From Gemmatimonadota bacterium (lineage in GTDB: Bacteria; Gemmatimonadota; Gemmatimonadetes; Palauibacterales; Palauibacteraceae): a DNA stretch of 64,000 bases. How positions within the stretch are numbered: the stretch's first letter is position 1; each line of letters opens with the position of its first letter. The translations under genes were made by a program, and so were the position numbers. Under the pieces are notes generated by a model, which was not told the DNA's origin, ran no database searches, and was given only the letters and a program-made list of their open reading frames with translations. The stretch is from NCBI GenBank assembly GCA_958295535.1, contig OY282356.1:5976-69975 (forward strand), read 5' to 3'. Positions 1 through 64,000 of this stretch are shown here, one piece after another.

Positions 1-2
1 CG

Positions 3-392
3 GCGCTGGACCGCTTCGCGCGGCTTGTAGAAGCGCAGGGGGGAGATCCGCGCGTGGTGGATGACCCCTCGATTCTCCCCGCGGCGCCGGCGCTCGTGCC
101 TTTCGGCTCGCCCGGCGCCGGGTGGCTGGACATTCACGCGCACCGCCTCGGGCTAGCTTCCGTCGAGCTGGGAGCGGGCCGCCGGCGAGTGGATGACGAC
201 ATCGATCCAGCGGTCGGCTTCGAACTCCACCGGGTGCAGGGCGAGCATGTGGAGGCGGGCGACACGCTCGTCACGATCCACGCCGCGACCGCCGCCGCCG
301 CCGCGACCGCCGCGGAGCGTCTGGCCGGCGCGATCCGGGTATTCGAGGAGCCGCAACCGCAACAACGGCTGATACTGGACAGAATCGCCTAG
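3..392 (+). CDS. Thymidine/pyrimidine-nucleoside phosphorylase, C-terminal part (5'-truncated by window edge)
   Basis: Open frame from window edge. '...LGAGRRRVDDDIDPAVGFELHRVQGEHVEAGDTLVTIHAA' resembles the TP C-terminal domain (LGAGR..D.ID..VG..L....G..V..G..L..I.A). Confidence 0.5.
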   Translation, partial: ALDRFARLVEAQGGDPRVVDDPSILPAAPALVPFGSPGAGWLDIHAHRLGLASVELGAGRRRVDDDIDPAVGFELHRVQGEHVEAGDTLVTIHAATAAAAATAAERLAGAIRVFEEPQPQQRLILDRIA

Positions 393-446
393 CCGGCGGT
401 CGCGGCTACTCGCTGCGCGGGCGAACGGGCCTCCGCGCCGCCGGGC

Positions 447-2609
447 CTAACGGCCGCCCCTGCCTATGTTCCACGGACCGTGCGCATTGCACGGCTCGGT
501 CGGCTCCGTGCCCTCCAGATATATTTCGACGTACACCATCTCCGCCGGGCACCACTGGGTCGAGAGCAGGCCCGTCGTCTCGTCCACCGTCCGTTCGACG
601 AGACCTGCCGGCCGCTCCCAGGCCGGCGGGTGCGGGTGGTTCTCGTAGTAGCGCGCCAACACCGCGGCGCCAACGGGCGCTGCCGTGCCTCCCCCCGTCG
701 CGCCGGCGTAGATGCGCCGGGGGCGGTCGAAGCCGATCCAGGTCGTCGTCACCAAGTCCGGCGTGAAGCCGACGAACCATGCGTTCGCGGACTCGTTCGT
801 GGTCCCCGTCTTTCCGCCGACCGGCACGCTGAAGGGAATCGCGAAGCGAGACCGGACAGCCAGAGTGCCCGTCCCCTGGTCGACGGCGTCGCGCAACATC
901 GACTGGATCACCCAGGCGATGTCCTCGTCCAGCACGCGCTCTCGCTGCACATGGCTCTCCCACAACACGCGGCCATCCCGGCTCTCCACGCGCAGGATGG
1001 GTCTGGGCGCGACCCTTTCGCCGAGGTTCGCGAAGGGGGTATACGCCGCGGCGATGTCGATCGGATACAGGTCGGCCGATCCGATCGCCGCCGACGGCAC
1101 CCGAGGGATCGACGAGCTTATGCCCATGCGCTCGGCCATCTGCGCGAACGACTCCTCGCCCACCCGCTGCCCGAGCTTGACGGCGACCACGTTGATCGAC
1201 AGCGCCAGGGAACGCCTCAGCGTCAGAGGTCCCTTGAAGTCTTCGTCGAAGTTCTTCGGCGAGTAGGGATCTCCGCCCGGGTTCTCCAAATACAGGGGTT
1301 GGTCGTACATGACCTCCGACGCCGGGATTCCGGAGGCGATCGCCGTAGCGTAGACGAACGGCTTGAAGACCGATCCGGGCTGCCGAAGCGACTGGGTCGC
1401 GCGGTTGAACTCGGAGTCGCCGAAGTCGCGCCCGCCGATAAGGGCCCGCACATCGCCCGTGGCCGCGTCGAGCGCGATGAACATCCCCTGCACGTACGGC
1501 ATCTCCCCGCGGGCGCTGGTAAGCTGGCGCAGGCTGTCGGGCGGCCAGGCGCGCACCTCCTCGAAGGCGACCCCCCTGAAGGCCGGGTGCCGGTCCACCC
1601 ACTCCAGCTGCGCCTGCAAAGCGGAATCGGCTGCGGCCTGAAGCTCCGGATCCAATGTGGTGTAGACCCGGAACCCCTTCTCGTAGATGTCCGTGCCGTA
1701 CCGTTCGTAGAGGGTTCGCCGCACCCACTCCGTGAAGTAGGGCGCGATGCGCCGAATCCGAGCGCCCTCGGCTAGTTCCAGCGGGTACGACTTCGCCGCT
1801 TCCGCGTCATCGCGGCTCACGAGCCCCTGCCTCGCCATCAACTCCAGGATGAGATTGCGACGCCCGACCGCTCGGTGGGGCCGCCGAACCGGGTTGTAGC
1901 CGGCCGGATTCCGGGGAATGGCCGCGAGCAACGCCGCTTCCGGCAGGTTGATCTGCGCGGCCGTCTTGCCGAAGTAGCGCTCCGCCGCCGCTTGCACCCC
2001 GTATATTCCGTCGAAGTTGATCTGGTTGAGATACGCTTCGAGGATCTCCGGCTTGCTGTAGGCGCGCTCCAGATTGATCGCGACCCGCATCTCGCGAAGC
2101 TTGCGCCGCACGCTGATGTCCCGGCGGTCTACCGATCCCTGGAACATGTTGCCGGCCAGCTGCTGCGTTATCGAGCTCCCGCCCGCCGCTCCGTAGCCCT
2201 TCGTCAGAAAGTCGAGGAACGCCTTGGTCGTGCGCAGGAGATCGACGCCGCTGTGCGTCCAGAACCGCTTGTCCTCGACCGCCAGGAACGCGTTGTACAC
2301 ATGAGGCGGAAGCTCTTCCATCCGGATCGGCGTGCGGCGCTCGACGGCGAGTTCGGCGACGAGCGAGCCATCCGCCGCGAACAGCTTGGTCGCCTCCTTC
2401 GCCTCGAAGGCGTAGATCTGCGCGATCGAGGGACACTCGTCGCAGAGGTGGGTCCAGCCGCGCCACGCCATGCCGCTGAAGATCCCCGCCGAGCAAAGGA
2501 TCGCGAGCGCGAGCGCTCGCCGAGTCCGCGCGCCAGGACGCCACCGCCGCCTCGCGCCGCGCCGCCTCCCTCGCCCCCGCCTCCGGGTCTTAGTCTTCAT
2601 TGCACCCAC
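447..2609 (-). CDS. mrcA: Class A penicillin-binding protein 1A (transglycosylase/transpeptidase)
   Basis: 720 aa. N-terminal TM segment, glycosyltransferase-51 motifs (EDKRFWTHSGVD, GGSSITQQLA) and a transpeptidase module. Divergent to tyrS. Confidence 0.88.
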   Translation of the reverse strand: MGAMKTKTRRRGRGRRRGARRRWRPGARTRRALALAILCSAGIFSGMAWRGWTHLCDECPSIAQIYAFEAKEATKLFAADGSLVAELAVERRTPIRMEELPPHVYNAFLAVEDKRFWTHSGVDLLRTTKAFLDFLTKGYGAAGGSSITQQLAGNMFQGSVDRRDISVRRKLREMRVAINLERAYSKPEILEAYLNQINFDGIYGVQAAAERYFGKTAAQINLPEAALLAAIPRNPAGYNPVRRPHRAVGRRNLILELMARQGLVSRDDAEAAKSYPLELAEGARIRRIAPYFTEWVRRTLYERYGTDIYEKGFRVYTTLDPELQAAADSALQAQLEWVDRHPAFRGVAFEEVRAWPPDSLRQLTSARGEMPYVQGMFIALDAATGDVRALIGGRDFGDSEFNRATQSLRQPGSVFKPFVYATAIASGIPASEVMYDQPLYLENPGGDPYSPKNFDEDFKGPLTLRRSLALSINVVAVKLGQRVGEESFAQMAERMGISSSIPRVPSAAIGSADLYPIDIAAAYTPFANLGERVAPRPILRVESRDGRVLWESHVQRERVLDEDIAWVIQSMLRDAVDQGTGTLAVRSRFAIPFSVPVGGKTGTTNESANAWFVGFTPDLVTTTWIGFDRPRRIYAGATGGGTAAPVGAAVLARYYENHPHPPAWERPAGLVERTVDETTGLLSTQWCPAEMVYVEIYLEGTEPTEPCNAHGPWNIGRGGR

Positions 2610-2772
2610 ATTGTACCCACGATCGCACTTTAGCCCCCGCTTGGCACGGCTGATCGCTCTCCCTGACAGCCCCGGCGCGCTGCGCCGCGCCCTTCTACTC
2701 TACCCCGCCGGCTGCCGGCAATCCGCTCCGCGCGCGATCCGTGCCGCCGCATCCCCCGCACGACGGAACCTA

Positions 2773-2797
2773 TTATAATCTGCGGCAGATTATAATC
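2773..2797. promoter_or_regulatory. Perfect 25-bp AT-rich palindrome ATTATAAT-CTGCGGCAG-ATTATAAT (TATAAT on both strands) in the PBP1A/tyrS divergent intergenic region
   Basis: Read directly from the sequence. It is the only AT-rich stretch in a ~70% GC intergenic region. Confidence 0.5.
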
Positions 2798-2971
2798 TCC
2801 CGCAGACGGGCCGGGCCTGATCCCCCAGCCCGCAACGGGCGCCCAATGCGCGGCCGGACCATCCGCTCGACGACGACTGGGTCAAACGGCTTGGAGCGGG
2901 ATTTGGCGGGCATCGACCAGCATCGACGACCAGAATCGACCTTGATCAACGGATACCGGACTCGGCCACCT

Positions 2972-4240
2972 ATGTTTCTTCCAGTGCAAGAGCAGCTGCA
3001 GCGAATCCGGGACGGCGCGGACAAGATCATTCCCGAGGACGAGCTGTCTGCAAAGCTGGAGCGCTCGGCAGCCGAGAACCGCCCCCTCGTCGTCAAGCAG
3101 GGCTTCGATCCCACCCGTCCCGATCTTCACATCGGCCACGGCGTTTCCATCCGCAAACTCAGGACGTTCCAGAAGCTGGGCCACCGCGTGGTCTTCGTCA
3201 TGGGCGACTTCACGGCCCGCGTGGGCGATCCTAGCGGGCGCGACGAGACCCGGCCGATGCTCTCGAAGGAGGAGATAGACGGCAACCTAAAAACTTACGA
3301 GGAGCAGGTCTTTCGCATTCTGGACCCGGAGACGACAGAGATTCGGCGGAACAGCGAATGGCTGGCGCCGCTCCGGCTCGCCGACATCCTCCGGCTCGCC
3401 TCTCAGTACACGGTCGCGCGCATGCTGGAACGCGACGACTTCGCGGCCCGTCACCGAGACGGGCGGCCGATCAGCATAGTCGAATTCCTCTACCCGATGA
3501 TGCAGGGATACGACTCGGTCGTCCTGGAAGCCGACGTCGAGCTCGGGGGAAACGACCAGCTCTTCAACCTCTTGCTGGGCCGGACGCTCCAGCAGCGGGC
3601 GGGGCAGGCGCCGCAAGTCTGCCTGATCATGCCGCTCTTGCGAGGGACCGATGGCGCCAGGAAGATGTCCAAGAGCTACGACAACTACATAGGCATGGCG
3701 ATGGCTCCGGAGGAGAGCTTCGGGCGAGCGATGTCCATCCCCGACGCGCTCCTCGACGAATGGCTCCTTCTCGTCTCTACGGCCCGCGGGGAAGATCTTG
3801 CCAACCGCCGCGCGGAGGCCCGCGCCGACCCTCTGGCGGCCAAGCGCTGGCTCGCCGCCGACATCGTGGCGCAGTACGGCGGGTCCGGAGCTGCGGCGAA
3901 GGCGAGCGATGCCTTCGACCGCATCCACAGACGCCGCGAGCCCCCGGAGGAAATTCCGGTTTTCCACCTGACGTTGCCAACGGCGGAGGAGACGGTATGG
4001 ATAGCGCACCTGCTGCGCGCGGCCGGGCTCGCCGACTCTTCATCCGAGGCCGGCAGGCTCATCCAGCAGGGTGCGGTGCGAATCGACGGGGAGGTGGTTC
4101 GCGACAGGGCCTTGCGCACCGGGGCAGGAGAGTATCTAGTACAAAGGGGCAAGAGGCGGTTCGCCCGGATCACGGTGCGGGGCGGTGCGGGCCTGAGCGG
4201 AGAGCTTGGCCGCGCTCCGGGCGGCGGTCCGCGTCGATAG
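2972..4240 (+). CDS. tyrS: Tyrosyl-tRNA synthetase
   Basis: HIGH motif (LHIGHGVS), KMSKS motif, C-terminal S4 domain. The ORF track starts at 2741, but the first Met that fits TyrRS N-termini ([15 protein letters not shown]) is at 2972. Confidence 0.88.
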
Positions 4241-4548
4241 TCGGGCCGTGGTTTTTTTGGACGGCGCCAGCAGGTCTTGTCAGGCTATGGTCAAGCGATG
4301 TAGGTTATGGTTGTATGAGTGCCGCATTCCCATAAACCAAAGCGAGAAGGTGGCAGAGACCAGAAAGGTGACAGAATAATGACGGAGCCCATGAGGTAAT
4401 CGTAACCCGTGAGGCAATCCGAAACCGTTTTCTCGGCGCATGTGTTATCCGGTCCGGCTGCGCCGAGCGGGGGCGTTCTCTCGGAGATGTTCCTCCGGCA
4501 TATGCTGGGCCGGAGTCGGATCCCATTTACTTAGCGTAGGGGGTGACT

Positions 4549-7500
4549 ATGTTAGTTCATTTGTCAGCGCGGTGGAAGCGTGGCAGCACGCTGGCCGCCG
4601 TTGCGATAGGCGGCTGGCTCTTTATCGGAGCGGCGCCGCTGGCAGCCCAGGGCGCGATCACGGGCACCGTGACCGATGCGGAGTCGCTGCAGCCCGTGGC
4701 GGGCGCGCAAGTGTTCGTCCAGGGTACGGTCATCGGCGGGCTCACGGGCCTCCGGGGCGCCTACCGTCTGGAAGGCGTGCCGGCAGGCGAGCAGACCGTG
4801 CTCGTGCGCCTGATCGGCTACCGCGAGGTGTCGCAGACCGTAACCGTCACGTCTGGCCAAGTTGTCACGGCGGACTTCTCGGTGGAGCAGACAGCTTTAC
4901 GACTGCAAGAACTTGTGGTTACCGGCGTCGTGGGAGAGACCCCGCAAGTAAAGTTGCCATTCACGGTGGATCGTCTGAATGTGGCCGACCTTCCCAACCC
5001 GTCGTCCGACGTCTCGTCGTTGCTCGCAGCACGGTCGGCGGGCGTGTCGGTCATATCCGGAAGCGGCCAGCCCGGCGCCTCGTCGTCGATCCAGCTGCGT
5101 GGCCCGACCTCCTTCAACCGGGGGTCATCTCCTCTGATCGTCATTGACGGCGTTATTTCCGGCGGCTCGCTTTCCGACATCGCGACCCACGATGTGGACC
5201 ACATCGAGATGGTCAAGGGCGCCGCGGCAGCGTCGCTCTATGGCTCTCGCGCTCAGAACGGCGTTATTCAGATAACCACGAAGCGCGGATCGACTCTGCA
5301 GACGAATTCGGTCAACGTCACCGCGCGCGGCGAGTTCGGCATGAGCCAGCTGGTAGGCAATATCGGTCTAGTGCGCTCGCACCCCTTCACGATGAACGAA
5401 GCCCGAACCAAGTTCGTCGACAACGAAGGCAACGAGGTCGACTTCGGCGACTTGAACCGTCCTGGCTTCGGCTCGGCGGTTCTCTACAACCAGATCAAGC
5501 CGGGCACCCCGGCTACGCCTACCACCGCTTTCGCCAACCAGGCGTTTCCGAACGAGCTGTTCGACCACATGGACACGTTCTTCGATCCGGGTCAGACGCT
5601 GGACATCTACGGTTCGGTCACGGGCCGTTTCGGCGAGTCGAGCTACCGGGTCAGCGCCAACCAGTACCAGGAGGCTGGCGTAATCAAGTGCTCGGTGTGC
5701 ATCAGTAACCTTGCCACTCTCAACGCGGACCGCGTCAGCAACGACTTGAGGCCCTTCAACGTTACGCTTCCGCAGGACGACGGGTACAACCGCCAGAATG
5801 TCCGGCTTAACGTCGATACGCGCTTCGGAGATATCGATGTCGCGGCGAGCGGCTTCTATTCGCGCAATCGGCAGGACGACAAGGCAGTCTCGACGGGCGC
5901 CTTCTCGCGCCTCACTTTCATGTCCCCCGCACTCGACCTGACGAAGATCGATCCGACCGACGGTTATCCGGAGATCAACGCGGATCCGCAGTCGATCGAG
6001 CCGAATCCGCTCTATCTGCTGGCTGTGAACACGAGCTACGACAAGCGAACGCGGACGATGGGCGCGGCGGATCTCAACTTCCAGCCTGCGGGAATCGACT
6101 GGTTGACTTTGGAAGCCAACGCCTCGTTCGACCGGACGGACTTCTGGGACACCAGCCTACGGCCAAAGAACGAGAAGGCGGTCGGCGGCGGCGGTTCCGC
6201 CAACTTCACCGGCGGCTCGCTGAGGGAGTTCAACTCCGCCCGCGAGGCGATCAACGCCTCTGCGACGGCGGGGGTCAGCAAGGTGTTCATGGATGGCGCC
6301 GTCACCTTCCGTGCCAAGGCGCGCTACCTGATCGAGAGTCAGGACTACGAGAGCAACGGCGTCTTCGGCTCCGAGTTCTCCGTCCAGGACGTGCCCAACT
6401 TTGCAGCTATCTCGGGCGACCAGGTCGGCAATAACAGCGTCAGCCAAGTCAAGGCCGAGGGTCTATTCGGCATCGTGAGCGCCGATTACAAGGGCCGCTA
6501 TATCGTGGACGGTCTGGTGCGTCGCGACGGTTCCTCGCTCTTCGGGGCCGACGAACGGTGGCAGACGTACTATCGGGGTTCGGTGGCGTGGCGGGTGTCG
6601 CAGGAAGATTTCTGGAACATTGACGCCATCGACGAGATGAAGTTCCGCTTCTCGCTGGGAACCGCCGGGGGACGTCCTGGCTTCAGCTACCAGTACGAGA
6701 CATTTGGCGTTTCGACGGGTTCGATCTTCCCGATCAACCTTGGCAACAGGAATCTCAAGCCCGAGTTCACGACGGAACGCGAGGCAGGTCTCAACTTCGT
6801 GTTCCTGGACAATATTGGTCTCGAGCTGACCTACGCATGGCAGGATACGGAAGGACAGCTTCTTCAGGCTCCGCAGCCCGCCTATGTCGGATTCTCGAGA
6901 CAGTGGCAGAACGCGGGGAAGATCAAGGCTTCCACATACGAGGCATCTCTACGCTACGCGGCTATCGACAACCGCGATGTCGGATTGCAGTTCCGGCTCA
7001 ACTGGGACCGCACGCAGAGCGAGGTCGAGCGGCTGGATATTCCTCCCTTCCAGAGCGGCAACTTCTATTACGCGTCAGGTCGCGTATTCGGCGAGATGTG
7101 GGGCGAGGTCTGGGCCTCCAGCTGCTCTGACCTGACGAACGAATTGACCCAGATGTCCCAGGCGGATTGTGCGGCCAACTTCCAGGTCAACGATGATGGC
7201 TTGCTAGTCTATACGGGTTCCGGGAATGCCTATACCGAGGGATTCAGCAAGGCTCTCTGGGGGACGGAGGGTACGGTGGTCGCCGGCGGAGACTCGACGA
7301 CGTACGCCTGGGGCCTCCCGATCAAGGTGTCGGACTACTCGCCGGTCTGTAAGGCCCAGTATCCCACCGACTATATGGACAAGTGCACGGCCTCGCAGTA
7401 TCTGCCGTTCGGTAACAACACTCCGGACTTCCAGGCTTCGTTCTTCACCACCTTCCGGTACAAGGGCTTCAACTTTAACGGTCTCCTTGAGACACGGGTC

Positions 7501-7893
7501 GGTCACTCGCTCTACAACGCCACGGCGCAGTGGTCGCTACGCGAGCTGCGCGGGGCGGCCGTGGACCAGACCGGAAAGCCCATGGAGCTCAACAAGCCGG
7601 TCGGATACGCCTCGGCTGTCTACTCGGTCAACGCCGACAACAATTGGTTCCGCGAGGATGGCGACTGGGTCAAGATCCGCGAGATGTCTTTGGGCTACAC
7701 GTTGCCGCAGTCGGCCACGGACGGTTTGTTCGGCGGCGTGTTCGACCGCGTCACGTTCAATGTGATCGGGCGCAATCTGCTTACGATCACTGGCTTCACC
7801 GGATATGATCCCGAGGTTCCGCGGTCGGGCGTAGACGGCTACAATTATCCGAACTTCCGGACGTTCACATTCGCTACCGAGCTGGTGTTCTGA
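4549..7893 (+). CDS. SusC/RagA-type TonB-dependent outer membrane receptor (carboxypeptidase-regulatory-like N-domain + plug + barrel)
   Basis: Signal peptide. 'ITGTVTD...QPVAGAQVFVQGT' CarbopepD_reg-like domain, TonB plug, terminal '...ATELVF'. AGGGGG RBS 6 nt upstream of ATG 4549 (the track start 4543 is GTG). Confidence 0.82.
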   Translation: MLVHLSARWKRGSTLAAVAIGGWLFIGAAPLAAQGAITGTVTDAESLQPVAGAQVFVQGTVIGGLTGLRGAYRLEGVPAGEQTVLVRLIGYREVSQTVTVTSGQVVTADFSVEQTALRLQELVVTGVVGETPQVKLPFTVDRLNVADLPNPSSDVSSLLAARSAGVSVISGSGQPGASSSIQLRGPTSFNRGSSPLIVIDGVISGGSLSDIATHDVDHIEMVKGAAAASLYGSRAQNGVIQITTKRGSTLQTNSVNVTARGEFGMSQLVGNIGLVRSHPFTMNEARTKFVDNEGNEVDFGDLNRPGFGSAVLYNQIKPGTPATPTTAFANQAFPNELFDHMDTFFDPGQTLDIYGSVTGRFGESSYRVSANQYQEAGVIKCSVCISNLATLNADRVSNDLRPFNVTLPQDDGYNRQNVRLNVDTRFGDIDVAASGFYSRNRQDDKAVSTGAFSRLTFMSPALDLTKIDPTDGYPEINADPQSIEPNPLYLLAVNTSYDKRTRTMGAADLNFQPAGIDWLTLEANASFDRTDFWDTSLRPKNEKAVGGGGSANFTGGSLREFNSAREAINASATAGVSKVFMDGAVTFRAKARYLIESQDYESNGVFGSEFSVQDVPNFAAISGDQVGNNSVSQVKAEGLFGIVSADYKGRYIVDGLVRRDGSSLFGADERWQTYYRGSVAWRVSQEDFWNIDAIDEMKFRFSLGTAGGRPGFSYQYETFGVSTGSIFPINLGNRNLKPEFTTEREAGLNFVFLDNIGLELTYAWQDTEGQLLQAPQPAYVGFSRQWQNAGKIKASTYEASLRYAAIDNRDVGLQFRLNWDRTQSEVERLDIPPFQSGNFYYASGRVFGEMWGEVWASSCSDLTNELTQMSQADCAANFQVNDDGLLVYTGSGNAYTEGFSKALWGTEGTVVAGGDSTTYAWGLPIKVSDYSPVCKAQYPTDYMDKCTASQYLPFGNNTPDFQASFFTTFRYKGFNFNGLLETRVGHSLYNATAQWSLRELRGAAVDQTGKPMELNKPVGYASAVYSVNADNNWFREDGDWVKIREMSLGYTLPQSATDGLFGGVFDRVTFNVIGRNLLTITGFTGYDPEVPRSGVDGYNYPNFRTFTFATELVF

Positions 7894-8035
7894 TTTAGGA
7901 AACCGATTGGATTTGGGGCTTTGGCCGCCTCCTCCGTTTGCGAGGGGGTGGCCGGGTCCCCCCAATCGCTTTTATAACGTCGGTCTACGAAGTATTCGGA
8001 ACGGAACTAAGTTACTGTTGAGCAATGGAGAAACC

Positions 8036-9787
8036 ATGAGTAGAAAGCTGACACTGCCGGCCTTGGCGTTGGCGCTGACGGTGGGCTTCTCGGGGTGCGA
8101 CCTCCAGGTCGAAAACCCGAACCAGCCTGACCGCTTGCGAGCGTTGGCGGGGCCGGATGATGTGGAGACGCTTATCAAGAGCTCGTTTATGAGGGTATGG
8201 CAAATCGGGCACTACTGGAACAACTCTAACTTCGCGTTCGCCCATATGTCCAATCGCCACACGGCAACCTGGGGCAACATGGGCATGAACGATCTCGGTC
8301 GTCAGCCTCGCGAGGTGCTGCCGAACGTGCCCTCGTACCGGTGGGCTTACGTGTTTTCGGCCAACTGGGGTGACGCATACGCCGGCATCTCGGGGGCGTC
8401 GGACGGGATCCGTGCCATTGACGCCGGCTTGGAGATCGGGCCCGGCGGCGAGCGAAACGCTCGCGCGAAAATATTTGGCCAGATGAACCAGGCGATCCTC
8501 AGCTGCTTGCTGGCGCTCTGGTACGACCAAGCGTTCATCGTCGATGAGACCACCGATTTGGGCGGCGATCTGGAGACCGTCCCCTACGGTCAAGTGTTCG
8601 ACTATGCGATGGCCAAGTTGGATGCCGTCGAATCCGCGGCCAGGGGAGCCACATTCACGCTCGACGACGACTGGGTCAACGGCTTGGAGTGGAGCAATAC
8701 CGAATTGGCCGACTATGTGGTCAAGTGGAAGGCTCGTTGCGCTGCGAATTTGCCGCGGAGCGATGCCGAGGCCGGCAGCGCGAACTGGAGCCAGATCATG
8801 AGCAACGCCGCTTATGATCCCAGCATGAGGGACGCCAACTCTCCGGCCGGCGGGAATGTCGTCGTTACGGGAGAGAACTACCGGACGAGCCCGTGGTGGG
8901 ACGGGCTGAAGAGCCTCATGCAGGAGAACAATACCTGGCACCGGATGCATATGGACTGGATAGGGATGGCGGACCAGAGCGGCGAGTATCAGGATTGGCT
9001 GATGCAGCCGATAGAACAGCGAACGGCGCGCCAACTTACCTTCGGCGAAGACATGAGGTTCCCGCCGACCAATACGAATGACGCGACATCCGATCCCGTG
9101 AGTCCTACCGTGGCATCGGACGGCCCGAGGGTCCGCTACAACTCGACGATCATCTTCCGGCCCGAGCGAGGAACATATCGCCAGTCGCACTATGGAGATA
9201 TGCGATACGACGCATACACGTTGAGCTGCAGCTTCTGCTTTAGCGGTCCCATGGAGCATATGACCGCCCAGGAGATGGACTCGTATATGGCGGAGGGCCA
9301 CTATCGGATGGGGGCTTACGCGATGACCGCGGAAATCGTGAACAGGACTCGCATGGAAGCCGGTCTGCCCCCAGCGCCATCGAACGCCACGGATCCGGTT
9401 CCGACCCGCAACGGGTCGTGCACCCCGAGGAAGCGGTACGATGTGACGGGACGCTGCGGCAATCTCCGCGACGCCATGTGGTTCGAGAAGTTCGAGAACG
9501 TGTTCAACGTGTTCGGAGGGTTGGAGTTCTGGCACGGACGCCGCAACGACATTTTGCCGGTGGGGACGGCTCTGCACTTGCCGATTCCGGCTGCCGATCT
9601 CGAGCTTCTGCTGCGCGACGTCTACACGTTCGGCGGAGTAGGCGGCACCTCGGCGGCTCCAGATCCCACGCCGCTGGTCATTCCTGGCAATCTGGATTCG
9701 GCGCTGGAGCGCGTCAGCTATGCGCTGAGTCGTCTTCAGGAGCGGGATGCGGCGAGCAAGCGGAAGGCTGATTTGGTAGTCCGCTAA
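8036..9787 (+). CDS. SusD/RagB-like outer-membrane lipoprotein (partner of the SusC-like receptor)
   Basis: Immediately downstream of the SusC-like gene. Lipoprotein signal MSRKLTLPALALALTVGFSGC and a ~580 aa Trp/Tyr-rich protein. Family assignment rests on position and architecture. Confidence 0.6.
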   Translation: MSRKLTLPALALALTVGFSGCDLQVENPNQPDRLRALAGPDDVETLIKSSFMRVWQIGHYWNNSNFAFAHMSNRHTATWGNMGMNDLGRQPREVLPNVPSYRWAYVFSANWGDAYAGISGASDGIRAIDAGLEIGPGGERNARAKIFGQMNQAILSCLLALWYDQAFIVDETTDLGGDLETVPYGQVFDYAMAKLDAVESAARGATFTLDDDWVNGLEWSNTELADYVVKWKARCAANLPRSDAEAGSANWSQIMSNAAYDPSMRDANSPAGGNVVVTGENYRTSPWWDGLKSLMQENNTWHRMHMDWIGMADQSGEYQDWLMQPIEQRTARQLTFGEDMRFPPTNTNDATSDPVSPTVASDGPRVRYNSTIIFRPERGTYRQSHYGDMRYDAYTLSCSFCFSGPMEHMTAQEMDSYMAEGHYRMGAYAMTAEIVNRTRMEAGLPPAPSNATDPVPTRNGSCTPRKRYDVTGRCGNLRDAMWFEKFENVFNVFGGLEFWHGRRNDILPVGTALHLPIPAADLELLLRDVYTFGGVGGTSAAPDPTPLVIPGNLDSALERVSYALSRLQERDAASKRKADLVVR

Positions 9788-9864
9788 CCGCGTATGTAAG
9801 ATGGTCTCAACTTTGTGCCAGCCCTTTGCGTGATACGCGCCGAGGGTTGTTGAGACGGCGGGAG

Positions 9865-9906
9865 AGAGGCCGCTGGGGTTGTGTCCCTGGCGGCCTCTCT
9901 TGCTTC
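9865..9906 (+). terminator. Rho-independent-like terminator hairpin after the SusD-like gene
   Basis: gagagaggccgc-[16 nt loop]-gcggcctctct forms an 11-bp GC-rich stem, followed by the T-rich tgcttcatt. Confidence 0.55.
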
Positions 9907-10210
9907 ATTCGGGCGTGGCGGCAGACCTTGGTCACTTCCTGCAAGGAGGTGGCTGCAAGATGCGCTCGCCGGTAGCCTGCGTCCTGGATGCCGTCGGTAA
10001 CCAGCCGCCGCCCTGGGCTGCCGCCGATAATCTGCCTGGGGCTGCGGATGGACCATTGGGCGGCACCCGGTGTAGAAGCAACTTTGACGGCTGGAAAACA
10101 GTCACAATTTCGATCCGAAGCGTTTTTGACGGCTGGAACCGGGCCACCTTGGACCAAACTTGGACCAAGCCACCATGTCGAGACAAAGCAGCGAGACAGC
10201 AGGAGGTCCT

Positions 10211-10438
10211 ATGAAACTCAGGAGCACAAGGCTATTGGCGGCGAGCGCCGTCGTGATCGGATTGGCTGGCGCTTTCAGCGCTGGGTGCAATCTGGAGGTA
10301 GAGTCGACGCTTCTCTCGGGTGACTCGACCGAGATTCCGGATTTTGACGACTCCGGCGACGGCTCATCTGTTGAGCCAAATGTCGTGCCGGTCACTCCGA
10401 CGACCGACCCCTCCACTCCCGCGGCTGACAACTCTTAG
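10211..10438 (+). CDS. Small secreted lipoprotein, hypothetical
   Basis: AGGAGG RBS at 10201-10206. MKLRSTRLLAASAVVIGLAGAFSAGC lipobox, then an Asp/Ser/Thr/Pro-rich tail. Confidence 0.5.
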   Translation: MKLRSTRLLAASAVVIGLAGAFSAGCNLEVESTLLSGDSTEIPDFDDSGDGSSVEPNVVPVTPTTDPSTPAADNS

Positions 10439-10539
10439 AACCAATCGACCCGTGCATTAGCGGGGTGTCTGGACGGCCGCAGCCGAGGCGCCGGGACGGC
10501 CGCAGCCGGCTCGGACATCCCGATTCTCGCTGGCGGGCC

Positions 10540-11028
10540 GTGGCCATCGGCATGGGGTCAAATGTGCGGCCCCGACTCGGTTATCTGCGCCAGGCAGCCC
10601 GCCGTCTAGGAAACAAGATCCTGGCAGGCGCCCGCTTCTCCGGAGTCTACGAGAGCGCTCCGGCGCACGGAGCGGATCCGCCCGACTACCTCAACGCCTG
10701 CTGCGTAGGGTGGACGCAGAGCGGCGCTCGCCACCTGCTGGAAACTTTCAAGGAGATGGAAGTGCGGGCGGGCCGCGATCTGTGCGCGCCTCGGCTGTCG
10801 CCGCGACCCCTTGATCTCGATGTCCTGCTATATGGGGACGAAGTCGTTGCGGAGCGAGATCTCGCGATCCCGCATCCATCGCTGGCGGAGCGGCCATTCG
10901 TCGTCTTGCCTCTCGCGGAGATTGCCGGCGGGTGGCGACACCCGGTTCTCGGCTGCGCAATTGTAGATTTGGCAGCCGGCGCGGACCGCACAGGCGTGAA
11001 GGCTACGCAGCTGCGGGTGGAGCGCTGA
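10540..11028 (+). CDS. folK: 2-amino-4-hydroxy-6-hydroxymethyldihydropteridine pyrophosphokinase (HPPK)
   Basis: 'AIGMGSNV...' HPPK N-terminus and core 'PDYLNACCVGW...PRPLDLDVLLYGDEVV...ERPFVVLPLAEIAGGWRHP'. Start GTG 10540 preferred over track start 10465. Confidence 0.78.
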   Translation: MAIGMGSNVRPRLGYLRQAARRLGNKILAGARFSGVYESAPAHGADPPDYLNACCVGWTQSGARHLLETFKEMEVRAGRDLCAPRLSPRPLDLDVLLYGDEVVAERDLAIPHPSLAERPFVVLPLAEIAGGWRHPVLGCAIVDLAAGADRTGVKATQLRVER

Positions 11029-11042
11029 TTCGCGCGTTCGAT

Positions 11043-12161
11043 GTGCAGATTTCCGGTGCGGAAGCGTATCCGGTTTACATGGCCCCGGGGCTGCTGGCGA
11101 ACGCGGCGTCGGTCTGTCTACGGGCTGCGCCGGCGACCCGCTACGCAATCATCGCGGATTCCGGCGTGGCGAAGCTGTATGGACGAGCGCTCCTCTCGAG
11201 CTTCGGGGAAGCGGGCGCCGGAGCTGATCTGTACGACTTCCCCGCAGGCGAAGGGAGCAAGAGCAGAGAGCAGTGGGCCTCGTTGAGCGACCGCATGCTC
11301 CAGGACGGAGTCGGCCGCGATGCGGCCGTCGTGGCGCTCGGCGGCGGGGTCACCGGCGACCTCGCGGGCTTCGTGGCCGCTACCTACATGCGGGGCATTC
11401 CTCTTGTGCAGGTTCCCACGACATTGCTGGCCATGCTGGATAGCTCGGTAGGCGGGAAGACGGGTGTCGACACGTCGTGGGGAAAGAATCTGATCGGCGC
11501 CTTCCACCACCCGTCGGCGGTTCTCATCGATCCGGCCGCGCTCGGGACGCTGCCGCGCGAACAGCGGTGCGCCGGTCTGGCGGAGGCCGTCAAGACGGCG
11601 GCTATTCTGGATGCGAAGCTGTGGCGGTGGATCGAGGCGCGCGCGGAAGGATTGACGAGGGGCGACGCGGCGCTTGCGACCGAGGTCATAGAACGGGTGG
11701 CCAGGCACAAGGCGGCGGTCGTTTCTGCCGATCCGGCGGAACGAGGCCGCCGGGAAATCCTCAATTTCGGCCACACCGTGGGACACGCGCTGGAGGCGCT
11801 CGGGGGTTACGAGCTCCTGCACGGCGAGGCTGTGGCCGCCGGGATGAGGGTCGAAGCCAGGCTCGGCGAGCTTCTCGGGGTCACGGAGAATGGGACGGCG
11901 ATCGAGGTGTCCCGAGCGCTGGAAGCTTGCGGTCTCGGCGCAATCTGGGAAGCGGAGCGGCATCCGAATGAAGTCCGCGAAGCGTTGGCCAGGGACAAGA
12001 AGAGCCGGGATGCCCGCGTCCGCTGCGTTCTGTTGGCACGGATCGGCAAGGTTGCGACGGGTCCGGACGGGGGTTCCTGCTTCCCGCTTGGCGAGGACGA
12101 GCTGGGCGAGCCGCTCGAGGAGGCGATGCTTTCTCGCGAGTCGGCTCGGTTGCGGCACTAG
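11043..12161 (+). CDS. aroB: 3-dehydroquinate synthase
   Basis: GGGVTGDLAGF...VPTTLLAMLDSSVGGKTGVD...NLIGAFHHP motifs. The track ORF begins at 10932 inside folK. GTG 11043 (VQISGAEAYPV...) matches the DHQS N-terminus. Confidence 0.85.
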   Translation: MQISGAEAYPVYMAPGLLANAASVCLRAAPATRYAIIADSGVAKLYGRALLSSFGEAGAGADLYDFPAGEGSKSREQWASLSDRMLQDGVGRDAAVVALGGGVTGDLAGFVAATYMRGIPLVQVPTTLLAMLDSSVGGKTGVDTSWGKNLIGAFHHPSAVLIDPAALGTLPREQRCAGLAEAVKTAAILDAKLWRWIEARAEGLTRGDAALATEVIERVARHKAAVVSADPAERGRREILNFGHTVGHALEALGGYELLHGEAVAAGMRVEARLGELLGVTENGTAIEVSRALEACGLGAIWEAERHPNEVREALARDKKSRDARVRCVLLARIGKVATGPDGGSCFPLGEDELGEPLEEAMLSRESARLRH

Positions 12162-12325
12162 GCGCCGACACGGCGCGAATGAACCGGCACGGCGCCACGA
12201 AAGCAAGTCGGCGTGGCCGCGGAAGCAGGCCGACGCGCCCGCGCCGAACGACGCGAATGAGTCGACGCGGCGGTGCCGATACTCCTCGCCGGGGAGTAGC
12301 GTAGTTGCGAAGTAGTTGCGAAATG

Positions 12326-12390
12326 TCGCAAGAGCTGCGATGATTCGTCGCAAGAGCTGCGACGATCGTCGGAAGAGTTGCTGGCATTCG
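12326..12390. repeat. 3x ~21-nt imperfect tandem repeat (TCGCAAGAGCTGCGAYGATCG), preceded by 2x GTAGTTGCGAA, in the aroB-NYN intergenic region
   Basis: Seen directly in the sequence. Confidence 0.6.
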
Positions 12391-12643
12391 GGGGATAACT
12401 CCGCGGGGGCTGTCTTGCGAGGCTGCCCTGTCCGGGAGCCGTCGGCGGGATCGCCGGCGCGGGCCGGATGCTCGAAAACGGCGCTATGCGAGCGCCAAAC
12501 AGAGGGCGCACACTCGCGCCTACAACGAATGAGTGCGAAACGGCTGTACCTGTGAGACCGCTCTCGCCATCCCCTCCGGCACGACCGGGGGCGAGGAAGG
12601 GCGGACTCGGCGAGCCGTTCGCCACAACGAACGGAACGAGAGT

Positions 12644-15217
12644 ATGAACGATAGTTATGCGCGGGCGCCGCACAGCCGCCCGGCCACCCAAGCGGAGCGG
12701 GTCTCCGCCGCGCTCCTCATCGACTTCGACAATGTGACGATGGGAGTGCGATCCAATCTGGGCCAGGAACTCCGCAACTTCCTGGATTCGGACATCGTCA
12801 GGGGCAAAGTCGCGGTGCAGCGGGCCTATGCGGACTGGCGAAGGTATCCGCAGTACATCGAGCCTCTATCCGAATCGTCGATCGACCTGATCTTCGCCCC
12901 CGCCTACGGGTCGTCCAAGAAGAACGCGACCGATATAAGGCTCGCCATCGACGCGCTGGAGCTCGTCTTCATTCGGCCCGAGATCGGCACCTTCATTCTC
13001 CTCTCGGGAGACTCCGATTTCTCGAGCTTGGTGCTCAAGCTGAAGGAGTATGGGAAGTATGTGATCGGAGTGGGGCTTCGCGAGTCCACTTCGGACATCC
13101 TCGTGCAGAACTGTGACGAGTACTACAGCTACAACCGGCTCTCGGGACTGACCTCCGTAGATGAAGCCCAGACCGCGGAACACGACCCGTGGGAGCTGAC
13201 GAGTAGTGCGGTGGCGCGCATGGTCGAGCGCGGGGACGTGATGCGGTCCGACCGGCTCAAGCAGGTGATGCTGGAAATTGATCCGAAGTTCGACGAGAAG
13301 TCGGCCGGCTTCTCCAAGTTCAACCGGTTCTTGGGCGAGGCGGCGCAGCGCGAACTGATCGTGCTGCGCAAGGCGGAAAATGGCCAGTACGATATCGCGC
13401 CATTGCCCGGGAACGGGAAGACAGGGAGCGCGAAGAGTAGCGGCGACGTCCCCTCCTCGGAGAACGGAGAGGTCTCGCCGCGGCCCCGGAGCCGCCGGAC
13501 ACGCAGGGGCGGGCGCGGCGGGCGTTCCGCCGCGACCAAGCCGGAGACGAAGAAGGCGGATGCCGACGGAGCGCCCGCCGCCCTCGCGGCGGTCTTCGAC
13601 GAGCTGTCCAAGGTGGTCGCCAGCGTGTCTCGAGGAAGCGCGTCATCCGTCAGAGATTCCGTCGCTAAGCGGAAGCTGAGCGAGCTCAACCCGAGCTTTG
13701 ACGAGCGGGCTTTTGGCTTCAGCAAGTTCAGCCACTTCTTGCAGGCCGCACATGACGCAAAAGTGGTACGGATGACGCGCGACGAGCACTCTAACGTTTA
13801 CTTGGCGCCCGGAGACGACGGTGGCGCCGGTGCCGGCGAGCAGCGGGGCAGCGGCGCAGAAACGGTCCCAGCGAGGTCGGCGAAACGAGGCGGCTCGCGG
13901 GCCGCTGGTCGCCCTCGAGCGCCAAGTGGCGCAGAAACGGCCTCTGCTAGGTCGGCCAAGGGGACTGCCGACGAGCCCGCTGTCGAAGGCCGCTCCGCTT
14001 TTTCGGCCGCGGCCGAAGCTGCTCGCAAGACGTTGTTCGGGAGATTCCGTCGCGGACGGCGCGAGCAGGTGCCCGCCTCTCCGCCGTCTGCCGCGAAGAA
14101 GCCCTCTCCGCCCGAAGCTGCGAAGAAGCCACGAACCGACGCGACACCGGCGGCCTCTGGCACCGAGCAGCGCAAGGCGGCGGCCCGCCCGGCCAAGCGT
14201 CAGGCGGCGGCCCGGCAGGAGAGCGCTCCCGCTCCCAAGGCTGTCGGCCAGGGCGGACGGGAGCGGGCCGCACGGGCCGCCTCCGCGGGGGACCGGGGTC
14301 GCCCGGCCAAGCAGCAGGTGGCGGCGCAGCAGAAAGAGGACGCTCCCGCTCCCAAGGCAGTCGGCCGGGGCGGACAGGAGCAGGCCGCACGGACGGGGGT
14401 CCGGGGTCGACCGGCCAAGCGGCAGGCAGCGGCGCAGCAGAAAGAGGACGCTCCCGATCCCAAGGCAGTCGGCCAGGGCGGACAGGAGCGGGCCGCACGG
14501 ACGGCCGCCTCTGCGGGGGACCGACGCCGCCCGGCCAAGCGTCAGGCGGCGGCGCAGCAGAAGAACGCGCCCGCGCCCGGGACTAGCGCGCCCGCGCCCA
14601 GGGCTGAGGGTCGAAGTGAGCAAGAGAGTGCCCCCGCGCCCGGGGCTGCCGGCCGCCGCCGGAGTGCCCGGCAACGAGACCAGGCTCCCGCGGCTCCCGC
14701 TGCCGATCGGCAGGAGGTTGCCAAGGAGCCGAGCCGCCGGGCGCCGTCCGCGCCGGGACAGCCCGAAGTCGCGCCCCGGCCACGCGGTCCGGCCACGCTC
14801 GGGCGCTTTCGCTCGGGGTCGCGCGGTCGCAAGCCCGCGCCGCAGGACGCCGCCCGCGCCGCCGCGCCTACCAGGAGCAGCGAGCCGGACCCTGCCGCCA
14901 AGACGACTTCGGAGAAGACGCGGGCATCCGGTGGCCAAAGCGCAGCGAAACGATCGGCCCCGGCGCGGGCGGCGGCGCCAGCGACAGGTGGCGAGCGGGC
15001 CGCCCGGCGGGACGGGAAAGCCGCCGCGGGACCGGTCACGCACATGGTCCGCAACTATCCGGGCGTCGGGAAGCGCACTGCGGAGCGACTCTACGAGCAC
15101 TTTGGCGAAGATGTCTTCCAAGTCATCGACTCTGCCCCGGAACGACTTGTCCAGGTCCTCTCCGCGGGACGGGCCAAGATAGTCGTGCAGGCTCGGGAGG
15201 CCGAGCGCGAGAGCTGA
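12644..15217 (+). CDS. NYN-domain (PIN-like RNase) + 2x OST-HTH/LOTUS + low-complexity ~40-aa tandem-repeat linker + C-terminal helix-hairpin-helix protein
   Basis: N-terminus 'LIDFDNV...IFAPAYGSSKKNATDIRLAIDALEL...ILLSGDSDFSSLVLKLKEYGKYVIGVG' is the NYN/LabA signature. Two 'D/EPKFDEKSAGFSKFNRFL'-type OST-HTH units. ~3.5 copies of PAKRQAAAQQKEDAPAPKAVGQGGQERAAR. C-terminus 'NYPGVGKRTAERLYEHFGEDVF' is HhH-like. Confidence 0.72.
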   Translation: MNDSYARAPHSRPATQAERVSAALLIDFDNVTMGVRSNLGQELRNFLDSDIVRGKVAVQRAYADWRRYPQYIEPLSESSIDLIFAPAYGSSKKNATDIRLAIDALELVFIRPEIGTFILLSGDSDFSSLVLKLKEYGKYVIGVGLRESTSDILVQNCDEYYSYNRLSGLTSVDEAQTAEHDPWELTSSAVARMVERGDVMRSDRLKQVMLEIDPKFDEKSAGFSKFNRFLGEAAQRELIVLRKAENGQYDIAPLPGNGKTGSAKSSGDVPSSENGEVSPRPRSRRTRRGGRGGRSAATKPETKKADADGAPAALAAVFDELSKVVASVSRGSASSVRDSVAKRKLSELNPSFDERAFGFSKFSHFLQAAHDAKVVRMTRDEHSNVYLAPGDDGGAGAGEQRGSGAETVPARSAKRGGSRAAGRPRAPSGAETASARSAKGTADEPAVEGRSAFSAAAEAARKTLFGRFRRGRREQVPASPPSAAKKPSPPEAAKKPRTDATPAASGTEQRKAAARPAKRQAAARQESAPAPKAVGQGGRERAARAASAGDRGRPAKQQVAAQQKEDAPAPKAVGRGGQEQAARTGVRGRPAKRQAAAQQKEDAPDPKAVGQGGQERAARTAASAGDRRRPAKRQAAAQQKNAPAPGTSAPAPRAEGRSEQESAPAPGAAGRRRSARQRDQAPAAPAADRQEVAKEPSRRAPSAPGQPEVAPRPRGPATLGRFRSGSRGRKPAPQDAARAAAPTRSSEPDPAAKTTSEKTRASGGQSAAKRSAPARAAAPATGGERAARRDGKAAAGPVTHMVRNYPGVGKRTAERLYEHFGEDVFQVIDSAPERLVQVLSAGRAKIVVQAREAERES
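14185..14580 (+). repeat. In-frame ~120-nt tandem repeats (about 3.5 copies) inside the NYN/OST-HTH gene
   Basis: Repeating cggccaagcgtcaggcggcggc...gctcccgctcccaaggc...ggccgcacgg units. Confidence 0.7.
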
Positions 15218-15226
15218 GTTCGAGAG

Positions 15227-15901
15227 GTGGCTGCGCGCCGCACGGATCCAAAGGGAGAGCGGTTGACGCCGGACCTCCGCGCAGATGAACAGGATGACCG
15301 TGGACGCGCTCGACATTCGCCGGGCGCCGAGGTTCTGTCGCCGGACTTCTTCGACCGTCCGGCGGCGGCCGTCGCCCGCGCGCTGCTCGGGTGCGCCATT
15401 CACTCGGAGTGCGAGGGCGAACGAACGGCCGGACGAATCGTAGAGACGGAAGCCTACACAGGCCCCGAGGACGATGCTTGCCACGCGGCGGAGCGGACTG
15501 GCCGCACCAGTCGCAACTCGCCCCTCTTCGGCCCGCCGGGCACCGCCTACATTCATTGCAACTACGGGATTCACTGGCTGTTCAACGTGGTGACGGGACC
15601 CGAGGGCTTCCCCTCTGGCGTGCTCGTCCGGGCCGTCGAGCCGGTCGATGGCGTAGATGTCATGCGTCGTCGCCGCCGCCGCCGAGACCTGACCAACGGG
15701 CCCGCTCGCCTCGCGCAGGCGCTCGGGATCGGTCCTGGCTTGCAGGGCCATCCGCTGGATCGCCGGCCGCTCACGCTGCGCTCCGGCGCCCCGGTCCCCG
15801 ACGGGGAGACAGAAGTCACGACACGTGTCGGAATATCGCGCGCGGTGGACAGACCGCTCAGGTTCTACGATCGTCGAAGCCGGTGGATCTCCAAGCGCTG
15901 A
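15227..15901 (+). CDS. mpg: DNA-3-methyladenine glycosylase (Mpg/AAG family)
   Basis: 'FFDRPAAAVARALLGC...ETEAYTGPEDDACHA...NSPLFGPPGTAYIHCNYGIHWLFNVVTGPEG...VLVRAVEP' matches the Mpg family. Starts 10 nt after the NYN gene stop. Confidence 0.8.
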   Translation: MAARRTDPKGERLTPDLRADEQDDRGRARHSPGAEVLSPDFFDRPAAAVARALLGCAIHSECEGERTAGRIVETEAYTGPEDDACHAAERTGRTSRNSPLFGPPGTAYIHCNYGIHWLFNVVTGPEGFPSGVLVRAVEPVDGVDVMRRRRRRRDLTNGPARLAQALGIGPGLQGHPLDRRPLTLRSGAPVPDGETEVTTRVGISRAVDRPLRFYDRRSRWISKR

Positions 15902-15984
15902 CTCCAGCCAGAAGGCCGGGAACGGCCACATTCGACCTGCGCGGACAAGCATGGAGAGGACCCTCTAGCTAAACGAGGAGAAGC

Positions 15985-17421
15985 ATGGCGGAAGTCACCC
16001 TTCAGGAAGTCGCATCGGTCGGTTTCGTGTCTCTTCTGCCTCCCCTGCTCGCCATCGGGCTTGCTATCTACACCCGTCAGGTTTTTGTTGCGCTCGCGGC
16101 CGGCATCTGGCTTGGTTACACGATCCTCGCCGGCTGGAATCCGCTCGCCGGCGCCGCGGATGCCATCGACGGCATCATCGCGGTACTAGGTCCGGACGGC
16201 AGCCCCCGGGTCATCATCTTCACATTCCTGATCGGGGCGCTGATCGCCACGGTAGAAGCCAACGGCGGAATGCGAGGCTTCGTTCGCTGGGTGGAGGAGG
16301 CGGGTTGGGTGACCAACGGGCGCCGCGCCCAGCTCATGGCATGGCTGACGGGCATCGTCATCTTCATCGAATCCAACCTCACGATCCTGGTTGCCGGATC
16401 CGTGGCGAGACCCCTCTTCGACCGCTACAAGATCTCGCGCGAGAAGTTGGCCTACATCATCGATTCGACCTCCGCTCCGGTCTGCATCCTCATCCCGTTC
16501 AATGCGTGGGGAGCCTTGATCCTGGGGATTCTGGAGGTGCAGGGCGTGGCGAATCCCCTCGGAGCATTTCTCGTCGCGATCCCGCTCAATCTGTATGCCG
16601 TGGCCGCCCTGGCCCTGGCGGGGCTGACCGTCTTCTTCGGCTGGAACTGGGGTCCCATGGCAAAAGCCGAAGAACGGGCGCGGTCGGGACAGCTCCACTG
16701 GGATCACGCGGTCACGCTCGCGGATCCCGAGGAGATCGCCCAGCCGCCCGCGGAGGGAGTGGCCCTCAGGGCGCGCAACATGCTGATTCCAGTCGGTGCG
16801 ATGGTCGTCGCGATGCCAATCTTCATGCTTGTCACCGGCGGCGGCGACATTCGGGAAGGGTCGGGGTCGACGAGCGTTCTCTGGGCGGTGCTGGCGGGGC
16901 TGGCAGCCGCCTGGATACTGGCGCTGGCGCAGCGATCCCTGAATATGGACGGGCTGAACAGGGCATCTCTCAAGGGAGCGGGTGCCCTCACCGGAATGGC
17001 GGTGGTGCTCTTGCTTGCGCTTGCGCTGGGCGATGTGACGAAGGCGATGGGAACGGGAGACTATGTCGCTGGAGCGGTGGGAGATGCGATTCCTCTGGTG
17101 GCGCTCGTCCCCATGGTGTTCATTCTGACAGGGGGCATAGGGTTCGCAACGGGGAGCAGCTGGGGGACGTTCGCGATAATGCTCGCCGTGGCGATCCCGC
17201 TTGCGAACGGTCTGGGCGTGTCGCCGGTGCCCTTCGTGGCGGCAGTTCTGTCGGGGGGCATCTTCGGCGACCATTGCAGCCCGATCAGCGATACGACGAT
17301 CATCGCATCGCTCGCCTCCGCGACCGACCACATCGAGCATGTGCGCACGCAGCTTCCTTACGCTCTGGCGGCTGGCGGAGTGGCGACGGCCGGCTTCGCC
17401 GTCATCGGCGCGCTGATGTAG
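15985..17421 (+). CDS. Na+/H+ antiporter, NhaC family
   Basis: AGGAG RBS. 478 aa polytopic membrane protein with NhaC-like organisation (two repeated hydrophobic halves). Confidence 0.7.
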   Translation: MAEVTLQEVASVGFVSLLPPLLAIGLAIYTRQVFVALAAGIWLGYTILAGWNPLAGAADAIDGIIAVLGPDGSPRVIIFTFLIGALIATVEANGGMRGFVRWVEEAGWVTNGRRAQLMAWLTGIVIFIESNLTILVAGSVARPLFDRYKISREKLAYIIDSTSAPVCILIPFNAWGALILGILEVQGVANPLGAFLVAIPLNLYAVAALALAGLTVFFGWNWGPMAKAEERARSGQLHWDHAVTLADPEEIAQPPAEGVALRARNMLIPVGAMVVAMPIFMLVTGGGDIREGSGSTSVLWAVLAGLAAAWILALAQRSLNMDGLNRASLKGAGALTGMAVVLLLALALGDVTKAMGTGDYVAGAVGDAIPLVALVPMVFILTGGIGFATGSSWGTFAIMLAVAIPLANGLGVSPVPFVAAVLSGGIFGDHCSPISDTTIIASLASATDHIEHVRTQLPYALAAGGVATAGFAVIGALM

Positions 17422-17486
17422 GAGGCCTCCGCCGACGGGCGAGTCACGTTCGCTTCCAAGCGGAGAGAAACGAAGGCTAGCCGGGA

Positions 17487-19262
17487 CTAGCGCGGCCGAA
17501 TCTCCGCCGTTGCCAGCACATCGACATCGGGGTCGAATACCAGACTGTCGGCCCCTGCGGCGCCAGAGATGCGCAGCGTCGCCTCGCGCGTTTCCATCCG
17601 CACGCTTGCCCGCCTGCCGTTCGCCGGACCGCCGTGGATCTCGAAGACGGCCTCCAGGATGAAGGCGGGCCAATCCGCAGGCTGCCCTTGCCGAACTTCG
17701 GCCACCAGATCCGGCGGCTCCGCTCTCCACTCGACCTGCAACTGCGGATAGCCGGGCTGATAGACCCATTGATCGAAGAACCAGTCCAGCTTCTCGCCGG
17801 ATGCCTGCTCGAAGGCGGCCCGCACCGCTTCGGTGTCGGCGGCGCCGTGGAGGTGACTGCCGTAGTAGCTGCGGATGGCGGCGAAGAAGTCATCGTCTCC
17901 GATGAGTCGCCGAAGCATGTGAAGCGCCCAGGCGCCCTTCTGGTAGTTGTTCCGGTTCAGCAAGTCGAAGAGCTGGTTGGAGCTGGAATCGACGATTGCC
18001 TGATCCAGCAGATCGGACTCGACGACCACCCGGCGGCTGTCTCGCATCAGCGAGCGGAAAGCCTCTGCGCCGTCCCGCGCTTCGAAGTAGAGCGCCGAGA
18101 AGTAGCTCGCGAAGCCCTCGCTGACCCAGAGGTGGCTCCATCGCGCGGGAGTCACGGCGTCGCCGAACCACTGGTGCACAGTCTCGTGGGCGATGACGCC
18201 CTCTCCCATCCTCCGCTCTTCCCAGCCGCCTCTGCCGTAGAAGATGGCGCTGGAGTTCTCCATGCCGCCGAAGCGGGTCGAGGACTCGACATGGGCAAGC
18301 TTCTCGTACGGGTACGGTCCGATCAGCTCGCTGTAGTAGTCCAGCATGTCGGGGGCGCGCGCGAAACGCTCGGCGCCGTAGTCGCCGTCGCCCGCCAAGG
18401 CCCACATCGTCACTTCTGCGCAGGCGCTGTCCCTCCCCGGCGGGCGCGCCGCCGCAAGCGGCGATAGTCCGCAACCTGCCTCTCCGAGCACGCGCCGGTC
18501 GAAACGCGCTACCCCGATTACCATCGTGTAGGAAGGGATAGGCGCGGCGGGGTCCGTCTCCCATATCCAGATCTCTTCTCCATCCGCCTCTCCATCCGGC
18601 ACAGGACGGACATCGGCAAGCGCCCCATTGGCGACGACACCGAAGCCGGCGGGCACGCGGACCTCGAAGGTGGCTGCCGCCTTGTCCGTGGGATGGTCGT
18701 TGGATGGGAACCACCACCGAGCCCTGTTCGGCCAGTTGTCCGCGAATACGGCCGGTTCCCCCTCGCTGTCCTGCCCGAAGAAGAGGCCGTTCTCGGGCGC
18801 GCCGCCGTACTCGATGGCGATCACGCGCGAAGTAGCGGTCGCGGCAGCTTCGAACGGCCCGATGGCGAGTACCGAACTCCCGCGCCGGAAGTCTGCGGGC
18901 TGGCCATCCACTTCCACCGAATGGACGTCGAGGCCGACAAAGTCGAGATCTACCTGGCTGGCCCCGGCGGCCGTCTCGCCGCTCACCGTCGCCCGGGCTT
19001 CGAAGCTGCCCGAAGCAGGCCGTGAAAGGTCAATTTCGAGGCGGTAGTGCGCGACGTCGAAGCCGGCGCGATCGGACGGAGCGCGCAGCTCCATGCCGGG
19101 TTCGGGGGTCACCGTCGCGGGGTCCAGCTGGGGCTCGCCGACCGGTATCGGAACCGGACGGGGCCCTTCCGGGGCGGGGGGCTGGCAGGCCGCAAGCCAA
19201 GCAAGGAGAACGCCAGTTAGTGCGGTTGCCCGAAGACAGTGTATCTTATGGGTCGTGTACAT
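17487..19262 (-). CDS. M1-family zinc aminopeptidase (aminopeptidase N-like) lipoprotein
   Basis: GGMEN motif, HETVHQWFGD(X18)E zinc site, C-terminal ERAP-like region. Lipoprotein signal LLAWLAAC. Confidence 0.82.
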   Translation of the reverse strand: MYTTHKIHCLRATALTGVLLAWLAACQPPAPEGPRPVPIPVGEPQLDPATVTPEPGMELRAPSDRAGFDVAHYRLEIDLSRPASGSFEARATVSGETAAGASQVDLDFVGLDVHSVEVDGQPADFRRGSSVLAIGPFEAAATATSRVIAIEYGGAPENGLFFGQDSEGEPAVFADNWPNRARWWFPSNDHPTDKAAATFEVRVPAGFGVVANGALADVRPVPDGEADGEEIWIWETDPAAPIPSYTMVIGVARFDRRVLGEAGCGLSPLAAARPPGRDSACAEVTMWALAGDGDYGAERFARAPDMLDYYSELIGPYPYEKLAHVESSTRFGGMENSSAIFYGRGGWEERRMGEGVIAHETVHQWFGDAVTPARWSHLWVSEGFASYFSALYFEARDGAEAFRSLMRDSRRVVVESDLLDQAIVDSSSNQLFDLLNRNNYQKGAWALHMLRRLIGDDDFFAAIRSYYGSHLHGAADTEAVRAAFEQASGEKLDWFFDQWVYQPGYPQLQVEWRAEPPDLVAEVRQGQPADWPAFILEAVFEIHGGPANGRRASVRMETREATLRISGAAGADSLVFDPDVDVLATAEIRPR

Positions 19263-19302
19263 GAATCATCCTACTGTTGCCCCCGGAGCGGCCGCTACGC
19301 AT

Positions 19303-19332
19303 GTGACTGACGAGCAACCTCCAGGCGCGTGA
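19303..19332 (+). other. 9-codon uORF (MTDEQPPGA) created by duplication of the helicase start region; its stop overlaps the helicase GTG start (GTGA)
   Basis: Direct repeat gtgactgacgagc at 19303-19315 and 19329-19341. Confidence 0.4.
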
Positions 19333-20531
19333 CTGACGAGCGCCGCTCCTTCGCCCAACTTGGTCTCGTTCCCGCCCTCGTCGAGGTCGTCGAGCGGGCC
19401 GGGTACCGATGGCCCACGGAAATACAGTGCCAAGCCATCCCGGTTATCCTCTCGGGGCGCGACGTTCTCGGGATGGCGCCGACCGGAACCGGCAAGACGG
19501 CGGCCTTCGCCCTGCCGATCGTGCAGCGTCTCTCCATGTCGGAATCGTTGTCCGCCCCCCGGGCGCTCGTGATCACGCCGACGCGCGAACTCGCTCAGCA
19601 GATCGCGGCGGCCACTACATCCTACGGCTCGACCTCCTCGATCGAGTGCGTCCTTGTACACGGCGGAACCCCGCTCGGTCCGGAAAGGGAAGAGCTGGAG
19701 TTCGGTTGCGATGTGCTGGTCGCCACGCCGGGACGTCTTCTCGACCATCTGGGCAGGGGGAACGCCGACCTTTCGCGTATCGAATCGCTTGTTCTGGATG
19801 AAGCCGACAGAATGCTGGACATGGGGTTCATCGACGACGTGAAGGAAATCGTCGCGCGCACGTCTTCGAGCAGGCAGACCTTGCTCTTCTCGGCGACCAT
19901 GCCCGACGGCGTCCGGTATCTCGCCAGCGAGCTGATGACCGATGCCGAAGAGGTGCGGATCGGATACGAGAGGGCGGCGGAGGGGATCCGGCACGTGCTG
20001 CATCCGGTCGACTGGTGGAGGAAGCACTCTCTCTTGCGCCACCTGCTTGGGGAGTGGGCGGATGGGCAGGTGCTCGTGTTCACCCGGACGCGAGACACTA
20101 CGACCTACCTGGCCGGCTACCTGCGCGACCGGGAAGTCTCGGTCGGGTCGCTGCACGGGGGCAAGCGGCAGGAGGAGCGCGACCGGGCGTTGCGCCGCTT
20201 CCGAGAAGGAGCGTCTCGCGTGCTGGTCGCGACGAATGTGGCGGCGAGAGGTCTCGACATTCGCGGCATTCGTCATGTCGTGAACTTCGATGTGCCGGAG
20301 GACCCGAGGGACTATGTGCACCGCGTGGGCCGAACCGCTCGCGGCGACATGGACGGCGATGCGGTGACGCTGATGTCGCCGAGCGACTGGGTCGAAATCA
20401 GGGGTATCGAAGGGCTCTTGGGAGAGAGCATCGAGCGCCGGGTGGTGCCGGGGTTCGAATCCGAAGCTGCAGAACCGGAGCCTGCGCGGAAGTCCCGGCA
20501 GGGGCAGGGGAGCGTTCGGGGGCGGAGGTAA
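19329..20531 (+). CDS. DEAD-box ATP-dependent RNA helicase
   Basis: Q motif, AxTGTGKT (motif I), DEAD (VLDEADRMLDMGF), SAT, HRVGRTAR. Confidence 0.9.
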   Translation: MTDERRSFAQLGLVPALVEVVERAGYRWPTEIQCQAIPVILSGRDVLGMAPTGTGKTAAFALPIVQRLSMSESLSAPRALVITPTRELAQQIAAATTSYGSTSSIECVLVHGGTPLGPEREELEFGCDVLVATPGRLLDHLGRGNADLSRIESLVLDEADRMLDMGFIDDVKEIVARTSSSRQTLLFSATMPDGVRYLASELMTDAEEVRIGYERAAEGIRHVLHPVDWWRKHSLLRHLLGEWADGQVLVFTRTRDTTTYLAGYLRDREVSVGSLHGGKRQEERDRALRRFREGASRVLVATNVAARGLDIRGIRHVVNFDVPEDPRDYVHRVGRTARGDMDGDAVTLMSPSDWVEIRGIEGLLGESIERRVVPGFESEAAEPEPARKSRQGQGSVRGRR

Positions 20532-20551
20532 TTCGGCGCATCTTCGTCGTT

Positions 20552-20657
20552 CGGCCATGCCGGGTAGGAGCCGCGCCGACCAAAGCCGTGGCCGGCGGCG
20601 AGTGACGGGACCGGCCATGCCGGGTAGGAGCCACGCCGACCAAAGCCGTGGCCGGCG
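20552..20657 (+). repeat. Two 46-bp direct repeats (1 mismatch), each able to form an 8-bp stem (cggccatg/cgtggccg) hairpin, in the helicase-ggt intergenic region
   Basis: cggccatgccgggtaggagcc[g/a]cgccgaccaaagccgtggccggcg occurs twice, 14 nt apart. Confidence 0.7.
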
Positions 20658-20701
20658 AAAAGTTGGCGAGATCGAGACTTGATTGTCAAAGGGAGGTTTT
20701 G

Positions 20702-22651
20702 ATGCTGCGCACTCATGGATGCGCTCCTGTTCGTCGTCCTCGTGTTGCGCTGCTGCTGGCCTGTGCCGGATTGCTGGCAGCGCTGCCGTTCTCTGCCGCC
20801 GCGCAAACGGCCAAGCCGGTTCTCCATGGCCGCCACTGGATGGCGATCACCGGCAAGCCGCTGGGCGCAACGGCGGGCGCGCGCATGTTCCACCAGGGTG
20901 GCAACGCCGTCGATGCCGCCGCGGCCATGCTCGCGGCGACCGCCACCATGTGGGACGTCCTCTCCTGGGGTGGAGAGACCCAAGCTCTCATCTATCATCC
21001 AGTCGAGAAGCGCGTGATCGGGATCAACGCGCTTGGCGTCGCGCCGTCGGGCGCCACGCCCGGGTTCTACCGTTCCGAAGGGTACGAGAGCTTCCCGCCC
21101 GAATACGGACCGCTCTCCGCGGTAACGCCCGGAACTCCGGGCGGCCTGATGACGATGCTCGCCGAATGGGGCTCGCTGAGCCTCGGCGAGGTGCTCGCGC
21201 CCGCGATCGAGATGGCCGAAGGGTACCCGATCGAGGCCGATCCGGTGCGGCGGATCAGAAGCTCCCGAGATGAGATCGCGCAGTGGCCGTCGTCGGTGGC
21301 GGTCTACTTCACGCATCCGGACGACGAGGATGACCCGGGCCCCCGGGAGGGCGAGATCTTCCGGCAGCCAGGCCTGATGCGCACTCTCGAGCGTCTGGTT
21401 GCCGCGGAAGCTGCGGCCCTCCAGCGCGGAGCCAGCCGCAAGGAAGCGATCTACGTGGCGTACGACGCCTTCTACCGGGGAGAAATCGCCGCCGACTTCG
21501 TAGCGGGCGCCCAGGAAGCCGGCGCGCTGATCACGATGGAGGACATGGCCAGCTGGCAGGTCCACCTGGAGACTCCGGTAACGACGAACTACAAGGGGAT
21601 CGACGTCTACAAGCTCACGACATGGGTCCAGGGTCCCGTGATGCTCCAGGCGCTGAACATGGTGGAGCAGCTCGACCTCAAGGCGATGGGCTACAACAGC
21701 GCCAACTACCTTCACGCGCTATACCAGGTGATGAACCTCTCCTTCGCTGACCGCGACTTCTACTACGGCGACCCGTACTTTCAGCCCGAGGAGCCGGTCG
21801 AGGGGCTCCTCTCCAAGGAGTATGCGAAGGCCCGCCTGGAGACCATCGATTGGGACAATAACGATCCGAACGTGGGCCCCGGAGATCCGTATCCCTTCCA
21901 GGGCGAAGAAAATCCCTTCAAGCATCTGCTGGAGAGCTGGGGACGCCGCGGAGAGGCGACGACAACGGAAGATGCCGGCGCGGCTCTGTCGTTAGGGCTA
22001 TCCGGTGCGGAGCATGCGGCGTTGGGGCTAACCGATGCGGAGCATGCGGCGTTCGATGAAGACTTCTACAGCGGAACCACCTCCATACAGGCCGCCGACG
22101 CGGAGGGGTGGGTCGTGTCGATCACGCCGTCGGGCGGTTGGATTCCGGCGGTCATCGCGGGCGAGACGGGGATCGGGCTTTCGCAGCGGGCGCAGAGCTT
22201 CGTGCTGAACGAGGCCGACAATCCCTACAACGTCATCGAGCCGGGGAAGAGGCCTCGGGCGACGCTGACGCCGGGCATGGCGCTAAAGGACGGGAAGCCG
22301 TTCCTCTCGTTCGCTGTCCAGGGAGGCGATGGGCAAGACCAGAATCTCCTCCAGTTCTTCCTGAACATGGTCGAGTGGGACATGAATGTGCAGGAGGCCG
22401 TCGAAGCGCCCAACATGAACAGCTACCAGATGCGCAACTCGTTCGGCGACCACGAGACGCGGCCCGGACGGATGCTGCTGAACGCCGCCACGCCGCCGTG
22501 GATCCGCTCCGCCCTGGCGTCGAGGGGGTACGACCTGACATTCGCGGACCGCACTTCGGGGCCGGTCAACGCGATCTTCTTCGACTGGGCGAACGGGGCG
22601 CTATGGGGCGGCTCCAGCCACCACGGCGACGACTACGGCATAGCGTGGTGA
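20702..22651 (+). CDS. ggt: Gamma-glutamyltranspeptidase
   Basis: GGGAGG RBS and signal peptide. 'GGNAVDAAAA' and the catalytic 'SGTTSIQAAD' Thr nucleophile region. The track start 20648 is upstream; ATG 20702 is preferred. Confidence 0.88.
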   Translation: MLRTHGCAPVRRPRVALLLACAGLLAALPFSAAAQTAKPVLHGRHWMAITGKPLGATAGARMFHQGGNAVDAAAAMLAATATMWDVLSWGGETQALIYHPVEKRVIGINALGVAPSGATPGFYRSEGYESFPPEYGPLSAVTPGTPGGLMTMLAEWGSLSLGEVLAPAIEMAEGYPIEADPVRRIRSSRDEIAQWPSSVAVYFTHPDDEDDPGPREGEIFRQPGLMRTLERLVAAEAAALQRGASRKEAIYVAYDAFYRGEIAADFVAGAQEAGALITMEDMASWQVHLETPVTTNYKGIDVYKLTTWVQGPVMLQALNMVEQLDLKAMGYNSANYLHALYQVMNLSFADRDFYYGDPYFQPEEPVEGLLSKEYAKARLETIDWDNNDPNVGPGDPYPFQGEENPFKHLLESWGRRGEATTTEDAGAALSLGLSGAEHAALGLTDAEHAAFDEDFYSGTTSIQAADAEGWVVSITPSGGWIPAVIAGETGIGLSQRAQSFVLNEADNPYNVIEPGKRPRATLTPGMALKDGKPFLSFAVQGGDGQDQNLLQFFLNMVEWDMNVQEAVEAPNMNSYQMRNSFGDHETRPGRMLLNAATPPWIRSALASRGYDLTFADRTSGPVNAIFFDWANGALWGGSSHHGDDYGIAW

Positions 22652-22667
22652 GGACATGCGAGCCTCG

Positions 22668-24479
22668 CTACTCTCCTAGCTCTTCGACATCCTGTAGATC
22701 GTAGCGGCGGCGGACCCCGTCGCGCCGGTCCCCTCCGTCGACGCGCTGCAGCGAGCCGGGATCCGCGGGACGGCGGCGGTGCCACTCCGTCGCTTGCTGG
22801 TACGCTGCGACAGCGGCCAGCAGATGGTGCTCGGCATACGGCTCTCCCCCCAGCAAGGCGCCGATCGGCCGCGGATAGCCGGTCGAGTCCGTCTCGAACC
22901 CGATCGGAAAGGCGATGAGCGGCAGGCCGACGATGTCGAAGGGGAAGGGTTGCGTCTGAGTCACGAGGTCGCACTGGCTGAAGATTCCGTCGAGAATCTC
23001 TTTCAGTAGAATCAGCCGGGCGCGCGAACCGCGAACGTACTCGGCGCCCGGCAGCAGCAGCCCGTTGATCCACGGCGACAGCGCCACGCCGAACTTTCGG
23101 ACATCGCCGCGCAGCTCTTCAAGGAAGATTTCGGAACGTTCCGGGAGCCGGGTATTGTTGAATTCCCGACTCGTCAACGTCTCCCACTCTCGAGGGAAGT
23201 CCACTTCGATCACCTCGGCGCCCAACTCCGCCAGCGTCCCGAGCATCCGCCGCCGCGCATTCATGGTCATGACGGATCGCGACTCGCCGGATGCGCCCTG
23301 GGCGGGGTCGGGCCGACCGGACGCGCCCGCCGCGAGCCTGTCCCGGAGGGGAAGAGGCTCGTCTCGGCTGTCGCCGGACTCCGCTTCTCCGAGGTAGCCG
23401 GGGAGCACTCCGATCCGCACCGGCCGACGGCGGTCCGGGTGTTCGAGCGGGCCGTGGACGCTGCGGTTCCGAGTGCGGCGAACCGCTTCGCCGACCGCCC
23501 CCACATAGTCGGGGACGGGCGGCAAGCCGAGCGATCTGGGGTCCGCTGGATCGGGCCCTGCCATCGCCTGCAGCATGATCGCGGCGTCCACGGCGTCTCG
23601 CGCCAGCGGCCCGGCATGGTCGCGGGTATAGGTGAGCGGAACGATGCCGTGCAGGGAAACGCGGCCCATCGTCGGCTTGATGCCGGTCAGCCCCTGCGCG
23701 TTGGACGGAGCGGTGATCGATCCGCCTGTCTGGGTTCCGGTGCCGCACGGCGCGAGGCGCGCCGCCACCGCCGTGGCGGAGCCGCTCGATGATCCGCCCG
23801 GGCTTACGCTCTCGTGGTACGGCGCCCAGGCGTTCACGGTTGTGCGCTCGCCTTCGGGCGTAGTCGCGGCGGTGGTAGCCAGGGGGCCCATCTGCGTCTT
23901 GCCGAGCAGAATCGCGCCGGCCTCGCGGAGACGGGCCCAGGCGGTCGCGTCGAAGTCGGGGACGAAGTCCTCGAAGATGTACGAGTTGACGGTCGTCCGG
24001 ACGCCCGCCGTGCAGAAGTTGTCCTTGATGGCGAGCGGTATGCCCGCCAGCGGGCGGCGGCGGCTCGGGGCGGTGGAGTCGGCGGATCGTGCCGCCTCCA
24101 ATGCTCCTTCGGAGAGCACGGTGTTGAAGGCCTCGTACACCGGTTCCCACCGTGCAATACGGGCGAGATACGCCTTGACGATCTCTTCGGCGCTTGCCGA
24201 GCCGTCGCGGATGAGCTGCGCCGCTTCCGCGATCGTGCAGTCGGCGAGGTCGGCGGGCGGCGTCCGGCGCGCGAACTCCAGGTCGATGCGCGGCGCGGCA
24301 GGGCGCTGTGCGGCAGGCGCCGCCGCCCCTACGCTGGCGGCCGGACGCTGCCCCGGCCACGCCGCATCGCGTCGGCCGGCCCCCGCGATCGATCCGCCCA
24401 AAACACCGGGCACGCCGGCGCCGCCGACCATGGCCGCCATGCGCTCCAGGAAGCGGCGCCGGTTGACCTCGCCAATCAC
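22668..24479 (-). CDS. Amidase-signature family amidase with twin-arginine (Tat) signal
   Basis: RRRFLERMAAMVGGAG Tat motif. Amidase signature GGSSSGSATAVAARLAPCGTGTQTGGSITAPS. Confidence 0.85.
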   Translation of the reverse strand: MIGEVNRRRFLERMAAMVGGAGVPGVLGGSIAGAGRRDAAWPGQRPAASVGAAAPAAQRPAAPRIDLEFARRTPPADLADCTIAEAAQLIRDGSASAEEIVKAYLARIARWEPVYEAFNTVLSEGALEAARSADSTAPSRRRPLAGIPLAIKDNFCTAGVRTTVNSYIFEDFVPDFDATAWARLREAGAILLGKTQMGPLATTAATTPEGERTTVNAWAPYHESVSPGGSSSGSATAVAARLAPCGTGTQTGGSITAPSNAQGLTGIKPTMGRVSLHGIVPLTYTRDHAGPLARDAVDAAIMLQAMAGPDPADPRSLGLPPVPDYVGAVGEAVRRTRNRSVHGPLEHPDRRRPVRIGVLPGYLGEAESGDSRDEPLPLRDRLAAGASGRPDPAQGASGESRSVMTMNARRRMLGTLAELGAEVIEVDFPREWETLTSREFNNTRLPERSEIFLEELRGDVRKFGVALSPWINGLLLPGAEYVRGSRARLILLKEILDGIFSQCDLVTQTQPFPFDIVGLPLIAFPIGFETDSTGYPRPIGALLGGEPYAEHHLLAAVAAYQQATEWHRRRPADPGSLQRVDGGDRRDGVRRRYDLQDVEELGE

Positions 24480-24823
24480 GGGTCGGTTCGTCCGTTACCG
24501 GTCCACGCGCTCAGTTCAGCCGGATAGATCGCGGGGGCGGGCCCGAGAGCGTCGAGTGGAAAGGCGGCGATCGCCCCCGGAGTCGTCCTCAAGAAGCGGC
24601 GGGCGGAAGCCATGATCCGGGCTTGGTCGGCCGGGGCGCCATCATCCTGCTCCGGCAACACCGAGAGATCGACCCCCAGCAGGACCAGGCGCGCGCGGAT
24701 GTAGGCATCCAGCTCTTCGTCTGTCACTTCATGGGCGGCCGGCGTCGCTGCCTGAGCGCTTGGCGTCATTGCCTGAGCGGCTGGCGTTGCCAAATGCCGG
24801 CGACCCTGTCTGTCCTCGATCAC
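24476..24823 (-). CDS. Hypothetical small protein, 4-nt overlap (ATGA) with the downstream amidase
   Basis: ORF only. Ala/Pro-rich, no recognisable motif. Coding status uncertain in high-GC DNA. Confidence 0.3.
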   Translation of the reverse strand: MIEDRQGRRHLATPAAQAMTPSAQAATPAAHEVTDEELDAYIRARLVLLGVDLSVLPEQDDGAPADQARIMASARRFLRTTPGAIAAFPLDALGPAPAIYPAELSAWTGNGRTDP

Positions 24824-24870
24824 GACTTCCTGTCCTCCTTGGGGCGTTGGCGCAACCCGGTCCTACCGTC

Positions 24871-24920
24871 GGGCAGAATACTACCGGGCAGAATACTACT
24901 CCGTCGGGCAGATACTGTAG
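24871..24920. promoter_or_regulatory. Tandem direct repeats GGGCAGAATACTAC x2 plus degenerate GGGCAGATACTGTAG, in an AT-richer stretch upstream of the His-rich TonB receptor
   Basis: Seen directly. Located in the divergent intergenic region 24824-25056. Confidence 0.5.
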
Positions 24921-25056
24921 CGATACCCGCGATGGCTACGTGTCGCTTGTCCGGATAGCCTGCCGGAATACGTTCTCTTGCACCAGGGGGGTAATATGAC
25001 GAATATCAATGCAGCCGCTATGATGGTTAGCCCCTTCAGATAAAAGGCCGCATACG

Positions 25057-27339
25057 ATGCTCCGAGCAACCTGCGTTCTCCCCAGTATCGCAAGGCTACT
25101 GCCCTCATGTGGCGTAGCGCTGGCGCTGCTCGCGACACCGTCCGCGGCGCTAGCGCAGCAAGGGGGCGAAATCCGAATCCGCGTGGTCGATGCGCAAGGG
25201 CAGGCCGTTACCCAGGCCCAGGTGCGGATCCGAGGCACTGACTTCGCATCTCGGCTCGAGGACAACGGGGAAGCGCGGTTCCGCGATGTTCCGGCAGGCG
25301 ATTATGTAATAGAAGTCACAACCGAGACCGGAGGCCGCGGCATCGAAGCTGTGAGCGTCGGTGTGGGAGAAGCCGTCGAAGTCACCATCACCGTGTCCGC
25401 GGCGATCGGAGTAGCGGATATCGTCGTCTCCTTGGCAGCTGAGCTGTACACTCCTCGCGATGTGCTGCGCGGCGCCGATCTGACTGCACGTACCGAGGCG
25501 AGCCTCGGCGAAACGTTGGCGGGTCGGCCCGGCGTGAGCTCGTCCTACCACGGTGCCGGGGCCTCGCGGCCAATCATTCGCGGGCTTGGCGGGTCGCGCA
25601 TCCGCGTGCTTGAATCCGGCGTGGGCTCGGGGGATGCCTCCACTACAAGCCCGGATCATGCGCCGGGCGTAGAGGCCGCGACGGCCGATCGGATCGAGGT
25701 GATCCGCGGCCCGGCGACGCTGCTCTACGGCGGCGCGATCGGCGGCGTCGTCAACATTGAAGATGGGCGAGTGCCGCAGCGGCTCCCGGGATCTTCGGCC
25801 ACCGGTTCGGTAACGCTGCGCGGTGGAACGGTAGGCCGCGAGCGAAACGTCGGCGGACGGTTCGACGGCGCGGTCGGGAATGTCGCCTATCATATGAGCG
25901 GCCTGTACCGCAACACCGGCGATTTCCGCGTACCGCACGACGGAATCCTTCCGAACACCTCGATAACTAGCTCCAGGGTCGCTGTCGGACTGTCGCATAT
26001 CGGAAGTCGCGGCTTCGTCGGCGTGTCTTTCTCGGGGTTGGGCAACGACTATGGCGTGCCGGGAGAGCATCACCACCACGGGGAAGGTGATGACCACGAG
26101 GAGGAGGAAGACGACCACGGGGAAGAAGATGACCACGAGGAGGAGGACGGCAACATTCGCATAGATCTTCGCCAGCGGCGGGCCGATCTCATGGCGGGGC
26201 GCGATCTGGGCGACGGCTTCTTCAACAGCGTCAATCTGCGCTTCGGCCTCGCCGACTACCAGCACTCGGAACTGCTCCTTCACGATGATGGGGACCAGGA
26301 CGTCGAGGCGCGGTTCTTCAACAACGAATGGGAAGGACGCCTCGAGGTACGACACCAATTTGCCCGCCCGGGAAGCGGCGCGTTCGGGATTCAGGCGCGG
26401 CACCGGAACTTCCAGGCCCTTGGCGAAGGGCAAGAAGTGTTGATTGCGCCAGCGACCACCACCACGTTTGCCGCCTTCGTTTTCGAAGAGATGCGCTTCG
26501 GCAGAGCCGGACTGCAGGCCGGTGCCCGGATAGAGTCTCAGAGGACGAGCGCGGAAGGATTCCCTGCGCGTCGGAGTTTCCTGAATATGTCGGGTTCGGT
26601 CGGAGCCGAGTTCAATGTCGCCGGCGACATGTCGTTGTTCCTGTCGGGCGCCCGTGCCGAGAGGGCGCCAACGTCCGACGAACTCTTCACGAGCGGACAA
26701 CATCTGGCGTTGCTGGCCAACGAGTTCGGGAACCCGAATCTCTCGAGCGAAGTCGCCTACACCGTCGACGCGGGGGTTCGCCTCGAGGGGCCCATCCGCG
26801 GCGAGCTCAGCTTCTTCGTGAACTCCTTCGATTCCTTCATATACCGGGCGATCTCGGATGCGCCGGACGGCGGCCTGCGCGAGCTCCGGTGGCGGCAGGC
26901 GCCGGCCGTCTTCAGGGGGTTCGAGGTGCAGGCGAGCACCGAGATCTTTCACATCGGGGACGGTCACTTGGTGCTGGATGCATGGGGCGACTATGTGCGA
27001 GCCGAACTGTCCGACGATAACGAGCCCCTTCCGCAGATTCCCCCGCTCAGCCTCGGAACAGGACTGGGATGGAGCTCCCCCACATGGCGTGGCCGCGCCA
27101 GCGTCAGGCGAATAGGAGCGCAGAACCGGATCGCTCCCCTGGAAACGGCCACCGACAGCTACACGATGCTCGATGCGAATGTCGGATACCGTTTGGTACA
27201 AGGCGCCGTACTGCACGACATCACGCTTTACGGCAAGAATCTGACAGACCAGGAAGCGCGGAACCACACGTCGCTGATCAAGGAATTCGTTCCGCTTCCG
27301 GGCCGCGAGATCCGTTTGATTTACCAGCTCACCTTCTAG
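25057..27339 (+). CDS. TonB-dependent outer membrane receptor with His/Asp/Glu-rich loop (ZnuD-like putative zinc/metal transporter)
   Basis: Signal peptide, plug, barrel ending in 'YQLTF'. Internal 'GEHHHHGEGDDHEEEEDDHGEEDDHEEED' (26065-26152). Confidence 0.82.
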   Translation: MLRATCVLPSIARLLPSCGVALALLATPSAALAQQGGEIRIRVVDAQGQAVTQAQVRIRGTDFASRLEDNGEARFRDVPAGDYVIEVTTETGGRGIEAVSVGVGEAVEVTITVSAAIGVADIVVSLAAELYTPRDVLRGADLTARTEASLGETLAGRPGVSSSYHGAGASRPIIRGLGGSRIRVLESGVGSGDASTTSPDHAPGVEAATADRIEVIRGPATLLYGGAIGGVVNIEDGRVPQRLPGSSATGSVTLRGGTVGRERNVGGRFDGAVGNVAYHMSGLYRNTGDFRVPHDGILPNTSITSSRVAVGLSHIGSRGFVGVSFSGLGNDYGVPGEHHHHGEGDDHEEEEDDHGEEDDHEEEDGNIRIDLRQRRADLMAGRDLGDGFFNSVNLRFGLADYQHSELLLHDDGDQDVEARFFNNEWEGRLEVRHQFARPGSGAFGIQARHRNFQALGEGQEVLIAPATTTTFAAFVFEEMRFGRAGLQAGARIESQRTSAEGFPARRSFLNMSGSVGAEFNVAGDMSLFLSGARAERAPTSDELFTSGQHLALLANEFGNPNLSSEVAYTVDAGVRLEGPIRGELSFFVNSFDSFIYRAISDAPDGGLRELRWRQAPAVFRGFEVQASTEIFHIGDGHLVLDAWGDYVRAELSDDNEPLPQIPPLSLGTGLGWSSPTWRGRASVRRIGAQNRIAPLETATDSYTMLDANVGYRLVQGAVLHDITLYGKNLTDQEARNHTSLIKEFVPLPGREIRLIYQLTF

Positions 27340-27354
27340 CGCCAAGGGTTCGGC

Positions 27355-27678
27355 GTGAGCAACGTAGAAGTCGGGATTAGACCGCTTGTAGAACTTACAG
27401 GCAAGGACCGCGAGTGGGTGGTCCAGCGGCTAGCGGAGTTGGAACAGAAGAGAAAGCGGCTGGGATGCCAGATGGACCGGCCATGCGTGATACCCGATAA
27501 CGCCTGGGTTGTGTACGATACCTTTCGTCTGGTCATCCAAGAGGCTGGACCAAATGGGGAGCCCACTGACCACTTCCAGTTCATCTGGATGGATGACATG
27601 AGTCCCGATTTCAAGAAGTACTTGGACAAGGTGCTGCGTGATGACCTCGCACGGCAGGCGGTGGCGAACCGCGGGTAG
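27355..27678 (+). CDS. Hypothetical 107-aa protein in a lower-GC (~55%) islet
   Basis: ORF with codon usage and GC clearly different from flanking genes. No known motif. Confidence 0.4.
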   Translation: MSNVEVGIRPLVELTGKDREWVVQRLAELEQKRKRLGCQMDRPCVIPDNAWVVYDTFRLVIQEAGPNGEPTDHFQFIWMDDMSPDFKKYLDKVLRDDLARQAVANRG

Positions 27679-28315
27679 ATGCGGTCGGGAAGCGCGGCGC
27701 GGCGCCACAAGTAGCGTCGTGTGGCGCCATAAGGGTGCTTGAAGAGGAGTTTGCCGGCCGGAAGCGCAGTCGCTACGTTTCGGCATAGTGGCCTCGGGCG
27801 TTAGCAGGCTGCGGTTGCACTTTCCGGGGTTGCAGCCTGGGCCACGGACAGATGCGTGACCGGAGAAACGGGTGCAAGGTTGTGTTTCTTGAGCCAACAC
27901 TAGGCCCAGTTGGCTCCCATCCTCAGGCGGACGTCATGCCCCTGGCGGGGACGGCGAAAGCATGCAGGTAGGAGTCGTAAAGTTTCGATAAAGGGCTTCA
28001 AGAAATCACCTTGCATCTGTTTCTATCCGGAAGCGGGGGCGGCGTCCTTGCCGCCTGCGCGGCTTCTCCCACCCGATATTCGGCATGATCTCTGAAGAAG
28101 CGTCCGTGACGCCTGGGTCAGATTCGGCTTCGGCGCTGTCCGGATGCGCTGCCGGCGACCCCTCGAACTCTCGCGCCGTTCCCGACGCTTCGGACCGGCC
28201 GCCTCCCGCCTCCGCCGGTACGCGGACAGAAGAAGACCCGAACTCTCGCGTCGCTTCTCGCGCTTCGGACCATGCAGGGTCTCCGTTGCCGTCTGGCCAC
28301 ACCGGTGACGACCCG

Positions 28316-28870
28316 GTGGTGCGCCTCGTTCGCGAACAGCTGGAGTTGCTGGGCGAAGACCCTGGCCGCCCGGGGCTTGTTCGGACGCCGGAACGGGTGG
28401 CAGCCGCTTTGCGCTTCCTGACGCAGGGTTACGCGCAGAGTGTCGAAGATGTCGTCGGAACGGCGATCTTCGACGAGTCGCACGACTCGATGGTGATGGT
28501 CAAGGACATCGAAGTCTATTCGCTGTGCGAGCACCACATGCTGCCGTTCTTCGGCAAGGCGCACATCGCGTACATCCCCAACGGCCGAATTGTCGGGATA
28601 TCGAAGCTGCCGCGCATGGTGGATGTATTGGCACGGCGGCTGCAGGTTCAAGAGCGGCTGACCGAGGATATCGCGCAGGCCATCGAAGATGTGCTGAAGC
28701 CGCAAGGTGTCGGCGTAGTGATAGAAGCCGCGCACCTCTGCATGATGATGCGCGGCGTGCAAAAGCAGAACTCGAAGACGATTACCAGCGCGGTGCGCGG
28801 CCTGTTCAGGCGGGACCACAGGACCCGCGGAGAGTTCCTGCGGCTGGCGCACTCCTCGCACTCCCTGTAG
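28316..28870 (+). CDS. folE: GTP cyclohydrolase I
   Basis: '[27 protein letters not shown]...[29 protein letters not shown]...' matches FolE. The track ORF starts at 28085 with a ~75-aa Ser/Pro/Ala-rich extension of doubtful reality. GTG 28316 gives a canonical ~185-aa protein. Confidence 0.85.
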
Positions 28871-28898
28871 CGCCGATCCCGGTCGGCATCGCTCGGCC

Positions 28899-29090
28899 GC
28901 GCGCGGAACCGGCGGGGAGTGGAAATCGATGAGTTGTAGCGCCGAGCGCCCCGAACCCGGACGTCGGAACGCTGACGATCTGCCGGGAGCGTAGAAATCG
29001 ATGAGCGCTGTAACGCCGGTCCCGGCCGGCCGGCGTCGATCCGCCGCGCGCGGAACCGGCAGGGGGAGCGGATGTCGATGACTTGTAGTT
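28899..29090. repeat. Intergenic repeats: ~45-bp direct repeat ccgcgcgcggaaccggc[g/a]ggg..g(a/g)aatcgatga(g/c)ttgtag x2, plus a third shorter copy gtagaaatcgatgagcgctgtaacgcc
   Basis: Seen directly, between folE and the downstream Trm112-like gene. Confidence 0.6.
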
Positions 29091-29112
29091 CTGGTATCGG
29101 TCCGGCGGTGCC

Positions 29113-29850
29113 GTGCCGCGTGCTGCCGTGTTTCTAGAGCTGGGAGAGGCGCTCGACTGTCCCGAGTGCAGGGAGGCGGCCGGGCTGGTGGCATTCGTGG
29201 ACCGGGCGGAAGGTCGCCGCGTTATCGAAGGTCGGCTCGGCTGCCCGCTGTGCGAGCTCGCCGCGCCGGTTCGTCGGGGGACAATTCGCTTCGATCTCGT
29301 TGTAGGGGGCGTGGCCGGAGCATCCGGTTCCTCCGGAACAGAGTCGCAGCGTCCGGCCACGCCCCCGGAGCGCGCCGACCGGCGCGGCGAGTCCGGCGAC
29401 GCCGACGATGCGCTTCGCATCGGTGCGCTGCTGGGCGTGACGGGTAGCAGCGGCATGACATTCCTCTTGGGGCCGGGGCTGGCCAAGCATGCCCCGGCGG
29501 TCGCCCGCATGTGCGACCGCGGAGAAGTCATCGCGTGGCAGGACGCCGCCGCATCCCGCGCCGCCGCACTGGACTTGGCGGGCTTGACCGCCGGGGTGAA
29601 TCCGCTGCGGGGCGCCCAACCAGAGAGCTGGCCCGTAAGGTCCGGCGCGCTGCATGGAGTGGCGCTTGACGGGGCACAGGCCCTCTCCGGCTCGGAGATC
29701 GCGCGCTGCATACGGGTTGGCGGGCGTATCGTCATCCTGTCCCCCGCCCCCGAGCGCTCCGGCGTGCTTGCTCGGCCGGACTTCGCGGAGCTCGCTGGCA
29801 GCGAGACCGCCTGGGTCGGCGAACGAAAGGCGCCGACGGCAACGATCTGA
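29113..29850 (+). CDS. Hypothetical protein with N-terminal Trm112-like zinc-ribbon (CPECR...CPLCE)
   Basis: 'FLELGEALDCPECREAAGL....GRLGCPLCELAAPVRRGTIRF' resembles Trm112/DUF343. The remainder is Ala/Gly-rich and uncharacterised. Confidence 0.4.
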   Translation: MPRAAVFLELGEALDCPECREAAGLVAFVDRAEGRRVIEGRLGCPLCELAAPVRRGTIRFDLVVGGVAGASGSSGTESQRPATPPERADRRGESGDADDALRIGALLGVTGSSGMTFLLGPGLAKHAPAVARMCDRGEVIAWQDAAASRAAALDLAGLTAGVNPLRGAQPESWPVRSGALHGVALDGAQALSGSEIARCIRVGGRIVILSPAPERSGVLARPDFAELAGSETAWVGERKAPTATI

Positions 29851-29930
29851 TCGCGCCGCGCGGGACTGCGAGACGCCAGCGCGGGGCTGCGAGGCGAACG
29901 AAAGGCGCCGGCGACAACGATCTGATCGCG
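29815..29930. repeat. ~40-bp direct repeat gcgaacgaaaggcgccg.cg.caacgatctgatcgcg x2 (76 bp apart); first copy overlaps the stop of the upstream gene
   Basis: Seen directly. Confidence 0.6.
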
Positions 29931-30127
29931 GTTGGTCGGCCTCCGTCTCGAACACGGTATTCACGGGGACGGAAAATGGACCCCGGCGGAGTGGCGGATT
30001 GGGCGATTGCCCGCGGGCAAGAGTGCGGTTACGTTCTCATCACTGGGGGTAGGCCCCGGGGGAAGCTTGGGGGGCGAGGCAGCTAGTCTTCCGGACAGAG
30101 CTGCCACGGGAAGATGGGTGGTGGTTT

Positions 30128-30565
30128 ATGGTTTTTCTGAAGCTATGGGGCCGCAACGGCAATAATCAGCAGAGCCAGCCGGACTACTACGAGGAAGGCG
30201 TGGCTCTGATTCGGCAGGAGTTCTACCACAAGGCGCTGATCTCGCTTCGCCTCGCTCTAAAATACAATCAGCAAGATGCTGCCGCCCTTGAACAGATGGC
30301 CATCGCCTACACGCGCATCGGGTTGACCCGCGATGCCATTCGCGCCTATCGGACAGCGCTCGACAAGCGTCCCGGCGGCCCCTCTTTGCACTACGGGTTG
30401 GGGTGTCTTCTGCTGGAGGCGGGCGCTCGCGAAGAGGCGGCGCGGCACTTCCGCGACTTCCTCGATTATGCGCCGCGCGACTGGGGCCGTCCGGGAGAGC
30501 TGGAGCACGCCCGCGGCGCGCTGGAGGAGCTTCGAATGGCGGTAGCCGAGGCCTCTCCCGTCTGA
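30128..30565 (+). CDS. Tetratricopeptide-repeat (TPR) protein
   Basis: Three TPR-like helical repeats (ALISLRLALKYNQQDAAALEQMAIAY..., AIRAYRTALDKRPG...). Confidence 0.55.
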   Translation: MVFLKLWGRNGNNQQSQPDYYEEGVALIRQEFYHKALISLRLALKYNQQDAAALEQMAIAYTRIGLTRDAIRAYRTALDKRPGGPSLHYGLGCLLLEAGAREEAARHFRDFLDYAPRDWGRPGELEHARGALEELRMAVAEASPV

Positions 30566-30567
30566 CC

Positions 30568-32418
30568 ATGTCCACCGGCCGTCCGAGCTCTTCCAGTCCG
30601 CTGCCGGACGACTACCGTCCCGGCACCCTGGCGGAATTGTTCCTTGACGGTCTGTCGCGGCCCCGCGATGACGCGATCCTCTCGCGCGAGCCGGACGGCA
30701 GCTGGACATCCGTCTCCTCCGATGAAGCCGGCCGGCGCGTACGAGCCATCGCGCTGGGGCTACGGGCCGCGGGCTTCGGGCCCGGCGACCGGGTAGCGAT
30801 CCTCTCGCATAGCCGTCCCGAGTGGGCGCTGGCCGACTGGGGCATCATCATGGCCCGGCTGGCATCGGTGCCCGTCTACCCGGTGCTGCCCGCCGGCCAG
30901 ATCGGCTACATACTCGCCGACTCCGGTGCGCGCGCGGTATTCGTCGAGGATCAGGAACAGCTGGACAAAGTGGCGCAAGCGAAGGACGATCTTCCCGATC
31001 TCGAGCTGGCGATCGCCTTCGAGAGCGTCGAGCCGGCCGATGTCCCCGGTCTGACCACAGTCGGACTTGACGACTTTTGCCAACGGGGCGGCTCCGCCCC
31101 CGAAGAAATGGCCTCCACCTACGAGTCGTTCGCTCGGGAGACCGAGCCGGAAGACTTGGCGACGGTCATCTACACCTCCGGCACGACGGGCGACCCGAAG
31201 GGCGTCATGCTCACCCACGCCAACTTCCACTCGAACGCCGAGCTGGCCGTGCGCGTCTTTCCGCTCGACCGGCACGATGTGTTCCTCTCGATTCTGCCGC
31301 TTGCGCACGTGTTCCAGCGGACGGTCGGCCACTACATAATGTGGCGCGTCGGCATCACCGTCGCGTACGCCGAGTCGCCCAACACTATCGCCCGCGACCT
31401 CGGCGAAGTCTCTCCGACGATCATGGCTGCCGTGCCGCGCGTGTTCGAGAAGGTTCAGGAGAGGGCTCGTACGGCGGCGCTCGAGGCGGGAGGCATCAAG
31501 GAGCGGATATTCGGATGGGCCCGGGATGTGGGCGAGCGGTGCGCTGCCGCGCTGCTCGAAGGGCGGCGGCCCGGGATCGTTCTCCGCTGCCAGGCCGCCG
31601 TTGCGGACCGCTTGGTCTTTTCCAAGCTGCGCGCACGAACCGGAGGCAGAGTCCGGTACTTCGTGAGTGGCGGCGCGCCGCTCGCGCCCTCCGTGGGCCT
31701 CTTCTTCTTCGCCGCGAAGCTGCCCATCATCGAGGGCTACGGTCTCACGGAGACTTCTCCCGTACTCACCGTAAACCCGGCGGATGCCATCCGGTTGGGC
31801 AGTGTCGGGCGACCCATCCCGGGCACGGAGCTCCGCATCGCGGAGGACGGGGAGGTGCTCGCGCGCGGTCCCCAGGTCATGGCGGGCTACTACGGCAAAC
31901 CGCGGCAGACGGCCGAGGTTATTGACGACGAGGGTTGGTTCAGCACCGGGGATGTGGGCGCGATCGACGAGGAAGGCTACCTCAGGATCACCGACCGAAA
32001 GAAGGACCTGCTGATCACCGCGTACGGCAAGAATATCGCGCCGCAGCCGGTCGAAGCCGAGATCAAACGGCACCCCTTCATCGCGGAGGTCGTGATGTTG
32101 GGAGACCAGCGCAAGTTCCCGATGGTCGTCGTGGTGCCGGACTTCGACGCCATCCGCCTGGCGCATCCGGAGATGGCCGAAGCGGCTGCCGGGCTGGACA
32201 TCACGCCGCGCATCCGGACTCTCGTGGAGCAGGCCGTGGAGCAAGGCAGCGCCCAATTCGCGAAGTACGAGCAGCCGCGGAAAGCGCTGGTCGTCCCTGG
32301 TCCCTTCACTATCGAGGGCGGGGAGCTGACCCCGACGCTCAAGGTGAAGCGCCGGGTCATCGAGAGCCGGTTCGCCGACGAGATCGACGCGTTGTACGAG
32401 CGGGCCGAAGGGTCGTGA
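30568..32418 (+). CDS. Long-chain-fatty-acid--CoA ligase (AMP-dependent synthetase/ligase)
   Basis: AMP-binding motif IYTSGTTGDPKGVMLTH, YGLTETS, GWFSTGDVG, K-terminal motif. ATG 30568 is 2 nt after the TPR gene stop. Confidence 0.88.
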   Translation: MSTGRPSSSSPLPDDYRPGTLAELFLDGLSRPRDDAILSREPDGSWTSVSSDEAGRRVRAIALGLRAAGFGPGDRVAILSHSRPEWALADWGIIMARLASVPVYPVLPAGQIGYILADSGARAVFVEDQEQLDKVAQAKDDLPDLELAIAFESVEPADVPGLTTVGLDDFCQRGGSAPEEMASTYESFARETEPEDLATVIYTSGTTGDPKGVMLTHANFHSNAELAVRVFPLDRHDVFLSILPLAHVFQRTVGHYIMWRVGITVAYAESPNTIARDLGEVSPTIMAAVPRVFEKVQERARTAALEAGGIKERIFGWARDVGERCAAALLEGRRPGIVLRCQAAVADRLVFSKLRARTGGRVRYFVSGGAPLAPSVGLFFFAAKLPIIEGYGLTETSPVLTVNPADAIRLGSVGRPIPGTELRIAEDGEVLARGPQVMAGYYGKPRQTAEVIDDEGWFSTGDVGAIDEEGYLRITDRKKDLLITAYGKNIAPQPVEAEIKRHPFIAEVVMLGDQRKFPMVVVVPDFDAIRLAHPEMAEAAAGLDITPRIRTLVEQAVEQGSAQFAKYEQPRKALVVPGPFTIEGGELTPTLKVKRRVIESRFADEIDALYERAEGS

Positions 32419-32437
32419 CAAGGCGGCGGGAGCTGCG

Positions 32438-32755
32438 GTGACCGGTGTCGTGGCCGCGTTTGTCACGGGGCCCGACCGGGACGACCTGATTCGGCTTGCC
32501 CGAACTTTGGTCGAAGAGCGGCTGGTCGCCTGCATGAACATCATCGACGGAGTCACCTCGGTCTATCGCTGGCAATCCGAGGTGCGGGCCGATCACGAGG
32601 CCATGGGCGTTCTCAAAACGACAGGGGAGCTGGCCGAAGAGGTCGCGCAGCGGGTCCGGGAGCTGCATCCCTATGATGTTCCCGAGATCATCTTCTTGCC
32701 TGTGACCAGCGGTTCTCGGCCTTATCTGGACTGGGTCGCCAGCGCGCTGAAGTAG
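32438..32755 (+). CDS. cutA: Divalent-cation tolerance protein CutA
   Basis: 'VVAAFVTGPDRDD...LVACMNII.GVTSVYRWQSEV..DHEAMGVLKT...HPYDVPEIIFLPV' is typical of CutA1. Confidence 0.82.
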   Translation: MTGVVAAFVTGPDRDDLIRLARTLVEERLVACMNIIDGVTSVYRWQSEVRADHEAMGVLKTTGELAEEVAQRVRELHPYDVPEIIFLPVTSGSRPYLDWVASALK

Positions 32756-32803
32756 AGGAGGCCGGAGGAGCGCCTTAGCGCAAGAAGAGGCGCAAGAAAT
32801 CTC

Positions 32804-34360
32804 TTAGCGCAGAACGAGCTGCAACAAGACCAGGATCGTTCCGATCACCCCGCCGAGCAGGTATCCGAGGCGGATGATGAGATCAAGCTCGCGCTGGCTG
32901 ATGTCCCGGACCAGCTTCTCGAGCTGCTGAAGAGGGAACGCCTCGATCTTCGCGGATATCCGGTCGGCGATCCGGATTCGCTTGGCCACCTCGGGCACTT
33001 GGCCCGCGATCCACGCCCAGGCCGGAGGGGCCAGGATGTCCGCCAAACGCGCGGCCGCGTCCTCCCGCAGGAAGCGGTCAAGCCGGCCGACCGGCGAGTT
33101 CAGCATCCGGTCGGCGAGGGGTTCGGCGACCGAGTCGAACAGCACCCGGCCGGGATCGGAACGGAGCCCTACGGCGGCCCAGCCGGCCACGCGCTCGGCC
33201 GGCACGGCCCGCAGCACATCCGCCCAGCTGCGTTCGCCCAGGCGTGCAAGCAGCCCCTCGATCTGGTCCAGCAGGAAGCTGCGCGACGCGGAGTTGCGGG
33301 CGCCCGCCACCAGCCACTTGGCAATGGAGTCGAGGGCGCTCTCGAGATGATGGCCGCCCTCGCCACCGAGAACCTTGGAGGTCGGACGGCGCAAGAACTC
33401 GACGACCGCCTCGTTGACGTTGCGAGTCATCGCCTCCTGCACCTCGGGCTCGCGCAGGACCTCTCCCATCCGGTCGGCGCCCTCCGCTTCAAGGGTGTTC
33501 AACGCCCTGGTCACGGTTTCCTGGGTGACGATCAACTTGGCGACCACTCGCTGATGGAAGCGGAGATCCCTCATGAAGCGTTCGAGCAACTGCCCGATCA
33601 TCCGCTCTACCCGCGCCCGTGTCGCCGGATCTTCCAGCAACCGGCCGAGCCTCTCCATCGCAAGCGGGAGGTAGTCCTTTAGCGCATGTTCGAGCGCCGC
33701 CACCACGCCAGGGGGGATAAGCTGCTCCAGCGTATTCCCGGGCTTCAGGATGTGCCGGGCGGCCTGGTTCAGATGCCACCGCACGGTGGTGTCGAGTGCG
33801 CCGGAGTCGACCAGCCGAACCAGCCAGTCCTCGATAACTTGGCGAGCAGCCGCGATCCGCTCGACGTCGACGGTGTCCGACAGGCGGTCTTCGCTCAACG
33901 ATTCGAGAACGGATTCGACTAGTCGGCTCGCCTCCTCTCCGAACTCTGGCGTGTCGAGAGTGTCGGCCAGGAGGCCGCGTCCCTCCGCAAGCAGCCGCAT
34001 GAGGAGGCGTCTGATCTCGACCAGCGCGTCCTCGGGCAAGACATCCGCCAGGGCGGGCAACTCGCCTTCGGTCAGCTCCAGCGCAAGATCATGGAGCCGT
34101 TCCCGAAAGGTGTCCTCGAGGTCTCCCAGCTCGGAGGCGATGTCTTCCGGGGTCAGGAGAGCGCCTCCCACGACGCCGCCCACGGAATCCGCGATCCGTT
34201 TTCGGTTCTTCGGTACCGCCCCCTGCAGCCATCCGATGGTCCGGCCGAGCGGCGCCGGCGGCACGTAGGGGTGGAAGAGCATCCACACCGCGACCCTGTT
34301 GGTAAGTCCGCCCGCGAGGGCTCCGAACGCGATTGTGAGTGCGGCCTGCAGCCACTCCAT
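32804..34360 (-). CDS. DUF445-family membrane-associated protein (YjiN-like)
   Basis: 'MEWLQAALTIAFGALAGGLTNRVAVWMLFHP' N-terminus and C-terminal 'RLGYLLGGVIGTILVLLQL'. Start ATG 34360 chosen over track start 34555. Confidence 0.5.
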   Translation of the reverse strand: MEWLQAALTIAFGALAGGLTNRVAVWMLFHPYVPPAPLGRTIGWLQGAVPKNRKRIADSVGGVVGGALLTPEDIASELGDLEDTFRERLHDLALELTEGELPALADVLPEDALVEIRRLLMRLLAEGRGLLADTLDTPEFGEEASRLVESVLESLSEDRLSDTVDVERIAAARQVIEDWLVRLVDSGALDTTVRWHLNQAARHILKPGNTLEQLIPPGVVAALEHALKDYLPLAMERLGRLLEDPATRARVERMIGQLLERFMRDLRFHQRVVAKLIVTQETVTRALNTLEAEGADRMGEVLREPEVQEAMTRNVNEAVVEFLRRPTSKVLGGEGGHHLESALDSIAKWLVAGARNSASRSFLLDQIEGLLARLGERSWADVLRAVPAERVAGWAAVGLRSDPGRVLFDSVAEPLADRMLNSPVGRLDRFLREDAAARLADILAPPAWAWIAGQVPEVAKRIRIADRISAKIEAFPLQQLEKLVRDISQRELDLIIRLGYLLGGVIGTILVLLQLVLR

Positions 34361-35316
34361 TACGGAAAAGGCAGGTTGACGGTGACGCCCGAGTAGCGGA
34401 ACCCTTGGCCGTCGCCGGCGAGGAGCGCTTCGAGCCTGACAGCCCTCGGCCAGTCGGCACCACTTCTTCCATCCGAAACGGCGCCGGTCGGCGACTCCCC
34501 GGTTGCGGGCCGGAAGCTGCCCGTCAGCCCGGCCTCCGGTATCTCGAAGCGCCACCCTGGGCCGGCCGCTCCTCCTTCGCCGGTGGCCGCTTCTCCTTCG
34601 ACCGGTGCCAGCGTCACCCTGCCCCAGCTACCCTCCGCGCCGTTTATCCAGGTGTGGGCCGCGGCGGGATTGCCCGGCGTTCCTTCGTGAACCAGGAATG
34701 CGTTCCCAAGCGAATCGGCGCAGAGAAAGGTTCGTCCACCGGCGGCCGATGCTGGAGCGTCAAGAGCTCGCGCGGCCCGCCGGAAGAACAGGATGCCGGA
34801 GATCGCCTCCTCTCCAGTATCCAGATGGGCCAGCGCAAGCGACTCCCGCTGTCCGGTCGGACCCGTCCAGTCGGAGACGTTCTGGCCGATGCTCAGCTGC
34901 CAAGGCGCTTCCTCGCCCTCGCCAGAGAAACGAAGTCTCGCGATCTGGCCCTGGTCTCCGATCAGCACGGACATCCCGGCGGCAGGGAGAACTCGCCACG
35001 CCGCCCGGGGAGCGGGCAGCGTGTCCTGTACGCGAAGCAGCGTCGTCCAGTCGGCGGCTCTGCCCGCCACTCCCACATCATACGTCCGCATCAGCCGGCG
35101 CCCGCGAGCCGCCTGGTCGAAAGAGCCGTATAGCGTCGTCCCATCCGCGGCCACGAAGAGCACGTGCGTGAGGTAGCGGGCGTCGACCGTGGCAGGCGGG
35201 ATGTCGCGCCCCGCCGCGCTGCCCGCGTCCGCCTCGCCCTCCGAGGATGTCCCGCCGCATGCGCACAGTAGCGGAACGAGAGCGGCCCGGAGGCAGCCTC
35301 CGGCGCGCGCGGCCAA
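34360..35316 (-). CDS. Hypothetical lipoprotein
   Basis: Lipobox ...LVPLLCACGG. TTG 35316 gives an 18-aa signal peptide and avoids overlap with the upstream gene (the track start 35412 overlaps it). Confidence 0.4.
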   Translation of the reverse strand: MAARAGGCLRAALVPLLCACGGTSSEGEADAGSAAGRDIPPATVDARYLTHVLFVAADGTTLYGSFDQAARGRRLMRTYDVGVAGRAADWTTLLRVQDTLPAPRAAWRVLPAAGMSVLIGDQGQIARLRFSGEGEEAPWQLSIGQNVSDWTGPTGQRESLALAHLDTGEEAISGILFFRRAARALDAPASAAGGRTFLCADSLGNAFLVHEGTPGNPAAAHTWINGAEGSWGRVTLAPVEGEAATGEGGAAGPGWRFEIPEAGLTGSFRPATGESPTGAVSDGRSGADWPRAVRLEALLAGDGQGFRYSGVTVNLPFP

Positions 35317-35371
35317 GCCGTCGGGCCGGTTGGTCCCGGTCGGCGCTTTCCCCCGATGGTAGCGAATGCGC

Positions 35372-35815
35372 CTACTCCTGCGGCGAGTTGGCGTTCGGCG
35401 CGCCCATGTCAAGCCTCGCCTCCGGGCCGAGAGCCTCGTCGAGCGAACGAAGCATCCGGTCGATCCGCCGCCGGTTCACGCCGAAGTCGGAGATTCCTCG
35501 CTGCGCCTGAGAGAGCGCGTCGACCCGCGTAAGCCCGTTCTCGTCAAGGGTCATCCAGATCGTCAAGTCGTCGATAAAGCGGAAGACCCGCGATGCGCAC
35601 CTCACGCTGATCAACCCCGCGCTATCGTCGGCATGCGTCACATCCCACCCGCGGCGCTCCCGTGCGTAAGCGATGAGCTCGCCCCAGGCGTCGTAGAAGG
35701 GGGTCGCGTACAGGCGCGGCTCGGGCCCGTCCGGGCGGCGAGTGTCCGCCGAGTTCTCGCGGAACCACGGGCGGTGCGCCTCTCCGGATTCCGATTCGTC
35801 CCTGCTATCCATCAA
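35372..35815 (-). CDS. DUF1499-like hypothetical protein
   Basis: 'SVRCASRVFRFIDDLTIWM..DENG.TRVDALSQAQRGISDFGVNRRRI' resembles DUF1499. Confidence 0.4.
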   Translation of the reverse strand: MMDSRDESESGEAHRPWFRENSADTRRPDGPEPRLYATPFYDAWGELIAYARERRGWDVTHADDSAGLISVRCASRVFRFIDDLTIWMTLDENGLTRVDALSQAQRGISDFGVNRRRIDRMLRSLDEALGPEARLDMGAPNANSPQE

Positions 35816-35825
35816 AGTGTTGCCA

Positions 35826-36033
35826 TCCCCTCATCCGCATGTTGCCGCAAAATAGTATCTCGTTCCGGTTGCCGAGGACCGCCGCCGGGTCGCCGTCCCC
35901 TCATCCCAATGTTGCCGTCCCGTCGTCTCTCGTTCCGGTTGCCGAGGACCGCCGCCGGGTCGCCGTCCCCTCATCCCAATGTTGCCGTCCCATCGTCTCT
36001 CGTTCCGGTTGCCGAGGACCGCCGCCGCCGGAT
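35826..36033. repeat. ~3.5 copies of a 70-bp tandem repeat (tcgttccggttgccgaggaccgccgccgggtcgccgtcccctcatcccaatgttgccgtcccgtcgtctc) upstream of the nucleotidyltransferase gene
   Basis: Seen directly. Copies at ~35860-35929 and 35930-35999, with partial copies at both ends. Not CRISPR-like (no unique spacers). Confidence 0.8.
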
Positions 36034-36138
36034 AGCTTTTCGCTTGGCGGAAGAGGGCGCTCTTCTGGCGGACGCCCCTTGCGCCGACCTCCGCGTTCCG
36101 GATCGCCAGCGAAGCTCCCCGGAGACCGAAACTCAGAC

Positions 36139-37125
36139 ATGCAGGCCATAATACCACTGGCGGGCAAGGGTACAAGAGTACGACCCCATACCCATTCCCG
36201 CCCCAAGCCCTTGTTGCGCGTGGCCAACCGGCCCGTTCTCTCGTACGTGATCGAACAGCTCCGGGCCGAAGGCGTCGACGACTTCATCTTCATTACAGGA
36301 CACTTGGCCTCTCGGATTCAGGCCTACATGCGGGAAGAGTATCCCGGTCTCGCCGTCACCTATGTGGAACAATCTCGCCAGCGCGGCACCGCGGATGCGA
36401 TCGCTCTGGCGGAGCCGCACGTTGCCGGCCCCGTTTTTATCGTGTTCGTCGACACGCTCTTCGACGCGGACTTCGGCATCCTGCAGCGCAGGTCCGCCGA
36501 CTCGGGCATAATCTGGGCCAAGGAGGTCGAGGACTACCAGCAATTCGGGGTGATCGTCACCGACAGAAACGGGTATATGGAGCGGATCGTGGAGAAGCCG
36601 GATACGCCCGTCTCGAAGCTGGCCAACATCGGAGTCTACTTCGTGAGAGACTATGAGCTGATGTTCGAGGGTGTCAGCCATGTGTTGGGCCAAGACCCGA
36701 ACAAGGGCGAATACTTTCTCACCGACGCCTTTCAGTACATGATCGACAAGGGCGCTCGCCTGTTCACGGCGGAGGCGAACGGCTGGTTCGATTGCGGAAA
36801 GCCGGAGACGCTGCTCGCGACGAACCGCGTCATGCTCGAGCGAGGACACGGCGGCATGGATGACTTTGGACATTCCGTGACTGTGTCCGGGGCGGTGGCG
36901 GTGGCTCCCGGCGTGTCGGTCGAGGAGTGCGCGCTGGGTCCCGGCGTCAGCGTTGCGTCGCGGAGCAGGCTCAGCGGCTCGCGGATTCGCAACTCGATCA
37001 TCGGCAGGGAGTGCATAGTCGAAGGGTGCGAGCTGGCGGACTCGGTGATTGGCGACAGGGTAGCGCTGCGCGGAGTGCGCGGAAGCGTGAATGTGGGAGA
37101 CGACTGCACGGTCGAGGCGCCGTGA
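36139..37125 (+). CDS. Sugar-1-phosphate nucleotidylyltransferase (RmlA/GlmU-like N-domain + left-handed beta-helix C-domain)
   Basis: 'MQAIIPLAGKGTRVRPHTHSRPKPLL' NTP-transferase motif. C-terminal hexapeptide repeats (GVSVEECALGPGVSVASRSRLSGSRIRNSIIG...). The track start 35839 lies inside the tandem repeats. Confidence 0.75.
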   Translation: MQAIIPLAGKGTRVRPHTHSRPKPLLRVANRPVLSYVIEQLRAEGVDDFIFITGHLASRIQAYMREEYPGLAVTYVEQSRQRGTADAIALAEPHVAGPVFIVFVDTLFDADFGILQRRSADSGIIWAKEVEDYQQFGVIVTDRNGYMERIVEKPDTPVSKLANIGVYFVRDYELMFEGVSHVLGQDPNKGEYFLTDAFQYMIDKGARLFTAEANGWFDCGKPETLLATNRVMLERGHGGMDDFGHSVTVSGAVAVAPGVSVEECALGPGVSVASRSRLSGSRIRNSIIGRECIVEGCELADSVIGDRVALRGVRGSVNVGDDCTVEAP

Positions 37126-37273
37126 CTGGCCGCCGCCACCGCAAAGCGGGCGTCCGGGAGGCATCGAGTGAACTTTCCGCCCCGTCGCGTCGCTGTCGGC
37201 GCGTAGGCCGGCGTCGTGGGCCTGAGCGCCGTCGTGCGCCTGAACCGGCGACAAGAAGGGGAGCGAGCCCGGG

Positions 37274-38509
37274 TTGAAGCGTGAAGAGCTGATCTACGAC
37301 TGGAACGAGCGGAGCGGGAAAAGCTACGCCGGCGTGTCGGTCGAGCTCAACGACGAGACGCTGAGAGACGGTCTCCAAAGCCCGTCCGCGACAGACCCTC
37401 CGGTCGAGCAGAAGATAGAACTCCTCCACGCGATGGTGGACCTCGGCATCCACTCTGCCGACCTCGGCCTGCCCGGGGCCGGACCCAAGGCGTACGATGC
37501 CGTCCTCCGCCTGGCGCGCGAGATCGTCGCGAACGACCTGCCACTGTCTCCCAATGCCGCGGCCCGCACCGTACGCGCGGACATCGAGCCGATCGCGCGA
37601 ATCCAGCAAGCGACGGGGCTCCAGTTGGAGGTCGGCGCCTTCATCGGGAGCTCTCCGATCCGTCTTTACGCCGAGGGATGGGACATAGATCGCGTTCTCT
37701 CCGCGACGCGCGAGGCGATATCCTTCGCGGTCGGCGAGGGACTGGAAGTGATGTACGTGACGGAGGACACGACGCGGTCGCAGCCGGAGACGCTGGCCAA
37801 GCTCTTCAAGGCCGCGATAGAGACGGGCGCCGGACGGATCTGCCTGGCGGACACTGTCGGGCACGCTACGCCTAATGGCGTGCGCCAGCTCGTCCGCTTT
37901 ACCAAGAACTTCCTCTCCAGCATCGGATCGTCCGCCAAGATCGACTGGCACGGGCACAGAGACCGGGGATTCGGTCTGGCCAACGCCCTGGCGGCGATAG
38001 AGGAAGGGGCCGACCGGATCCACGCGACCGCTCTGGGTCTCGGAGAGCGGATAGGGAATGTGGAGATGGACCTTCTGCTGGTTAATCTTCACCTGCTCGG
38101 AATTCACCGGCACCCGATCGATCGTCTCACCGACTACTGCCGGACTACGGCGGCGATGTGCGGGATAGAGGTGCCCCACAACTATCCCGTGATCGGGGAT
38201 GACGCTTTTCGCACCGGAACCGGAGTGCATGCGGCCGCGATCATAAAGGCGATGGAGAAGGGGGACGGCTGGCTCGATGACTATGTCTACAGCGGCATTC
38301 CGGCTTCGATCGTGGGCCGTAGCCAAGTCATCGAGGTCTCGCCGGTCTCGGGGTTGAGCAATGTGCGCTACTGGCTGACCAGCAACGGATACGATGCCGA
38401 GGACGACGAACTTTGCGAAGCGGTGCTGCGGCTGGCCAAGCGATGCGACCATACGCTCACGCGCGAGCAGATCGAGAGGCAAGTCTTGCGGGCGGGAGCG
38501 GCGGAGTGA
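37274..38509 (+). CDS. HMGL-like family enzyme (2-isopropylmalate/homocitrate/citramalate synthase-like)
   Basis: 'ETLRDGLQSP', 'DTVGHATPNGV', 'HGHRDRGFGLANALAAIEEGADRIHATALGLGERIGN' are DRE-TIM HMGL-like motifs. Confidence 0.72.
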   Translation: MKREELIYDWNERSGKSYAGVSVELNDETLRDGLQSPSATDPPVEQKIELLHAMVDLGIHSADLGLPGAGPKAYDAVLRLAREIVANDLPLSPNAAARTVRADIEPIARIQQATGLQLEVGAFIGSSPIRLYAEGWDIDRVLSATREAISFAVGEGLEVMYVTEDTTRSQPETLAKLFKAAIETGAGRICLADTVGHATPNGVRQLVRFTKNFLSSIGSSAKIDWHGHRDRGFGLANALAAIEEGADRIHATALGLGERIGNVEMDLLLVNLHLLGIHRHPIDRLTDYCRTTAAMCGIEVPHNYPVIGDDAFRTGTGVHAAAIIKAMEKGDGWLDDYVYSGIPASIVGRSQVIEVSPVSGLSNVRYWLTSNGYDAEDDELCEAVLRLAKRCDHTLTREQIERQVLRAGAAE

Positions 38510-38847
38510 GCGCGGCGGGCGGACACGACGCCGACAAGGGGATTCGCTTCCAGGAGGCTGTCCAGTGCGTGGCATGCGGATCGGAGTTCCGCGATGCCGA
38601 GATCGGCAAGGATGGCTGTTGCGCGGACTGCCGTCCCCGAATGAAGCGCCGTTCACGGGTTGGCCAGCACCTGATCGCGTCTCTGGTCACCTTGCCATTC
38701 GCGATCTGGGTGTGGCAGCTCGACAAGCTTGATGTTCTGCCTCGGCCGGCGTGGCTTCTGCCGCTGATGGCGGCGTACTATCTCGGTTTCAGGATTGGCC
38801 GGGAACTCGTCAAGGGATACCGGCGATGGCAGCGTTCCAGAAGCTAG
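38506..38847 (+). CDS. Small membrane protein with N-terminal zinc-ribbon (CVACG...CCADC) and two TM helices
   Basis: GTG 38506 overlaps the upstream stop (GTGA). The track start 38413 would overlap the upstream gene. Confidence 0.4.
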   Translation: MSAAGGHDADKGIRFQEAVQCVACGSEFRDAEIGKDGCCADCRPRMKRRSRVGQHLIASLVTLPFAIWVWQLDKLDVLPRPAWLLPLMAAYYLGFRIGRELVKGYRRWQRSRS

Positions 38848-39236
38848 AGGGTAGTCCGGAAGCTGGGGCCGCCCGCCGCGCGGTCGGCGGCATGGCTGCT
38901 CTGTCGGGACTCCCGCTGGCGGCGCTCGCAGTCATGCTTGGCGTGGTGCTCATGGTGAACGTACGGCACTACGGCTGGCTCGCCGCATCCGGCGGCTTCG
39001 TTCTCTGCGCCGTTGGCTTGGCCCTCGCCGTTCGCTGCTTCCGGTCCGCCCGTCCCGCTAGCGGCCCTGCCGACCCTGTCGGCCCTGCCCGCACTGCTCG
39101 CACTGCCGGTCCTGTGGGCCCTGCCCGCCCTGCCGACCCTGCCGGCCCTGTCATCGCAGGTCGATCCGCTCCCCGCCGCAGCCGGGGAGGGCGGGAATTG
39201 TCCGAACCTGTCAAATCGGGGGATGTCTCCAAATGA
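38826..39236 (+). CDS. Small membrane protein with Pro/Ala/Gly-rich repeat tail (PADPVGPAR...)
   Basis: Two hydrophobic helices, then 9-nt-periodic repeats. Overlaps the upstream ORF by 22 nt. Confidence 0.3.
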   Translation: MAAFQKLEGSPEAGAARRAVGGMAALSGLPLAALAVMLGVVLMVNVRHYGWLAASGGFVLCAVGLALAVRCFRSARPASGPADPVGPARTARTAGPVGPARPADPAGPVIAGRSAPRRSRGGRELSEPVKSGDVSK

Positions 39237-40417
39237 GCTTCGAAGGCGTCGACTACTTCAACCTGGACGCGCTCCTCGACGAGGAGGAGCGGGCTATCAG
39301 AGACATGGTCAGGGATTGGGCGGAACGGGAACTTCTTCCCATCATCGGTCAGCGCTACATAGACCGGAAGTTCCCCCGCGAAGTGATCCCCCAGATGGGC
39401 CAGCTCGGCTTCTTCGGCGCCAACCTGCCCGAGGAGTACGGGTGCGCGGGGCTGAACAACGTGTCCTACGGCCTGATCATGCAGGAGCTGGAGCGCGCCG
39501 ACTCCGGAGTGCGTTCGTTCGCTTCCGTTCAGGGCGCTCTCGTCATGTACCCGATATTCGCGTTCGGCTCGGAGGAGCAGAAGCGCGCATGGCTTCCCAG
39601 GCTGGCGTCCGGAGAGTCCATCGGGTGCTTCGGGTTGACCGAGCCGGACTTCGGGTCGAATCCGGGCGGCATGCTCACGCGAGCCGTCAGGGACGGAGAC
39701 GAGTGGGTTCTCAACGGCGCCAAGATGTGGATCACCAATGGGTCCATGGCGGATGTGGCGGTGGTCTGGGCCAAGACCGGCGACCTGGACGACGTCGGCT
39801 CCATCCGCGGATTCCTCGTCGAGTGCGACCGCGAAGGTTTCTCGGCGAGCGATCAGAAAGGGAAGCTCTCGTTGCTGGCCTCGGACACATCGGAGCTCGT
39901 TCTGCGGGATGTGCGCGTTCCGCGGGAGAACATTCTTCCGGGGAGCGGCGGCCTGAAGAGCCCTCTGAAGTGCCTGACGCAAGCTAGGTACGGGATAGCC
40001 TGGGGCGCGGTCGGAGCGGCGATGGCGTGCTATTGCGAAGCGCTCGACTATGCGAAGAACCGGGTGCAGTTCGAAGGGAAGCCGATCGCCCAAACTCAAA
40101 TCCAGCAGGTGCGGCTGGCCGAAATGTTGACGGAGATCACCAAGGCGCAGTTGCTGGCCCTAAGGCTGGGGAGGATGAAGGACGACGGCACGATGCGGCC
40201 GCAGCATGTCTCGCTGGCCAAGCGCAACAACGTGGATATGGCTTGCGACTGTGCGCGTGAAGCGCGCAGGCTCCTCGGCGCGAACGGCATTCTTGCCGAG
40301 TACGCCTCGATGCGGCACATGGCGAATCTGGAGTCCGTCTATACCTACGAGGGCACGCACGACATCCACGCTCTCATCCTCGGCCACGACGTGACGGGCC
40401 TCCCCGCCTATAGCTGA
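39233..40417 (+). CDS. Acyl-CoA dehydrogenase (glutaryl-CoA dehydrogenase-like)
   Basis: ACAD N-terminal/middle/C-terminal domains: 'GCFGLTEPDFGSNPGGM', 'WITNG', 'YEGTHDIHALILG'. Confidence 0.85.
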   Translation: MSFEGVDYFNLDALLDEEERAIRDMVRDWAERELLPIIGQRYIDRKFPREVIPQMGQLGFFGANLPEEYGCAGLNNVSYGLIMQELERADSGVRSFASVQGALVMYPIFAFGSEEQKRAWLPRLASGESIGCFGLTEPDFGSNPGGMLTRAVRDGDEWVLNGAKMWITNGSMADVAVVWAKTGDLDDVGSIRGFLVECDREGFSASDQKGKLSLLASDTSELVLRDVRVPRENILPGSGGLKSPLKCLTQARYGIAWGAVGAAMACYCEALDYAKNRVQFEGKPIAQTQIQQVRLAEMLTEITKAQLLALRLGRMKDDGTMRPQHVSLAKRNNVDMACDCAREARRLLGANGILAEYASMRHMANLESVYTYEGTHDIHALILGHDVTGLPAYS

Positions 40418-40651
40418 CCCGGCTGACGCAGTTGGAACGGCGTCCGCCAAGCCGCCGCCCCTTGCAACCGGCGCGGACCGGACGTTGGACGGCGCTGGCA
40501 CGGACGGAACGGCTCTACGCTCTATCAGCTACGTCGGAGAGGTGACCGCCTGCCTATAGCTGACCCGGCCGGCACGGACGGAACGGCGTTCGCCGAGTCG
40601 CCGCTGGCGGGCATCCTGGAGCGGCAGGGCTTTCTCGTTATCGACGGGGGC

Positions 40652-41536
40652 TTGGCAACCGAGCTGGAGTCGCAGGGGCACGATCTGAGCGACGATCTCT
40701 GGTCGGCCCGCATCCTTCTCGACGATCCCGAGGCAGTCGTGGCCGCGCACAGGCGCTTCCTGGAAGTCGGGGCCGACGTGATAGCCACGGCGACGTACCA
40801 GGCGACCGTCGCGGGCTTTCGGAAGCGCGGACTCGATCGGGATGAAGCGGAGGGTGTGCTGCGAGGCGCGGTAGGCTTGGCCGTATCGGCGCGTGACGCG
40901 TTCTGGGCGTGTCCGGAAGTCCGCGAAGGACGGGCGAAGCCGCTGGTCGCGGCCAGCGTCGGCCCGTACGGAGCCTACTTGGCGGACGGCTCCGAGTACA
41001 AGGGCGACTACGGTCTATCCACCGCCGAACTCTACGACTTTCATGCGCGCCGCTGGGAGGCGCTCGCGGGGAGCGAGGCCGATCTCCTGGCGTGCGAGAC
41101 GACGCCTTCGCGCGAGGAGGCTCGCGCCTACTGCCGATTGGCCGCCCACGCCGGATGTCCGGCGTGGATCAGCTTCCAGTGCTCCGGTCCTGCCGCGTTG
41201 GCTGACGGCACATCGTTCGAGGAGGCCGTGGCCCTATGTCACTCGGAGCCGCGGATCGTGGCGGTCGGCGTGAACTGTACCGATCCGCGCTACGTGACCC
41301 CGTTGATCCGGGCGGCGCGGCGCATGACCGGCAAGCCCGTTCTGGTCTATCCGAACTCGGGCGAGGTGTGGGACGCGGATGCCAAGCGGTGGAGAGGCGC
41401 TAGCTGTCCGGACTGGGTGCGCCGCGCCGCCGTGTGGTTCGGGGATGGCGCCGTCGGCGTCGGCGGCTGCTGCCGGGTGGGACCGGCAGAGATAGCGGCG
41501 GTCAGAGGGAGCCTCTCGCGGCTCGCGGCCCGGTAG
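40652..41536 (+). CDS. mmuM: Homocysteine S-methyltransferase
   Basis: 'LATELESQGHDLSDDLWSA...ATYQAT..GF' and C-terminal 'GVNCT...GGCCR' zinc site. The true start is probably upstream (see findings). Confidence 0.8.
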   Translation: MATELESQGHDLSDDLWSARILLDDPEAVVAAHRRFLEVGADVIATATYQATVAGFRKRGLDRDEAEGVLRGAVGLAVSARDAFWACPEVREGRAKPLVAASVGPYGAYLADGSEYKGDYGLSTAELYDFHARRWEALAGSEADLLACETTPSREEARAYCRLAAHAGCPAWISFQCSGPAALADGTSFEEAVALCHSEPRIVAVGVNCTDPRYVTPLIRAARRMTGKPVLVYPNSGEVWDADAKRWRGASCPDWVRRAAVWFGDGAVGVGGCCRVGPAEIAAVRGSLSRLAAR

Positions 41537-41670
41537 CCCGACGACTGGACGACGCGGCTAAGCTGCTACGGCCCGGCGCTGCTCGGTCTCCCAGCTCGGC
41601 TCGCGGCCCGGTAGCGTAGCTGCCGACGCGGCGAAACTCTTAGGTCTGGCGCCTACGGACAGTCCGGCGC

Positions 41671-43050
41671 CTACAGGCCGATCGTCGACATGAGGTCCGA
41701 CCGAGTCAGGATCGAGAGAGCTCCGTCCTCTCCTCGGACCAGCACTGCCGGCCGCTCGCCGCTGAGCGTATCGACCAGCTCGCGAACCGGAGTCGATGCC
41801 TCGACGACAGCGAAGGCGGGGCCCATCAGGTCGCTCACGAGACGCCCTCGGGCGTAAGGATCCGTCATCAGCGAGCCGAGGATGTTCTTCTCGGTCAGGC
41901 TGCCCGCCATTTTCTCCCCGTCCATGACCGGCAGCTGCGAGATGTCGTGAGCGCGCATCACCTCGATCGCTTCGTCGAGCGTGCTCTCCGCGCTCACCGA
42001 CACCAGCGGCCTATCGGCCGCGCGCCGCCCGGCCGCCGCCCCCGCCGTGAGGCTGGTGTCCTCCTCGATAAAGCCGTGCTCACGCATCCACACATCGTTG
42101 TATACCTTGCCCAGAGAGCGATATCCCCCGTCCGGCATTACGACCACCAGAACATCCTCAGGTCGGACGCGGCCCTCGCCCGCCTCGGCCCACTGCAGCG
42201 CCCCAGCCAGCGCCATGCCGCACGAACCGCCAAGAAACATGCCCTCCTCGCGCGCGAGTCGGCGGGTCATGAGCATGGACTCCTTGTCGGTTATCCTCAC
42301 ATAATCGTCGACAACGTCGAAGTCCATATTGCCCGCGAGAATATCCTCTCCTACTCCCTCCGTTACATACGGGTATATTTCTTTCTCATCGAATACGCGG
42401 GTGTGAAAATACTTCCAATAGACGGACCCAAAGGGATCCACTCCAATAATCTTGATGTTCTCGTTCTTTTTCTTCAGATATGCAGCCGTGCCGGATATAG
42501 TGCCGCCAGTACCCGATCCCACGAACAGATGACTTATTTTCCCCTTTGTTCCTTCCCACAGCTCGGGACCCGTCGTCTGAACATGGGCTTGCGTGTTGGC
42601 GGGATTGTCGTACTGATTGAGATAGACAGAGTCGGGGATCTCCTTTGCCATCCGGCGGGCCACTTGGTAGTACGAGCGCGGGTCTTCGGGCGCGACAGCG
42701 GTCGGACAGACTATTACCTTGGAGCCAAGCGCCCGCAGGATTGCGATCTTTTCGGGACTTTGCTTGTCGGTGGTCGTGAATATGCACCGATAGCCGCGCG
42801 CTATGGCTGCAATGGCGAGGCCGACGCCGGTGTTGCCGCTGGTACCTTCTATGATAGTGCCGCCCGGCTTGAGGTCGCCTCGTTCGACCGCGTCATCAAT
42901 CATCGAGAGCCCGATCCGGTCCTTGACCGAACCGCCCGGATTGAAGAATTCGAGTTTCGCGACGACGGTGCACGGCAGGTGGGCCGCCAAGCGGTTGATC
43001 CGCACCAGTGGGGTATTGCCGATCGTGCCCAGGATATCGCTGTGCCACAT
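41671..43050 (-). CDS. Cystathionine beta-synthase / O-acetylserine-dependent cysteine synthase with tandem CBS domains
   Basis: PLP fold 'GNTPLVRINRL...KLEFFNPGGSVKDRIG...GTSGNTGVGLA' plus two C-terminal CBS domains. ATG 43050 preferred, because the upstream ATG at 43110 overlaps the tRNA. Confidence 0.82.
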   Translation of the reverse strand: MWHSDILGTIGNTPLVRINRLAAHLPCTVVAKLEFFNPGGSVKDRIGLSMIDDAVERGDLKPGGTIIEGTSGNTGVGLAIAAIARGYRCIFTTTDKQSPEKIAILRALGSKVIVCPTAVAPEDPRSYYQVARRMAKEIPDSVYLNQYDNPANTQAHVQTTGPELWEGTKGKISHLFVGSGTGGTISGTAAYLKKKNENIKIIGVDPFGSVYWKYFHTRVFDEKEIYPYVTEGVGEDILAGNMDFDVVDDYVRITDKESMLMTRRLAREEGMFLGGSCGMALAGALQWAEAGEGRVRPEDVLVVVMPDGGYRSLGKVYNDVWMREHGFIEEDTSLTAGAAAGRRAADRPLVSVSAESTLDEAIEVMRAHDISQLPVMDGEKMAGSLTEKNILGSLMTDPYARGRLVSDLMGPAFAVVEASTPVRELVDTLSGERPAVLVRGEDGALSILTRSDLMSTIGL

Positions 43051-43109
43051 GCGCCTATGTGTCTCGCTGTCTATCGGATAGCAACGCTTTGCTTTACGGT
43101 TTGCCTGCA

Positions 43110-43183
43110 TGCGCCCGGGAGGACTCGAACCCCCAGCCTTCTGATCCGAAGTCAGATGCTCTGTCCAATTGAGCTACGGGCGC
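43110..43183 (-). tRNA. tRNA-Arg (anticodon UCG)
   Basis: Hand-folded cloverleaf: acceptor GCGCCCG/CGGGCGC, D-stem GCUC/GAGC, anticodon stem UCUGA/UCAGA with loop CUUCGGA, T-stem GGGGG/CCUCC with UUCGAGU loop. 74 nt, no encoded CCA. Confidence 0.88.
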
Positions 43184-43276
43184 TTGTGCGCGGCACTACC
43201 GGCGCTGGATTGCCATGAGCGGCTTGTCCCGCGCGGCCCCACTGGATAACGCGGAATCGATCGCCGCGCCAGCACG

Positions 43277-43640
43277 ACCGCCCCACACCGGCGCGACCGC
43301 TCGACACCAGCTCAACAGCTCCACCGGCGCGACCGCGCCACCAGCGCGACAGCTCCACACCAGCTCAACCGCTACACCGGCGCGACCACTCGACGCCGAC
43401 ACGGTGGTGGCTAAGAAGAGAGAGTAGACGCAGCAAGTCGGAGCGCGCAACCTAGTTGAAGTCGAATAAGTTCTCCTCGTGGCGGGAAGAGAAGTGCAGC
43501 CTCGCGCGGCGGAAAGGCAACTTCGGGGAGGGAAATCCGCCCCGCAGCGGGCAGGCAAGTGCAGTCCGCCCGGCGGATAGACAACTTCGGGAATGGGAAT
43601 TTCGCCCCGCATTGGATAGGCAACTTCGGGAAGGACTAGG
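43277..43640. repeat. Two intergenic repeat families: ~36-nt imperfect tandem repeats (caccggcgcgaccgctcgacaccagctcaac...) x3, and ~32-nt repeats (RRCAACTTCGGGRAKGGRAATYYCGCCCCGCA) x2.5 that form short GC hairpins
   Basis: Seen directly, between the tRNA-Arg and the FG-GAP/ASPIC gene. Confidence 0.6.
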
Positions 43641-43650
43641 GAAGGAATAG

Positions 43651-46600
43651 ATGCGACGCCGTACCGGTGCAGTGCCGCCTCTCGCGAACATCTTGCGGAA
43701 AGGCCGCGGGCTTGCGGGTCTGGCGATACTCGCGATGGCGGGTTGCGACACTCCCGGTCCGGGGCCGTGGGTTCAGGAGGACGGATACCGCTGGCGCGAG
43801 CTGCATCCAGAAGCGGGCGGCGGCTTCGCGCCACTCGATGCTTCCGAGCGCGGCATCGGCTTCTCCTACTCCGTAGAAGACGAGGCGCGCCGCCGAAATC
43901 GCGTGCTTGCCGAAGGGCAGGGGGTCGCGGTCGGCGATGTGGACGGCGATGAACTGGCGGACCTCTTTTTTGCAGGCTTCGGCGGCCCGAGCGCCCTCTA
44001 TCGCAATCTGGGACAGTGGAACTTCCAGGATGTGACGGCGGCAGCCGGATTGGCGCAGGTGGACATGATGGCGCGAGGGGCGGCTTTCGCCGATCTCGAC
44101 GGGGACGGCGACCTCGATCTCGTGGTCACGGTTCACGGCGGGCTCAACCAGCTCTTCCTCGGGGATGGCGTCGGCCACTTCGCGCATGTCGATGACGCGG
44201 GGTTTGCCGGCCGGCGAGGCAGCACGACGCCGGCCCTCGCCGACACCGACGGGGACGGCGACCTCGATCTCTATATCGCCAACTACAAGACGCGGCAGGT
44301 GGACGACATCTATCCGCCGAACCTTCTCGACATCAATCGCCTTCAGCGGGGCCGCGATGGCGAACTGGTCATACCGCCGGAGCTTCGCCCGATCTACGAT
44401 GAGCACTACCGGGTGGAGTTCGATGGTCGTTTTGTGCGCCGTTTCGAGGTCGGCGAGCCGGACGAGTACTACACCAACCTGGGGAATGGCCGCTTCCGTC
44501 CGACATCTCTTGCGGGTGGCCGCGCCCCTGCCTCCCTATCCCGGCTCCCACGGACGGCGTGGCCTGAAGACACGGCGACCTCCGGCACGGGCGAGCCGGG
44601 CGACCTCTCCCTGGCCAGTGGCGGCTCCGGGCCGGCGTCGCTTGTAGACGCGGCGGCCTCGAGTCGAGGAGATCCGGATAATCGGGGGTGGGGACTGGCG
44701 GCGCGGTTCAGCGATTGGGATCAGGACGGCGACGCCGACCTCTATGTGGCGAACGACTTCAACAGTCCGGATGGGATATGGATAAACCGGGGCGACGGCG
44801 TCTTCGAGCCTGCTTCCGAGGAAGCTGTACGCACGACCAGCCTCTCATCCATGGCCGTCGATGCGGGCGATCTGGATGGAGATGGGGACATCGATCTTCT
44901 GACGACGGACATGCTGGCTCTCGATCCTGCCGCGCGACTGGCGCAGACGACGAGCTTCGAGGAGGCGCCTGCGGCCCCTGGGGCGATCGGAACGCGCGTT
45001 CAGGTCAATCGCAACGCGGTCCAGCTGAACCGCGGCGACGGCACGTTTGCGGAGGCGGCGTGGGAGCTGGGACTGGCAGCGTCGGACTGGACATGGGGCG
45101 CGCTGATCCTGGACGCGGATCTCGACGGGTGGAACGACATCTTCGTTACGACGGGCCACGCATGGTCGCAGCTGGACGGCGATGCGAATGCGCGCATCGC
45201 GGCCATCCCGGGGCTGCCCGCCGCTCAAGCCCTGAGCATGTTCGAGCCGCTGCCGCAGGGCAACGTAGCCTTTCGCGGCGGGCCGCGAGGCTTCACGGAC
45301 GCCAGCGCTCGATGGCGCTGGGGCGGAGAAGCGGACATCTCGCACGGCTTGGCGGCGGGCGATCTGGACAGCGACGGAGATCTGGATATCGTCGTGACCC
45401 GTCTGGCCGATCCGCCCCTGCTATATCGAAACGATGCCGCGGCGCCGCGCGTGCTGGTTCGCCTGTCGGCCGCCGGGGGGAATACGCGAGGGATCGGCGC
45501 GCGGATACGTCTCGAGGGCCATCCGTCCGGTTCGCAGCTACGCGAGTTGGCGGCCGGGGGATCGTATCTTTCGTCGTCGGAGCCGGCGGCCAGCTTCGCC
45601 GCGGTACATGGCGCCGGGATGGTTCTGACAGTCGAGTGGCCGGGTGGCGGTAGCGCTCGGCTCGGCGGAATCGTCGCGAACCGCGAGTACGTGATAGACG
45701 CTTCCACCGCGGACGCCGGCGCGAACGGCGGCGAAGCTGGCCACGACGATACCGAGGATGCCGGGCGTGGCGAAAGCGCGATTGGCCGGCCGCCGGAGAC
45801 GCACTTCATCGATGTGTCGGAGCTGCTCGGGCATACTCACTTCGAGTCGGCCTTCGATGACCGGCTGCGGCAGCCGCTCATGCCGTATTCGCTAGACCGT
45901 CCTGGTCCTGGCGTGTCGTGGATCGACATGGATGGCGATGGAGATGCCGACTTGGCCCTGGGAAGCGGCGCGGGCGGCTCCCCGGTGGTACTGCGCAACG
46001 ACGGAGGCGACTTTGCCGCGGCGCGGAGCATCTTCCCGGCCGCGATGGAGTACGACGCCACCGCGATCCTGCCGCATAAGAAGGCGGACGGCGTCACGGT
46101 CCTCCTGGTCGGCCAGAGCGCCTACGAGGCGCGTACGATGGAGGAGGCCGCGGGAGTGGCGCCGCTGGCCGTCGCGGTTCCGCCGATCACGGCGGCGCTC
46201 GGTGGCGCGCCCGCCGAAGCTGTCGTGTCCGAAGCTTCGGCCGTCCTGCCGTCGGCGACAGCCCTCCGGCAGGCCGCCGCGACCGGTCCGCTTGCCCAGG
46301 CGGATACCGACCTTGACGGCGACATCGACCTCTTCATCGGCGGGCGCGCCACCCCCGGTCGCTACCCCGCCGCCACGGACTCCCGCCTGCTCGTCAACGA
46401 AGGCGGCGCGTTGCGGGCGGATGCGCCGGCCAGCGGCGCCTTCGCAGACGCCGGGTTGGTGTCCGGCGCCCTGTTCACCGACGCCGACCTGGACGGCGAC
46501 CCCGACCTCGTCCTGGCGCTTGATTGGGGCGGCATACGGCTATTCCGCAACGAAGAGGGGTCCTTCTCGGATGCCGGCGAGGCAGCCGGACTCGACGGCC

Positions 46601-47577
46601 TCGCTGGCCGCTGGAACGGGATCGCGGCGGCCGACTTCGACGAAGACGGACGGATCGACTTGGTGGCGACCGGCTGGGGCGCCAACCTGGAAGTGCCGTC
46701 CGCGTACTCGCTCTTCTACGGCGACATGAACCGCGACGGCGTCGCCGATATCATCGAAGCCCGCCTGGAGTCGGGTAGCTGGCGTCCTATTCGGGGCCGG
46801 GACGCCCTTGTCGTCCCCGGCGGAATCTCTTCGCTATCGAGGGTGTCCTACGCGCGCTTCAGCTCGACACCGCTGCCCGCGCTCGTGAGCGGCCTCGATC
46901 CGCAGCGCCGACTCGACGTGCAGGAGCTGCGGCATATCGTGTTGCTCAATCGTCCCGGCGGCTTCGAGCGCATTCCCCTCCCCGCGCCCGCGCAGCGCGC
47001 CCCCGCCCTCGGCGTGGCCACGGGAGATCTCGACGGCGACGGGCACGAAGACATAGTCCTGGCGCAGAACTTCTACGCCGGCAGGCCCGGGACGCCTCGG
47101 TACGATGCCGGGCGGGGGCTCTGGCTCAGAGGCGCCGGCGATGGGACGTTCGCCCCGGTTCCCGCCCAGCTCTCGGGAATCGCCGTGTATGGCGACGGAC
47201 GCGCGGTCGCCCTGGCGGACTACGACCGCGACCGCCGCGTGGATGTGGCGTACGGCGTCAACGGGGGAGCTACGCGGCTCTTCCGGAACGCCGGAGGAGT
47301 TCCCGGCATCCGCGTCACGCTAGAAGGGCCGCCCGCAAATCCCTGGGCGATCGGCGCCCGGCTGCGACTCGAGTACGATGACGGCAAGTTGGGTCCGGTG
47401 CGCGAGATACGGTCGGGCGAGGGCTACTTGTCTCGCAACGAATCGGTTCAGACGCTGGGCTTGGCGGGAGATCCCCGTACGCTGCATGTCGAGTGGCCCG
47501 ACGGCCTAGGCGAATCGATCTCGATACCGGCGGGGGTGCGCGAAGTCGTCGTCGCTCACCCCGCCGGGGGTGGCTAG
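43651..47577 (+). CDS. Giant FG-GAP/VCBS-repeat + ASPIC/UnbV (CRTAC1-like) lipoprotein, apparently two tandem modules
   Basis: GGAAGGA RBS, lipobox LAILAMAGC. Many 'DxDGDGDxDL' FG-GAP units in two blocks. C-terminal 'EIRSGEGYLSRNESVQTLGL...VEWPDG' ASPIC/UnbV-like domain. Confidence 0.72.
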   Translation: MRRRTGAVPPLANILRKGRGLAGLAILAMAGCDTPGPGPWVQEDGYRWRELHPEAGGGFAPLDASERGIGFSYSVEDEARRRNRVLAEGQGVAVGDVDGDELADLFFAGFGGPSALYRNLGQWNFQDVTAAAGLAQVDMMARGAAFADLDGDGDLDLVVTVHGGLNQLFLGDGVGHFAHVDDAGFAGRRGSTTPALADTDGDGDLDLYIANYKTRQVDDIYPPNLLDINRLQRGRDGELVIPPELRPIYDEHYRVEFDGRFVRRFEVGEPDEYYTNLGNGRFRPTSLAGGRAPASLSRLPRTAWPEDTATSGTGEPGDLSLASGGSGPASLVDAAASSRGDPDNRGWGLAARFSDWDQDGDADLYVANDFNSPDGIWINRGDGVFEPASEEAVRTTSLSSMAVDAGDLDGDGDIDLLTTDMLALDPAARLAQTTSFEEAPAAPGAIGTRVQVNRNAVQLNRGDGTFAEAAWELGLAASDWTWGALILDADLDGWNDIFVTTGHAWSQLDGDANARIAAIPGLPAAQALSMFEPLPQGNVAFRGGPRGFTDASARWRWGGEADISHGLAAGDLDSDGDLDIVVTRLADPPLLYRNDAAAPRVLVRLSAAGGNTRGIGARIRLEGHPSGSQLRELAAGGSYLSSSEPAASFAAVHGAGMVLTVEWPGGGSARLGGIVANREYVIDASTADAGANGGEAGHDDTEDAGRGESAIGRPPETHFIDVSELLGHTHFESAFDDRLRQPLMPYSLDRPGPGVSWIDMDGDGDADLALGSGAGGSPVVLRNDGGDFAAARSIFPAAMEYDATAILPHKKADGVTVLLVGQSAYEARTMEEAAGVAPLAVAVPPITAALGGAPAEAVVSEASAVLPSATALRQAAATGPLAQADTDLDGDIDLFIGGRATPGRYPAATDSRLLVNEGGALRADAPASGAFADAGLVSGALFTDADLDGDPDLVLALDWGGIRLFRNEEGSFSDAGEAAGLDGLAGRWNGIAAADFDEDGRIDLVATGWGANLEVPSAYSLFYGDMNRDGVADIIEARLESGSWRPIRGRDALVVPGGISSLSRVSYARFSSTPLPALVSGLDPQRRLDVQELRHIVLLNRPGGFERIPLPAPAQRAPALGVATGDLDGDGHEDIVLAQNFYAGRPGTPRYDAGRGLWLRGAGDGTFAPVPAQLSGIAVYGDGRAVALADYDRDRRVDVAYGVNGGATRLFRNAGGVPGIRVTLEGPPANPWAIGARLRLEYDDGKLGPVREIRSGEGYLSRNESVQTLGLAGDPRTLHVEWPDGLGESISIPAGVREVVVAHPAGGG

Positions 47578-48344
47578 CGTATGCCGAAGCCGATCGTGAT
47601 GCCGATGTCGTTCTGAAGGCGCGAGTCCGCCGTCCCGTTCAGGTCGTACAGCGAGATGATGTCGCGGACCTCGCCGCGCAGCCACAGTTTGGAGGAAAGG
47701 GCGATTCGGACCCCGCCCGCGATCGTGCCCAGTGGATCCATCGAGTCTATCTTCGGGACCGACGGACCCGAGAAGCCGAGACGCCGCACGCCGCCCCCGA
47801 TAGACAGGTATGGCTCCAGCGCGCCCGCCGACCCCGCCGACATGATGCGGACGGTCAGATTCACCGCTCCGGCCATGTAGCTCAGGTCCCCGAGGTTAGC
47901 CGATCCCTGGCCGAAGCGAACGCCTGTCCGTCCCAGCGATGCCGGGGCGTAGAGGCCCATGAACCCGACCCCGAAAGCCTTGGACAGCCAGATCGTCAAC
48001 TCTCCCCCGGCCAGAACATCGGGGGGAATCGTCGTGCCGTACGTGTTCGGATTGTCCGTAAGGTTTCCAAGGGGCTGAAGAACGCCCACGAGGGCGAAGA
48101 AGTCCACTCCCGTCATCTCGCTATCGCCTGACGGCTCGCCGCTGCCGGGGACCATCATCTGGCCTGCCAGACTTGGGGTTCCCAGCCAGACCGCAAGCAG
48201 CAGGGCGCCGGCCAAACGGGCCAAGCGGCCAGGCGACCGTGTTCGGCGATGCCGCGGGGTCGTCGCGGCGCAGGTCTCGCCCGACCGCTGTTCCGAGCGC
48301 TGAACGCTGCACGACAGCGCGCCTCTTCGTCCACTTCGCGTCAT
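47574..48344 (-). CDS. Outer-membrane beta-barrel protein (OmpA-like/OmpW-like barrel), hypothetical
   Basis: Signal peptide and alternating amphipathic beta strands. Overlaps the upstream gene start by 4 nt. Confidence 0.45.
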   Translation of the reverse strand: MTRSGRRGALSCSVQRSEQRSGETCAATTPRHRRTRSPGRLARLAGALLLAVWLGTPSLAGQMMVPGSGEPSGDSEMTGVDFFALVGVLQPLGNLTDNPNTYGTTIPPDVLAGGELTIWLSKAFGVGFMGLYAPASLGRTGVRFGQGSANLGDLSYMAGAVNLTVRIMSAGSAGALEPYLSIGGGVRRLGFSGPSVPKIDSMDPLGTIAGGVRIALSSKLWLRGEVRDIISLYDLNGTADSRLQNDIGITIGFGIR

Positions 48345-51052
48345 CTCGTTCTCACTATCGTTATCTGTGGTTTCGATGTCTCGCCGAGAGGCAGATCCGC
48401 CGCGCGCACCGAGAGCGACATGGCCTGCGCTCCGGGTTCCGACACGAGCGAGAAGTGCTGAGCACTGGATGACGCTACGTCTATCTCCAGCGCTCTTGTT
48501 TCAACTTCCAAGGGGTGCGCGCGCAGCGGAAACGGGGCGGGAAACAGCGTGCGCGTATCCGCGTCCTGGTTCAACGATGCAAACACATCGCGGAAGTCCC
48601 ACGTTGCAACGGAGAACCTGCGCGGGAGCTCCAGATCGACCGCATCGTCCGCGGCCAGCGCCACCGAAAAGTCGGCCAGCAGGTCGTCCCACTCCAGACC
48701 CGCGACGCGTTCGATGTTCGCTATGCCCCGCGCGTAGTTCCGACCGCCACCCACTATCGACCGGAAGAAGGGTCGCTCGTCGCCATCCGTTCGATCCGCC
48801 AGCCAGCGCAGCAGAAACCAGCCGAACCCTCTCATTTGAAGTGCGCCAACGCCGCCCTGCCCGCTTGCCGCGATGGTAGGCGCCGCCGCAGTCCCGAGCA
48901 GGTAGAGGCCGAGATTGAAGAAGTTGTCGCGCTGGTAGGCGTCGAAGGATCTCGCCGCCGCCGGCGTGCCGGAAAGCTGGCTGAAGGTGTAGTTGCCGCC
49001 CGCCGCCAGTCCGGCCGAAGCAAAGCCCACCGCCTCTTCGGCCACGCTCGAAAGGGCCTCGTCGAGCCAGAGCTCCTCCACCGCGGCAAAGCCCCCGGGA
49101 GATCGAAGCGCGCGCCTCTCCGCGCTGGTCAGGTGCTGGATTTCGCGGGCCACCATGCCCAGCGTGTTCCGAAGGGTCTGTTCCTTGCCTACCGCCTCGG
49201 CCACCCTCCCGTCCGGGTCCGCGACGGCGGCGTAGATGATCTCGGCCTCGTTGCTGGCCGGACATGCTTCGGATGCGGCGTCGGATCCCCCGTCTCCACC
49301 GCGCCCGGAGGCGGCCAAGTCCAGGGGAAGGAAGAACCCGCGGGTGTCCGCCTCGTCGTTCCCGAGCCTGTTGACCTCCGACGTGAAGAGAACGACGACC
49401 GCGCCATTGCCATCTATGTCCGCGGCGCTGCCGAAGTACGATGCGACCGTTGGGGCAACCGTTCGATTCAGCTCTTCGCCGAGCGCAAGCCACTCCTCGG
49501 CGCTCGGCCCGCCCGGCGGCGCGGACATGTCCTCGGCCAAGATCAGGTGCTCCCCCTCGGCTCTGACCACCCCGCGGATCACCTTGGCCGTGTCGGTACA
49601 TGTAGCCCGCATGGCTTGGCCAAGGGCGAAGAAGTACTCGAGCGTGTCCCCGAGGACCGGGATGGAGGGCATGCGAACGGGGGCGCCATCCTGGCGTCGC
49701 TCCAGGGACACGGGGGCGATACGAGACTGCGCCAGATGATCTAACGCTTGCGAGCGGATCACCATGTTGGCGCTCGGTTGGGCGAGAGCCGCAGCCCGCA
49801 GCCGGACGTCGAAGTGCGGCGGTTCGAGGGAAGCGACGGGGCCGAACTCCGCCGCATCGCCGGGCGTGCGCGTCGCCACCGTCATGGAAAGGGGCTTTGA
49901 CGCCACCCTGCTCACGTTGCCAATCGTGATCTGGAATTCCCGCTCGCCTGCCGCCTCTTCGTCCTCGGGCGGCAGGAAGTGAACGCATTCGACCTCCGGC
50001 GAGCCGCTCAGCGTCAACGCCTCGCCCACCTCCAGGTCGACGCGCGGTTCAGCCGGGTCCAGAAGAAGAAGAATGCCGTTGCTGGCGAACCCGCCGGCGA
50101 TTACCCGAACTCCCACCTCGCGCTGCGGAAGACACGCACCGGCAAAGGCAGGCACATCGATGACGAGTTCCGTCGTCGAGGCGCTCACGACGGTGGCGGG
50201 GATGCCCTCGATTCGCACTTCGTTGTCGGCTGGCACGGGGCTGAACCCGCTGCCGAACACCTTGCCGCGCGTCCCTGCCTCCAACCGCCCCGTCTCGGCC
50301 GAGTCGAGGGCGACAGGACTGTCCAGCGACGCGAGAGCCATCCCGGTAAAGGAGATGGTGTCGGAATACACGCCACCGGTGGCAAATGCATCTACGCGGT
50401 AGCCGCCCGCCGCCGGCCCGAGAGTGAACACGGTGCGGGCCAACCCGTACGAGTCGGACGGCACAAGCCCGTTCGTCAGCGCTCCGGCGCCATCGCCGCC
50501 GCCGCCGTCTGCCACAGGATCTTCTCCGCGCATCTGCCGGAACACTATCTCTACGCCGCCGGCGGGCGTGCCCCCCGGAACGGCGGCGCGGATCTCGAAG
50601 GGCAGCGGCAGCTGGCTGCCAACCTCCGCGCGCTGGGAGTCGCCGCTTACGAGATCGAGGAGAACGGTGTCGGCGGCCTCGGCGCGGACCGAGAAGTCGA
50701 TCGGAGCCACATGGCTTGCGCTCGGGATATCCACCCGGATCGCCGCCTCGCCCGGAGTTGTCGCGGCGCGGTAGACGGACTCGGCAATTCCGGTTTGGCT
50801 CGCCACGGCGACGCCCGGCGAGAGACTCCCTCCGCCGCTCACTACCAGGAAGCGGACTGGCGTCCCCTCTACCGGGTTGCCGAGCGCGTCCTCGACCCGA
50901 ACGGCGATCGGCGGATCGGTGCTCTCGCCGGTGACGACGGTGTCCGCGAGCGCGGAGACCGCGGTCAGCTGCATCGGCGGCGATCCGATCTCGGTGCTAC
51001 CGCCGTCTCCGCACGCGCCGAGGCCCCACACAAGGACGGAGGCAGCCGACAT
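48341..51052 (-). CDS. Large secreted lipoprotein with bacterial Ig-like (Big) domains, function unknown
   Basis: Lipobox LVWGLGACGDGG at the internal ATG (51052). The track ORF extends to 51346. Ig-like repeats 'VTGESTDPPIAVRVEDALGNPVEGTPVRFLVVSGGGSL...'. No HEXXH seen. Confidence 0.5.
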   Translation of the reverse strand: MSAASVLVWGLGACGDGGSTEIGSPPMQLTAVSALADTVVTGESTDPPIAVRVEDALGNPVEGTPVRFLVVSGGGSLSPGVAVASQTGIAESVYRAATTPGEAAIRVDIPSASHVAPIDFSVRAEAADTVLLDLVSGDSQRAEVGSQLPLPFEIRAAVPGGTPAGGVEIVFRQMRGEDPVADGGGGDGAGALTNGLVPSDSYGLARTVFTLGPAAGGYRVDAFATGGVYSDTISFTGMALASLDSPVALDSAETGRLEAGTRGKVFGSGFSPVPADNEVRIEGIPATVVSASTTELVIDVPAFAGACLPQREVGVRVIAGGFASNGILLLLDPAEPRVDLEVGEALTLSGSPEVECVHFLPPEDEEAAGEREFQITIGNVSRVASKPLSMTVATRTPGDAAEFGPVASLEPPHFDVRLRAAALAQPSANMVIRSQALDHLAQSRIAPVSLERRQDGAPVRMPSIPVLGDTLEYFFALGQAMRATCTDTAKVIRGVVRAEGEHLILAEDMSAPPGGPSAEEWLALGEELNRTVAPTVASYFGSAADIDGNGAVVVLFTSEVNRLGNDEADTRGFFLPLDLAASGRGGDGGSDAASEACPASNEAEIIYAAVADPDGRVAEAVGKEQTLRNTLGMVAREIQHLTSAERRALRSPGGFAAVEELWLDEALSSVAEEAVGFASAGLAAGGNYTFSQLSGTPAAARSFDAYQRDNFFNLGLYLLGTAAAPTIAASGQGGVGALQMRGFGWFLLRWLADRTDGDERPFFRSIVGGGRNYARGIANIERVAGLEWDDLLADFSVALAADDAVDLELPRRFSVATWDFRDVFASLNQDADTRTLFPAPFPLRAHPLEVETRALEIDVASSSAQHFSLVSEPGAQAMSLSVRAADLPLGETSKPQITIVRTR

Positions 51053-51530
51053 GCGCGCCACGCCCGCCGGCCAAACCGGCCGCAACGCCCGGCGCGCGGC
51101 GCTTGTCCGCCGCCCCGCGTTCGGGAAGGGCGACGCGACGGACGCCTTCAACGGCGCCACGGCTGTCGCCGCCCCGCGTCGAGCGAACGCCGCACAGCGA
51201 GCGAACGCTCCACATCGATTCGAGTTTCTGGGTGCATCAACTTGAGTTTCTGCGTGCATACGTTTCAGGTGCTTGGCGCCACGCCTCCCGTTTCGGGTCC
51301 TCCTCCGTCCCGGCAGCATCTTTCCACCACCGAGAACAGCCAACAAACATCCGACGCTAGTCTATTCAATACAGCGGAAACAATCAAAAGGTTCGGCCTC
51401 GCACTTTTCTTGTCTCGCTTGTCTCTCAGCCCCTTTTATTGGCAACACCCTGTTGTCCCACAACGTTGTCCCGCAACACCGTCGTGTTCGCAGCGCCCAA
51501 GCGGGGGGCGGTCAAAGTCGTTAGATTGTT

Positions 51531-51913
51531 CGGCGGCGGAGGAAGAAGAGGTCGCGGACGAGCGCCAGTCGCATCGTTCGAGGAAAGTCCGGGCTCCGCA
51601 GGGCACGGTGCCGGGTAACGCCCGGGCGTCGCGAGGCGACGGAAAGCGCCGCAGAGAGCAGACCGCCGATGGCGGCTCAGGCCGCACAGGCAAGGGTGAA
51701 AGGGTGGGGTAAGAGCCCACCGCGCCTACTGGTAACAGAGGTGGCACGGCAAGCCCCGCCGGGAGCAAGGCCAAGCAGGAGCGAGCGGTTGCCCGCCGCG
51801 TTCGAGCTCCGGGTAGGCCGCATGAGGTCCCGGGAGACCGCGGGCCCAAGATAGATGACCTCGGCCTCGGGCGCGTCCCGCAGGTTGACAGAACCCGGCT
51901 TATCTTCCTCCGC
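51531..51913 (+). ncRNA. rnpB: RNase P RNA (bacterial type A)
   Basis: P4 'GAGGAAAGUCCGGGCUCC', 'GGUAACGCCCGGG', 'GGGUGAAAGGGUG', 'ACAGAACCCGGCUUA'. P1 pairing ggcggaggaagaag / cttatcttcctccgcc. Followed by a T-run. Spurious ORFs overlap it. Confidence 0.9.
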
Positions 51914-52108
51914 CCTTTTTTCTTGTTCAAAAGAGAACCGTTCAATCGACTTGATCGACGAGGATTGTTTGTTGACGCCAGCTTCACTCCTTTGGGCGAT
52001 AAGCTGCCAACCAGATCGAGACGAGACTGTCTCGTTGTGTTCGTGGCCGTGGTGGCGGCCGTGCTGGTCGGGATGTGCGCCACGGGCGCGGCTTCATGAC
52101 GGCGGCTG

Positions 52109-52303
52109 GTGACCCGCGAGATACTGGCGGAAATCGTTGCGTACGTGCTGGGTGTGGCCTGGCTGGTCTTGCTGGTCTATCTGGTTTGGATATGGATGAC
52201 CGCCACGCCACCCGAGCGCGAGATCCTGCCGAAAATCACTGCAGCCGTGCTGATCGGGCTGGCCTTTTTCGTGCTGGTGGTGCTGTTCGGGCCCTCGCTA
52301 TGA
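52109..52303 (+). CDS. Small 2-TM membrane protein, hypothetical
   Basis: 64 aa. Two clear hydrophobic helices. Confidence 0.35.
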   Translation: MTREILAEIVAYVLGVAWLVLLVYLVWIWMTATPPEREILPKITAAVLIGLAFFVLVVLFGPSL

Positions 52304-52436
52304 ACGCGACGATGGTCGTGCTGCCGGAGCGCGACGGGCGCGACCCCGAGCATGACAGCCCGGGTTCTTGAAAGACGAGTGTCATTTGAAACAGGATGCC
52401 GATGCCTGGGGGAGCTTCCGGCAGGGGCGCTTCCGG

Positions 52437-52483
52437 CGGGGGAGATTCCAGCGGGGGAGATTCCAGCGGGGGAGATTCCAGCG
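52437..52483 (+). repeat. 3x 15-nt tandem repeat GCGGGGGAGATTCCA immediately upstream of the M16 peptidase ATG (each unit contains a GGGGGAG SD-like motif)
   Basis: Seen directly. Preceded by 2x GGGNGCTTCCGGC. Confidence 0.75.
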
Positions 52484-53770
52484 ATGAGAGTGTCGCAAAC
52501 CAGCGTGGCCCTCGACTTCGAGGAACACACGCTCGACAATGGACTGAGGGTTGTTCTGCAGCCCGACTCTTCGGCGCCGCTGGTCGCCGTGCAGGTCATG
52601 TATCATGTGGGTTCCAAGAATGAACGGCCCGGCCGAACCGGCTTCGCCCACCTCTTCGAGCACCTCCTGTTCCAGGGCTCCGAGAACGTGCCGCGCGAAG
52701 GGCACTTCAGGTTCATTCAGGACGCCGGCGGCACTCTGAACGGGACGACCTGGTTCGACCGAACGAACTACTTCGAAACGGTGCCTGCGAACGAACTGGA
52801 TCTTGCTCTCTGGCTGGAGTCCGACCGCATGGGCTTCTTCAAACCGGGCATTACGCAGGAGAAGCTCGACAACCAGCGCGAAGTCGTGAAGAACGAGCGT
52901 AGGCAGTCGTACGAGAATCGACCTTACGGTCTAGCGTTAGAGACGGTGTTCGCCGAGGCGTACGACGAGGGACACCCCTACCGTCACCCCACCATCGGCT
53001 ACATGGCCGACATCGACGCCGCGGCCCTCGAAGATGTCCACGACTTCTTCGATCTCCACTACGGACCGAACAACGCCGTGCTGGTACTGGCCGGCGACTT
53101 CGAGACGGGAGCGGCGCTGGAGCGGGTCAAGGCGTGGTTCGGCGACATCCCGCCCCGCCCGGTTCCGCCCCGCCCGGTGGTGCCTGCGCCGCCTTGCCGG
53201 GGGGAGAGGCGCGCCGAGATAGCCGACAATGTTCAGGCCCCGCGGGTGTATCTCATGTTCCACTCTCCGTCCTGCAACGATCCGGGCTTCGAAACGGTGG
53301 ACACCCTCGCGTGTTTGCTTGCCGATGGGGACAGTTCGCGGCTGCAGCGGGCGCTCGTCTACGAGCAGCAGGTGGCGGCCGATGTGGATGCGTTCACATG
53401 GCCGACGGAGAACGCCGGGATGTGCTTCGTGGTCGCGACGGCCCGCCTGGGCGTCTCGCCCGATCGACTCGAGGGGGCGTTGCGCGACGTCATCGATGAA
53501 GTAAGGACGGATGGCGTCGGGGCCGGCGAGCTGCAGGGCGCTTTGAACCGCGTGCGGTACGCGCTGGTGAGCGGGCTGGCGAGCTTTGGCAGCAGGGCCG
53601 ACGCGCTGGCGCACGCGGCGGTGCTGCGAGGCGATCCTCGCTATGTGAACGATGCGCTGGGGCGCTACGCCGCGGTAAGCCGGGATGCGGTTCACGGCAT
53701 GGCGCGAACCGTCCTCGACCCGCGGCGGCTCACGGCGCTTCATGTCGTGCCGGAAGCTGGGAAATCGTGA
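52484..53770 (+). CDS. M16-family zinc peptidase (pitrilysin/insulinase-like), catalytic subunit
   Basis: Inverted zinc motif HLFEHLLFQGSEN...E. ATG 52484 preferred over track start 52352. Confidence 0.85.
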   Translation: MRVSQTSVALDFEEHTLDNGLRVVLQPDSSAPLVAVQVMYHVGSKNERPGRTGFAHLFEHLLFQGSENVPREGHFRFIQDAGGTLNGTTWFDRTNYFETVPANELDLALWLESDRMGFFKPGITQEKLDNQREVVKNERRQSYENRPYGLALETVFAEAYDEGHPYRHPTIGYMADIDAAALEDVHDFFDLHYGPNNAVLVLAGDFETGAALERVKAWFGDIPPRPVPPRPVVPAPPCRGERRAEIADNVQAPRVYLMFHSPSCNDPGFETVDTLACLLADGDSSRLQRALVYEQQVAADVDAFTWPTENAGMCFVVATARLGVSPDRLEGALRDVIDEVRTDGVGAGELQGALNRVRYALVSGLASFGSRADALAHAAVLRGDPRYVNDALGRYAAVSRDAVHGMARTVLDPRRLTALHVVPEAGKS

Positions 53771-55203
53771 AGCCGGACCGGACAGCCATGACCCCGGACC
53801 GGGCAGCCAGGACGCCAAGCCGGGCAGCCGCGACGCCAGACCCGCGAGTCGCGACGCCGGACCGGACGGTTCGCCCGCCCGCCGGGGTCGCCCGCCCGCT
53901 TGATCTGCCAACGTTCGAGGGCGGTCGGCTAGCGAACGGTCTCCGCTACGAATTTGCCCGGCGCCCCGGCATCCCGGAGGTGTCTCTCCGGCTCATCATG
54001 GAGTGCGGGGCGGGCGCGGAACCGGCGGCCCATGCTGGCGTGGCGGCGCTCGCCGCCCGCCTTCTCGTATCCGGCACGCCGGGGCGGGATGCCATGGATG
54101 TGGCGAGGCGGCTGGATCGCCTCGGAGCGGTCCACGCCGCCTCGGCCGGCTACTCCGTCGGCGCGGTCGCGATGGAGTGCCTGTCCGAAGTGTTCGACGA
54201 GGCGCTCGACTTTCTCGCGGATACGACGCTCCGATCCGACTTCCCGGAGAGCGAAGTCGTCCGCCTCAGAGACGAGCGCCTGGACGAGATAAAGCGCCGG
54301 CGCGACGAACCGGCGGCCGTAGCCGACCTCGCCCTGATCGGAGAGCTCTACGGCGAGGGACTGTACGGCCGTCCGGTGGCGGGCACCGAGGAAACGGTGT
54401 CGCAGCTTGCCCGAGAGACGGTCTGCGCCTTTCACGAGGCGCGATACCGTCCCGGTGGCGCCCTGCTCGTAATATGCGGCGATGTGTCGTCCGAGCGGAT
54501 CGGGCCGGCGGTCGAGGCCCGCTTCGAAGGCTGGACGGGACGGTGCGGACGCGTCGAACCGCCTCCGACGCCCGAGGCGCCCGGCGGCGGCGTCATCCTG
54601 ATCGACCGACCCGGAAGCCCTCAGTCGGAAGTGCGGGTCGGGACCGTCGGAGTCCCGTTCGGCACCGACGATCACTATGCGATAATAGTCGCCAACGCCA
54701 TCCTGGGCGGACTGTTCCACTCGCGCATCAACCTCAATCTCCGCGAGGACAAAGGATGGACGTACGGGGCGCGGTCAGACTTCAGATTCCGCCGGGGGGC
54801 AGGTCCGTTCGTGGCTCGCACTGCCGTCGAGACGGCGGTGACGGGCCCGGCCTTCGAAGAGATACTGAAGGAGATCGACATGCTGAGCCGGGAGCTCGTG
54901 AGCAAGGACGAACTGCAGCTGGTCCGCAACGCCCTGACTCTCTCCCTGCCGCGCCAATTCGAGACGGCGCCTCATGTCTGCGCGAAGAGAAGCCGGCAGC
55001 GCATCTTCGGCTTGCCCGAAGATTACTGGGAGGAGTACACCGCCCGGATCGTGTCCGTAACCCCCGAGCAGATTAGAGCGACGTGCCGGAAGTACCTGGG
55101 TCCCGACCGCCTGACGCTGCTTGCGGTCGGAGATGCGGAGAAGGCAGCGCCGGCGCTCGGGAAGCTGGGCGCCGTGGATATCCGACCCTTGGGGGAGGTT
55201 TAG
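53767..55203 (+). CDS. M16-family peptidase, second (non-catalytic, HxxEH-lacking) subunit
   Basis: M16 fold without an intact HxxEH. GTGA overlap with the upstream M16 gene. Confidence 0.8.
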   Translation: MKPDRTAMTPDRAARTPSRAAATPDPRVATPDRTVRPPAGVARPLDLPTFEGGRLANGLRYEFARRPGIPEVSLRLIMECGAGAEPAAHAGVAALAARLLVSGTPGRDAMDVARRLDRLGAVHAASAGYSVGAVAMECLSEVFDEALDFLADTTLRSDFPESEVVRLRDERLDEIKRRRDEPAAVADLALIGELYGEGLYGRPVAGTEETVSQLARETVCAFHEARYRPGGALLVICGDVSSERIGPAVEARFEGWTGRCGRVEPPPTPEAPGGGVILIDRPGSPQSEVRVGTVGVPFGTDDHYAIIVANAILGGLFHSRINLNLREDKGWTYGARSDFRFRRGAGPFVARTAVETAVTGPAFEEILKEIDMLSRELVSKDELQLVRNALTLSLPRQFETAPHVCAKRSRQRIFGLPEDYWEEYTARIVSVTPEQIRATCRKYLGPDRLTLLAVGDAEKAAPALGKLGAVDIRPLGEV

Positions 55204-55209
55204 CCGGAG

Positions 55210-55938
55210 ATGGACGATCCGGCGATGGATGATCCGGCGATGGCCGATCCGTCGGAAGGCGGCGGCAGAGCGGTCGGCGGCGGCAGCTCATCCCCGGCTG
55301 ACAGCGGCGGAGGCGGGCGCGCTCGGGAGATGGCCGATCGAGCGGTCGGCGGCGGCAGCTCCGCCGGGCGCATGGGCGGCGCGCGGGCGTATCGGGGCCT
55401 GACGATAGACATCGATGTGGATACGGTCCGCTTTCCGGATGGCTCGGTTGGCGAACTCGAGATGGTTCGACACCCGGGCGCCGCATTGGTCGTTCCAATA
55501 GAGGCGGCGGGCGACGGCCAACCAATTGTCACTCTCGTGCGTCAATATAGATATGCGGCGGGCGGATTCATCTGGGAAGCTCCGGCAGGCAAGCTGTCTC
55601 CGGGAGAGTCCCCGGAAGTCTGCGCTCGGCGCGAGTTGGAGGAGGAGACGGGCTTGCGCGCGCTCAGCCTCGAGCGTTTGGGGTCGATCTACACGACGCC
55701 GGGTTTCACGGATGAGGTCATTCATCTGTTCATGGCTTTGGAGGTGGAGGCGGGCACAGCCAACCCGGGGGCGAGCGAGTTCATCGAGGTGCACCGCCTG
55801 ACCCTCGGCGAGACGCAGGACATGATGGCCACCGGCGAGATAGTCGACGCCAAGACGATCTGCGGGCTGACGCTTTCTGCGAGGCGTCTGGAACGAAAAG
55901 GCTGGCAGAGCGCGGGAGGGGCCAAGGGCGAGAGGTAG
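55210..55938 (+). CDS. Nudix hydrolase (ADP-ribose pyrophosphatase-like)
   Basis: Nudix box 'GKLSPGESPEVCARRELEEETGL'. The N-terminal ~55 aa are low-complexity (MDDPA repeats); an internal start (~55372) is possible. Confidence 0.8.
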   Translation: MDDPAMDDPAMADPSEGGGRAVGGGSSSPADSGGGGRAREMADRAVGGGSSAGRMGGARAYRGLTIDIDVDTVRFPDGSVGELEMVRHPGAALVVPIEAAGDGQPIVTLVRQYRYAAGGFIWEAPAGKLSPGESPEVCARRELEEETGLRALSLERLGSIYTTPGFTDEVIHLFMALEVEAGTANPGASEFIEVHRLTLGETQDMMATGEIVDAKTICGLTLSARRLERKGWQSAGGAKGER

Positions 55939-56019
55939 CGGCGGCCGGGCGAGGAGAGGCCGAGGCCGGGGGCGAGGGAGCTGGCGTTACTTCGCTGGCA
56001 GAACAGGCGTCTAGAAGAC

Positions 56020-56676
56020 ATGAAGACGAATCGGAAGCTCGGTCTAGCCGTGCAAGATAACGCTGCCGCCTTGCTGGAACCCGTCGGGTACAGCCAGCTG
56101 CGGCATCTCGAAGATGCCGAGCTCGTCAAGCGCTACCTCGCGGGCCAGCGCTACGCGTTCACCGAGTTGGCCAACCGGTACCAGGACCGCCTGCTGAACT
56201 TCATCTACCGGATGATCGGCGACCGGGACCGAGCGGAAGATTTGGCGCAGGAGACCTTCGTGCGCGTGTACCGGCACCTGCACCGCTACGATTCGGGCCG
56301 CAAGTTTTCAACCTGGATACTGACGATCGCCAGCAACCTGTCGAAGAACGAACTGCGAAACCGCGCCCGGAATCCGCTGGTGCTCTTCCAGGCGATGAGG
56401 GCCAGCTGGCAAGCCGATAACCGTCCTATCGAGTTCGAAGACAAGCGCAACCTGCCTGACGATCTCTTCCGGAAGCGGCGCCTCCAGGAACAGGTCGAGA
56501 TCGCCGTCACGAAGCTGCCGGAACACCACAGAGTCGTTTTCGTTCTTCGTGAAATGGAAGGGAAGACTTACGACGAGATATCGCAGATCACGGGCGTCAC
56601 TCTCGGCACGGTCAAGTCTCGTCTCAATCGAGCGCGCAACCGCTTCGCCCAGATCATCCTTCCGATGCTGGACTAG
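56020..56676 (+). CDS. ECF-family RNA polymerase sigma factor (sigma-70 regions 2 and 4)
   Basis: 'DLAQETFVRVYRHL..Y', 'FSTWILTIASN', region 4 'YDEISQITGVTLGTVKSRLNRAR'. Confidence 0.9.
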   Translation: MKTNRKLGLAVQDNAAALLEPVGYSQLRHLEDAELVKRYLAGQRYAFTELANRYQDRLLNFIYRMIGDRDRAEDLAQETFVRVYRHLHRYDSGRKFSTWILTIASNLSKNELRNRARNPLVLFQAMRASWQADNRPIEFEDKRNLPDDLFRKRRLQEQVEIAVTKLPEHHRVVFVLREMEGKTYDEISQITGVTLGTVKSRLNRARNRFAQIILPMLD

Positions 56677-56748
56677 CTCGCTGCCATAGCTGGTAGTCGA
56701 TCGAGCGCGCAACCGCTCGCCCAGATCATCCTTCCGATGCTGGACTAG
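56627..56748 (+). repeat. Direct duplication of the last ~50 bp of the ECF sigma gene (copy 2 is 22 nt downstream of copy 1, 1 indel)
   Basis: atcgagcgcgcaaccgct(t)cgcccagatcatccttccgatgctggactagc x2. Confidence 0.8.
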
Positions 56749-56837
56749 CCCGCAGCCAACGCCAAGAAGCTAGCCCGAAGCTCGACCAGCGGCCTCCTGC
56801 CCGCACTTGCCGACCCGGTCCTGCCAGCTTGGCCGGA

Positions 56838-57398
56838 TCACGCCGACGGCCAGAGCAATCCGAAGATGGCGCCTGTGAGCAGGGCGTACGCGTAGCCGTC
56901 GATCGCATGCTTCACCGCGACCCGCCGGGGCAGGCCGAACCAGATGCTTTCCTGTACGCCGACTAGTCCGTATGCCAGGAATGCGGCTGGTCCGGTGCCG
57001 CCGAACACCGCCAGGAAGGGCGCGCCCGGCTCGAGCGCTCCCGACGCGAGGTAGGCAACCAGGGCGCTGACGATCAGGAAGAAAAGGAACATCTTGATCA
57101 AGGCGGGCCCCATGTTGAGCACAGCGTTCGGCCTCTGGACGCGCACTATGCCCACCGGGCCGGTCCGCACCTTGTCCAGGTACTCCTTGCGGTTCCGGTC
57201 CCCCCACTTGCCAAAGGGGAAGTAGTACATGCCGGGCTTGCCCGCGCACCTTCGAATCGCATCCATCAAGTCGTCCTCGTTGTCCGGCGGCGCGAAGTCC
57301 CGCTTGTGATGCGGCATTACCGTCCACACGAGCGAGCTCAGGAGGAAGACGCCGGCGGCAGAGACGAGGATCGGCAGCCAGAGGGATTCGGTTGTCAT
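56838..57398 (-). CDS. Hypothetical polytopic membrane protein
   Basis: 186 aa with ~4 hydrophobic helices. Antisense to the flanking sigma/anti-sigma genes. Confidence 0.45.
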   Translation of the reverse strand: MTTESLWLPILVSAAGVFLLSSLVWTVMPHHKRDFAPPDNEDDLMDAIRRCAGKPGMYYFPFGKWGDRNRKEYLDKVRTGPVGIVRVQRPNAVLNMGPALIKMFLFFLIVSALVAYLASGALEPGAPFLAVFGGTGPAAFLAYGLVGVQESIWFGLPRRVAVKHAIDGYAYALLTGAIFGLLWPSA

Positions 57399-57588
57399 CG
57401 GCCTGCTCCTTGTTCAGAGGCGATCAGTTGGCTGGCTTCGAGGGCGATCGGTTAGCTTGGCGATCGGGCAGTTTCTCAGTACGTCCGCATCGCGGGGAAG
57501 GTTCTGTCCTAGGAACTCCGTGGCGAACCGAGTACCGCATATCACTGCGTGCCAACACCATACTAGAAGAGGAGGCAGCTCGGTGAAC

Positions 57589-58254
57589 ATGCAAACCAAT
57601 ATGGTGATTGCCGTAAGCGGCGTATTCATCTTCATAGTGGTTCGGGCTTTGATTGCCGGGCAACCCGCGCCAGAACCGATGATGGTTCAAGCTGTCCACG
57701 GTCAGATGCCCGGTAGAGGAGTAGGAAGCAGGGAAGAAAAGGGTCCGGCTATGCGTGTCGAGCCAGTGGTATCGATAGCTCCGGCGCTCAATTGGACGCT
57801 GGACCGCACTGTTCACACCCGATTCTATGTCTTCCTCACGGATGCGGACGGTACGCCTGTCTCGCCGCCAGGAGGCCATGATGGCAGGATCAGGGGATGT
57901 AACGCGTTTGACGTCATAGCAACCGACGACAGCTGCATGTCCCACATAGAAGGGCTACGCGCCCAGATGACTTTCAGCCGCCCAACATACCAATACGGCG
58001 GACAGTCCTACCCCGCGTTCGATTCGTGGTGGGAGACTAACCCCGCAGAGGTATACGACGACTTGCCCGAGGGCGCTACGGCAGTCTTTGAGACGTGGAA
58101 CGCGCTTGGCTACGGTTACCCAGTTACGTTTCTCTACGAGTGGAACGACGACGCGTTCCATCAGAACTGGGAGTGTTCTGTAACCACCGAAGACGGCAGC
58201 TATAATGCACGTTCTGGGGATCGTCTGGTTGCCACTTGTGAAGACTGGTCTTAG
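57589..58254 (+). CDS. Hypothetical exported protein in a lower-GC (~55%) segment
   Basis: Strong RBS AGAAGAGGAGG 12 nt upstream of ATG 57589. N-terminal signal/TM helix. Trp/Tyr-rich, no known motif. Confidence 0.5.
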   Translation: MQTNMVIAVSGVFIFIVVRALIAGQPAPEPMMVQAVHGQMPGRGVGSREEKGPAMRVEPVVSIAPALNWTLDRTVHTRFYVFLTDADGTPVSPPGGHDGRIRGCNAFDVIATDDSCMSHIEGLRAQMTFSRPTYQYGGQSYPAFDSWWETNPAEVYDDLPEGATAVFETWNALGYGYPVTFLYEWNDDAFHQNWECSVTTEDGSYNARSGDRLVATCEDWS

Positions 58255-58463
58255 ATGGCAGACGACCACGATAATAGAGTCGCAGCGGCGACTGGCCGTG
58301 CGCGGGGCGGTCCAGTGCCGCAACTCCGGTTGCGAAGTGAACCTCGCTCACGGGCGCGAGGGGGTGGAACCACGGGGAGTCCATAGAGTAATATTCCCCT
58401 GGTTGGACTCGCGGAACGCTGGAGTCGATTTTCACGGAAAACGGAGGATGCAATCGCACTAGG

Positions 58464-59048
58464 ATGGTTTGCACCGACTTCCTGAAGCGATACACGGAGT
58501 ATCAAGACGGGCTTCTGGCTCCAGAAGAGCGCGTACGGTTCGACGAGCATCTCGCTAGCTGCGAGGGTTGCAAGCGGTACCATACCGCGCTCGTACGCGG
58601 ACTCGCCCACTGTAGAGAATTGCCGCGCGTCGGCGCCTCGCCGGACTTCCTTCCGCGTCTTCAACACCGTCTGTACCATATCGACGAGGCTGGAAAGAGA
58701 CGCCTGCGGACGCACCTGGACAAGGTGGCCATGGCTGCCGCGGCGGCAGCTCTGGTAGCCGCGATCTGGCTTCCCCTCCGCGGACCGGATGGCAACGAGG
58801 CGATGTTGATGCCGGTTGCCGGAGATGCGCCTGCGGCGGGTACGGCGGTGCAGCCGAGTCTCTTCGACAGCGGTCCCTTCTTGCCGGGTCGGCTACTGGT
58901 GCCGTTCGCCCCGGAGATGCAAGATGAGGGCGGACTGTTTCCCTCCTCGTACGGCAAGACGATGTACGAGATGACGGCAGCGACGGCGACCGACTCCGCT
59001 CCCTCGCCAGTGGTGCGGCTTACCAGCCAGACAGACGAGGCTCGCTGA
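58464..59048 (+). CDS. Zinc-binding anti-sigma factor (ZAS, HxxxCxxC) with one TM helix
   Basis: 'CTDFLKRYTEYQDGLL..EERVRFDEHLASCEGCKRY' putative zinc-finger anti-sigma motif, then TM 'AMAAAAAALVAAIWLPL'. Confidence 0.7.
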   Translation: MVCTDFLKRYTEYQDGLLAPEERVRFDEHLASCEGCKRYHTALVRGLAHCRELPRVGASPDFLPRLQHRLYHIDEAGKRRLRTHLDKVAMAAAAAALVAAIWLPLRGPDGNEAMLMPVAGDAPAAGTAVQPSLFDSGPFLPGRLLVPFAPEMQDEGGLFPSSYGKTMYEMTAATATDSAPSPVVRLTSQTDEAR

Positions 59049-59075
59049 CAGCTCACGCTCCCCCGCCGTAGAGCT

Positions 59076-60083
59076 TTGAGCGGTTCTACCGACCCGCGGC
59101 TGCGGCGCGCCCTGGCAAAGGGGAATCCTGGCGGCGGCTGGTTTCTCCATGGGGACGCAGCCCGCCTGCGGGACGAGGCGGCTCGCGCGCTGGTAGACAG
59201 CGTCCTCGAACCGGCCACGCGCGACTTCAACTTCCAAGAGTTGCAGGCCGAGGATGTAGTCGGCGACGAGCTCGAGTACGCGCTGCGCACGCCGCCCATG
59301 ATGGCTGGGCACCGGGCGATCCTGGTGCGCGATGCGGAGCGTCTCGGCAACAAGGCGCGCGCGGTTCTGCAGAAGGCGGTGGCTGCGCCGGCTTCCGACA
59401 TCGTGCTCGTGATAACCGCCACGATTCCCAGGGGTTCGCGGGCGGCCTTCTACCGCCACCTTAAATCGAAGTGCCGGGCGCTGGAATGGAAGACTCCGCG
59501 CCCTTCGGAAATACCTGGCTGGATAAGGGAGCGCGCTCGCCACAGGTGGAGAATGGAGCTGTCGCCGGCATCGGCCCAATGGATCGCCGGTGCGGTCGGG
59601 GCGGACCTTTCGAGGATCGAAGCCGAGCTCGAAAAGCTGTCGACACTGTCCCCGGACGAGAGGGACGAAGCTTCCATCTCCGCGCTCGTGCCGAGAACCA
59701 GACGGATAGATCGGTGGGCGTGGCTCGATCTCGTGGCTGCGCGAGAGTATGTCCGCGCCTTGCGCGAGTTGGACGATGTGCTCACAACTGAACGTGGCAT
59801 CGGTCTCGTCGCGGGGCTCCTGGAGCATCACCTGCTCATAGGTCTGGCGCTGGAAACCGGGCAGCGCGGCTTGGGGGCGTTCATGTCGGAGACGGGGCGC
59901 GGATACCTTTCCTGGAAGGCGAGAATCTACGCGAGACAGGCGAAGGCATGGACGGTGACGGAGATTGACCGGGCGCTCCGGGCGCTGCGCCGGGCGGACC
60001 GCCACCTCAAGTCCGGCGTGCGCGACAAGGCGGCCATGACGGAGTTGCTGCTGTCGCTGGGAGCGATCGGGAAGACCGCGTGA
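59076..60083 (+). CDS. holA: DNA polymerase III delta subunit
   Basis: Clamp-loader delta fold: 'FLHGDAARLRDEA...', '...AILVRDAERL', C-terminal helical domain. Confidence 0.65.
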   Translation: MSGSTDPRLRRALAKGNPGGGWFLHGDAARLRDEAARALVDSVLEPATRDFNFQELQAEDVVGDELEYALRTPPMMAGHRAILVRDAERLGNKARAVLQKAVAAPASDIVLVITATIPRGSRAAFYRHLKSKCRALEWKTPRPSEIPGWIRERARHRWRMELSPASAQWIAGAVGADLSRIEAELEKLSTLSPDERDEASISALVPRTRRIDRWAWLDLVAAREYVRALRELDDVLTTERGIGLVAGLLEHHLLIGLALETGQRGLGAFMSETGRGYLSWKARIYARQAKAWTVTEIDRALRALRRADRHLKSGVRDKAAMTELLLSLGAIGKTA

Positions 60084-60892
60084 AACGGATACTGGCCTGG
60101 GGGATGCTCTTCGTGCTCCTGCCGCTCTCCGCCGAGGGCGCCGTGGCGGCGGCGGCGCAGGAGGAATCCCTGGTCGGCGGGGAGGCCGTTGGCGCGCTCG
60201 ATCGGTACGCTTCGCAAATTCGGTCCGGGAACACCGCCGGACTTGCCGGCGAGCTCGAGAGGTGGCTTGCGGGAGCGGCCGGGGAATCGCCCGAACGACT
60301 GGGACATGCTCGATACATGAGGGCGCTGCTCATGGCCGACCCCGACTCGGCCAGAGTCGCGCTCCTCGAAGTCGCTCTGGAGGGGAGGTCGTCATACGGC
60401 GCACGCGCCTGGATCCGGCTGGCCCAGCTGGATATCATGTCGGATGAACCGGTCCGCGCCGTAGCGAGCCTCGAACGGTTGCGCGCCGACTACCCGGGCA
60501 GCGCCGCCGCCAGCGCTTCGCGGTATTGGACGGCCCGGGCATTCGAGGACCAGGGCATGCTGAACGAGGCGTGCGACAGCTACATGCAGGCGGCCTATGG
60601 TGCGCGCAACGCCGGCGATGACATCCGGGCTCTCGCCGTGGCCGCCTCGGAGGAGTGCGGCGGCGCTGCGCCTCTCGTGTCCATCCAGGTGGGCGCGTTC
60701 TCGTCTGCCGGGGCGGCGCGCGAGGCTTTGTCGCAGCTGGAGGAGCGAGGATTCTCGGGGCGCGTGTTCGAAGCGGGCGGGCTCTACCGGCTGCGCGTGG
60801 GCCGCTTCGCCAACCCGGAGGCGGTGCGCCGCCTCGCGCGCCGCCTCGAGGATGCCGGTTTCTCCGCCATCGTAGTGGCCGCCGAGTCATGA
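60080..60892 (+). CDS. SPOR-domain (peptidoglycan-binding) protein with TPR-like region
   Basis: Signal peptide. C-terminal 'VSIQVGAFSSAGAAREALSQLEERGFSGRVFEAGGLYRLRVGRFANPEAVRRLARRLEDAGF' SPOR domain. ATGA overlaps on both sides. Confidence 0.7.
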   Translation: MKRILAWGMLFVLLPLSAEGAVAAAAQEESLVGGEAVGALDRYASQIRSGNTAGLAGELERWLAGAAGESPERLGHARYMRALLMADPDSARVALLEVALEGRSSYGARAWIRLAQLDIMSDEPVRAVASLERLRADYPGSAAASASRYWTARAFEDQGMLNEACDSYMQAAYGARNAGDDIRALAVAASEECGGAAPLVSIQVGAFSSAGAAREALSQLEERGFSGRVFEAGGLYRLRVGRFANPEAVRRLARRLEDAGFSAIVVAAES

Positions 60893-63570
60893 CCGCTCCG
60901 ACCGCGCGCCGACCCGCGAAGGCCAACGCGAAAACCAACCTGACGCCCCTGTTGCAGCAGTACCTGGATATCAAGGCCCGCCACCTGGATTCGCTGCTCC
61001 TGTTTCGGGTCGGAGACTTCTACGAGATGTTCTACGAGGACGCCGAAGAGGGGAGCAAGCTGCTCGGCCTGACCCTCACGGCGCGCAAGAACGGCGGCAA
61101 GCGTCACGTCCCGCTCGCCGGCATACCGGTGAAGGCGCTCGACGAACATGTGTCGCGCCTCCTCGAAATGGGGCAGCGCGTAGCGATCTGCGAGCAGCTC
61201 GAAGATCCCGCGCAGGCGGATGGCATTGTGCAGCGGGACGTCGTCGAGGTCATAACCCCCGGCACGGTCCTCGAAGACCGGCTGCTCTCCGCGAAGCTCA
61301 ACAACTATGTCGTCGCCGTCGCCGGCCGGGGCCCCTTCGGAGTCGCGGTCGTCGATCTGTCCACTGGCCAGTTCGAGGTGACGGCGACGCCCGGCGGAGC
61401 CGCCCTTGGCGACGAACTCAAGCGGCTCGACCCGGCCGAGGTCGTCGTCCCGGAGGAGATGCAGCTGCCGGATGGCGCCTGGCACCTGACCCGGCGGCCG
61501 GAGTGGCACTTCGACGCCTCGCTGGGCGAAGAACGCCTCCGCGAGTGGTTCGGCGTGAAATCTACCCGCGGTTTCGGTCTCGTCTACGATCGCGACGGGT
61601 TGCTCATCGCGGCGGGCGGCGCGCTGCTCCGATATCTGGAGGACATCCGGCCCATGGGAATCGGCCACCTGCGCCCCCCGCACGTCGACCGTGCCGGGCG
61701 CGTCATGTATCTGGACGAGATGACGCGCCGGAATCTCGAAATCGTGGAGCCGCTGCGACCGGGGGAGGGATCGTCGCTGCTGGCCGTTCTCGACCGCACC
61801 TTGACACCGATGGGCGCGAGGCTGCTCAGGAGGCGCCTGCTGCGTCCCCTCGTCGTCGCGAGCGAGATCACGGACCGGCTGGACGCCGTGCAGGAGCTCG
61901 TGGACCACGCCGAACTTCGCGGGAAAGTCCGTGACCAGCTCAAGCGCATCCGCGACTTGGAGAGGATTGCGGTCCGCATCTCGGCGGGGCGCGCCTCGCC
62001 TCGCGAGCTGCTCGGCCTCGCCACCTCCATCGAAGCTCTCCCCGGATTGGCGGCGGCGATCTCCAGCGTCGAGTCCGGACGCTTCGCGGAGCTCCGCCGC
62101 GCCTTCGACACGCTCGAGGATGTGGCGGAGCGGATCACGGCGGCGCTAGACCCGGAAGCGCCATACGTCTTGAAGGACGGAGGGGTTATCCGCGCCGGCT
62201 TCTCGGCCCCGCTGGACGCGCTGAGGGGCCAGCGGGGCGACGCGGTCCACTTCATCGCGGGCATGGAGCTCCGCGAGCGCGACCGGACCGGCATCGACAC
62301 TCTCAAGATCGGCTACAACAAGGTGTTCGGGTACTACCTGGAAGTCTCGAAGTCGAAGCTTGGCCTCGTGCCGGACGACTGGACGCGCAGACAGACCCTC
62401 ACGAACGCCGAACGCTACCTCACCTCCGAATTGAAAGAGTGGGAGTTGAAGGCGCTGGGCGCCGCCGACCGGATCATCGAGCTCGAGACCCGGCTTTTCC
62501 AGGAAGTCCGCGAGAGCATCTCGGCCGAGGTCGGGCGAGTGCAGGCGGCCGCCGCGAGAGTGGCGGAGATAGACTTCCTCGCGTGCCTGTCGGAGGTCGC
62601 ATCCGCCGAGGGCTACGCGAGGCCGCAGCTGGCCGACGAGATCGTGTTCGATGTCAAGTCGGGCCGTCACCCGGTGGTGGAAAACACGATGGCCCGGGAA
62701 CGGTTCATCCCGAACGACATGCGGCTCGACCACGACTGCCGGGTCATGATAGTCACGGGTCCCAACATGGCCGGGAAGTCCACCGTGTTGCGCCAGGCGG
62801 GACTCGTCGCGCTGATGGCCCATATGGGATCGTTCGTGCCGGCTCGCCAGGCGCGCATCGGCGTGTGCGATCGCATATTCACCCGCGTCGGCGCCAGCGA
62901 CAACTTGGCCGCGGGGATGAGCACCTTCATGGTCGAGATGACGGAGACGGCCACGATTCTGCACGGGGCGACGGACCGGTCGCTTGTTCTTCTGGACGAG
63001 ATCGGGCGCGGCACGTCCACCTACGACGGGGTGTCGATCGCATGGGCCGTCACCGAGCGGCTGCACGAAGTTGGCGCCCGCACGGTGTTCGCCACGCACT
63101 ACCACGAACTTGTGGGTCTGGCCGAGTCGCTCGAACGGGCGGCGCCCTTCAACGTCGCGGTGCGCGAGACGGGGCGCGGCATCACCTTTCTGTACAACCT
63201 CGAACCAGGGGGAACGAACCGTTCGTACGGTGTGCACGTAGCCCGTCTGGCGGGTCTGCCGGCGGGCGTCGTCGATCGCGCCGCCGACATACTCGGCTTC
63301 CTGGAGAGCGGACCGCGGGGAGCCGGCAGCCGCGCCGCCGGGATCGCGGGCTTCGACGCGGACCAGCTGTCGCTCTTCGCGGCTGCCGGGTTCCCCGGCG
63401 GAGACGCCCCGCCGGCTCCCCGCGCCCAAGAGGCTTCGGCGGACGCCAAGGCGGCCCTGGAGCTGCGTAGCAGGCTGGAGCAGCTCGATGTCGATCACCT
63501 CACGCCAGTCGGCGCGCTGAACACTCTAGCCGAGTGGAAAGCCAGCTACGGCGAGGGCGGCTCGCAGTGA
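60889..63570 (+). CDS. mutS: DNA mismatch repair protein MutS
   Basis: N-terminal mismatch-binding domain 'TPLLQQYLDIKARH...FYEMFYEDAEE', Walker A 'GPNMAGKST', 'STFMVEMTE', 'DEIGRGTSTYDG'. ATG 60889 preferred over track start 60655. Confidence 0.93.
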   Translation: MTAPTARRPAKANAKTNLTPLLQQYLDIKARHLDSLLLFRVGDFYEMFYEDAEEGSKLLGLTLTARKNGGKRHVPLAGIPVKALDEHVSRLLEMGQRVAICEQLEDPAQADGIVQRDVVEVITPGTVLEDRLLSAKLNNYVVAVAGRGPFGVAVVDLSTGQFEVTATPGGAALGDELKRLDPAEVVVPEEMQLPDGAWHLTRRPEWHFDASLGEERLREWFGVKSTRGFGLVYDRDGLLIAAGGALLRYLEDIRPMGIGHLRPPHVDRAGRVMYLDEMTRRNLEIVEPLRPGEGSSLLAVLDRTLTPMGARLLRRRLLRPLVVASEITDRLDAVQELVDHAELRGKVRDQLKRIRDLERIAVRISAGRASPRELLGLATSIEALPGLAAAISSVESGRFAELRRAFDTLEDVAERITAALDPEAPYVLKDGGVIRAGFSAPLDALRGQRGDAVHFIAGMELRERDRTGIDTLKIGYNKVFGYYLEVSKSKLGLVPDDWTRRQTLTNAERYLTSELKEWELKALGAADRIIELETRLFQEVRESISAEVGRVQAAAARVAEIDFLACLSEVASAEGYARPQLADEIVFDVKSGRHPVVENTMARERFIPNDMRLDHDCRVMIVTGPNMAGKSTVLRQAGLVALMAHMGSFVPARQARIGVCDRIFTRVGASDNLAAGMSTFMVEMTETATILHGATDRSLVLLDEIGRGTSTYDGVSIAWAVTERLHEVGARTVFATHYHELVGLAESLERAAPFNVAVRETGRGITFLYNLEPGGTNRSYGVHVARLAGLPAGVVDRAADILGFLESGPRGAGSRAAGIAGFDADQLSLFAAAGFPGGDAPPAPRAQEASADAKAALELRSRLEQLDVDHLTPVGALNTLAEWKASYGEGGSQ

Positions 63571-63687
63571 AGGTCGCGGAAACGCGCGGCTTCGGGGCTG
63601 TCCGGCCTCGGCGCACGAGGGCTGTCCGGCCCCGGCGCAAGCTCCGCGCGGGGCCGGCGCGCCGGGCACAGGGCGAAGGCGCGCGCG

Positions 63688-64000
63688 ATGACTGAGAGCC
63701 GGGTCCGGGTCGGCGTTCTTTTCGGAGGCGAATCTGCCGAGCACGAAGTCTCGCTCGAGTCGGCGCGCAACGTGATCAAGGCGATCGACCGCGACAGGTA
63801 CGAAGTCGTCGCGATCGGCATAGACCGGCAGGGCCGCTGGTACCGAGCGGACGAGCGAAGCTTCCTGGCGCGGAGTTCGAACTACCGGGAAGGCTACTCC
63901 AAACCCGCCGGCGAGCCCGCTCTCGCCGTCGCGCCCGGCCAGGGCGTCAACCGCCTCTCGCTCGACGTCGTCTTCCCGGTGCTGCACGGTCCGCGCGGGG
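63688..64000 (+). CDS. ddl: D-alanine--D-alanine ligase, N-terminal part (3'-truncated by window end)
   Basis: 'RVGVLFGGESAEHEVSLESARNVIKAID...YEVVAIGIDRQGRW' is the typical Ddl N-terminus. No stop codon before the window end. Confidence 0.75.
   Translation, partial: MTESRVRVGVLFGGESAEHEVSLESARNVIKAIDRDRYEVVAIGIDRQGRWYRADERSFLARSSNYREGYSKPAGEPALAVAPGQGVNRLSLDVVFPVLHGPRG

Follow-up and report, generated by a model that had tools for sequence, protein, structure and literature searches.

The window analysed here, the whole 64,000-nt stretch of a Gemmatimonadota contig, holds on its forward strand an open reading frame at 12533..15217 in which the ATG at 12644 opens a protein of 857 aa. This start codon is conserved among relatives (ATGAACGA), and the resulting coding sequence (12644..15217, + strand, stop codon counted in) specifies a NYN domain, two LOTUS domains, a long disordered region and an HhH-like end domain. 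A structured 5′ leader precedes it and mpg, a DNA-3-methyladenine glycosylase gene, follows. A sequence identical to the 857-aa protein is present in a public collection (P0001), with more than 5600 homologues. Relatives occur in at least 560 species genomes and the best 80 all belong to Gemmatimonadota.

The leader (12554..12643, + strand) folds into two stem-loop domains with a minimum free energy of -45.5 kcal/mol (z = -3.62). A C-rich arm pairs with a G-rich run in domain 1, and domain 2 contains a CCGTTCG/CGAACGG hairpin and a 3′ arm, GAGAGU, that stops 1 nt short of the AUG. Alignment within the clade gave 20 consensus pairs, six of them with compensatory changes. The homologous leader of other lineages forms an 8-bp stem with 94% pairing and compensatory changes in five of the eight pairs, and none of 500 shuffles was as good. 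The leader is conserved, structured and supported by covariation; a covariance model built on it matched solely in front of the NYN gene, and it matched no family in Rfam.

NYN and LOTUS domains

Pfam assigned residues 22-162 (12707..13129, + strand) to the LabA-type, PIN-like NYN nuclease family (PF01936, E=9.2e-26; 91.5 bits, cut-off 24.2), and a profile of the domain aligned over its full length with the LabA-type structure 2QIP (E=1.3e-9), matching the LIDFDN, TDIRLAIDA and SGDSDF segments. These assignments bear out the proposal of an earlier note that the N-terminus is a NYN nuclease and speak against a non-nuclease family. The residues of the acidic motifs (D27/D29/N30, D97/D103 and D123/D125) are invariant or almost so in 102 relatives, and identity over the NYN domain and first LOTUS domain is 52-85% in the best 150 of 491 clusters at E<=1e-30. 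Because AlphaFold models the NYN core with low confidence (pLDDT 40-60), support for the PIN-like fold comes entirely from sequence profiles.

The two LOTUS (OST-HTH) units predicted in the same note were recovered by Pfam as two stretches (E=7.9e-10, 38.9 bits, cut-off 23.8; best stretch aa 342-382), and AlphaFold places a winged helix with pLDDT of about 96 at each position, spanning approximately aa 180-255 (13181..13408) and aa 307-390 (13562..13813), both on the + strand. In structure the two winged helices come closest to LOTUS domains from TDRD7, TDRD5 and the bacterial protein NE0665, with Foldseek pairing domain 1 with TDRD7 (3rco, TM 0.77) and NE0665 (2kpm). Between them runs an Arg/Gly-rich, RGG-like linker, RPRSRRTRRGGRGGR (aa 280-294, 13481..13525, + strand), read from the sequence, whose consensus SRxxRxRRGGRxR is kept in an alignment of 102 sequences.

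Disordered tail and C-terminal module

Beyond the second LOTUS domain lies an Ala/Arg/Pro/Gly-rich tail (aa 394-793, 13823..15022, + strand) with a net charge of about +47, a hydrophobicity of only 4%, and pLDDT below 50 without secondary structure in the AlphaFold model. Its composition (27% Ala, 15% Arg, 11% Pro, 10% Gly and 6% Lys over aa 396-795) includes 59 Arg versus 24 Lys, and it gave no linker-histone match. The corresponding linker measured 57-399 aa in all 69 orthologues examined, that of the window being the longest, and its net charge per residue ranged from -0.13 to +0.15. Linker charge shows no conservation across orthologues, half of which have a non-basic linker, and the description of the tail as a Lys-rich, histone-H1-like repeat region was not upheld.

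The tail contains a tandem repeat array (aa 515-640, 14186..14562, + strand) that TRF resolved at a 108-nt period with 3.3 copies (score 499, 81% matches), corresponding to three units of 38, 36 and 40 aa and an incomplete fourth unit. Of the earlier claim of about 3.5 copies of a ~40-aa repeat, the array itself stands, at 3.3 copies of 36-40-aa units, while the peptide quoted for it is an approximate consensus. The array is conserved in no orthologue, other lineages bearing different short repeats, and the 36-40-aa repeat is specific to the window's genome. Copy number had been expected to vary between strains, but the only near-identical genome carries the same 3.3-copy array. Its protein (P0121, 872 aa) is identical to P0001 at 857 of 857 aligned residues, and the sole difference is a 15-aa insertion after aa 776 that duplicates the unit SGGQSAAKRSAPARA (aa 762-776, 14927..14971, + strand).

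Two short Arg-rich islands interrupt the tail. Island 1, SAFSAAAEAARKTLFGRFRRGRRE (aa 451-474, 13994..14065, + strand), follows the consensus SxxSAxxxxxRxxLGRFRRGS in alignment A3, where conservation of R467 and R469 reaches at least 90%, and a regex survey found it restricted to closer relatives. Island 2, ATLGRFRSGSRGR (aa 717-729, 14792..14830, + strand), has G720, R721 and S726 invariant in an alignment of 16 relatives, and the same survey located its motif, LGR[FY]R[RS]GSRG, in the Palauibacter clade as well as in other closer relatives. Neither island occurs in the more divergent half of the family.

The protein ends in an (HhH)2-like module (aa 795-857, 15026..15214, + strand) whose first hairpin is canonical (GVGKRTAE) and whose second is degenerate. 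The window's own sequence stays under the Pfam cut-off of 27 for HHH_5 (14.5-20 bits; E=0.051 with the full protein as query, 0.00097 with the module alone), and the family is matched by 38 of 41 orthologue modules. A profile of the module matched the (HhH)2 domain of XPF (E=3e-6), with Topo V and RuvA also matched; NCBIfam gave a match to the RecD2 N-terminal region (E=4e-5), and 10 of the 41 modules weakly matched the 5′-3′ exonuclease SAM-fold family (5_3_exonuc, best E=0.0075). The predicted model (pLDDT 94) superposes on the (HhH)2 domains of XPF, FAAP24, UvrC, RuvA, Hel308 and DisA (Foldseek TM 0.54-0.69, rmsd 2.1-2.5 Å, but E-values of at least 0.48), and its close structural relatives are without exception DNA-binding domains from DNA-repair proteins. 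Together, the profiles and the predicted fold confirm the module as (HhH)2-like at the level of the family, in agreement with the HhH-like end domain first proposed from the window. Of 72 complete orthologues, 71 carry it, and all of these are Gemmatimonadota proteins.

Gene neighbourhood

The NYN gene ends with TGA at 15215-15217 and is separated by a 9-nt spacer from mpg (15227..15901, + strand), which lies in the same reading frame in the window's genome and belongs to the AAG/Mpg family (Pur_DNA_glyco PF02245, E=3.7e-60; NCBIfam NF002003, 186.3 bits, cut-off 182), as the earlier note had read it. That note had set conservation of the pair as a test of its proposed operon, and mpg lies directly downstream on the same strand at 59 of 64 scorable loci; the pair is also found at three of three loci from Longimicrobium and Gemmatimonas (L084-L086), whose outer flanks are different. 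A median of 59 nt separates the NYN stop from the start of the Mpg domain, and 11 loci show a 4-nt GTGA stop/start overlap of the two genes. As a gene arrangement the operon is well founded, and from the spacing we infer that the two genes are co-transcribed; no promoter or terminator signal was recognised at the locus. A functional link between the NYN protein and base-excision repair is possible.

The position of the NYN gene among core genes (aroB and a folK-type HPPK) is fixed; an AMP-dependent ligase is its neighbour at 60 of 65 loci and aroB at 58 of 60, and nhaC is a further conserved neighbour. Three deep lineages have a UvrD-type helicase immediately upstream. In the window and in 12 close relatives a DEAD-box helicase gene is found some 4 kb downstream (13 of 71 loci, closest clade only). 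Five genomes without mpg at the usual position still retain the full protein, including the HhH module. No glycosylase neighbours three stand-alone NYN genes outside the phylum, and no NYN-Mpg fusion occurs among the homologues listed.

Discussion

The domain identities, residue conservation, phylum-wide distribution, gene arrangement and leader structure described above are best explained, with a probability of roughly 0.55, by a Gemmatimonadota orthologue of the bacterial "MARF1-like" NYN-LOTUS nucleases that acts as a housekeeping, metal-dependent endoribonuclease and is co-transcribed with mpg. The NYN domain, with its full conserved acidic set, would cut single-stranded RNA, as expected from its families, and the two LOTUS winged helices with their RGG-like linker would capture substrates, probably G-rich or structured RNA. 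The disordered linker, variable in length and charge, would serve as a flexible tether for the C-terminal module, which may anchor the enzyme to the backbone of a duplex, either nucleoid DNA or double-stranded RNA, or may make it dimerise as in XPF-family nucleases. Expression is apparently controlled at the mRNA level by the structured leader, which extends as far as the ribosome-binding region, and co-transcription with mpg would probably be accompanied by translational coupling in many lineages. Because the nuclease activity of bacterial NYN-LOTUS proteins is a prediction, the RNA substrate rests on eukaryotic MARF1 and LOTUS binding assays, and NE0665, one of two bacterial LOTUS domains assayed, did not bind G4 RNA. 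Two further points weigh against this reading: the close structural relatives of the C-terminal module all bind DNA, and an RNA-only role does not explain the long-lived, tight coupling to a DNA glycosylase.

That coupling is the starting point for a second explanation, in which the NYN domain, held on DNA by the (HhH)2 module, processes the abasic site, 5′-dRP or flap left after base removal by Mpg, so that the operon would encode two steps of base-excision repair, with FEN/5′-nucleases (PIN-like plus an HhH-type motif) as a possible analogue. The adjacency at 59 of 64 loci, the GTGA overlaps and the persistence of the pair in Longimicrobium and Gemmatimonas beside a different downstream neighbour all fit such a role, as do the resemblance of the module to (HhH)2 domains of XPF, UvrC, FAAP24, RuvA and Hel308, the weak exonuclease SAM-fold matches, the upstream UvrD-type helicase, and a Gluconacetobacter NYN gene in an operon with the uracil-DNA glycosylase Udg4 (PMC5499597). 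However, LOTUS domains bind RNA without preference for DNA G4, the NYN domain of MARF1 is an RNase (PMC6217404), and the HhH module lies about 630 residues from the NYN domain across a disordered linker, whereas in FEN-type enzymes it sits inside the nuclease core. Conservation beside mpg is matched by that beside unrelated neighbours (the AMP-dependent ligase and aroB), and the genomes that keep the whole protein without an adjacent mpg, the stand-alone NYN genes lacking a glycosylase neighbour and the lack of a NYN-Mpg fusion among the homologues listed point the same way. We consider a DNA-repair nuclease quite improbable.

The tail suggests instead that the protein might be a scaffold whose Arg-rich region and short motifs recruit partners or RNA into a ribonucleoprotein condensate or degradosome-like assembly with NYN as resident nuclease, modelled on RNase E with its disordered C-terminal half or on eukaryotic granule proteins that combine LOTUS domains with disordered regions. 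About 400 residues of disorder, scarce in hydrophobic and rich in Arg, Gly, Pro and Ala, with RGG-like stretches and two conserved islands, are consistent with this idea; the RGG-rich tails of Longimicrobium relatives are even longer (up to 1110 aa), animal germ granules are described as organised by LOTUS-plus-disordered-region proteins, and a DEAD-box helicase is encoded nearby. Yet the helicase neighbour is confined to the closest clade, and since linker length and charge are unconserved and the more divergent half of the orthologues lacks the islands, a conserved scaffold role would rest on very little; we regard it as unlikely. A toxin or anti-phage defence nuclease, to which the neighbours would be irrelevant, is conceivable in that PIN-like and NYN domains occur in toxins and defence systems (PMC5499597), but PADLOC returned no match, an antitoxin-like partner is absent, and a phylum-wide fixed position among core metabolic genes with 52-85% identity in the catalytic region is the opposite of patchy, fast-evolving defence genes, making this explanation highly improbable. 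The same distribution, across at least 560 species genomes, argues for the housekeeping character of the preferred endoribonuclease.

Relation to known systems

MARF1/limkain b1 likewise combines a NYN nuclease with LOTUS domains, and mouse MARF1 cleaves single-stranded RNA in a Mg/Mn-dependent manner that requires four conserved NYN aspartates and RNA binding by the LOTUS domains (PMC6217404), which makes it, by analogy, the best functional model for the window protein. Unlike that protein, in which Pfam found no RRM, MARF1 contains two RRMs along with eight LOTUS repeats, lacks HhH and falls in a separate eukaryote-specific cluster, NYN.1, in a PIN survey (PMC5499597); we rejected the window protein as a MARF1 orthologue. 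LabA-type NYN.COG1432 proteins (Synechococcus LabA and Vibrio VPA0982, PDB 2QIP) share its NYN subfamily but are single-domain proteins of about 165-190 aa, and stand-alone relatives outside the phylum have unrelated neighbourhoods; LabA is known by genetics alone, through circadian feedback on KaiC (PMC5499597).

With the (HhH)2 domains of XPF/ERCC4, FAAP24, the UvrC C-terminus, RuvA domain II, Hel308 domain 5 and the RecD2 N-terminus, the C-terminal module shares five helices and a G-hydrophobic-G hairpin. In DNA-repair proteins such domains bind the backbone of the duplex irrespective of sequence, and those of XPF-family nucleases also mediate dimerisation; the window's module, by comparison, has a degenerate second hairpin and hangs by a long disordered linker on an RNase-type NYN-LOTUS enzyme. 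FEN/5′-3′ exonucleases, too, join a PIN-superfamily nuclease to an HhH-type motif (H3TH), but the window's nuclease is of the NYN branch and its HhH is a separate, distant domain, whereas the FEN motif lies inside the catalytic core. The C-terminal scaffold of RNase E (degradosome, BR-bodies) offers a functional analogy only, that of a nuclease with a long disordered Arg-rich tail carrying short islands; there is no sequence relationship, and the tail properties are unconserved across the Gemmatimonadota family.

By all sequence criteria the protein is a member of the bacterial LK-nuclease (DUF88/NYN) plus OST-HTH group of Anantharaman, Zhang and Aravind (2010; PMC2848206), exemplified in later work by T. 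pallidum TP0894 and N. europaea NE0665, which have the same NYN-LOTUS core. Its domains had been thought rarely found together, but NYN with one or two LOTUS domains is a stereotypic bacterial architecture described in that survey; nor does it fall outside the standard annotated families, as databases already name it "NYN domain-containing protein" and its relatives also carry the names TIGR00288 and LabA/DUF88. The survey predicted these proteins to be standalone RNA-degradation enzymes in which LOTUS recruits the substrate, reported no conserved linkage to known RNA-processing systems and did not mention an HhH fusion. We found no description of the HhH module, the mpg pairing or the structured leader in the literature searched. 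The NYN-LOTUS core is thus already known, and the Gemmatimonadota proteins add to it a disordered linker of 57-399 aa, a conserved (HhH)2-like module, an mpg partner and a structured leader.

Domain architecture of the NYN protein

The open reading frame of the NYN gene spans 12533–15217 on the forward strand, and translation from the ATG at 12644, which is kept as the start codon among relatives (sequence ATGAACGA), yields an 857-aa product identical to a protein held in the public collection (P0001). Pfam matched aa 22–162 to the NYN family PF01936 at 91.5 bits against a curated cut-off of 24.2 bits (E=9.2e-26, profile positions 2–143 of 145). The NYN-domain profile aligned over its whole length with 2QIP, the LabA-type NYN structure of Vibrio VPA0982 (E=1.3e-9), with the acidic motifs in register. 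The acidic-motif residues, in LIDFDN (D27, D29, N30), TDIRLAIDA (D97, D103) and SGDSDF (D123, D125), are conserved at 90% or more, up to invariance, across 102 relatives. In a full-length AlphaFold model built from a 102-sequence alignment, the NYN core (12707–13129) reached a pLDDT of only 40–60, likely because the alignment is almost invariant there. Its predicted strand-helix order fits a PIN-like α/β/α fold, and Foldseek comparison of this low-confidence core matched none of the NYN structures. The NYN assignment rests on profiles. The core is the most conserved part of the protein, yet it is the LOTUS and HhH domains that reach a pLDDT of about 96.

Two stretches matched the OST-HTH/LOTUS family PF12872 (E=7.9e-10, 38.9 bits against a cut-off of 23.8) and were modelled as winged-helix domains at aa ~180–255 and ~307–390 (pLDDT ~96). 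Their best PDB matches were the LOTUS domains of TDRD7 (3rco, TM 0.77, rmsd 1.8 Å), TDRD5 (3s93) and the bacterial NE0665 (2kpm), together with CV_0373 (2kzv). As a single sequence compared with PDB sequences in search of an out-of-phylum seed, LOTUS1 gave no significant match.

The protein ends in a confidently modelled helical module (aa ~795–857; pLDDT ~97 in the full-length model and 94 in a model of the module), which adopts a five-helix fold and contains an invariant GVG hairpin (aa 807–809). Pfam HHH_5 matched the full window protein weakly (aa 806–844, E=0.051), and the window module alone scored 20 bits, under the cut-off of 27; among orthologue modules, 38 of 41 matched HHH_5 at E≤0.1, the best at 2.9e-6. 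In NCBIfam, aa 805–850 matched RecD2 in its N-terminal HhH region (E=4e-5), and a profile of the module hit archaeal XPF at its (HhH)2 domain (E=3e-6), followed by Topo V and RuvA. The model superposes on XPF, FAAP24, UvrC, RuvA, Hel308 and DisA (TM 0.54–0.69, rmsd 2.1–2.5 Å), with Foldseek E-values that are not significant for this 67-residue query. Of 72 complete orthologues from species genomes, 71 carry the module, and all HhH-bearing orthologues belong to Gemmatimonadota (Palauibacter, Longimicrobiales and Gemmatimonadales), the window itself coming from the Candidatus Palauibacter group.

Family membership and distribution

More than 5600 homologues were scored, and the best of them, at 600–800 aa, already go under the names "NYN domain-containing protein", "TIGR00288 family" or "LabA/DUF88". 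An exhaustive search with NYN plus LOTUS1 returned 6821 clusters at E≤1e-3, of which 491 reach E≤1e-30; all of the best 150 of the 6821 fall into this one orthologue family (52–85% identity). Among the best 150 representatives and in two homology searches, all of which kept to Gemmatimonadota, the full architecture was not found in any other phylum. A divergent seed (P0226) led to stand-alone NYN proteins without LOTUS domains. The earlier note had described a NYN domain, two LOTUS units, an HhH-like end, a repeat and an adjacent Mpg, all of which Pfam, NCBIfam, Tandem Repeats Finder and AlphaFold bear out. Its further statements, that these domains rarely occur together and form no standard family, are wrong for the NYN-LOTUS core, whose architecture has been described and whose homologues already carry names.

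A 250-aa metagenomic protein (P0250) combines NYN with one LOTUS domain at 52% identity and has substituted acidic motifs (VDFGNV, SGNSDF); this could be a paralogue that has lost activity, or else a copy in decay.

A disordered tail that varies between lineages

Every orthologue carries a disordered linker between LOTUS2 and the HhH module, which AlphaFold modelled without structure at aa 394–793 of the window protein. Across orthologues this linker varies in length (57–399 aa, the longest being that of the window) and in charge, the net value per residue running from −0.13 to +0.15, and neither property is conserved. The tail of the window protein (aa 396–795), whose net charge is roughly +47, comprises 27% Ala, 15% Arg, 11% Pro, 10% Gly and 6% Lys. 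Tandem Repeats Finder located 3.3 copies of a 108-nt unit at 14186–14562, which at the protein level give three units (38, 36 and 40 aa) followed by an incomplete fourth; this 36–40-aa repeat is unique to the window genome, and other lineages have different short repeats. Conservation of two Arg-rich islands (LGR[FY]R[RS]GSRG) is confined to closer relatives.

The near-identical relative P0121 (872 aa) matches the window protein at all 857 aligned positions, and its sole difference is a 15-aa insertion that duplicates SGGQSAAKRSAPARA (aa 762–776, window 14927–14971). This tandem duplication may reflect either a true difference between strains or one between assemblies. The tail thus changes through repeat gain or loss, though outside the 3.3-copy array, which is the same in P0121. 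An expectation that repeat copy number would vary between strains therefore failed in the one near-identical sequence available, and the description of the tail as lysine-rich and histone-H1-like was likewise rejected: Arg outweighs Lys (15% versus 6%), the repeat is absent from orthologues, the basic charge is not conserved, and no Pfam family of linker-histone type matched the window protein at E≤0.1.

Orthologues of 1000–1170 aa in Longimicrobium (P0167, P0200 and relatives; L084:5001–8336) extend past the HhH module in an additional RGG-rich, partly acidic tail, which brings Longimicrobium relatives to 1110 aa. They contain, too, a short motif repeated three times, GRGRG...PSGPPxLLPGQV, which the window protein lacks.

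Conserved pairing with mpg

The gene directly 3′ of the NYN gene, mpg (15227–15901, forward strand), encodes a DNA-3-methyladenine glycosylase that matched PF02245 (E=3.7e-60, 202.8 bits against a cut-off of 27) and, in NCBIfam, NF002003 (186.3 against 182) and TIGR00567 (165.9 against 116.35). At the window junction (15215–15229) the mpg GTG at 15227 lies 9 nt past the NYN TGA, in the same frame and three codons on. We counted neighbours in 80 loci from species genomes, taking each ratio over the loci with enough sequence. The NYN-mpg adjacency, whose conservation the earlier note had asked to test, holds across related genomes, with mpg following immediately in the same orientation in 59 of 64 scorable loci and the pair also kept in the Longimicrobium and Gemmatimonas loci L084–L086. 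Directly upstream of the NYN gene lies an AMP-dependent ligase gene in 60 of 65 loci (AMP-binding plus AMP-binding_C, ~533 aa, e.g. L001:4013–5839 and L085:3210–4811), and aroB is found upstream in 58 of 60. The window is among the few genomes without the upstream ligase; the 483-nt gap there (12162–12643) holds no remnant of a ligase gene, and the only ligase paralogue in the window, at 30745–32103, is 29% identical. Outside Gemmatimonadota the mpg pairing was not found in the neighbourhoods of three stand-alone NYN genes reached through P0226, which is a weak control.

Across loci, the Mpg domain begins a median of 59 nt after the NYN stop. Stop and start overlap as GTGA in 11 loci, and in 19 others, including Palauibacter relatives, CTGA stands in the mpg frame with no ATG, GTG or TTG close by, pointing to a CTG start or to an mpg start that has been misplaced (junctions noted: the window, L001, L002, L007, L017 and L024). 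In L084–L086 the ligase-NYN-mpg order is kept, with a 4-nt overlap in L084, although the outer flanks differ, a UvrD-type helicase lying upstream and an inositol phosphatase taking the place of nhaC downstream. The NYN-mpg junction therefore outlasts the surrounding synteny. Co-transcription of the pair is very likely, and we infer co-expression; promoter and terminator scans around the operon gave nothing over shuffle expectation.

Several further features of the neighbourhood were observed. The UvrD-type helicase (L084:617–2809, L085:661–2844 and L086:910–3111, reverse strand) sits between aroB and the ligase-NYN-mpg unit as a second DNA-repair gene beside it, and occurs in only 1 of 65 scorable loci of the genome scan. 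A DEAD-box helicase about 4 kb downstream (19329–20531, forward strand) was considered as a conserved partner and rejected, being a neighbour in only 13 of 71 loci, all of them close relatives. The HPPK (10465–11028) and aroB (10932–12161) reading frames overlap by 97 nt when counted from their first possible starts; in the aroB frame the 3-dehydroquinate synthase N-terminal domain is matched from aa 103 onward only, so the aroB start probably lies further downstream. Small overlapping reading frames of 78 and 143 aa follow stand-alone NYN genes outside the phylum (L082:4531–4767 and L083:4378–4809); they have no Pfam match and might be split-off partner domains.

A structured leader upstream of the NYN gene

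A conserved element ends at the NYN start codon (window 12554–12643), with homologues in L023–L080 (e.g. L040:5919–6006). In 34 lineages it reads, 5′ to 3′, as a variable hairpin, a near-invariant G-rich run with GGAGG, an 8-bp stem, an A-rich spacer of 8–14 nt and the ATG. The stem (TCTCGCG / YGCGAGA, 8 bp) closes a loop of 15–35 nt and is 94% paired, with compensatory changes in 5 of its 8 pairs; none of 500 shuffles equalled it, and slid controls gave 32–59% pairing. A covariance model matched only 5′ of the NYN gene in ~1 Mb and recovered untrained loci, with the Palauibacter clade recovered weakly and the window itself undetected. The leader of the window's clade has diverged; 6 of its 20 consensus pairs show compensatory changes. 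In the window, the fold of 12554–12649 (−45.5 kcal/mol, z=−3.6) has two stem-loop domains, of which the second ends in GAGAGU, 1 nt 5′ of the AUG. Rfam returned only sub-threshold matches for the window and five loci, which we took as chance.

We regard the leader as a candidate for translational control, through which the nuclease might conceivably regulate itself. A role of the G-rich run as a single-stranded LOTUS target is weakened, because pairing with a C-rich arm further upstream is predicted for that run.

Proposed function and competing explanations

The best-supported reading, by analogy with characterized proteins, is that the NYN-LOTUS-HhH protein would be a housekeeping, metal-dependent endoribonuclease. 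MARF1 cleaves single-stranded RNA and needs both its NYN aspartates and its LOTUS domains (PMC6217404), and LOTUS domains bind G-rich and G4 RNA, an activity reported among bacterial examples for TP0894 and not for NE0665 (PMC7498356). On these precedents we infer substrate and module roles as follows: the NYN domain would cut RNA captured by the LOTUS pair and the RGG linker, and the (HhH)2 module, on its flexible tether, would anchor the enzyme to a duplex backbone or dimerise it. What the analysis shows directly is the identity of the domains, the conserved residues, the distribution, the arrangement of the genes and the structure of the leader.

Chief among the rivals is a repair nuclease that acts together with Mpg. 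DNA-repair character is common to all structural relatives of the HhH module, the NYN-mpg pair persists, and in another phylum NYN genes of Gluconacetobacter share operons with the glycosylase Udg4 (PMC5499597). However, LOTUS domains prefer RNA, the HhH module is distant from the nuclease domain, and the five genomes without mpg at this position keep the complete protein, including HhH. Conservation of the pair also falls short of a necessary functional link, as the ligase and aroB genes are equally conserved and functionally unrelated, and no glycosylase adjoins the three stand-alone NYN genes examined outside the phylum. A further reading holds that the protein and Mpg act as a functional pair, in which (HhH)2 would anchor the nuclease on DNA at alkylation damage, either to process Mpg intermediates or to clear RNA there (nascent transcripts, R-loops, G-rich structures or alkylated RNA). 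We judge this quite improbable, and keep it in view because the pair is tighter and longer-lived than the synteny around it, the C-terminal module resembles those of repair nucleases, and the NYN-Udg4 operon exists.

Beside the endoribonuclease reading, a scaffold or condensate role would fit the tail as it appears in the window's clade, but the properties of that tail are not conserved. Anti-phage defence or toxicity is unlikely given the housekeeping synteny, and neither the NYN protein nor Mpg matched a PADLOC defence-system model at E≤0.01.

Significance and comparison with known systems

Bacterial NYN-LOTUS proteins are spread across nearly every major bacterial lineage and are regarded as ancestral to eukaryotic RNA decay factors of the MARF1 type. 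The Gemmatimonadota version is among the most conserved proteins around its locus (identity above 50% for ~250 residues throughout the phylum), which points to a core cellular role, and cultured Gemmatimonas aurantiaca and Longimicrobium terrae offer test species. A fixed partner of known activity, together with an added duplex-binding module, yields the specific hypothesis that RNA or DNA cleavage is coupled to alkylation repair, and the covariation-supported leader, absent from Rfam, is a candidate cis-regulatory RNA. A functional pair, if true, would mean a new accessory step of base-excision repair performed by an RNase-type NYN domain, and the first function assigned to a bacterial NYN-LOTUS protein; should these handles lead nowhere, the locus would be a routine lineage-specific elaboration of a known, annotated family. 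The value of the finding lies in testable handles on a widespread bacterial family.

The window protein differs from MARF1, in which RRM domains and a long LOTUS array after NYN make up the architecture (PMC6217404), in that it has only two LOTUS domains and no RRM match at E≤0.1. FEN/5′-nucleases, which we considered and rejected, integrate an H3TH/HhH element beside a FEN-type PIN domain; here the nuclease is of the NYN type, and the HhH module lies ~630 residues away beyond a disordered linker. In contrast, the bacterial LK-nuclease plus OST-HTH architecture, as defined in 2010, corresponds to what we found (NYN at aa 22–162, LOTUS at ~180–255 and ~307–390); a 2017 survey of the PIN superfamily repeats this architecture and stresses that none of its members had been studied functionally (PMC5499597). 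The window protein is a member of that known, already annotated family, and what is undescribed in the literature searched is its phylum-specific extension of disordered linker and HhH module, its operon partner and its structured leader.

Follow-up and report, generated by a model that had tools for sequence, protein, structure and literature searches.

The window analysed here comprises 64,000 nucleotides (64 kb) of a contig from a Longimicrobiales/Palauibacter-like Gemmatimonadota bacterium. It contains a gene for a ZnuD-like TonB-dependent receptor and, in the divergent orientation, a pair formed by a small ORF and an amidase-family gene (Table 1). The small ORF overlaps the amidase gene, its stop codon coinciding in part with the start of the latter; its own GTG start codon, located at 24823, is preceded by a strong AAGGAGG. 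The intergenic region between the two units (24824–25056) harbors a tandem direct-repeat array, an AT-rich element and a single promoter-like site.

Table 1. Features of the receptor locus and the divergent operon (coordinates of the 64-kb window; aa, residues of the receptor).
Feature	Position	Strand	Basis or remarks
ZnuD-like TonB-dependent receptor gene	25057–27339	+	translation (760 aa), domain profiles, sequence and fold matches
Receptor signal peptide	to about aa 33
Receptor CarboxypepD_reg domain	aa 39–113
Receptor TonB-box-like DIVVS	aa 121–125
Receptor plug	aa 132–231
Receptor 22-strand barrel	from about aa 248
Codons D200-H201	25654–25659	+	aligned to ZnuD Asp99-His100, plug apical loop
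His/Asp/Glu-rich insert EHHHHGEGDDHEEEEDDHGEEDDHEEED(G), extracellular loop 3	26065–26151, aa 337–365	+	translation, ZnuD alignment, model
Codon E405	26269–26271	+	aligned to ZnuD Glu340
Codon H549	26701–26703	+	aligned to ZnuD His499
Tandem direct-repeat array, 2 exact 15-nt copies and a degenerate third	24863–24916	.	TRF 3.1 copies, score 62
AT-rich element AATATGACGAATATCAAT	24993–25010	+	non-palindromic, unique in window, overlaps −35 of promoter-like site
Sigma-70-like promoter match ATGACG-17-TATGAT, 9/12	24996–25024	+	the sole one in the intergenic region; consensus match only
115-aa ORF	24476–24823	−	kept in relatives (93–94 aa there)
Amidase-family gene, twin-arginine-type N-terminus	22668–24479	−	second gene of the divergent pair

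Domain profiles revealed CarboxypepD_reg, plug and TonB beta-barrel domains in the translated receptor (Pfam matches: Plug and TonB_dep_Rec_b-barrel). Among all NCBIfam families, the best match was NF038289 (ZnuD), with 316 bits and an E value of 5e-94, a score that lies below the curated cut-off of 950 bits; the next family reached 99 bits. The best match among the PDB sequences was 4rdr (E = 1.8e-58; OprC, 1.9e-11), and a Foldseek search retrieved 4rdt, 4rdr and 4rvw with E values from 5e-42 to 3e-37 (OprC, 3e-28). The original prediction of a ZnuD-like receptor is thus sustained by family, sequence and fold comparisons.

In ZnuD, the high-affinity zinc site is formed by Asp99, His100, Glu340 and His499 (PMC4557270). 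Aligning the receptor with ZnuD, as the original prediction had suggested, showed that these four ligands are conserved as D200, H201, E405 and H549, and that the His/acidic stretch falls in loop 3. The four residues are invariant among 31 homologues that share 42–56% identity with the receptor. An AF2 model folds as a barrel (pTM 0.74); the plug region at residues 158–206 has pLDDT values below 50, too low to judge the geometry of the ligand quartet. Judging from these comparisons, the protein is predicted to be a conventional ZnuD-type importer of metal ions across the outer membrane, and ZnuD-type metal receptors with an intact zinc-binding quartet appear to extend to the Gemmatimonadota.

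The 29-residue His/Asp/Glu-rich loop described previously is indeed present, and its string had been given correctly except for the leading E. It is composed of 7 His, 7 Asp, 11 Glu and 4 Gly. Residues 337–365 are flanked by the segments aligned to the two loop-3 clusters of ZnuD, HSHEYDDCHAD and HDDDNAHAHTH, and in the model they connect strands 319–334 and 366–383, the fifth and sixth strands of the barrel (beta5/beta6). The alignment and the model therefore place this stretch as the predicted equivalent of the extracellular loop 3 of ZnuD and not in a periplasmic turn, so that the objection to the receptor reading based on such a turn fails. At the DNA level, the loop is encoded by an 18-nt tandem repeat (3.8 copies, 26075–26145, TRF), suggesting that the insert may have arisen through slippage of this unit. 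Loop length and His content vary among the homologues, from 0 to 7 His, and the insert is exceptionally rich for this family feature of variable length. Growth of such a His/acidic capture loop by repeat slippage and the extension of ZnuD-type receptors to the Gemmatimonadota would be of use for annotation, though unsurprising.

The intergenic region had been described as the most AT-rich stretch nearby. It does reach 55% G+C, but it is the lowest point only jointly with two other spots in about 5 kb. The tandem repeat reported upstream of the receptor, with its degenerate third copy, was confirmed: CGGGCAGAATACTAC occurs in exact tandem at 24870–24884 and 24885–24899, and the degenerate copy, CCGTCGGGCAGA-TACTGTAG, begins at 24901, giving spacings of 15 and 20 nt. 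The exact copy of 15 nt is the product of a duplication event and not a chance match. The array lies 141–194 nt from the ATG of the receptor, 40–93 nt from the divergent GTG and 80–133 nt upstream of the promoter-like −35, which corresponds to roughly −115 to −170 relative to the inferred start site. The element AATATGACGAATATCAAT is also found after the array, as had been noted.

The window abounds in arrays of this kind, 21 of which have a TRF score of at least 50. Nine are located in the approximately 7.5 kb of intergenic DNA, and the array upstream of the receptor has the lowest score of these nine; those in the other intergenic regions are similar but have unrelated units. Related loci carry 0–2 arrays per 18 kb, with the exception of L004, for which seven TRF rows were obtained, several of them overlapping and in His-rich coding repeats. 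Within the 64 kb, there are no further copies of the array beyond those expected by chance. A scan of 185,579 species genomes with CGGGCAGAATACTAC gave at least 120 matches; those listed are single-copy and from unrelated taxa, and the source genome is not among them, so these matches have no bearing on recurrence within it. The 21-mer TACCGTCGGGCAGAATACTAC had no match in a metagenome scan, and the pattern GGCAGAATAC-N4-12-GGCAGAATAC had more than 120, but all the matches listed are unrelated repeats, none with the 15-nt unit, and many are purine-rich repeats of the CAGAATA/CAGAAGG type in unrelated contigs.

The only close relative, a second assembly with 99% identity, has an identical intergenic region, which makes it uninformative about the function of the array. 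The next relatives are 53–56% identical, and their intergenic region cannot be aligned. The array has no counterpart in the syntenic relatives L001 and L002, which carry an ORF of 105–115 aa in its place, and no shared AT-rich or palindromic motif was seen upstream of the receptor in L001, L002, L004, L005 and L006. A riboswitch or a known leader RNA at this locus was ruled out, since Rfam gave no match there when the whole window and the intergenic region were searched.

Eleven related loci were retrieved, of which 10 are distinct, L127 and L128 being one locus represented in two assemblies. In 9 of the 10, the receptor is headed by an ORF of 88–128 aa with a CxxC motif followed, after 42–45 residues, by R[AG]PP. 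This arrangement resembles CruR (DUF2946), a copper-responsive arrest-peptide leader characterized by an export signal and by CxxC and RAPP motifs about 45 residues apart; in Bordetella its response is copper-specific, and it heads operons of copper-linked TonB-dependent receptors (TBDTs) (PMC9426467). The ORFs of the relatives match the Pfam profile of DUF2946 weakly (E = 0.004–0.009), and many have an additional HxH before CxxC. No CruR-like ORF was found in the window in any frame of 24600–25100, tblastn produced no match there, and no remnant of such an ORF was detected. From this comparison, the CruR-like leader ORF appears to have been lost in this genome.

We consider that these observations are best accounted for jointly, with a probability of roughly 0.6, by a ZnuD-type receptor whose likeliest substrate is zinc, a loop grown by slippage, and an array that is neutral or at most incidental, in an intergenic region remodelled at the loss of the leader. 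The flexible His/Asp/Glu-rich extracellular loop 3 would capture free divalent metal ions, as in ZnuD, and, once the plug is opened by TonB, the ion would enter the periplasm. The intergenic region that holds the array may have been remodelled when the CruR-like (DUF2946-type) leader ORF was lost in this lineage. In this context, the array would most likely be neutral, at most an incidental product of slippage, and probably has no function.

The transported metal is most likely zinc, with copper as a real alternative. Given that the relatives carry leaders resembling the copper-responsive CruR and that this leader appears to have been lost here, copper is a serious rival, although on balance we regard it as rather unlikely. 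The receptor would then take up copper, as the free ion or a small chelate, much as the OprC and CrtA systems controlled by CruR do, and would thereby supply cytochrome oxidase and other cuproenzymes. The leader that heads the orthologous receptor in most relatives and the copper specificity of CruR in Bordetella speak for this, as do the SCO1/SenC and CtaG genes that L001 and L002 carry 4–5 kb downstream. Cu(II), too, can be bound by an Asp-His-Glu-His site. However, the receptor is not of the OprC type (TIGR01778, 58.7 bits; cut-off, 472), and the invariance of the four ZnuD zinc ligands argues for zinc. It is not of the CrtA type either, since it strongly matches ZnuD, whereas CrtA is described as forming a cluster distinct from every TBDT with a solved structure (PMC12914433). 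Other relatives have zinc-linked neighbors, a ZIP gene in L251 and CDF and DUF411 genes in L004, and the extra HxH suggests that the leaders may sense a different metal. Moreover, the locus in the window lacks both the leader and the SCO1/CtaG genes. Metal-related genes in the 11 loci are limited to scattered ZIP, CDF, DUF411, SCO1 and CtaG, and no adjacency to zur or znuABC was found in them. CruR-like arrest-peptide ORFs have so far been described mainly in Proteobacteria, before copper receptors. Their presence ahead of ZnuD-like receptors in the relatives raises the questions of whether leaders of this type can also respond to a metal besides copper and of which substrate the ZnuD-like receptors truly import.

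Regarding the array, it could instead belong to the promoter or operator of the small-ORF/amidase operon and have no connection with the receptor, an explanation that we find unlikely. Its position just past the AAGGAGG ribosome-binding site is where the promoter of this operon must be, and each unit contains, on the minus strand, a TAGTAT that matches the −10 consensus in five of six positions. However, no acceptable minus-strand −35/−10 pair was found within the array, even with relaxed criteria, and the same operon is present in L001 and L002 without an array upstream.

In the original prediction, a metalloregulator encoded elsewhere, either Zur/Fur-like or a response regulator, would turn the receptor on under metal limitation, its operator being the tandem GGGCAGAATACTAC copies, the AT-rich element or both. 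Several observations agree with this view: exact direct repeats occur in a divergent promoter region, and the loss of the leader ORF in this lineage leads one to expect some other control of the receptor. The AT-rich element and the promoter-like −35 overlap, a position often occupied by Zur boxes (PMC6103462), and ZnuD-type receptors are under Zur control in Neisseria, Pseudomonas and Caulobacter. However, Zur/Fur sites are palindromes or pseudopalindromes (7-1-7, 9-1-9 or about 23 bp), and none was found in the intergenic region, where the best palindrome has 6 of 8 matching positions and was equalled in 285 of 300 shuffled sequences; a Fur-type 7-1-7 site with up to three mismatches is absent from the entire window. 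The array is too far from the inferred start site to suit a repressor. Sites of the OmpR/PhoB type are usually phased at 10–11 nt, and for a response regulator we looked for direct repeats phased at about 10–11 nt (or 21–22 nt) next to the −35 together with a cognate two-component system; neither the 15-nt nor the 20-nt spacing agrees with such phasing, and no response regulator or kinase is encoded in the 64 kb. The only regulatory proteins found there are an ECF sigma factor (56020–56676) and a zf-HC2 protein (58464–59048); beyond these, no regulator gene was detected in the 64 kb, in line with the earlier remark that none is adjacent. A second copy of the motif is also missing from the window, the relatives lack the array, and other intergenic regions are occupied by comparable arrays built from unrelated units. 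The operator claim was thus not borne out: the array is probably not a Zur/Fur operator, and we consider a metalloregulator operator at this site doubtful and improbable. The downstream GTP cyclohydrolase I gene was considered as a hint of a Zur regulon, an idea that was dropped because the enzyme is of the FolE1 type (PF01227) and its synteny is that of conserved housekeeping genes.

It is possible that a direct-repeat-binding regulator is encoded elsewhere in the 3-Mb genome. In related Gemmatimonadota and Acidobacteriota, this receptor family would be under the control of a CruR-like leader; we give very little credence to the proposal that, after the loss of the leader, the receptor gene was rewired in this lineage to a transcription factor binding the newly arisen, slippage-born direct repeats (24863–24916), which, if true, would mean that attenuation by a leader peptide was recently exchanged for control through an operator.

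Compared with the CruR operons (cruR-crtA of Bordetella and oprC of Pseudomonas), the relatives of the receptor share a first-position ORF with an export signal, CxxC and R[AG]PP, whereas the window has no leader ORF and its receptor is of neither the OprC nor the CrtA type. The ORFs of the relatives further differ from CruR in their weak similarity to DUF2946 and, in many cases, in the extra HxH. The Zur-regulated receptors ZnuK/L/M of Caulobacter and PA0781 of Pseudomonas are likewise outer-membrane proteins of environmental bacteria for which zinc scavenging has been proposed, but their genes have inverted-repeat Zur sites over the −10/−35, in contrast to the receptor gene described here, which has no inverted repeat. 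The closest parallel is ZnuD of Neisseria meningitidis (PDB 4RDR/4RDT/4RVW; NF038289), with which the receptor shares the plug and the 22-strand barrel, the Asp-His (plug) and Glu/His (barrel) zinc ligands, and the His/acidic clusters of extracellular loop 3. The resemblance is a distant one, with 25–27% identity and a score far under the curated cut-off, and the receptor has an additional N-terminal CarboxypepD_reg domain. The ZnuD loop is Asp-rich and contains a cysteine pair that draws its two clusters together (Stork 2010), whereas the loop of the receptor is Glu-rich and Cys-free; the mature receptor has no Cys at all, the only two being at positions 6 and 18 of the signal peptide. Unlike at the znuD gene, no Zur box was recognised at the receptor gene. 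Finally, ZnuD belongs to a mucosal pathogen, whereas the receptor belongs to a free-living or marine Gemmatimonadota bacterium.

The receptor is an ordinary further case of the ZnuD-like kind, the type of the zinc TonB-dependent receptor of Neisseria meningitidis, in an under-studied phylum. The ZnuD model NF038289 topped the NCBIfam matches (316 bits, E 5e-94, far under its curated cut-off of 950), ahead of haem receptors, the next family, at 99 bits; TIGR01778, the model for copper receptors, scored 59 bits. Among all PDB sequences, ZnuD (4rdr) was the best match (E 1.8e-58), with the copper-linked OprC at 1.9e-11. A Foldseek search with an AlphaFold2 model of the receptor, built from 31 homologues (mean pLDDT 68.5, pTM 0.74), retrieved ZnuD structures at E 5e-42 to 3e-37, versus 3e-28 for OprC. 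The buried high-affinity zinc site of ZnuD consists of Asp99, His100, Glu340 and His499 (PMC4557270); with the offset of the PDB chain (paper number + 14) applied, their aligned counterparts in the receptor are D200, H201, E405 and H549, which do not vary across the 31-sequence family alignment. These matches, together with the retained ligand quartet, bear out the original prediction of a ZnuD-like receptor. It differs from Neisseria ZnuD in its extra N-terminal CarboxypepD_reg domain, in a loop that is Glu-rich instead of Asp-rich, and in lacking the cysteine pair of this loop. The same protein was found in only one further assembly (DNA 97–99% identical across the compared stretches), and the next relatives show 53–56% identity; going by the named homologues, the source is a member of Gemmatimonadota of the Longimicrobiales/Candidatus Palauibacter kind.

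According to the model, the His/acidic stretch is an extracellular loop: a disordered segment (339–364) lies between strands 319–334 and 366–383, predicted as the fifth and sixth of the barrel, which would leave it on the outer side. In the alignment with ZnuD, GVPGEHHHHG, directly ahead of the stretch, pairs with GLPAHSHEYD, the start of cluster 1 (HSHEYDDCHAD), and the residues directly after it pair with DDNAHAHTHSGRPWIDLRNKRYEL, cluster 2 (HDDDNAHAHTH); both clusters are in extracellular loop 3 of ZnuD, and the receptor stretch falls between their counterparts. The side of the loop had been set beforehand as a test, and neither the alignment nor the model placed it in a periplasmic turn. 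Homologues have in common the core G-V-P-G-x-H-x-H-E ... E-E-E-x-V-x-I-D-L-x-Q-R-R, and the insert varies in length and in His content (0 to 7), the window's copy being among the richest. Its DNA (26075–26145) consists of 3.8 tandem copies of an 18-nt repeat, with units like HGEGDD/HGEEDD; thus, this metal-capture loop appears to have grown through repeat slippage.

The loop, the upstream tandem repeats and the AT-rich element were all found again as the original prediction had described them. Its further proposal, that the repeats are a metalloregulator operator (Zur/Fur-like or response-regulator), is not strictly refuted, but we obtained no positive evidence for it and several counts stand against it. 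The sites bound by Fur-family regulators are (pseudo)palindromes, as a rule overlapping the −35 or −10 (PMC6103462; PMC4176598). The 233-nt intergenic region (24824–25056) holds no meaningful palindrome (the best, 6/8, was matched by 285 of 300 shuffles), and no Fur-type 7-1-7 site with up to three mismatches was found across the whole window. The array (24863–24916), whose degenerate third copy has CCGTCGGGCAGA in common with the first, ends 80 nt upstream of the −35 of the promoter-like site, and is much nearer the divergent small-ORF/amidase pair, at 40–93 nt from its GTG. The repeat unit has no more copies in the 64 kb than chance; the matches listed from a scan of species genomes, at least 120, were chance ones in unrelated taxa and did not include the source genome, so that they carry no information on recurrence within it, and metagenome scans gave nothing relevant. 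The array is not present in the syntenic relatives L001 and L002, and the intergenic sequence is identical in a 99% identical assembly, too close to inform on conservation. As had been noted, no regulator gene is adjacent: genes for Fur-family, two-component or any other DNA-binding regulators are lacking from the window, whose sole regulatory candidates, encoded about 30 kb from the receptor, are a zf-HC2 protein and an ECF sigma factor. A mini-ORF of 15 codons (MTNINAAAMMVSPFR, 24996–25043), with a G-run before it as a possible ribosome-binding site, stops 13 nt ahead of the receptor ATG; since it overlaps the AT-rich element and the promoter-like site, at most one of these readings is correct.

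Short tandem duplication is a general habit of the source genome, and the array density is unusually high: the window has 21 arrays with a TRF score of at least 50, versus 0–2 per 18 kb in related loci, except L004 (seven TRF rows, several overlapping and within His-rich coding repeats). Nine of the 21 are intergenic, in about 7.5 kb of such DNA (1.2 per kb), each with a different unit, and among these the array upstream of the receptor scores lowest.

In the divergent pair (22668–24823, −), a conserved small ORF (about 94–115 aa) precedes an amidase that bears a twin-arginine-type signal (RRRFLERMAAMVGG). The stop of the small ORF overlaps the start of the amidase, and its N-terminus carries a 21-nt repeat of 3.1 copies (24723–24787); the pair resembles small-subunit/amidase pairs such as AtzG/AtzE. 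About 500 nt of extra DNA (region 27340–28225), of lower G+C (55–60%; window, 66%) and absent between receptor and folE in L001 and L002, contain a 107-aa ORF (27355–27678, +) that starts 16 nt past the receptor stop. This ORF had no match in Pfam or NCBIfam; in the sister assembly L003 it is among the called genes. Rfam matched nothing in the window apart from the RNase P RNA and one tRNA.

Features of the window, and leader ORFs of related receptor loci
Feature	Position	Strand	Detail
Receptor ORF	25057-27339	+	760 aa
Receptor signal peptide			terminus ALA-QQ
Receptor domains	aa 39-113; aa 132-231		CarboxypepD_reg; plug; then TonB-dependent beta-barrel
TonB-box-like motif	aa 121-125		DIVVS
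His/acidic stretch	aa 337-365, nt 26065-26151	+	EHHHHGEGDDHEEEEDDHGEEDDHEEEDG; 7 His, 7 Asp, 11 Glu, 4 Gly
Exact tandem copies (two)	24870-24899		CGGGCAGAATACTAC
AT-rich element	24993-25010		AATATGACGAATATCAAT
Sole sigma-70-like match of the intergenic region	24996-25024		ATGACG-17-TATGAT
Short tandem arrays (sample)	12325-12381, 19286-19347, 20559-20655, 29854-29893, 34564-34607, 39062-39152, 43269-43387, 43492-43623
Long tandem repeat	14186-14562		108 nt x 3.3; inside NYN/OST-HTH protein gene
Long tandem repeat	35822-36027		70 nt x 2.9; start of nucleotidyl-transferase ORF
tRNA gene	43110-43183	-	Rfam
RNase P RNA class A	51535-51918	+	Rfam, 250 bits
Leader ORFs	L001:7565-7882; L002:7540-7887; L005 about 7470-7795
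Leader ORFs	L127:6493-6879; L129:6550-6927; L130:6682-6948
Leader ORFs	L251:2510-2812; L252:2560-2937; L253:2513-2896

The gene order amidase, 93–94-aa ORF, receptor, folE, TPR and AMP-binding enzyme is kept in L001, L002 and L251, which have an additional 100–115-aa ORF, on the receptor strand, separating the receptor from the small divergent ORF. With non-syntenic loci included, an ORF of 88–128 aa lies directly 5′ of the receptor in nine of ten distinct relatives (L127 and L128 taken as one locus). Each of these nine leaders has an N-terminal hydrophobic segment (a putative export signal), a CxxC and, 42–45 residues on, R[AG]PP, 2 to 15 residues from the stop; HxH is found about 10 residues ahead of CxxC in six, or in seven with the HH run of L129, and matches to Pfam DUF2946 were weak (E 0.004–0.009). 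The upstream ORF CruR (DUF2946) of Bordetella, of the copper-responsive arrest-peptide kind, controls TonB-dependent transporter operons via Rho-dependent termination, and its family has a CXXC-to-RAPP distance of 45 residues, plus or minus one or two (PMC9426467). The leaders show the defining CruR features, CxxC followed by an R[AG]PP close to the C-terminus. In the window, no leader ORF was found in any frame, nor any tblastn trace of one; thus, the intergenic region flagged by the original prediction is a shortened remnant of the site of the family's usual control element.

Judged from sequence, zinc is the most likely substrate of the receptor, as favoured by the conserved ZnuD quartet, the ZnuD-like loop, the ZIP gene beside the L251 locus and the CDF/DUF411 cluster beside the L004 paralogue. 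Copper is a serious alternative, favoured by the CruR-like leaders of the relatives and by two genes for copper chaperones, CtaG and SCO1/SenC, which in L001 (14979–16454) and L002 (14723–16183) lie near the receptor, with CutA1 on one side and a DUF445 gene on the other. Against copper, the receptor is not OprC-type by NCBIfam, nor CrtA-type, CrtA reportedly forming a cluster separate from all TBDTs with known structure (PMC12914433). Neither chaperone gene is at the corresponding position in the window (32756–32803) or in L003; thus, one and the same lineage lost the CruR-like leader and both chaperone genes at the locus. At L004:4584–7781, the 45% identical paralogue has 5′ of it DUF411, a CDF efflux gene that includes a His-rich repeat, a 205-aa membrane protein and a His-rich 110-aa ORF containing a 159-nt repeat, and the ZIP-family gene of L251 (1–309) adjoins the amidase; these neighbours are scattered metal-related context for the receptor family.

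The most interesting by-product, which comes from the related genomes and not from the window, is the presence of CruR-like leaders before ZnuD-like receptors. CruR has been described mainly from Proteobacteria, and for copper, whereas these leaders precede receptors of the ZnuD type in Gemmatimonadota and Acidobacteriota.

Follow-up and report, generated by a model that had tools for sequence, protein, structure and literature searches.

Why does an ECF sigma factor gene stand about 1.8 kb away from its own anti-sigma factor gene, with an antisense gene lying in the gap? Zinc-finger anti-sigma factors encoded at position +1 have been described for ECF groups (Casas-Pastor et al. 2021, PMC7826278). 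The preliminary description of this locus, which lies in a 64,000-nt stretch of Gemmatimonadota DNA (the window), offered either a foreign cassette inserted into a sigma/anti-sigma operon or an unusual four-gene signalling module. The explanation favoured here, with a probability of roughly three in four, is that a derived, composite insertion broke up an ancestral two-gene operon, at a point between the stop codon of the sigma gene and the ancestral intergenic region.

The sigma/anti-sigma pair and its ancestral order

The plus-strand gene at 56020-56676 encodes an ECF (group 4) sigma-70 family sigma factor of 218 aa. Pfam matched Sigma70_r2 at residues 50-117 (1.6e-20) and r4_2 at residues 162-208 (2.8e-15), so that of the sigma-70 regions the protein has only 2 and 4, as expected from the size and architecture of ECF factors. 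The TIGR02937 sigma70-ECF model gave 101.4 bits against a cut-off of 42.9, and the orthologues in syntenic loci are 62-80% identical. The PDB sequence search returned Bacillus subtilis SigW (5wuq_A) as the top solved relative (E 7.8e-27). However, the protein is not a SigW orthologue, because every equivalog model for a named orthologue group (SigW, RpoE, SigM and others) scored far under its cut-off, and that of SigW reached 135.9 bits against 209. The second gene, at 58464-59048 on the plus strand, encodes a ZAS-type zinc-finger single-pass anti-sigma factor of 194 aa. It matches the Pfam family zf-HC2 (8.9e-11, 42.1 bits against a cut-off of 22.2) and has the motif C3...H29-x3-C33-x2-C36, which supplies the N-terminal H-x3-C-x2-C signature of ZAS proteins. 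A single hydrophobic segment covers residues 85-107, and RsiW (5wuq_C) was the sole PDB sequence match (E 1.1e-3). The orthologous anti-sigma proteins of relatives have 191-196 aa, and their genes lie directly 3' of sigma. Judged by sequence, the pair is a standard, intact ECF sigma/ZAS anti-sigma couple of the SigW-RsiW type.

The arrangement of the two genes is different. A ZAS gene is expected directly downstream of its sigma gene and in one transcript with it, whereas here about 1787-1788 nt, with an antisense gene inside, separate the sigma stop codon from the anti-sigma start. An ECF sigma factor with a distant HxxxCxxC anti-sigma at 58464-59048 had been named in the preliminary description, and the profiles, the motif and the gap of ~1.8 kb all bear it out. 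Among solved structures, SigW-RsiW of B. subtilis (PDB 5WUQ) is closest in sequence to both proteins; there an ECF sigma factor is paired with a zinc-binding anti-sigma that crosses the membrane once. The anti-sigma of the window resembles RsiW in its N-terminal Hx3Cx2C domain, one predicted transmembrane segment and a putative extracytoplasmic tail. The orthologous loci of the pair also share with SigW-RsiW the anti-sigma gene at position +1, but in the window the genes are 1.8 kb apart with an antisense gene between them. Likewise, the orthologues follow the typical ECF architecture (PMC7826278) with the anti-sigma directly downstream, whereas in the window and its sister strain lineage-specific insertions have moved the anti-sigma to position +3 or +2.

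Seven orthologous loci with the same flanks (M16 peptidases and NUDIX, then holA, SPOR and MutS) were compared. The sigma and anti-sigma genes are adjacent in all of them, with 46-158 nt between the two. In L086-L090 the order is M16-M16-NUDIX-sigma-antisigma-holA-SPOR-MutS with a spacing of 46-91 nt, and the identities to the window proteins are 73-80% for sigma and 44-54% for anti-sigma. In L006 and L007, where sigma is 62% identical, a short zf-HC2 ORF lies between sigma and holA. An anti-sigma match was also found 5-156 nt 3' of sigma in nine loci of Poribacteria. In the window, the tightly packed genes for holA (DNA pol III delta), the SPOR-domain protein and mutS (59076-63570, plus strand) served as the synteny anchor. 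The flanking housekeeping genes show 48-74% identity to their nearest outside relatives. The four-gene set and order of the window recurred in none of the seven orthologous loci. The 1.8-kb spacer is therefore derived and does not represent an ancestral four-gene module, since the pair is adjacent in every orthologous locus. The comparison with close relatives, which had been recommended as a check, found the genes side by side wherever the insert is absent (7/7). This supports the view that the two genes were adjacent ancestrally and were later separated by inserted DNA. The insertion is known from two strains, that of the window and its sister L001, with 98.2% and 99.3% identity to each other across the two flanks of a variable segment. 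Exact-protein look-ups for a third strain carrying it gave the window's genome and L001 only, and an exact 25-mer of the sigma gene end had no match in JGI metagenomes.

Two unlike pieces in the inserted DNA

The first gene of the insert (56838-57398, minus strand) encodes a conserved membrane protein of 186 aa. All of its 938 homologues, in Gemmatimonadota and Longimicrobiales, are unnamed or annotated as hypothetical. The AF2 model (pLDDT 93.4) contains several long helices, in agreement with the antisense polytopic membrane protein that had been proposed at this place. A Foldseek comparison with the PDB gave no match with E below 1.8, and Pfam, NCBIfam and PHROG gave no match. The family is thus widespread and structurally confident, and it is uncharacterised. 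The GC content of the gene is 0.649 and its GC3 0.861, typical of the window (mean GC 0.661). Its identity to the nearest outside homologues, 59-65%, falls in the same range as that of the flanking housekeeping genes. In relatives, the homologues occupy other genomic contexts: no sigma or anti-sigma gene was near the family in any of 84 other loci, and a search for a conserved neighbour found none. No remnants of native flanks were seen around the relocated copy, and homology to the other copies ends at the limits of the coding sequence. By these signs, the membrane gene is compositionally native and appears relocated. It is probably the one relocated copy, and less likely a second paralogue or a gene acquired from a related donor, as no second match from either strain's contig occurred among the best 120 of the 938 homologues. 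The gene is common to the window strain and L001, with 9 DNA differences and 3 amino-acid differences between the strains. Since 6 of the 9 substitutions appear synonymous, purifying selection seems to act on the gene.

The second piece is a strain-specific segment of 822 bp (57511-58332, plus strand), in place of which L001 has 87 bp of ~17-nt tandem repeats. Its GC content of 0.574 belongs to the lowest 0.6% of 822-bp windows. According to the gene caller, composition and AF2, it carries a plus-strand gene (57583-58254) for an exported or membrane-anchored, Cys-containing, Trp/Tyr-rich and beta-rich ORFan of 223 aa. The gene caller places the start at GTG 57583, and a start at ATG 57589 would give 221 aa. 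With GAGGAGG located 7-13 nt upstream of the start, one N-terminal hydrophobic segment, 7 Trp, 9 Tyr and 4 Cys, the exported Trp/Tyr-rich protein with a strong RBS that was first noted at 57589-58254 is confirmed. The GC3 of the gene is 0.625. A word-indexed search with the protein recovered only itself. An exhaustive HMMER search of 1.84 billion representatives added one real but weak homologue, P0149 (E 1.3e-4 library-wide, 2e-15 pairwise), whose gene has a GC3 of 0.638 and lies on a contig of 55.6% GC. Another candidate from that search, P0150, was rejected as a low-complexity false match. Nothing was found in Pfam, NCBIfam, PHROGs, the PDB sequence profile search or IMG/VR. The AF2 model, built from a 2-sequence alignment, is all-beta with low confidence (pLDDT 44.8). 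The homology and structure search once suggested for the 221-aa protein thus yielded a single weak homologue and a low-confidence model. A GC-rich hairpin predicted by RNA folding (58285-58321, plus strand) stands 30 nt past the stop codon, inside the segment, and it is not a canonical intrinsic terminator because it has no T-run.

The exported-protein gene is absent from L001, whose anti-sigma is identical. The 822-bp segment is strain-specific and foreign-like in composition. The window's strain could have gained the 822-bp form, or L001 could have lost it and acquired the 87 bp instead. Recombinational import might show as more SNPs beside the indel, but the counts there did not make a convincing case (4 differences in 110 nt on the left and 2 in 130 nt on the right).

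These data refine the GC contrast reported earlier, ~55% in the spacer against ~68% around it. Low GC is confined to ~57400-58450 (0.55-0.59), the right half of the insert, and the contrast holds there but not for the membrane gene. The sigma gene itself has a GC content of 0.60, which is an amino-acid effect, as its GC2 is 0.365 while its GC3 is 0.80. The insert is composite rather than a uniform cassette, because the membrane gene is native and present in both strains and only the 822-bp piece is atypical and strain-variable. Of the foreign cassette originally suggested, inserted DNA that split the pair remains, but not one uniform low-GC block.

A functional four-gene signalling module, in which the membrane and exported proteins would work with the sigma/anti-sigma pair as its sensory partners, would fit the location of both proteins in the envelope or outside the cytoplasm, like the C-terminal part of the anti-sigma. 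The apparent purifying selection on the membrane gene would also agree with it. However, the arrangement is missing from the seven orthologous loci, the membrane family has no sigma/anti-sigma neighbour in 84 of 84 loci, and the membrane gene lies on the opposite strand. Moreover, a strain with 98-99% identity and an identical anti-sigma lacks the exported-protein gene. We therefore consider the module refuted, and give it hardly any credence.

Tandem duplication of the sigma gene end and a proposed order of events

Self-alignment identified a tandem duplication at the left edge of the insert, on the plus strand. The first copy (56624-56696) consists of the final 53 nt of sigma with the stop codon and ~20 nt beyond. 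The second copy (56697-56769) begins 20 nt after the sigma stop and forms a non-coding pseudo-3'-end, the core of which (56697-56758) is 95% identical to copy 1. The cores, 56624-56686 and 56697-56758, measure 63 and 62 nt and differ by 2 substitutions and a 1-nt deletion in copy 2. The copies stand head-to-tail with a period of 72/73 nt, far beyond chance (blastn E 4e-23). Therefore, the duplication of the last ~50 bp of the sigma gene stated in the preliminary description is real, with its extent corrected to 63/62 nt and its spacing to 20 nt after the stop. Copy 2 is also present in L001 with the same diagnostic differences. It is followed by short degenerate units of 22-25 nt derived from the gene end (CTAGCCCGC...; 56745-56792, plus strand), of which L001 has one 22-nt unit more. 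Other indels between the window and L001, of 15 and 18 nt, are likewise whole repeat units. Three 16-nt direct repeats (GGCGATCGGTTAGCTT-like; 57419-57474), also common to L001, occupy the divergent intergenic region. The genome is about tenfold enriched for tandem repeats, with 32 arrays in the window against 1-5 in Markov controls.

The head-to-tail copies and a unit number that differs between close strains, by the 22-nt unit, characterise a slippage array. The duplication and the repeat units are thus probably by-products of replication slippage or template switching rather than the scar of a recombinase. They resemble slippage minisatellites in their head-to-tail 72/73-nt and 22-25-nt units, their strain-variable number and the array-rich genome. 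On the other hand, the unit here comes from a protein-coding gene, whose 3' end and stop codon it comprises, and this yields a non-coding pseudo-gene-end.

It had been proposed that the duplicated gene end reflects gene-end reconstitution or a recombination scar. Such a site-specific integration scar (attL/attR, the gene-end reconstitution of an integrative element, or an integron-type cassette) could be recognised in a duplicate that starts 20 nt past the stop, at the left junction of the insert. It could also be recognised in the imperfect 12-13-nt direct repeats with the shared 7-mer AACTCCG near the ends of the 822-bp segment. However, both gene-end copies lie head-to-tail on the same side of the insert, in a strain-variable array, and bracket nothing; no direct repeats flank the insert. 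Neither 56677-58463 nor the rest of the window contains a further copy of the gene end. The ORF list and Pfam revealed no recombinase, integrase or transposase in the insert, and Pfam detected no integrase among eight neighbouring proteins. By sequence inspection, no attC-like GTTRRRY/RYYYAAC core pair was found at the ends of the 822-bp segment. The terminal direct repeat was not significant, as 3.7% of random 822-bp segments of the window share a terminal 7-mer by chance. L001 retains no copy of the repeat. An integration scar is therefore very improbable. An integron gene cassette was specifically rejected, given that there is neither an attC pair nor an integrase among the tested neighbours and that the exported-protein gene has its own RBS.

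In the favoured explanation, the composite insertion would have arisen in two layers. The first layer, found in both strains, would be the conserved Gemmatimonadota membrane gene, relocated with its orientation reversed and with little more than the coding sequence itself. The junction would also have acquired the 72/73-nt tandem duplication across the sigma stop, followed by the shorter slippage-type gene-end units. A possible temporal link between the duplication and the insertion is suggested by their co-occurrence in this lineage. The second layer, variable between strains, would be the 822-bp self-contained unit of RBS, ORF and hairpin, with foreign composition and a secreted ORFan, and it would abut the retained ancestral intergenic region.

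Alternatively, one block of ~1.66 kb with both genes may have entered at once, after which the exported-protein gene disappeared from L001 and tandem-repeat expansion filled part of the gap. On its right side, the strain-variable segment ends where the whole insert does (58332/58333), beside the retained ancestral intergenic region. The 87 bp of L001 are built of the same kind of ~17-nt units as the common left flank, and slippage could produce them. However, the composition contrast between the two genes is sharp (GC3 0.861 for the membrane gene against 0.625 for the exported one), 87 bp of unrelated sequence would not remain after a simple deletion, and the 822-bp piece is self-contained with its own RBS and hairpin. 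We regard this course of events as unlikely.

The retained intergenic region and possible consequences of the split

The region directly upstream of the anti-sigma gene (58342-58463, plus strand) aligns with the sigma/anti-sigma intergenic region of L086. The ancestral intergenic region has thus been kept intact. It contains a hairpin CCTCGC-N8-GCGAGG (58342-58361, plus strand), a promoter-like element GGAAC-N17-GTAATAT (58366-58392, plus strand) and an RBS. The element occurs once in the window against 0.11 expected, and L001 and L086 have it at the corresponding position. It is absent from L087 and L089, where the intergenic regions have only 46 nt. A consensus scan found no sigma-70-type promoter, GGAAC-N17-GTAATAT also failing, and terminators were no commoner than in shuffled sequence. 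Rfam gave no match at E <= 1, and folding gave z-scores from -0.01 to -1.16 for the repeat and intergenic regions.

Co-transcription of sigma and anti-sigma across the antisense gene would no longer be possible. The anti-sigma gene and holA-SPOR-mutS are now presumably driven by the candidate promoter GGAAC-N17-GTAATAT, possibly with read-through from the new gene. We propose that the split was tolerated because these genes are transcribed from the kept promoter-like element. It is also conceivable, but quite improbable, that the ECF regulon took in the membrane protein and, for the window's strain, the secreted ORFan as well, or that these proteins act on the anti-sigma at its extracytoplasmic tail, with sigma and anti-sigma on separate promoters. 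In either case, the insertion would be a strain-specific input or output of an otherwise conserved envelope-stress switch.

The split pair is a real but fairly ordinary instance of genome plasticity rather than a signalling module of a new kind. Its value is modest, and the current understanding of ECF signalling is unchanged. Nevertheless, it is a clean and comparatively dated case of a sigma/anti-sigma operon that was physically split with both genes intact. This natural variant can be used to ask how far co-transcription matters for sigma/anti-sigma stoichiometry. The alternation of 822 and 87 bp between 98-99% identical flanks, the longer form being atypical and carrying an ORFan, resembles strain-variable genomic islets. 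In contrast to these, the segment is very small (one gene), has no mobility gene and lies within a regulatory operon. It represents a flexible islet of one gene, for a secreted ORFan, and the uncultured Gemmatimonadota lineage that carries it is close to Candidatus Palauibacter, a genus associated with sponges.

Sigma and anti-sigma genes and their arrangement in relatives

The ECF-type sigma factor is encoded at 56020-56676 on the plus strand (Sigma70_r2 1.6e-20, r4_2 2.8e-15). Its TIGR02937 score exceeds the cut-off of that model, and all of the named equivalogs (SigW, RpoE etc.) were under their own cut-offs. The gene of the zf-HC2 anti-sigma factor (58464-59048, plus strand, 8.9e-11) follows after a gap of 1787 nt. 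Its product contains C3 and H29-x3-C33-x2-C36 and only one hydrophobic segment, residues 85-107. The holA gene starts 27 nt past the anti-sigma gene and is followed by overlapping SPOR-protein and mutS genes. A second contig encoding exactly the same anti-sigma protein, L001 from a sister strain (~3.05 Mb, ENA metagenome assembly), carries a sigma factor of 99.5% identity. Judged from their sequences, both regulators are intact. The closest PDB sequence relatives of the pair are SigW-RsiW-type ECF/ZAS systems, and the pair is predicted to work in the manner of these systems.

Five loci (L086-L090) were reached through homologues of the anti-sigma factor. The gene order M16-M16-NUDIX-sigma-antisigma-holA-SPOR-MutS was found in all five, with a sigma/anti-sigma spacing of 46-91 nt; the sigma factors are 73-80% and the anti-sigma factors 44-54% identical to those of the window. 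Two Gemmatimonadales MAG loci, L006 and L007, have the order NUDIX-sigma-short zf-HC2 ORF-holA (sigma 62% identical), and in nine loci of Poribacteria (sigma ~40% identical) an anti-sigma match lies 5-156 nt downstream. Since sigma and anti-sigma are adjacent in all of the orthologous loci, the comparison indicates that adjacency is the ancestral state and that the 1.8-kb spacer is a derived trait of the lineage to which the window and L001 belong. The preliminary description had offered an insertion into the pair or a four-gene signalling module. The check proposed there was this comparison with relatives, and the adjacency supports the insertion and refutes an ancestral module. As a general rule, a zinc-finger anti-sigma gene is located at position +1 (PMC7826278). 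The pair fits this rule, and the window deviates from it solely through secondary insertions.

In the Gemmatimonadales relatives (L006 4585-4854, L007 6693-6968), the zf-HC2 ORF that follows the sigma orthologue encodes only ~72-90 aa without a transmembrane segment, against 191-196 aa and one transmembrane segment in the Palauibacter-like lineage, to which the window belongs. By sequence comparison, the membrane and extracytoplasmic part of the anti-sigma factor would have been either gained or lost between the lineages. Separately, a TonB_C-domain gene of ~140 aa lies between mutS and ddl in three loci (L086 12049-12471, L087 12088-12522, L089 12097-12528). It is absent from L001 (15107-15225), where the mutS-ddl gap is 117 nt; the window stops short of this interval.

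Composite nature of the inserted DNA

The inserted DNA begins at the sigma stop codon (56677) and reaches ~58332. Its right end was placed there by the homology of ~58342-58463, just 5' of the anti-sigma gene, to the L086 sequence between sigma and anti-sigma. As described previously, it holds an antisense membrane-protein gene and an exported-protein gene. The proposed insertion was correct in outline; however, the insert is composite and its foreign look is confined to one half. None of the features that define integrative elements, integron cassettes or conserved multi-gene modules was found. The mean GC of the window is 0.661. The low GC noted between the pair holds for the exported-protein gene (GC 0.564, GC3 0.625), but not for the membrane gene, which is typical of the window (GC 0.649, GC3 0.861). 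The sigma gene has a GC of 0.60 because of its low GC2 (0.365; GC3 0.80). Further low-GC stretches at ~6250-8540, 26800-27330 and 41790-42450 (GC under 0.60 in 822-bp windows, lowest value 0.555 near 42276) may be additional foreign islets; all of them lie outside the part covered by L001.

The sister strain separates the two halves. L001 aligns with window 47721-57510 at 98.2% and with 58333-64000 at 99.3%. The 822 bp between them (57511-58332), containing the entire exported-protein gene, form the right end of the insert and have no counterpart in L001, where 87 bp of ~17-nt tandem units stand instead. Either a gain in the window's strain or a loss in L001 may account for this difference.

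The membrane protein (186 aa, 56838-57398, minus strand) is also present in L001 with 98.4% amino-acid identity. Its large family counts 938 detectable members in Gemmatimonadota and Longimicrobiales, none of which has a name. The nearest relatives outside (59-65% identity) have other, unrelated gene neighbourhoods, and the similarity to those copies does not extend past the coding sequence. No conserved neighbour of the family was found, and none of 84 loci with a family member had a sigma/anti-sigma relative within 4-6 kb. Because its GC3 is native and six of its nine substitutions against L001 are apparently synonymous, the membrane gene looks like the lineage's own, relocated and still functional. 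AF2 modelled the protein with very high confidence (pLDDT 93.4), and the model gave no PDB fold match; no model for the family was found in Pfam, NCBIfam or PHROG. This uncharacterised family, restricted to Gemmatimonadota, may deserve description.

The gene of the exported protein (221 or 223 aa, from 57589 or 57583 to 58254, plus strand) is preceded by GAGGAGG. The protein has a single hydrophobic segment, at the N-terminus, and contains 4 Cys, 7 Trp and 9 Tyr. By database comparison it is an ORFan. A search of 1.84 billion representatives gave a single real homologue, P0149 (E 1.3e-4 library-wide, 2e-15 pairwise), with which it has in common the N-terminal anchor, the four cysteines and sequence motifs, for example ADGTPV and PEGxTAV. 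The P0149 gene has a GC3 of 0.638 and lies on a contig of 55.6% GC. The match of both values to the exported-protein gene points to a donor in a lower-GC lineage. A GC-rich hairpin (58285-58321) follows the stop codon within the 822-bp segment. The contig of P0149 (L091, 1.3 kb) begins with Nextera adapter sequence at positions 1-25 (AGATGTGTATAAGAGACAG). The product of the second gene on this contig is lipoprotein-like, with a Big_2 domain and a poly-proline linker.

Gene-end duplication and tandem repeats

The reported duplication of the sigma 3' end was confirmed (56624-56686 and 56697-56758; period 72/73 nt, blastn E 4e-23), with two substitutions and a 1-nt deletion between the copies. 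These stand head to tail with nothing bracketed between them, which excludes attL/attR sites or a target-site duplication flanking the insert. Decaying 22-25-nt units follow, starting again at the stop-codon CTAG. L001 has the duplication with identical diagnostic differences and one extra 22-nt unit derived from the gene end. The duplication is absent from relatives without the insertion, so the two are linked by lineage.

The window contains 32 tandem arrays compared with 1-5 in Markov-1 controls, a roughly tenfold enrichment, and the density in relatives is similar. In the flanking 9.8 kb, the largest indels between the window and L001 each amount to a whole repeat unit (15 nt at 52436, 18 nt at 55258, 22 nt at 56754), the first two being arrays off by exactly one unit; three indels of 1-4 nt were found besides. 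In such a repeat-prone genome the gene-end duplication is an ordinary tandem repeat, and the most economical reading is that the junction of the insertion underwent slippage or template switching. The repeats gave no significant RNA structure and no Rfam family match.

Other arrays include 14186-14562 (108 nt x3.3), 35822-36027 (70 nt x2.9), 43269-43623, 52408-52483, 53777-53842 and 55204-55251. Several arrays are intergenic or coincide with the start of a gene, and those at 53777 and 55204 encode repetitive extensions at the N-terminus of the M16 peptidase and of the NUDIX ORF. Upstream of the membrane gene, the divergent intergenic region has three 16-nt units with the palindrome CGATCG (57419-57474); related units, CTTGGCG-N-GACGG, follow on in the 87 bp specific to L001 (L001 9691-9869). 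Both could be operator-like sites or mere slippage products.

Retained intergenic region

The region homologous to the L086 intergenic region contains a small GC hairpin and then GGAAC-N17/18-GTAATA(T/G). The window has a single occurrence of this motif, with 0.11 expected, and L001 and L086 have it at the orthologous site. GGAAC-N17-GTAATAT may resemble SigW-type promoters (TGAAAC-N16-CGTA). Co-transcription of sigma and anti-sigma would now mean read-through of the antisense membrane gene. Because the ancestral intergenic region and this element are fully retained, we suggest that the anti-sigma, holA, SPOR-protein and mutS genes had their own promoter beforehand, with the putative ECF-like GGAAC-N17-GTAATAT element, and would still use it. 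Such a promoter would account for the tolerance of the split.
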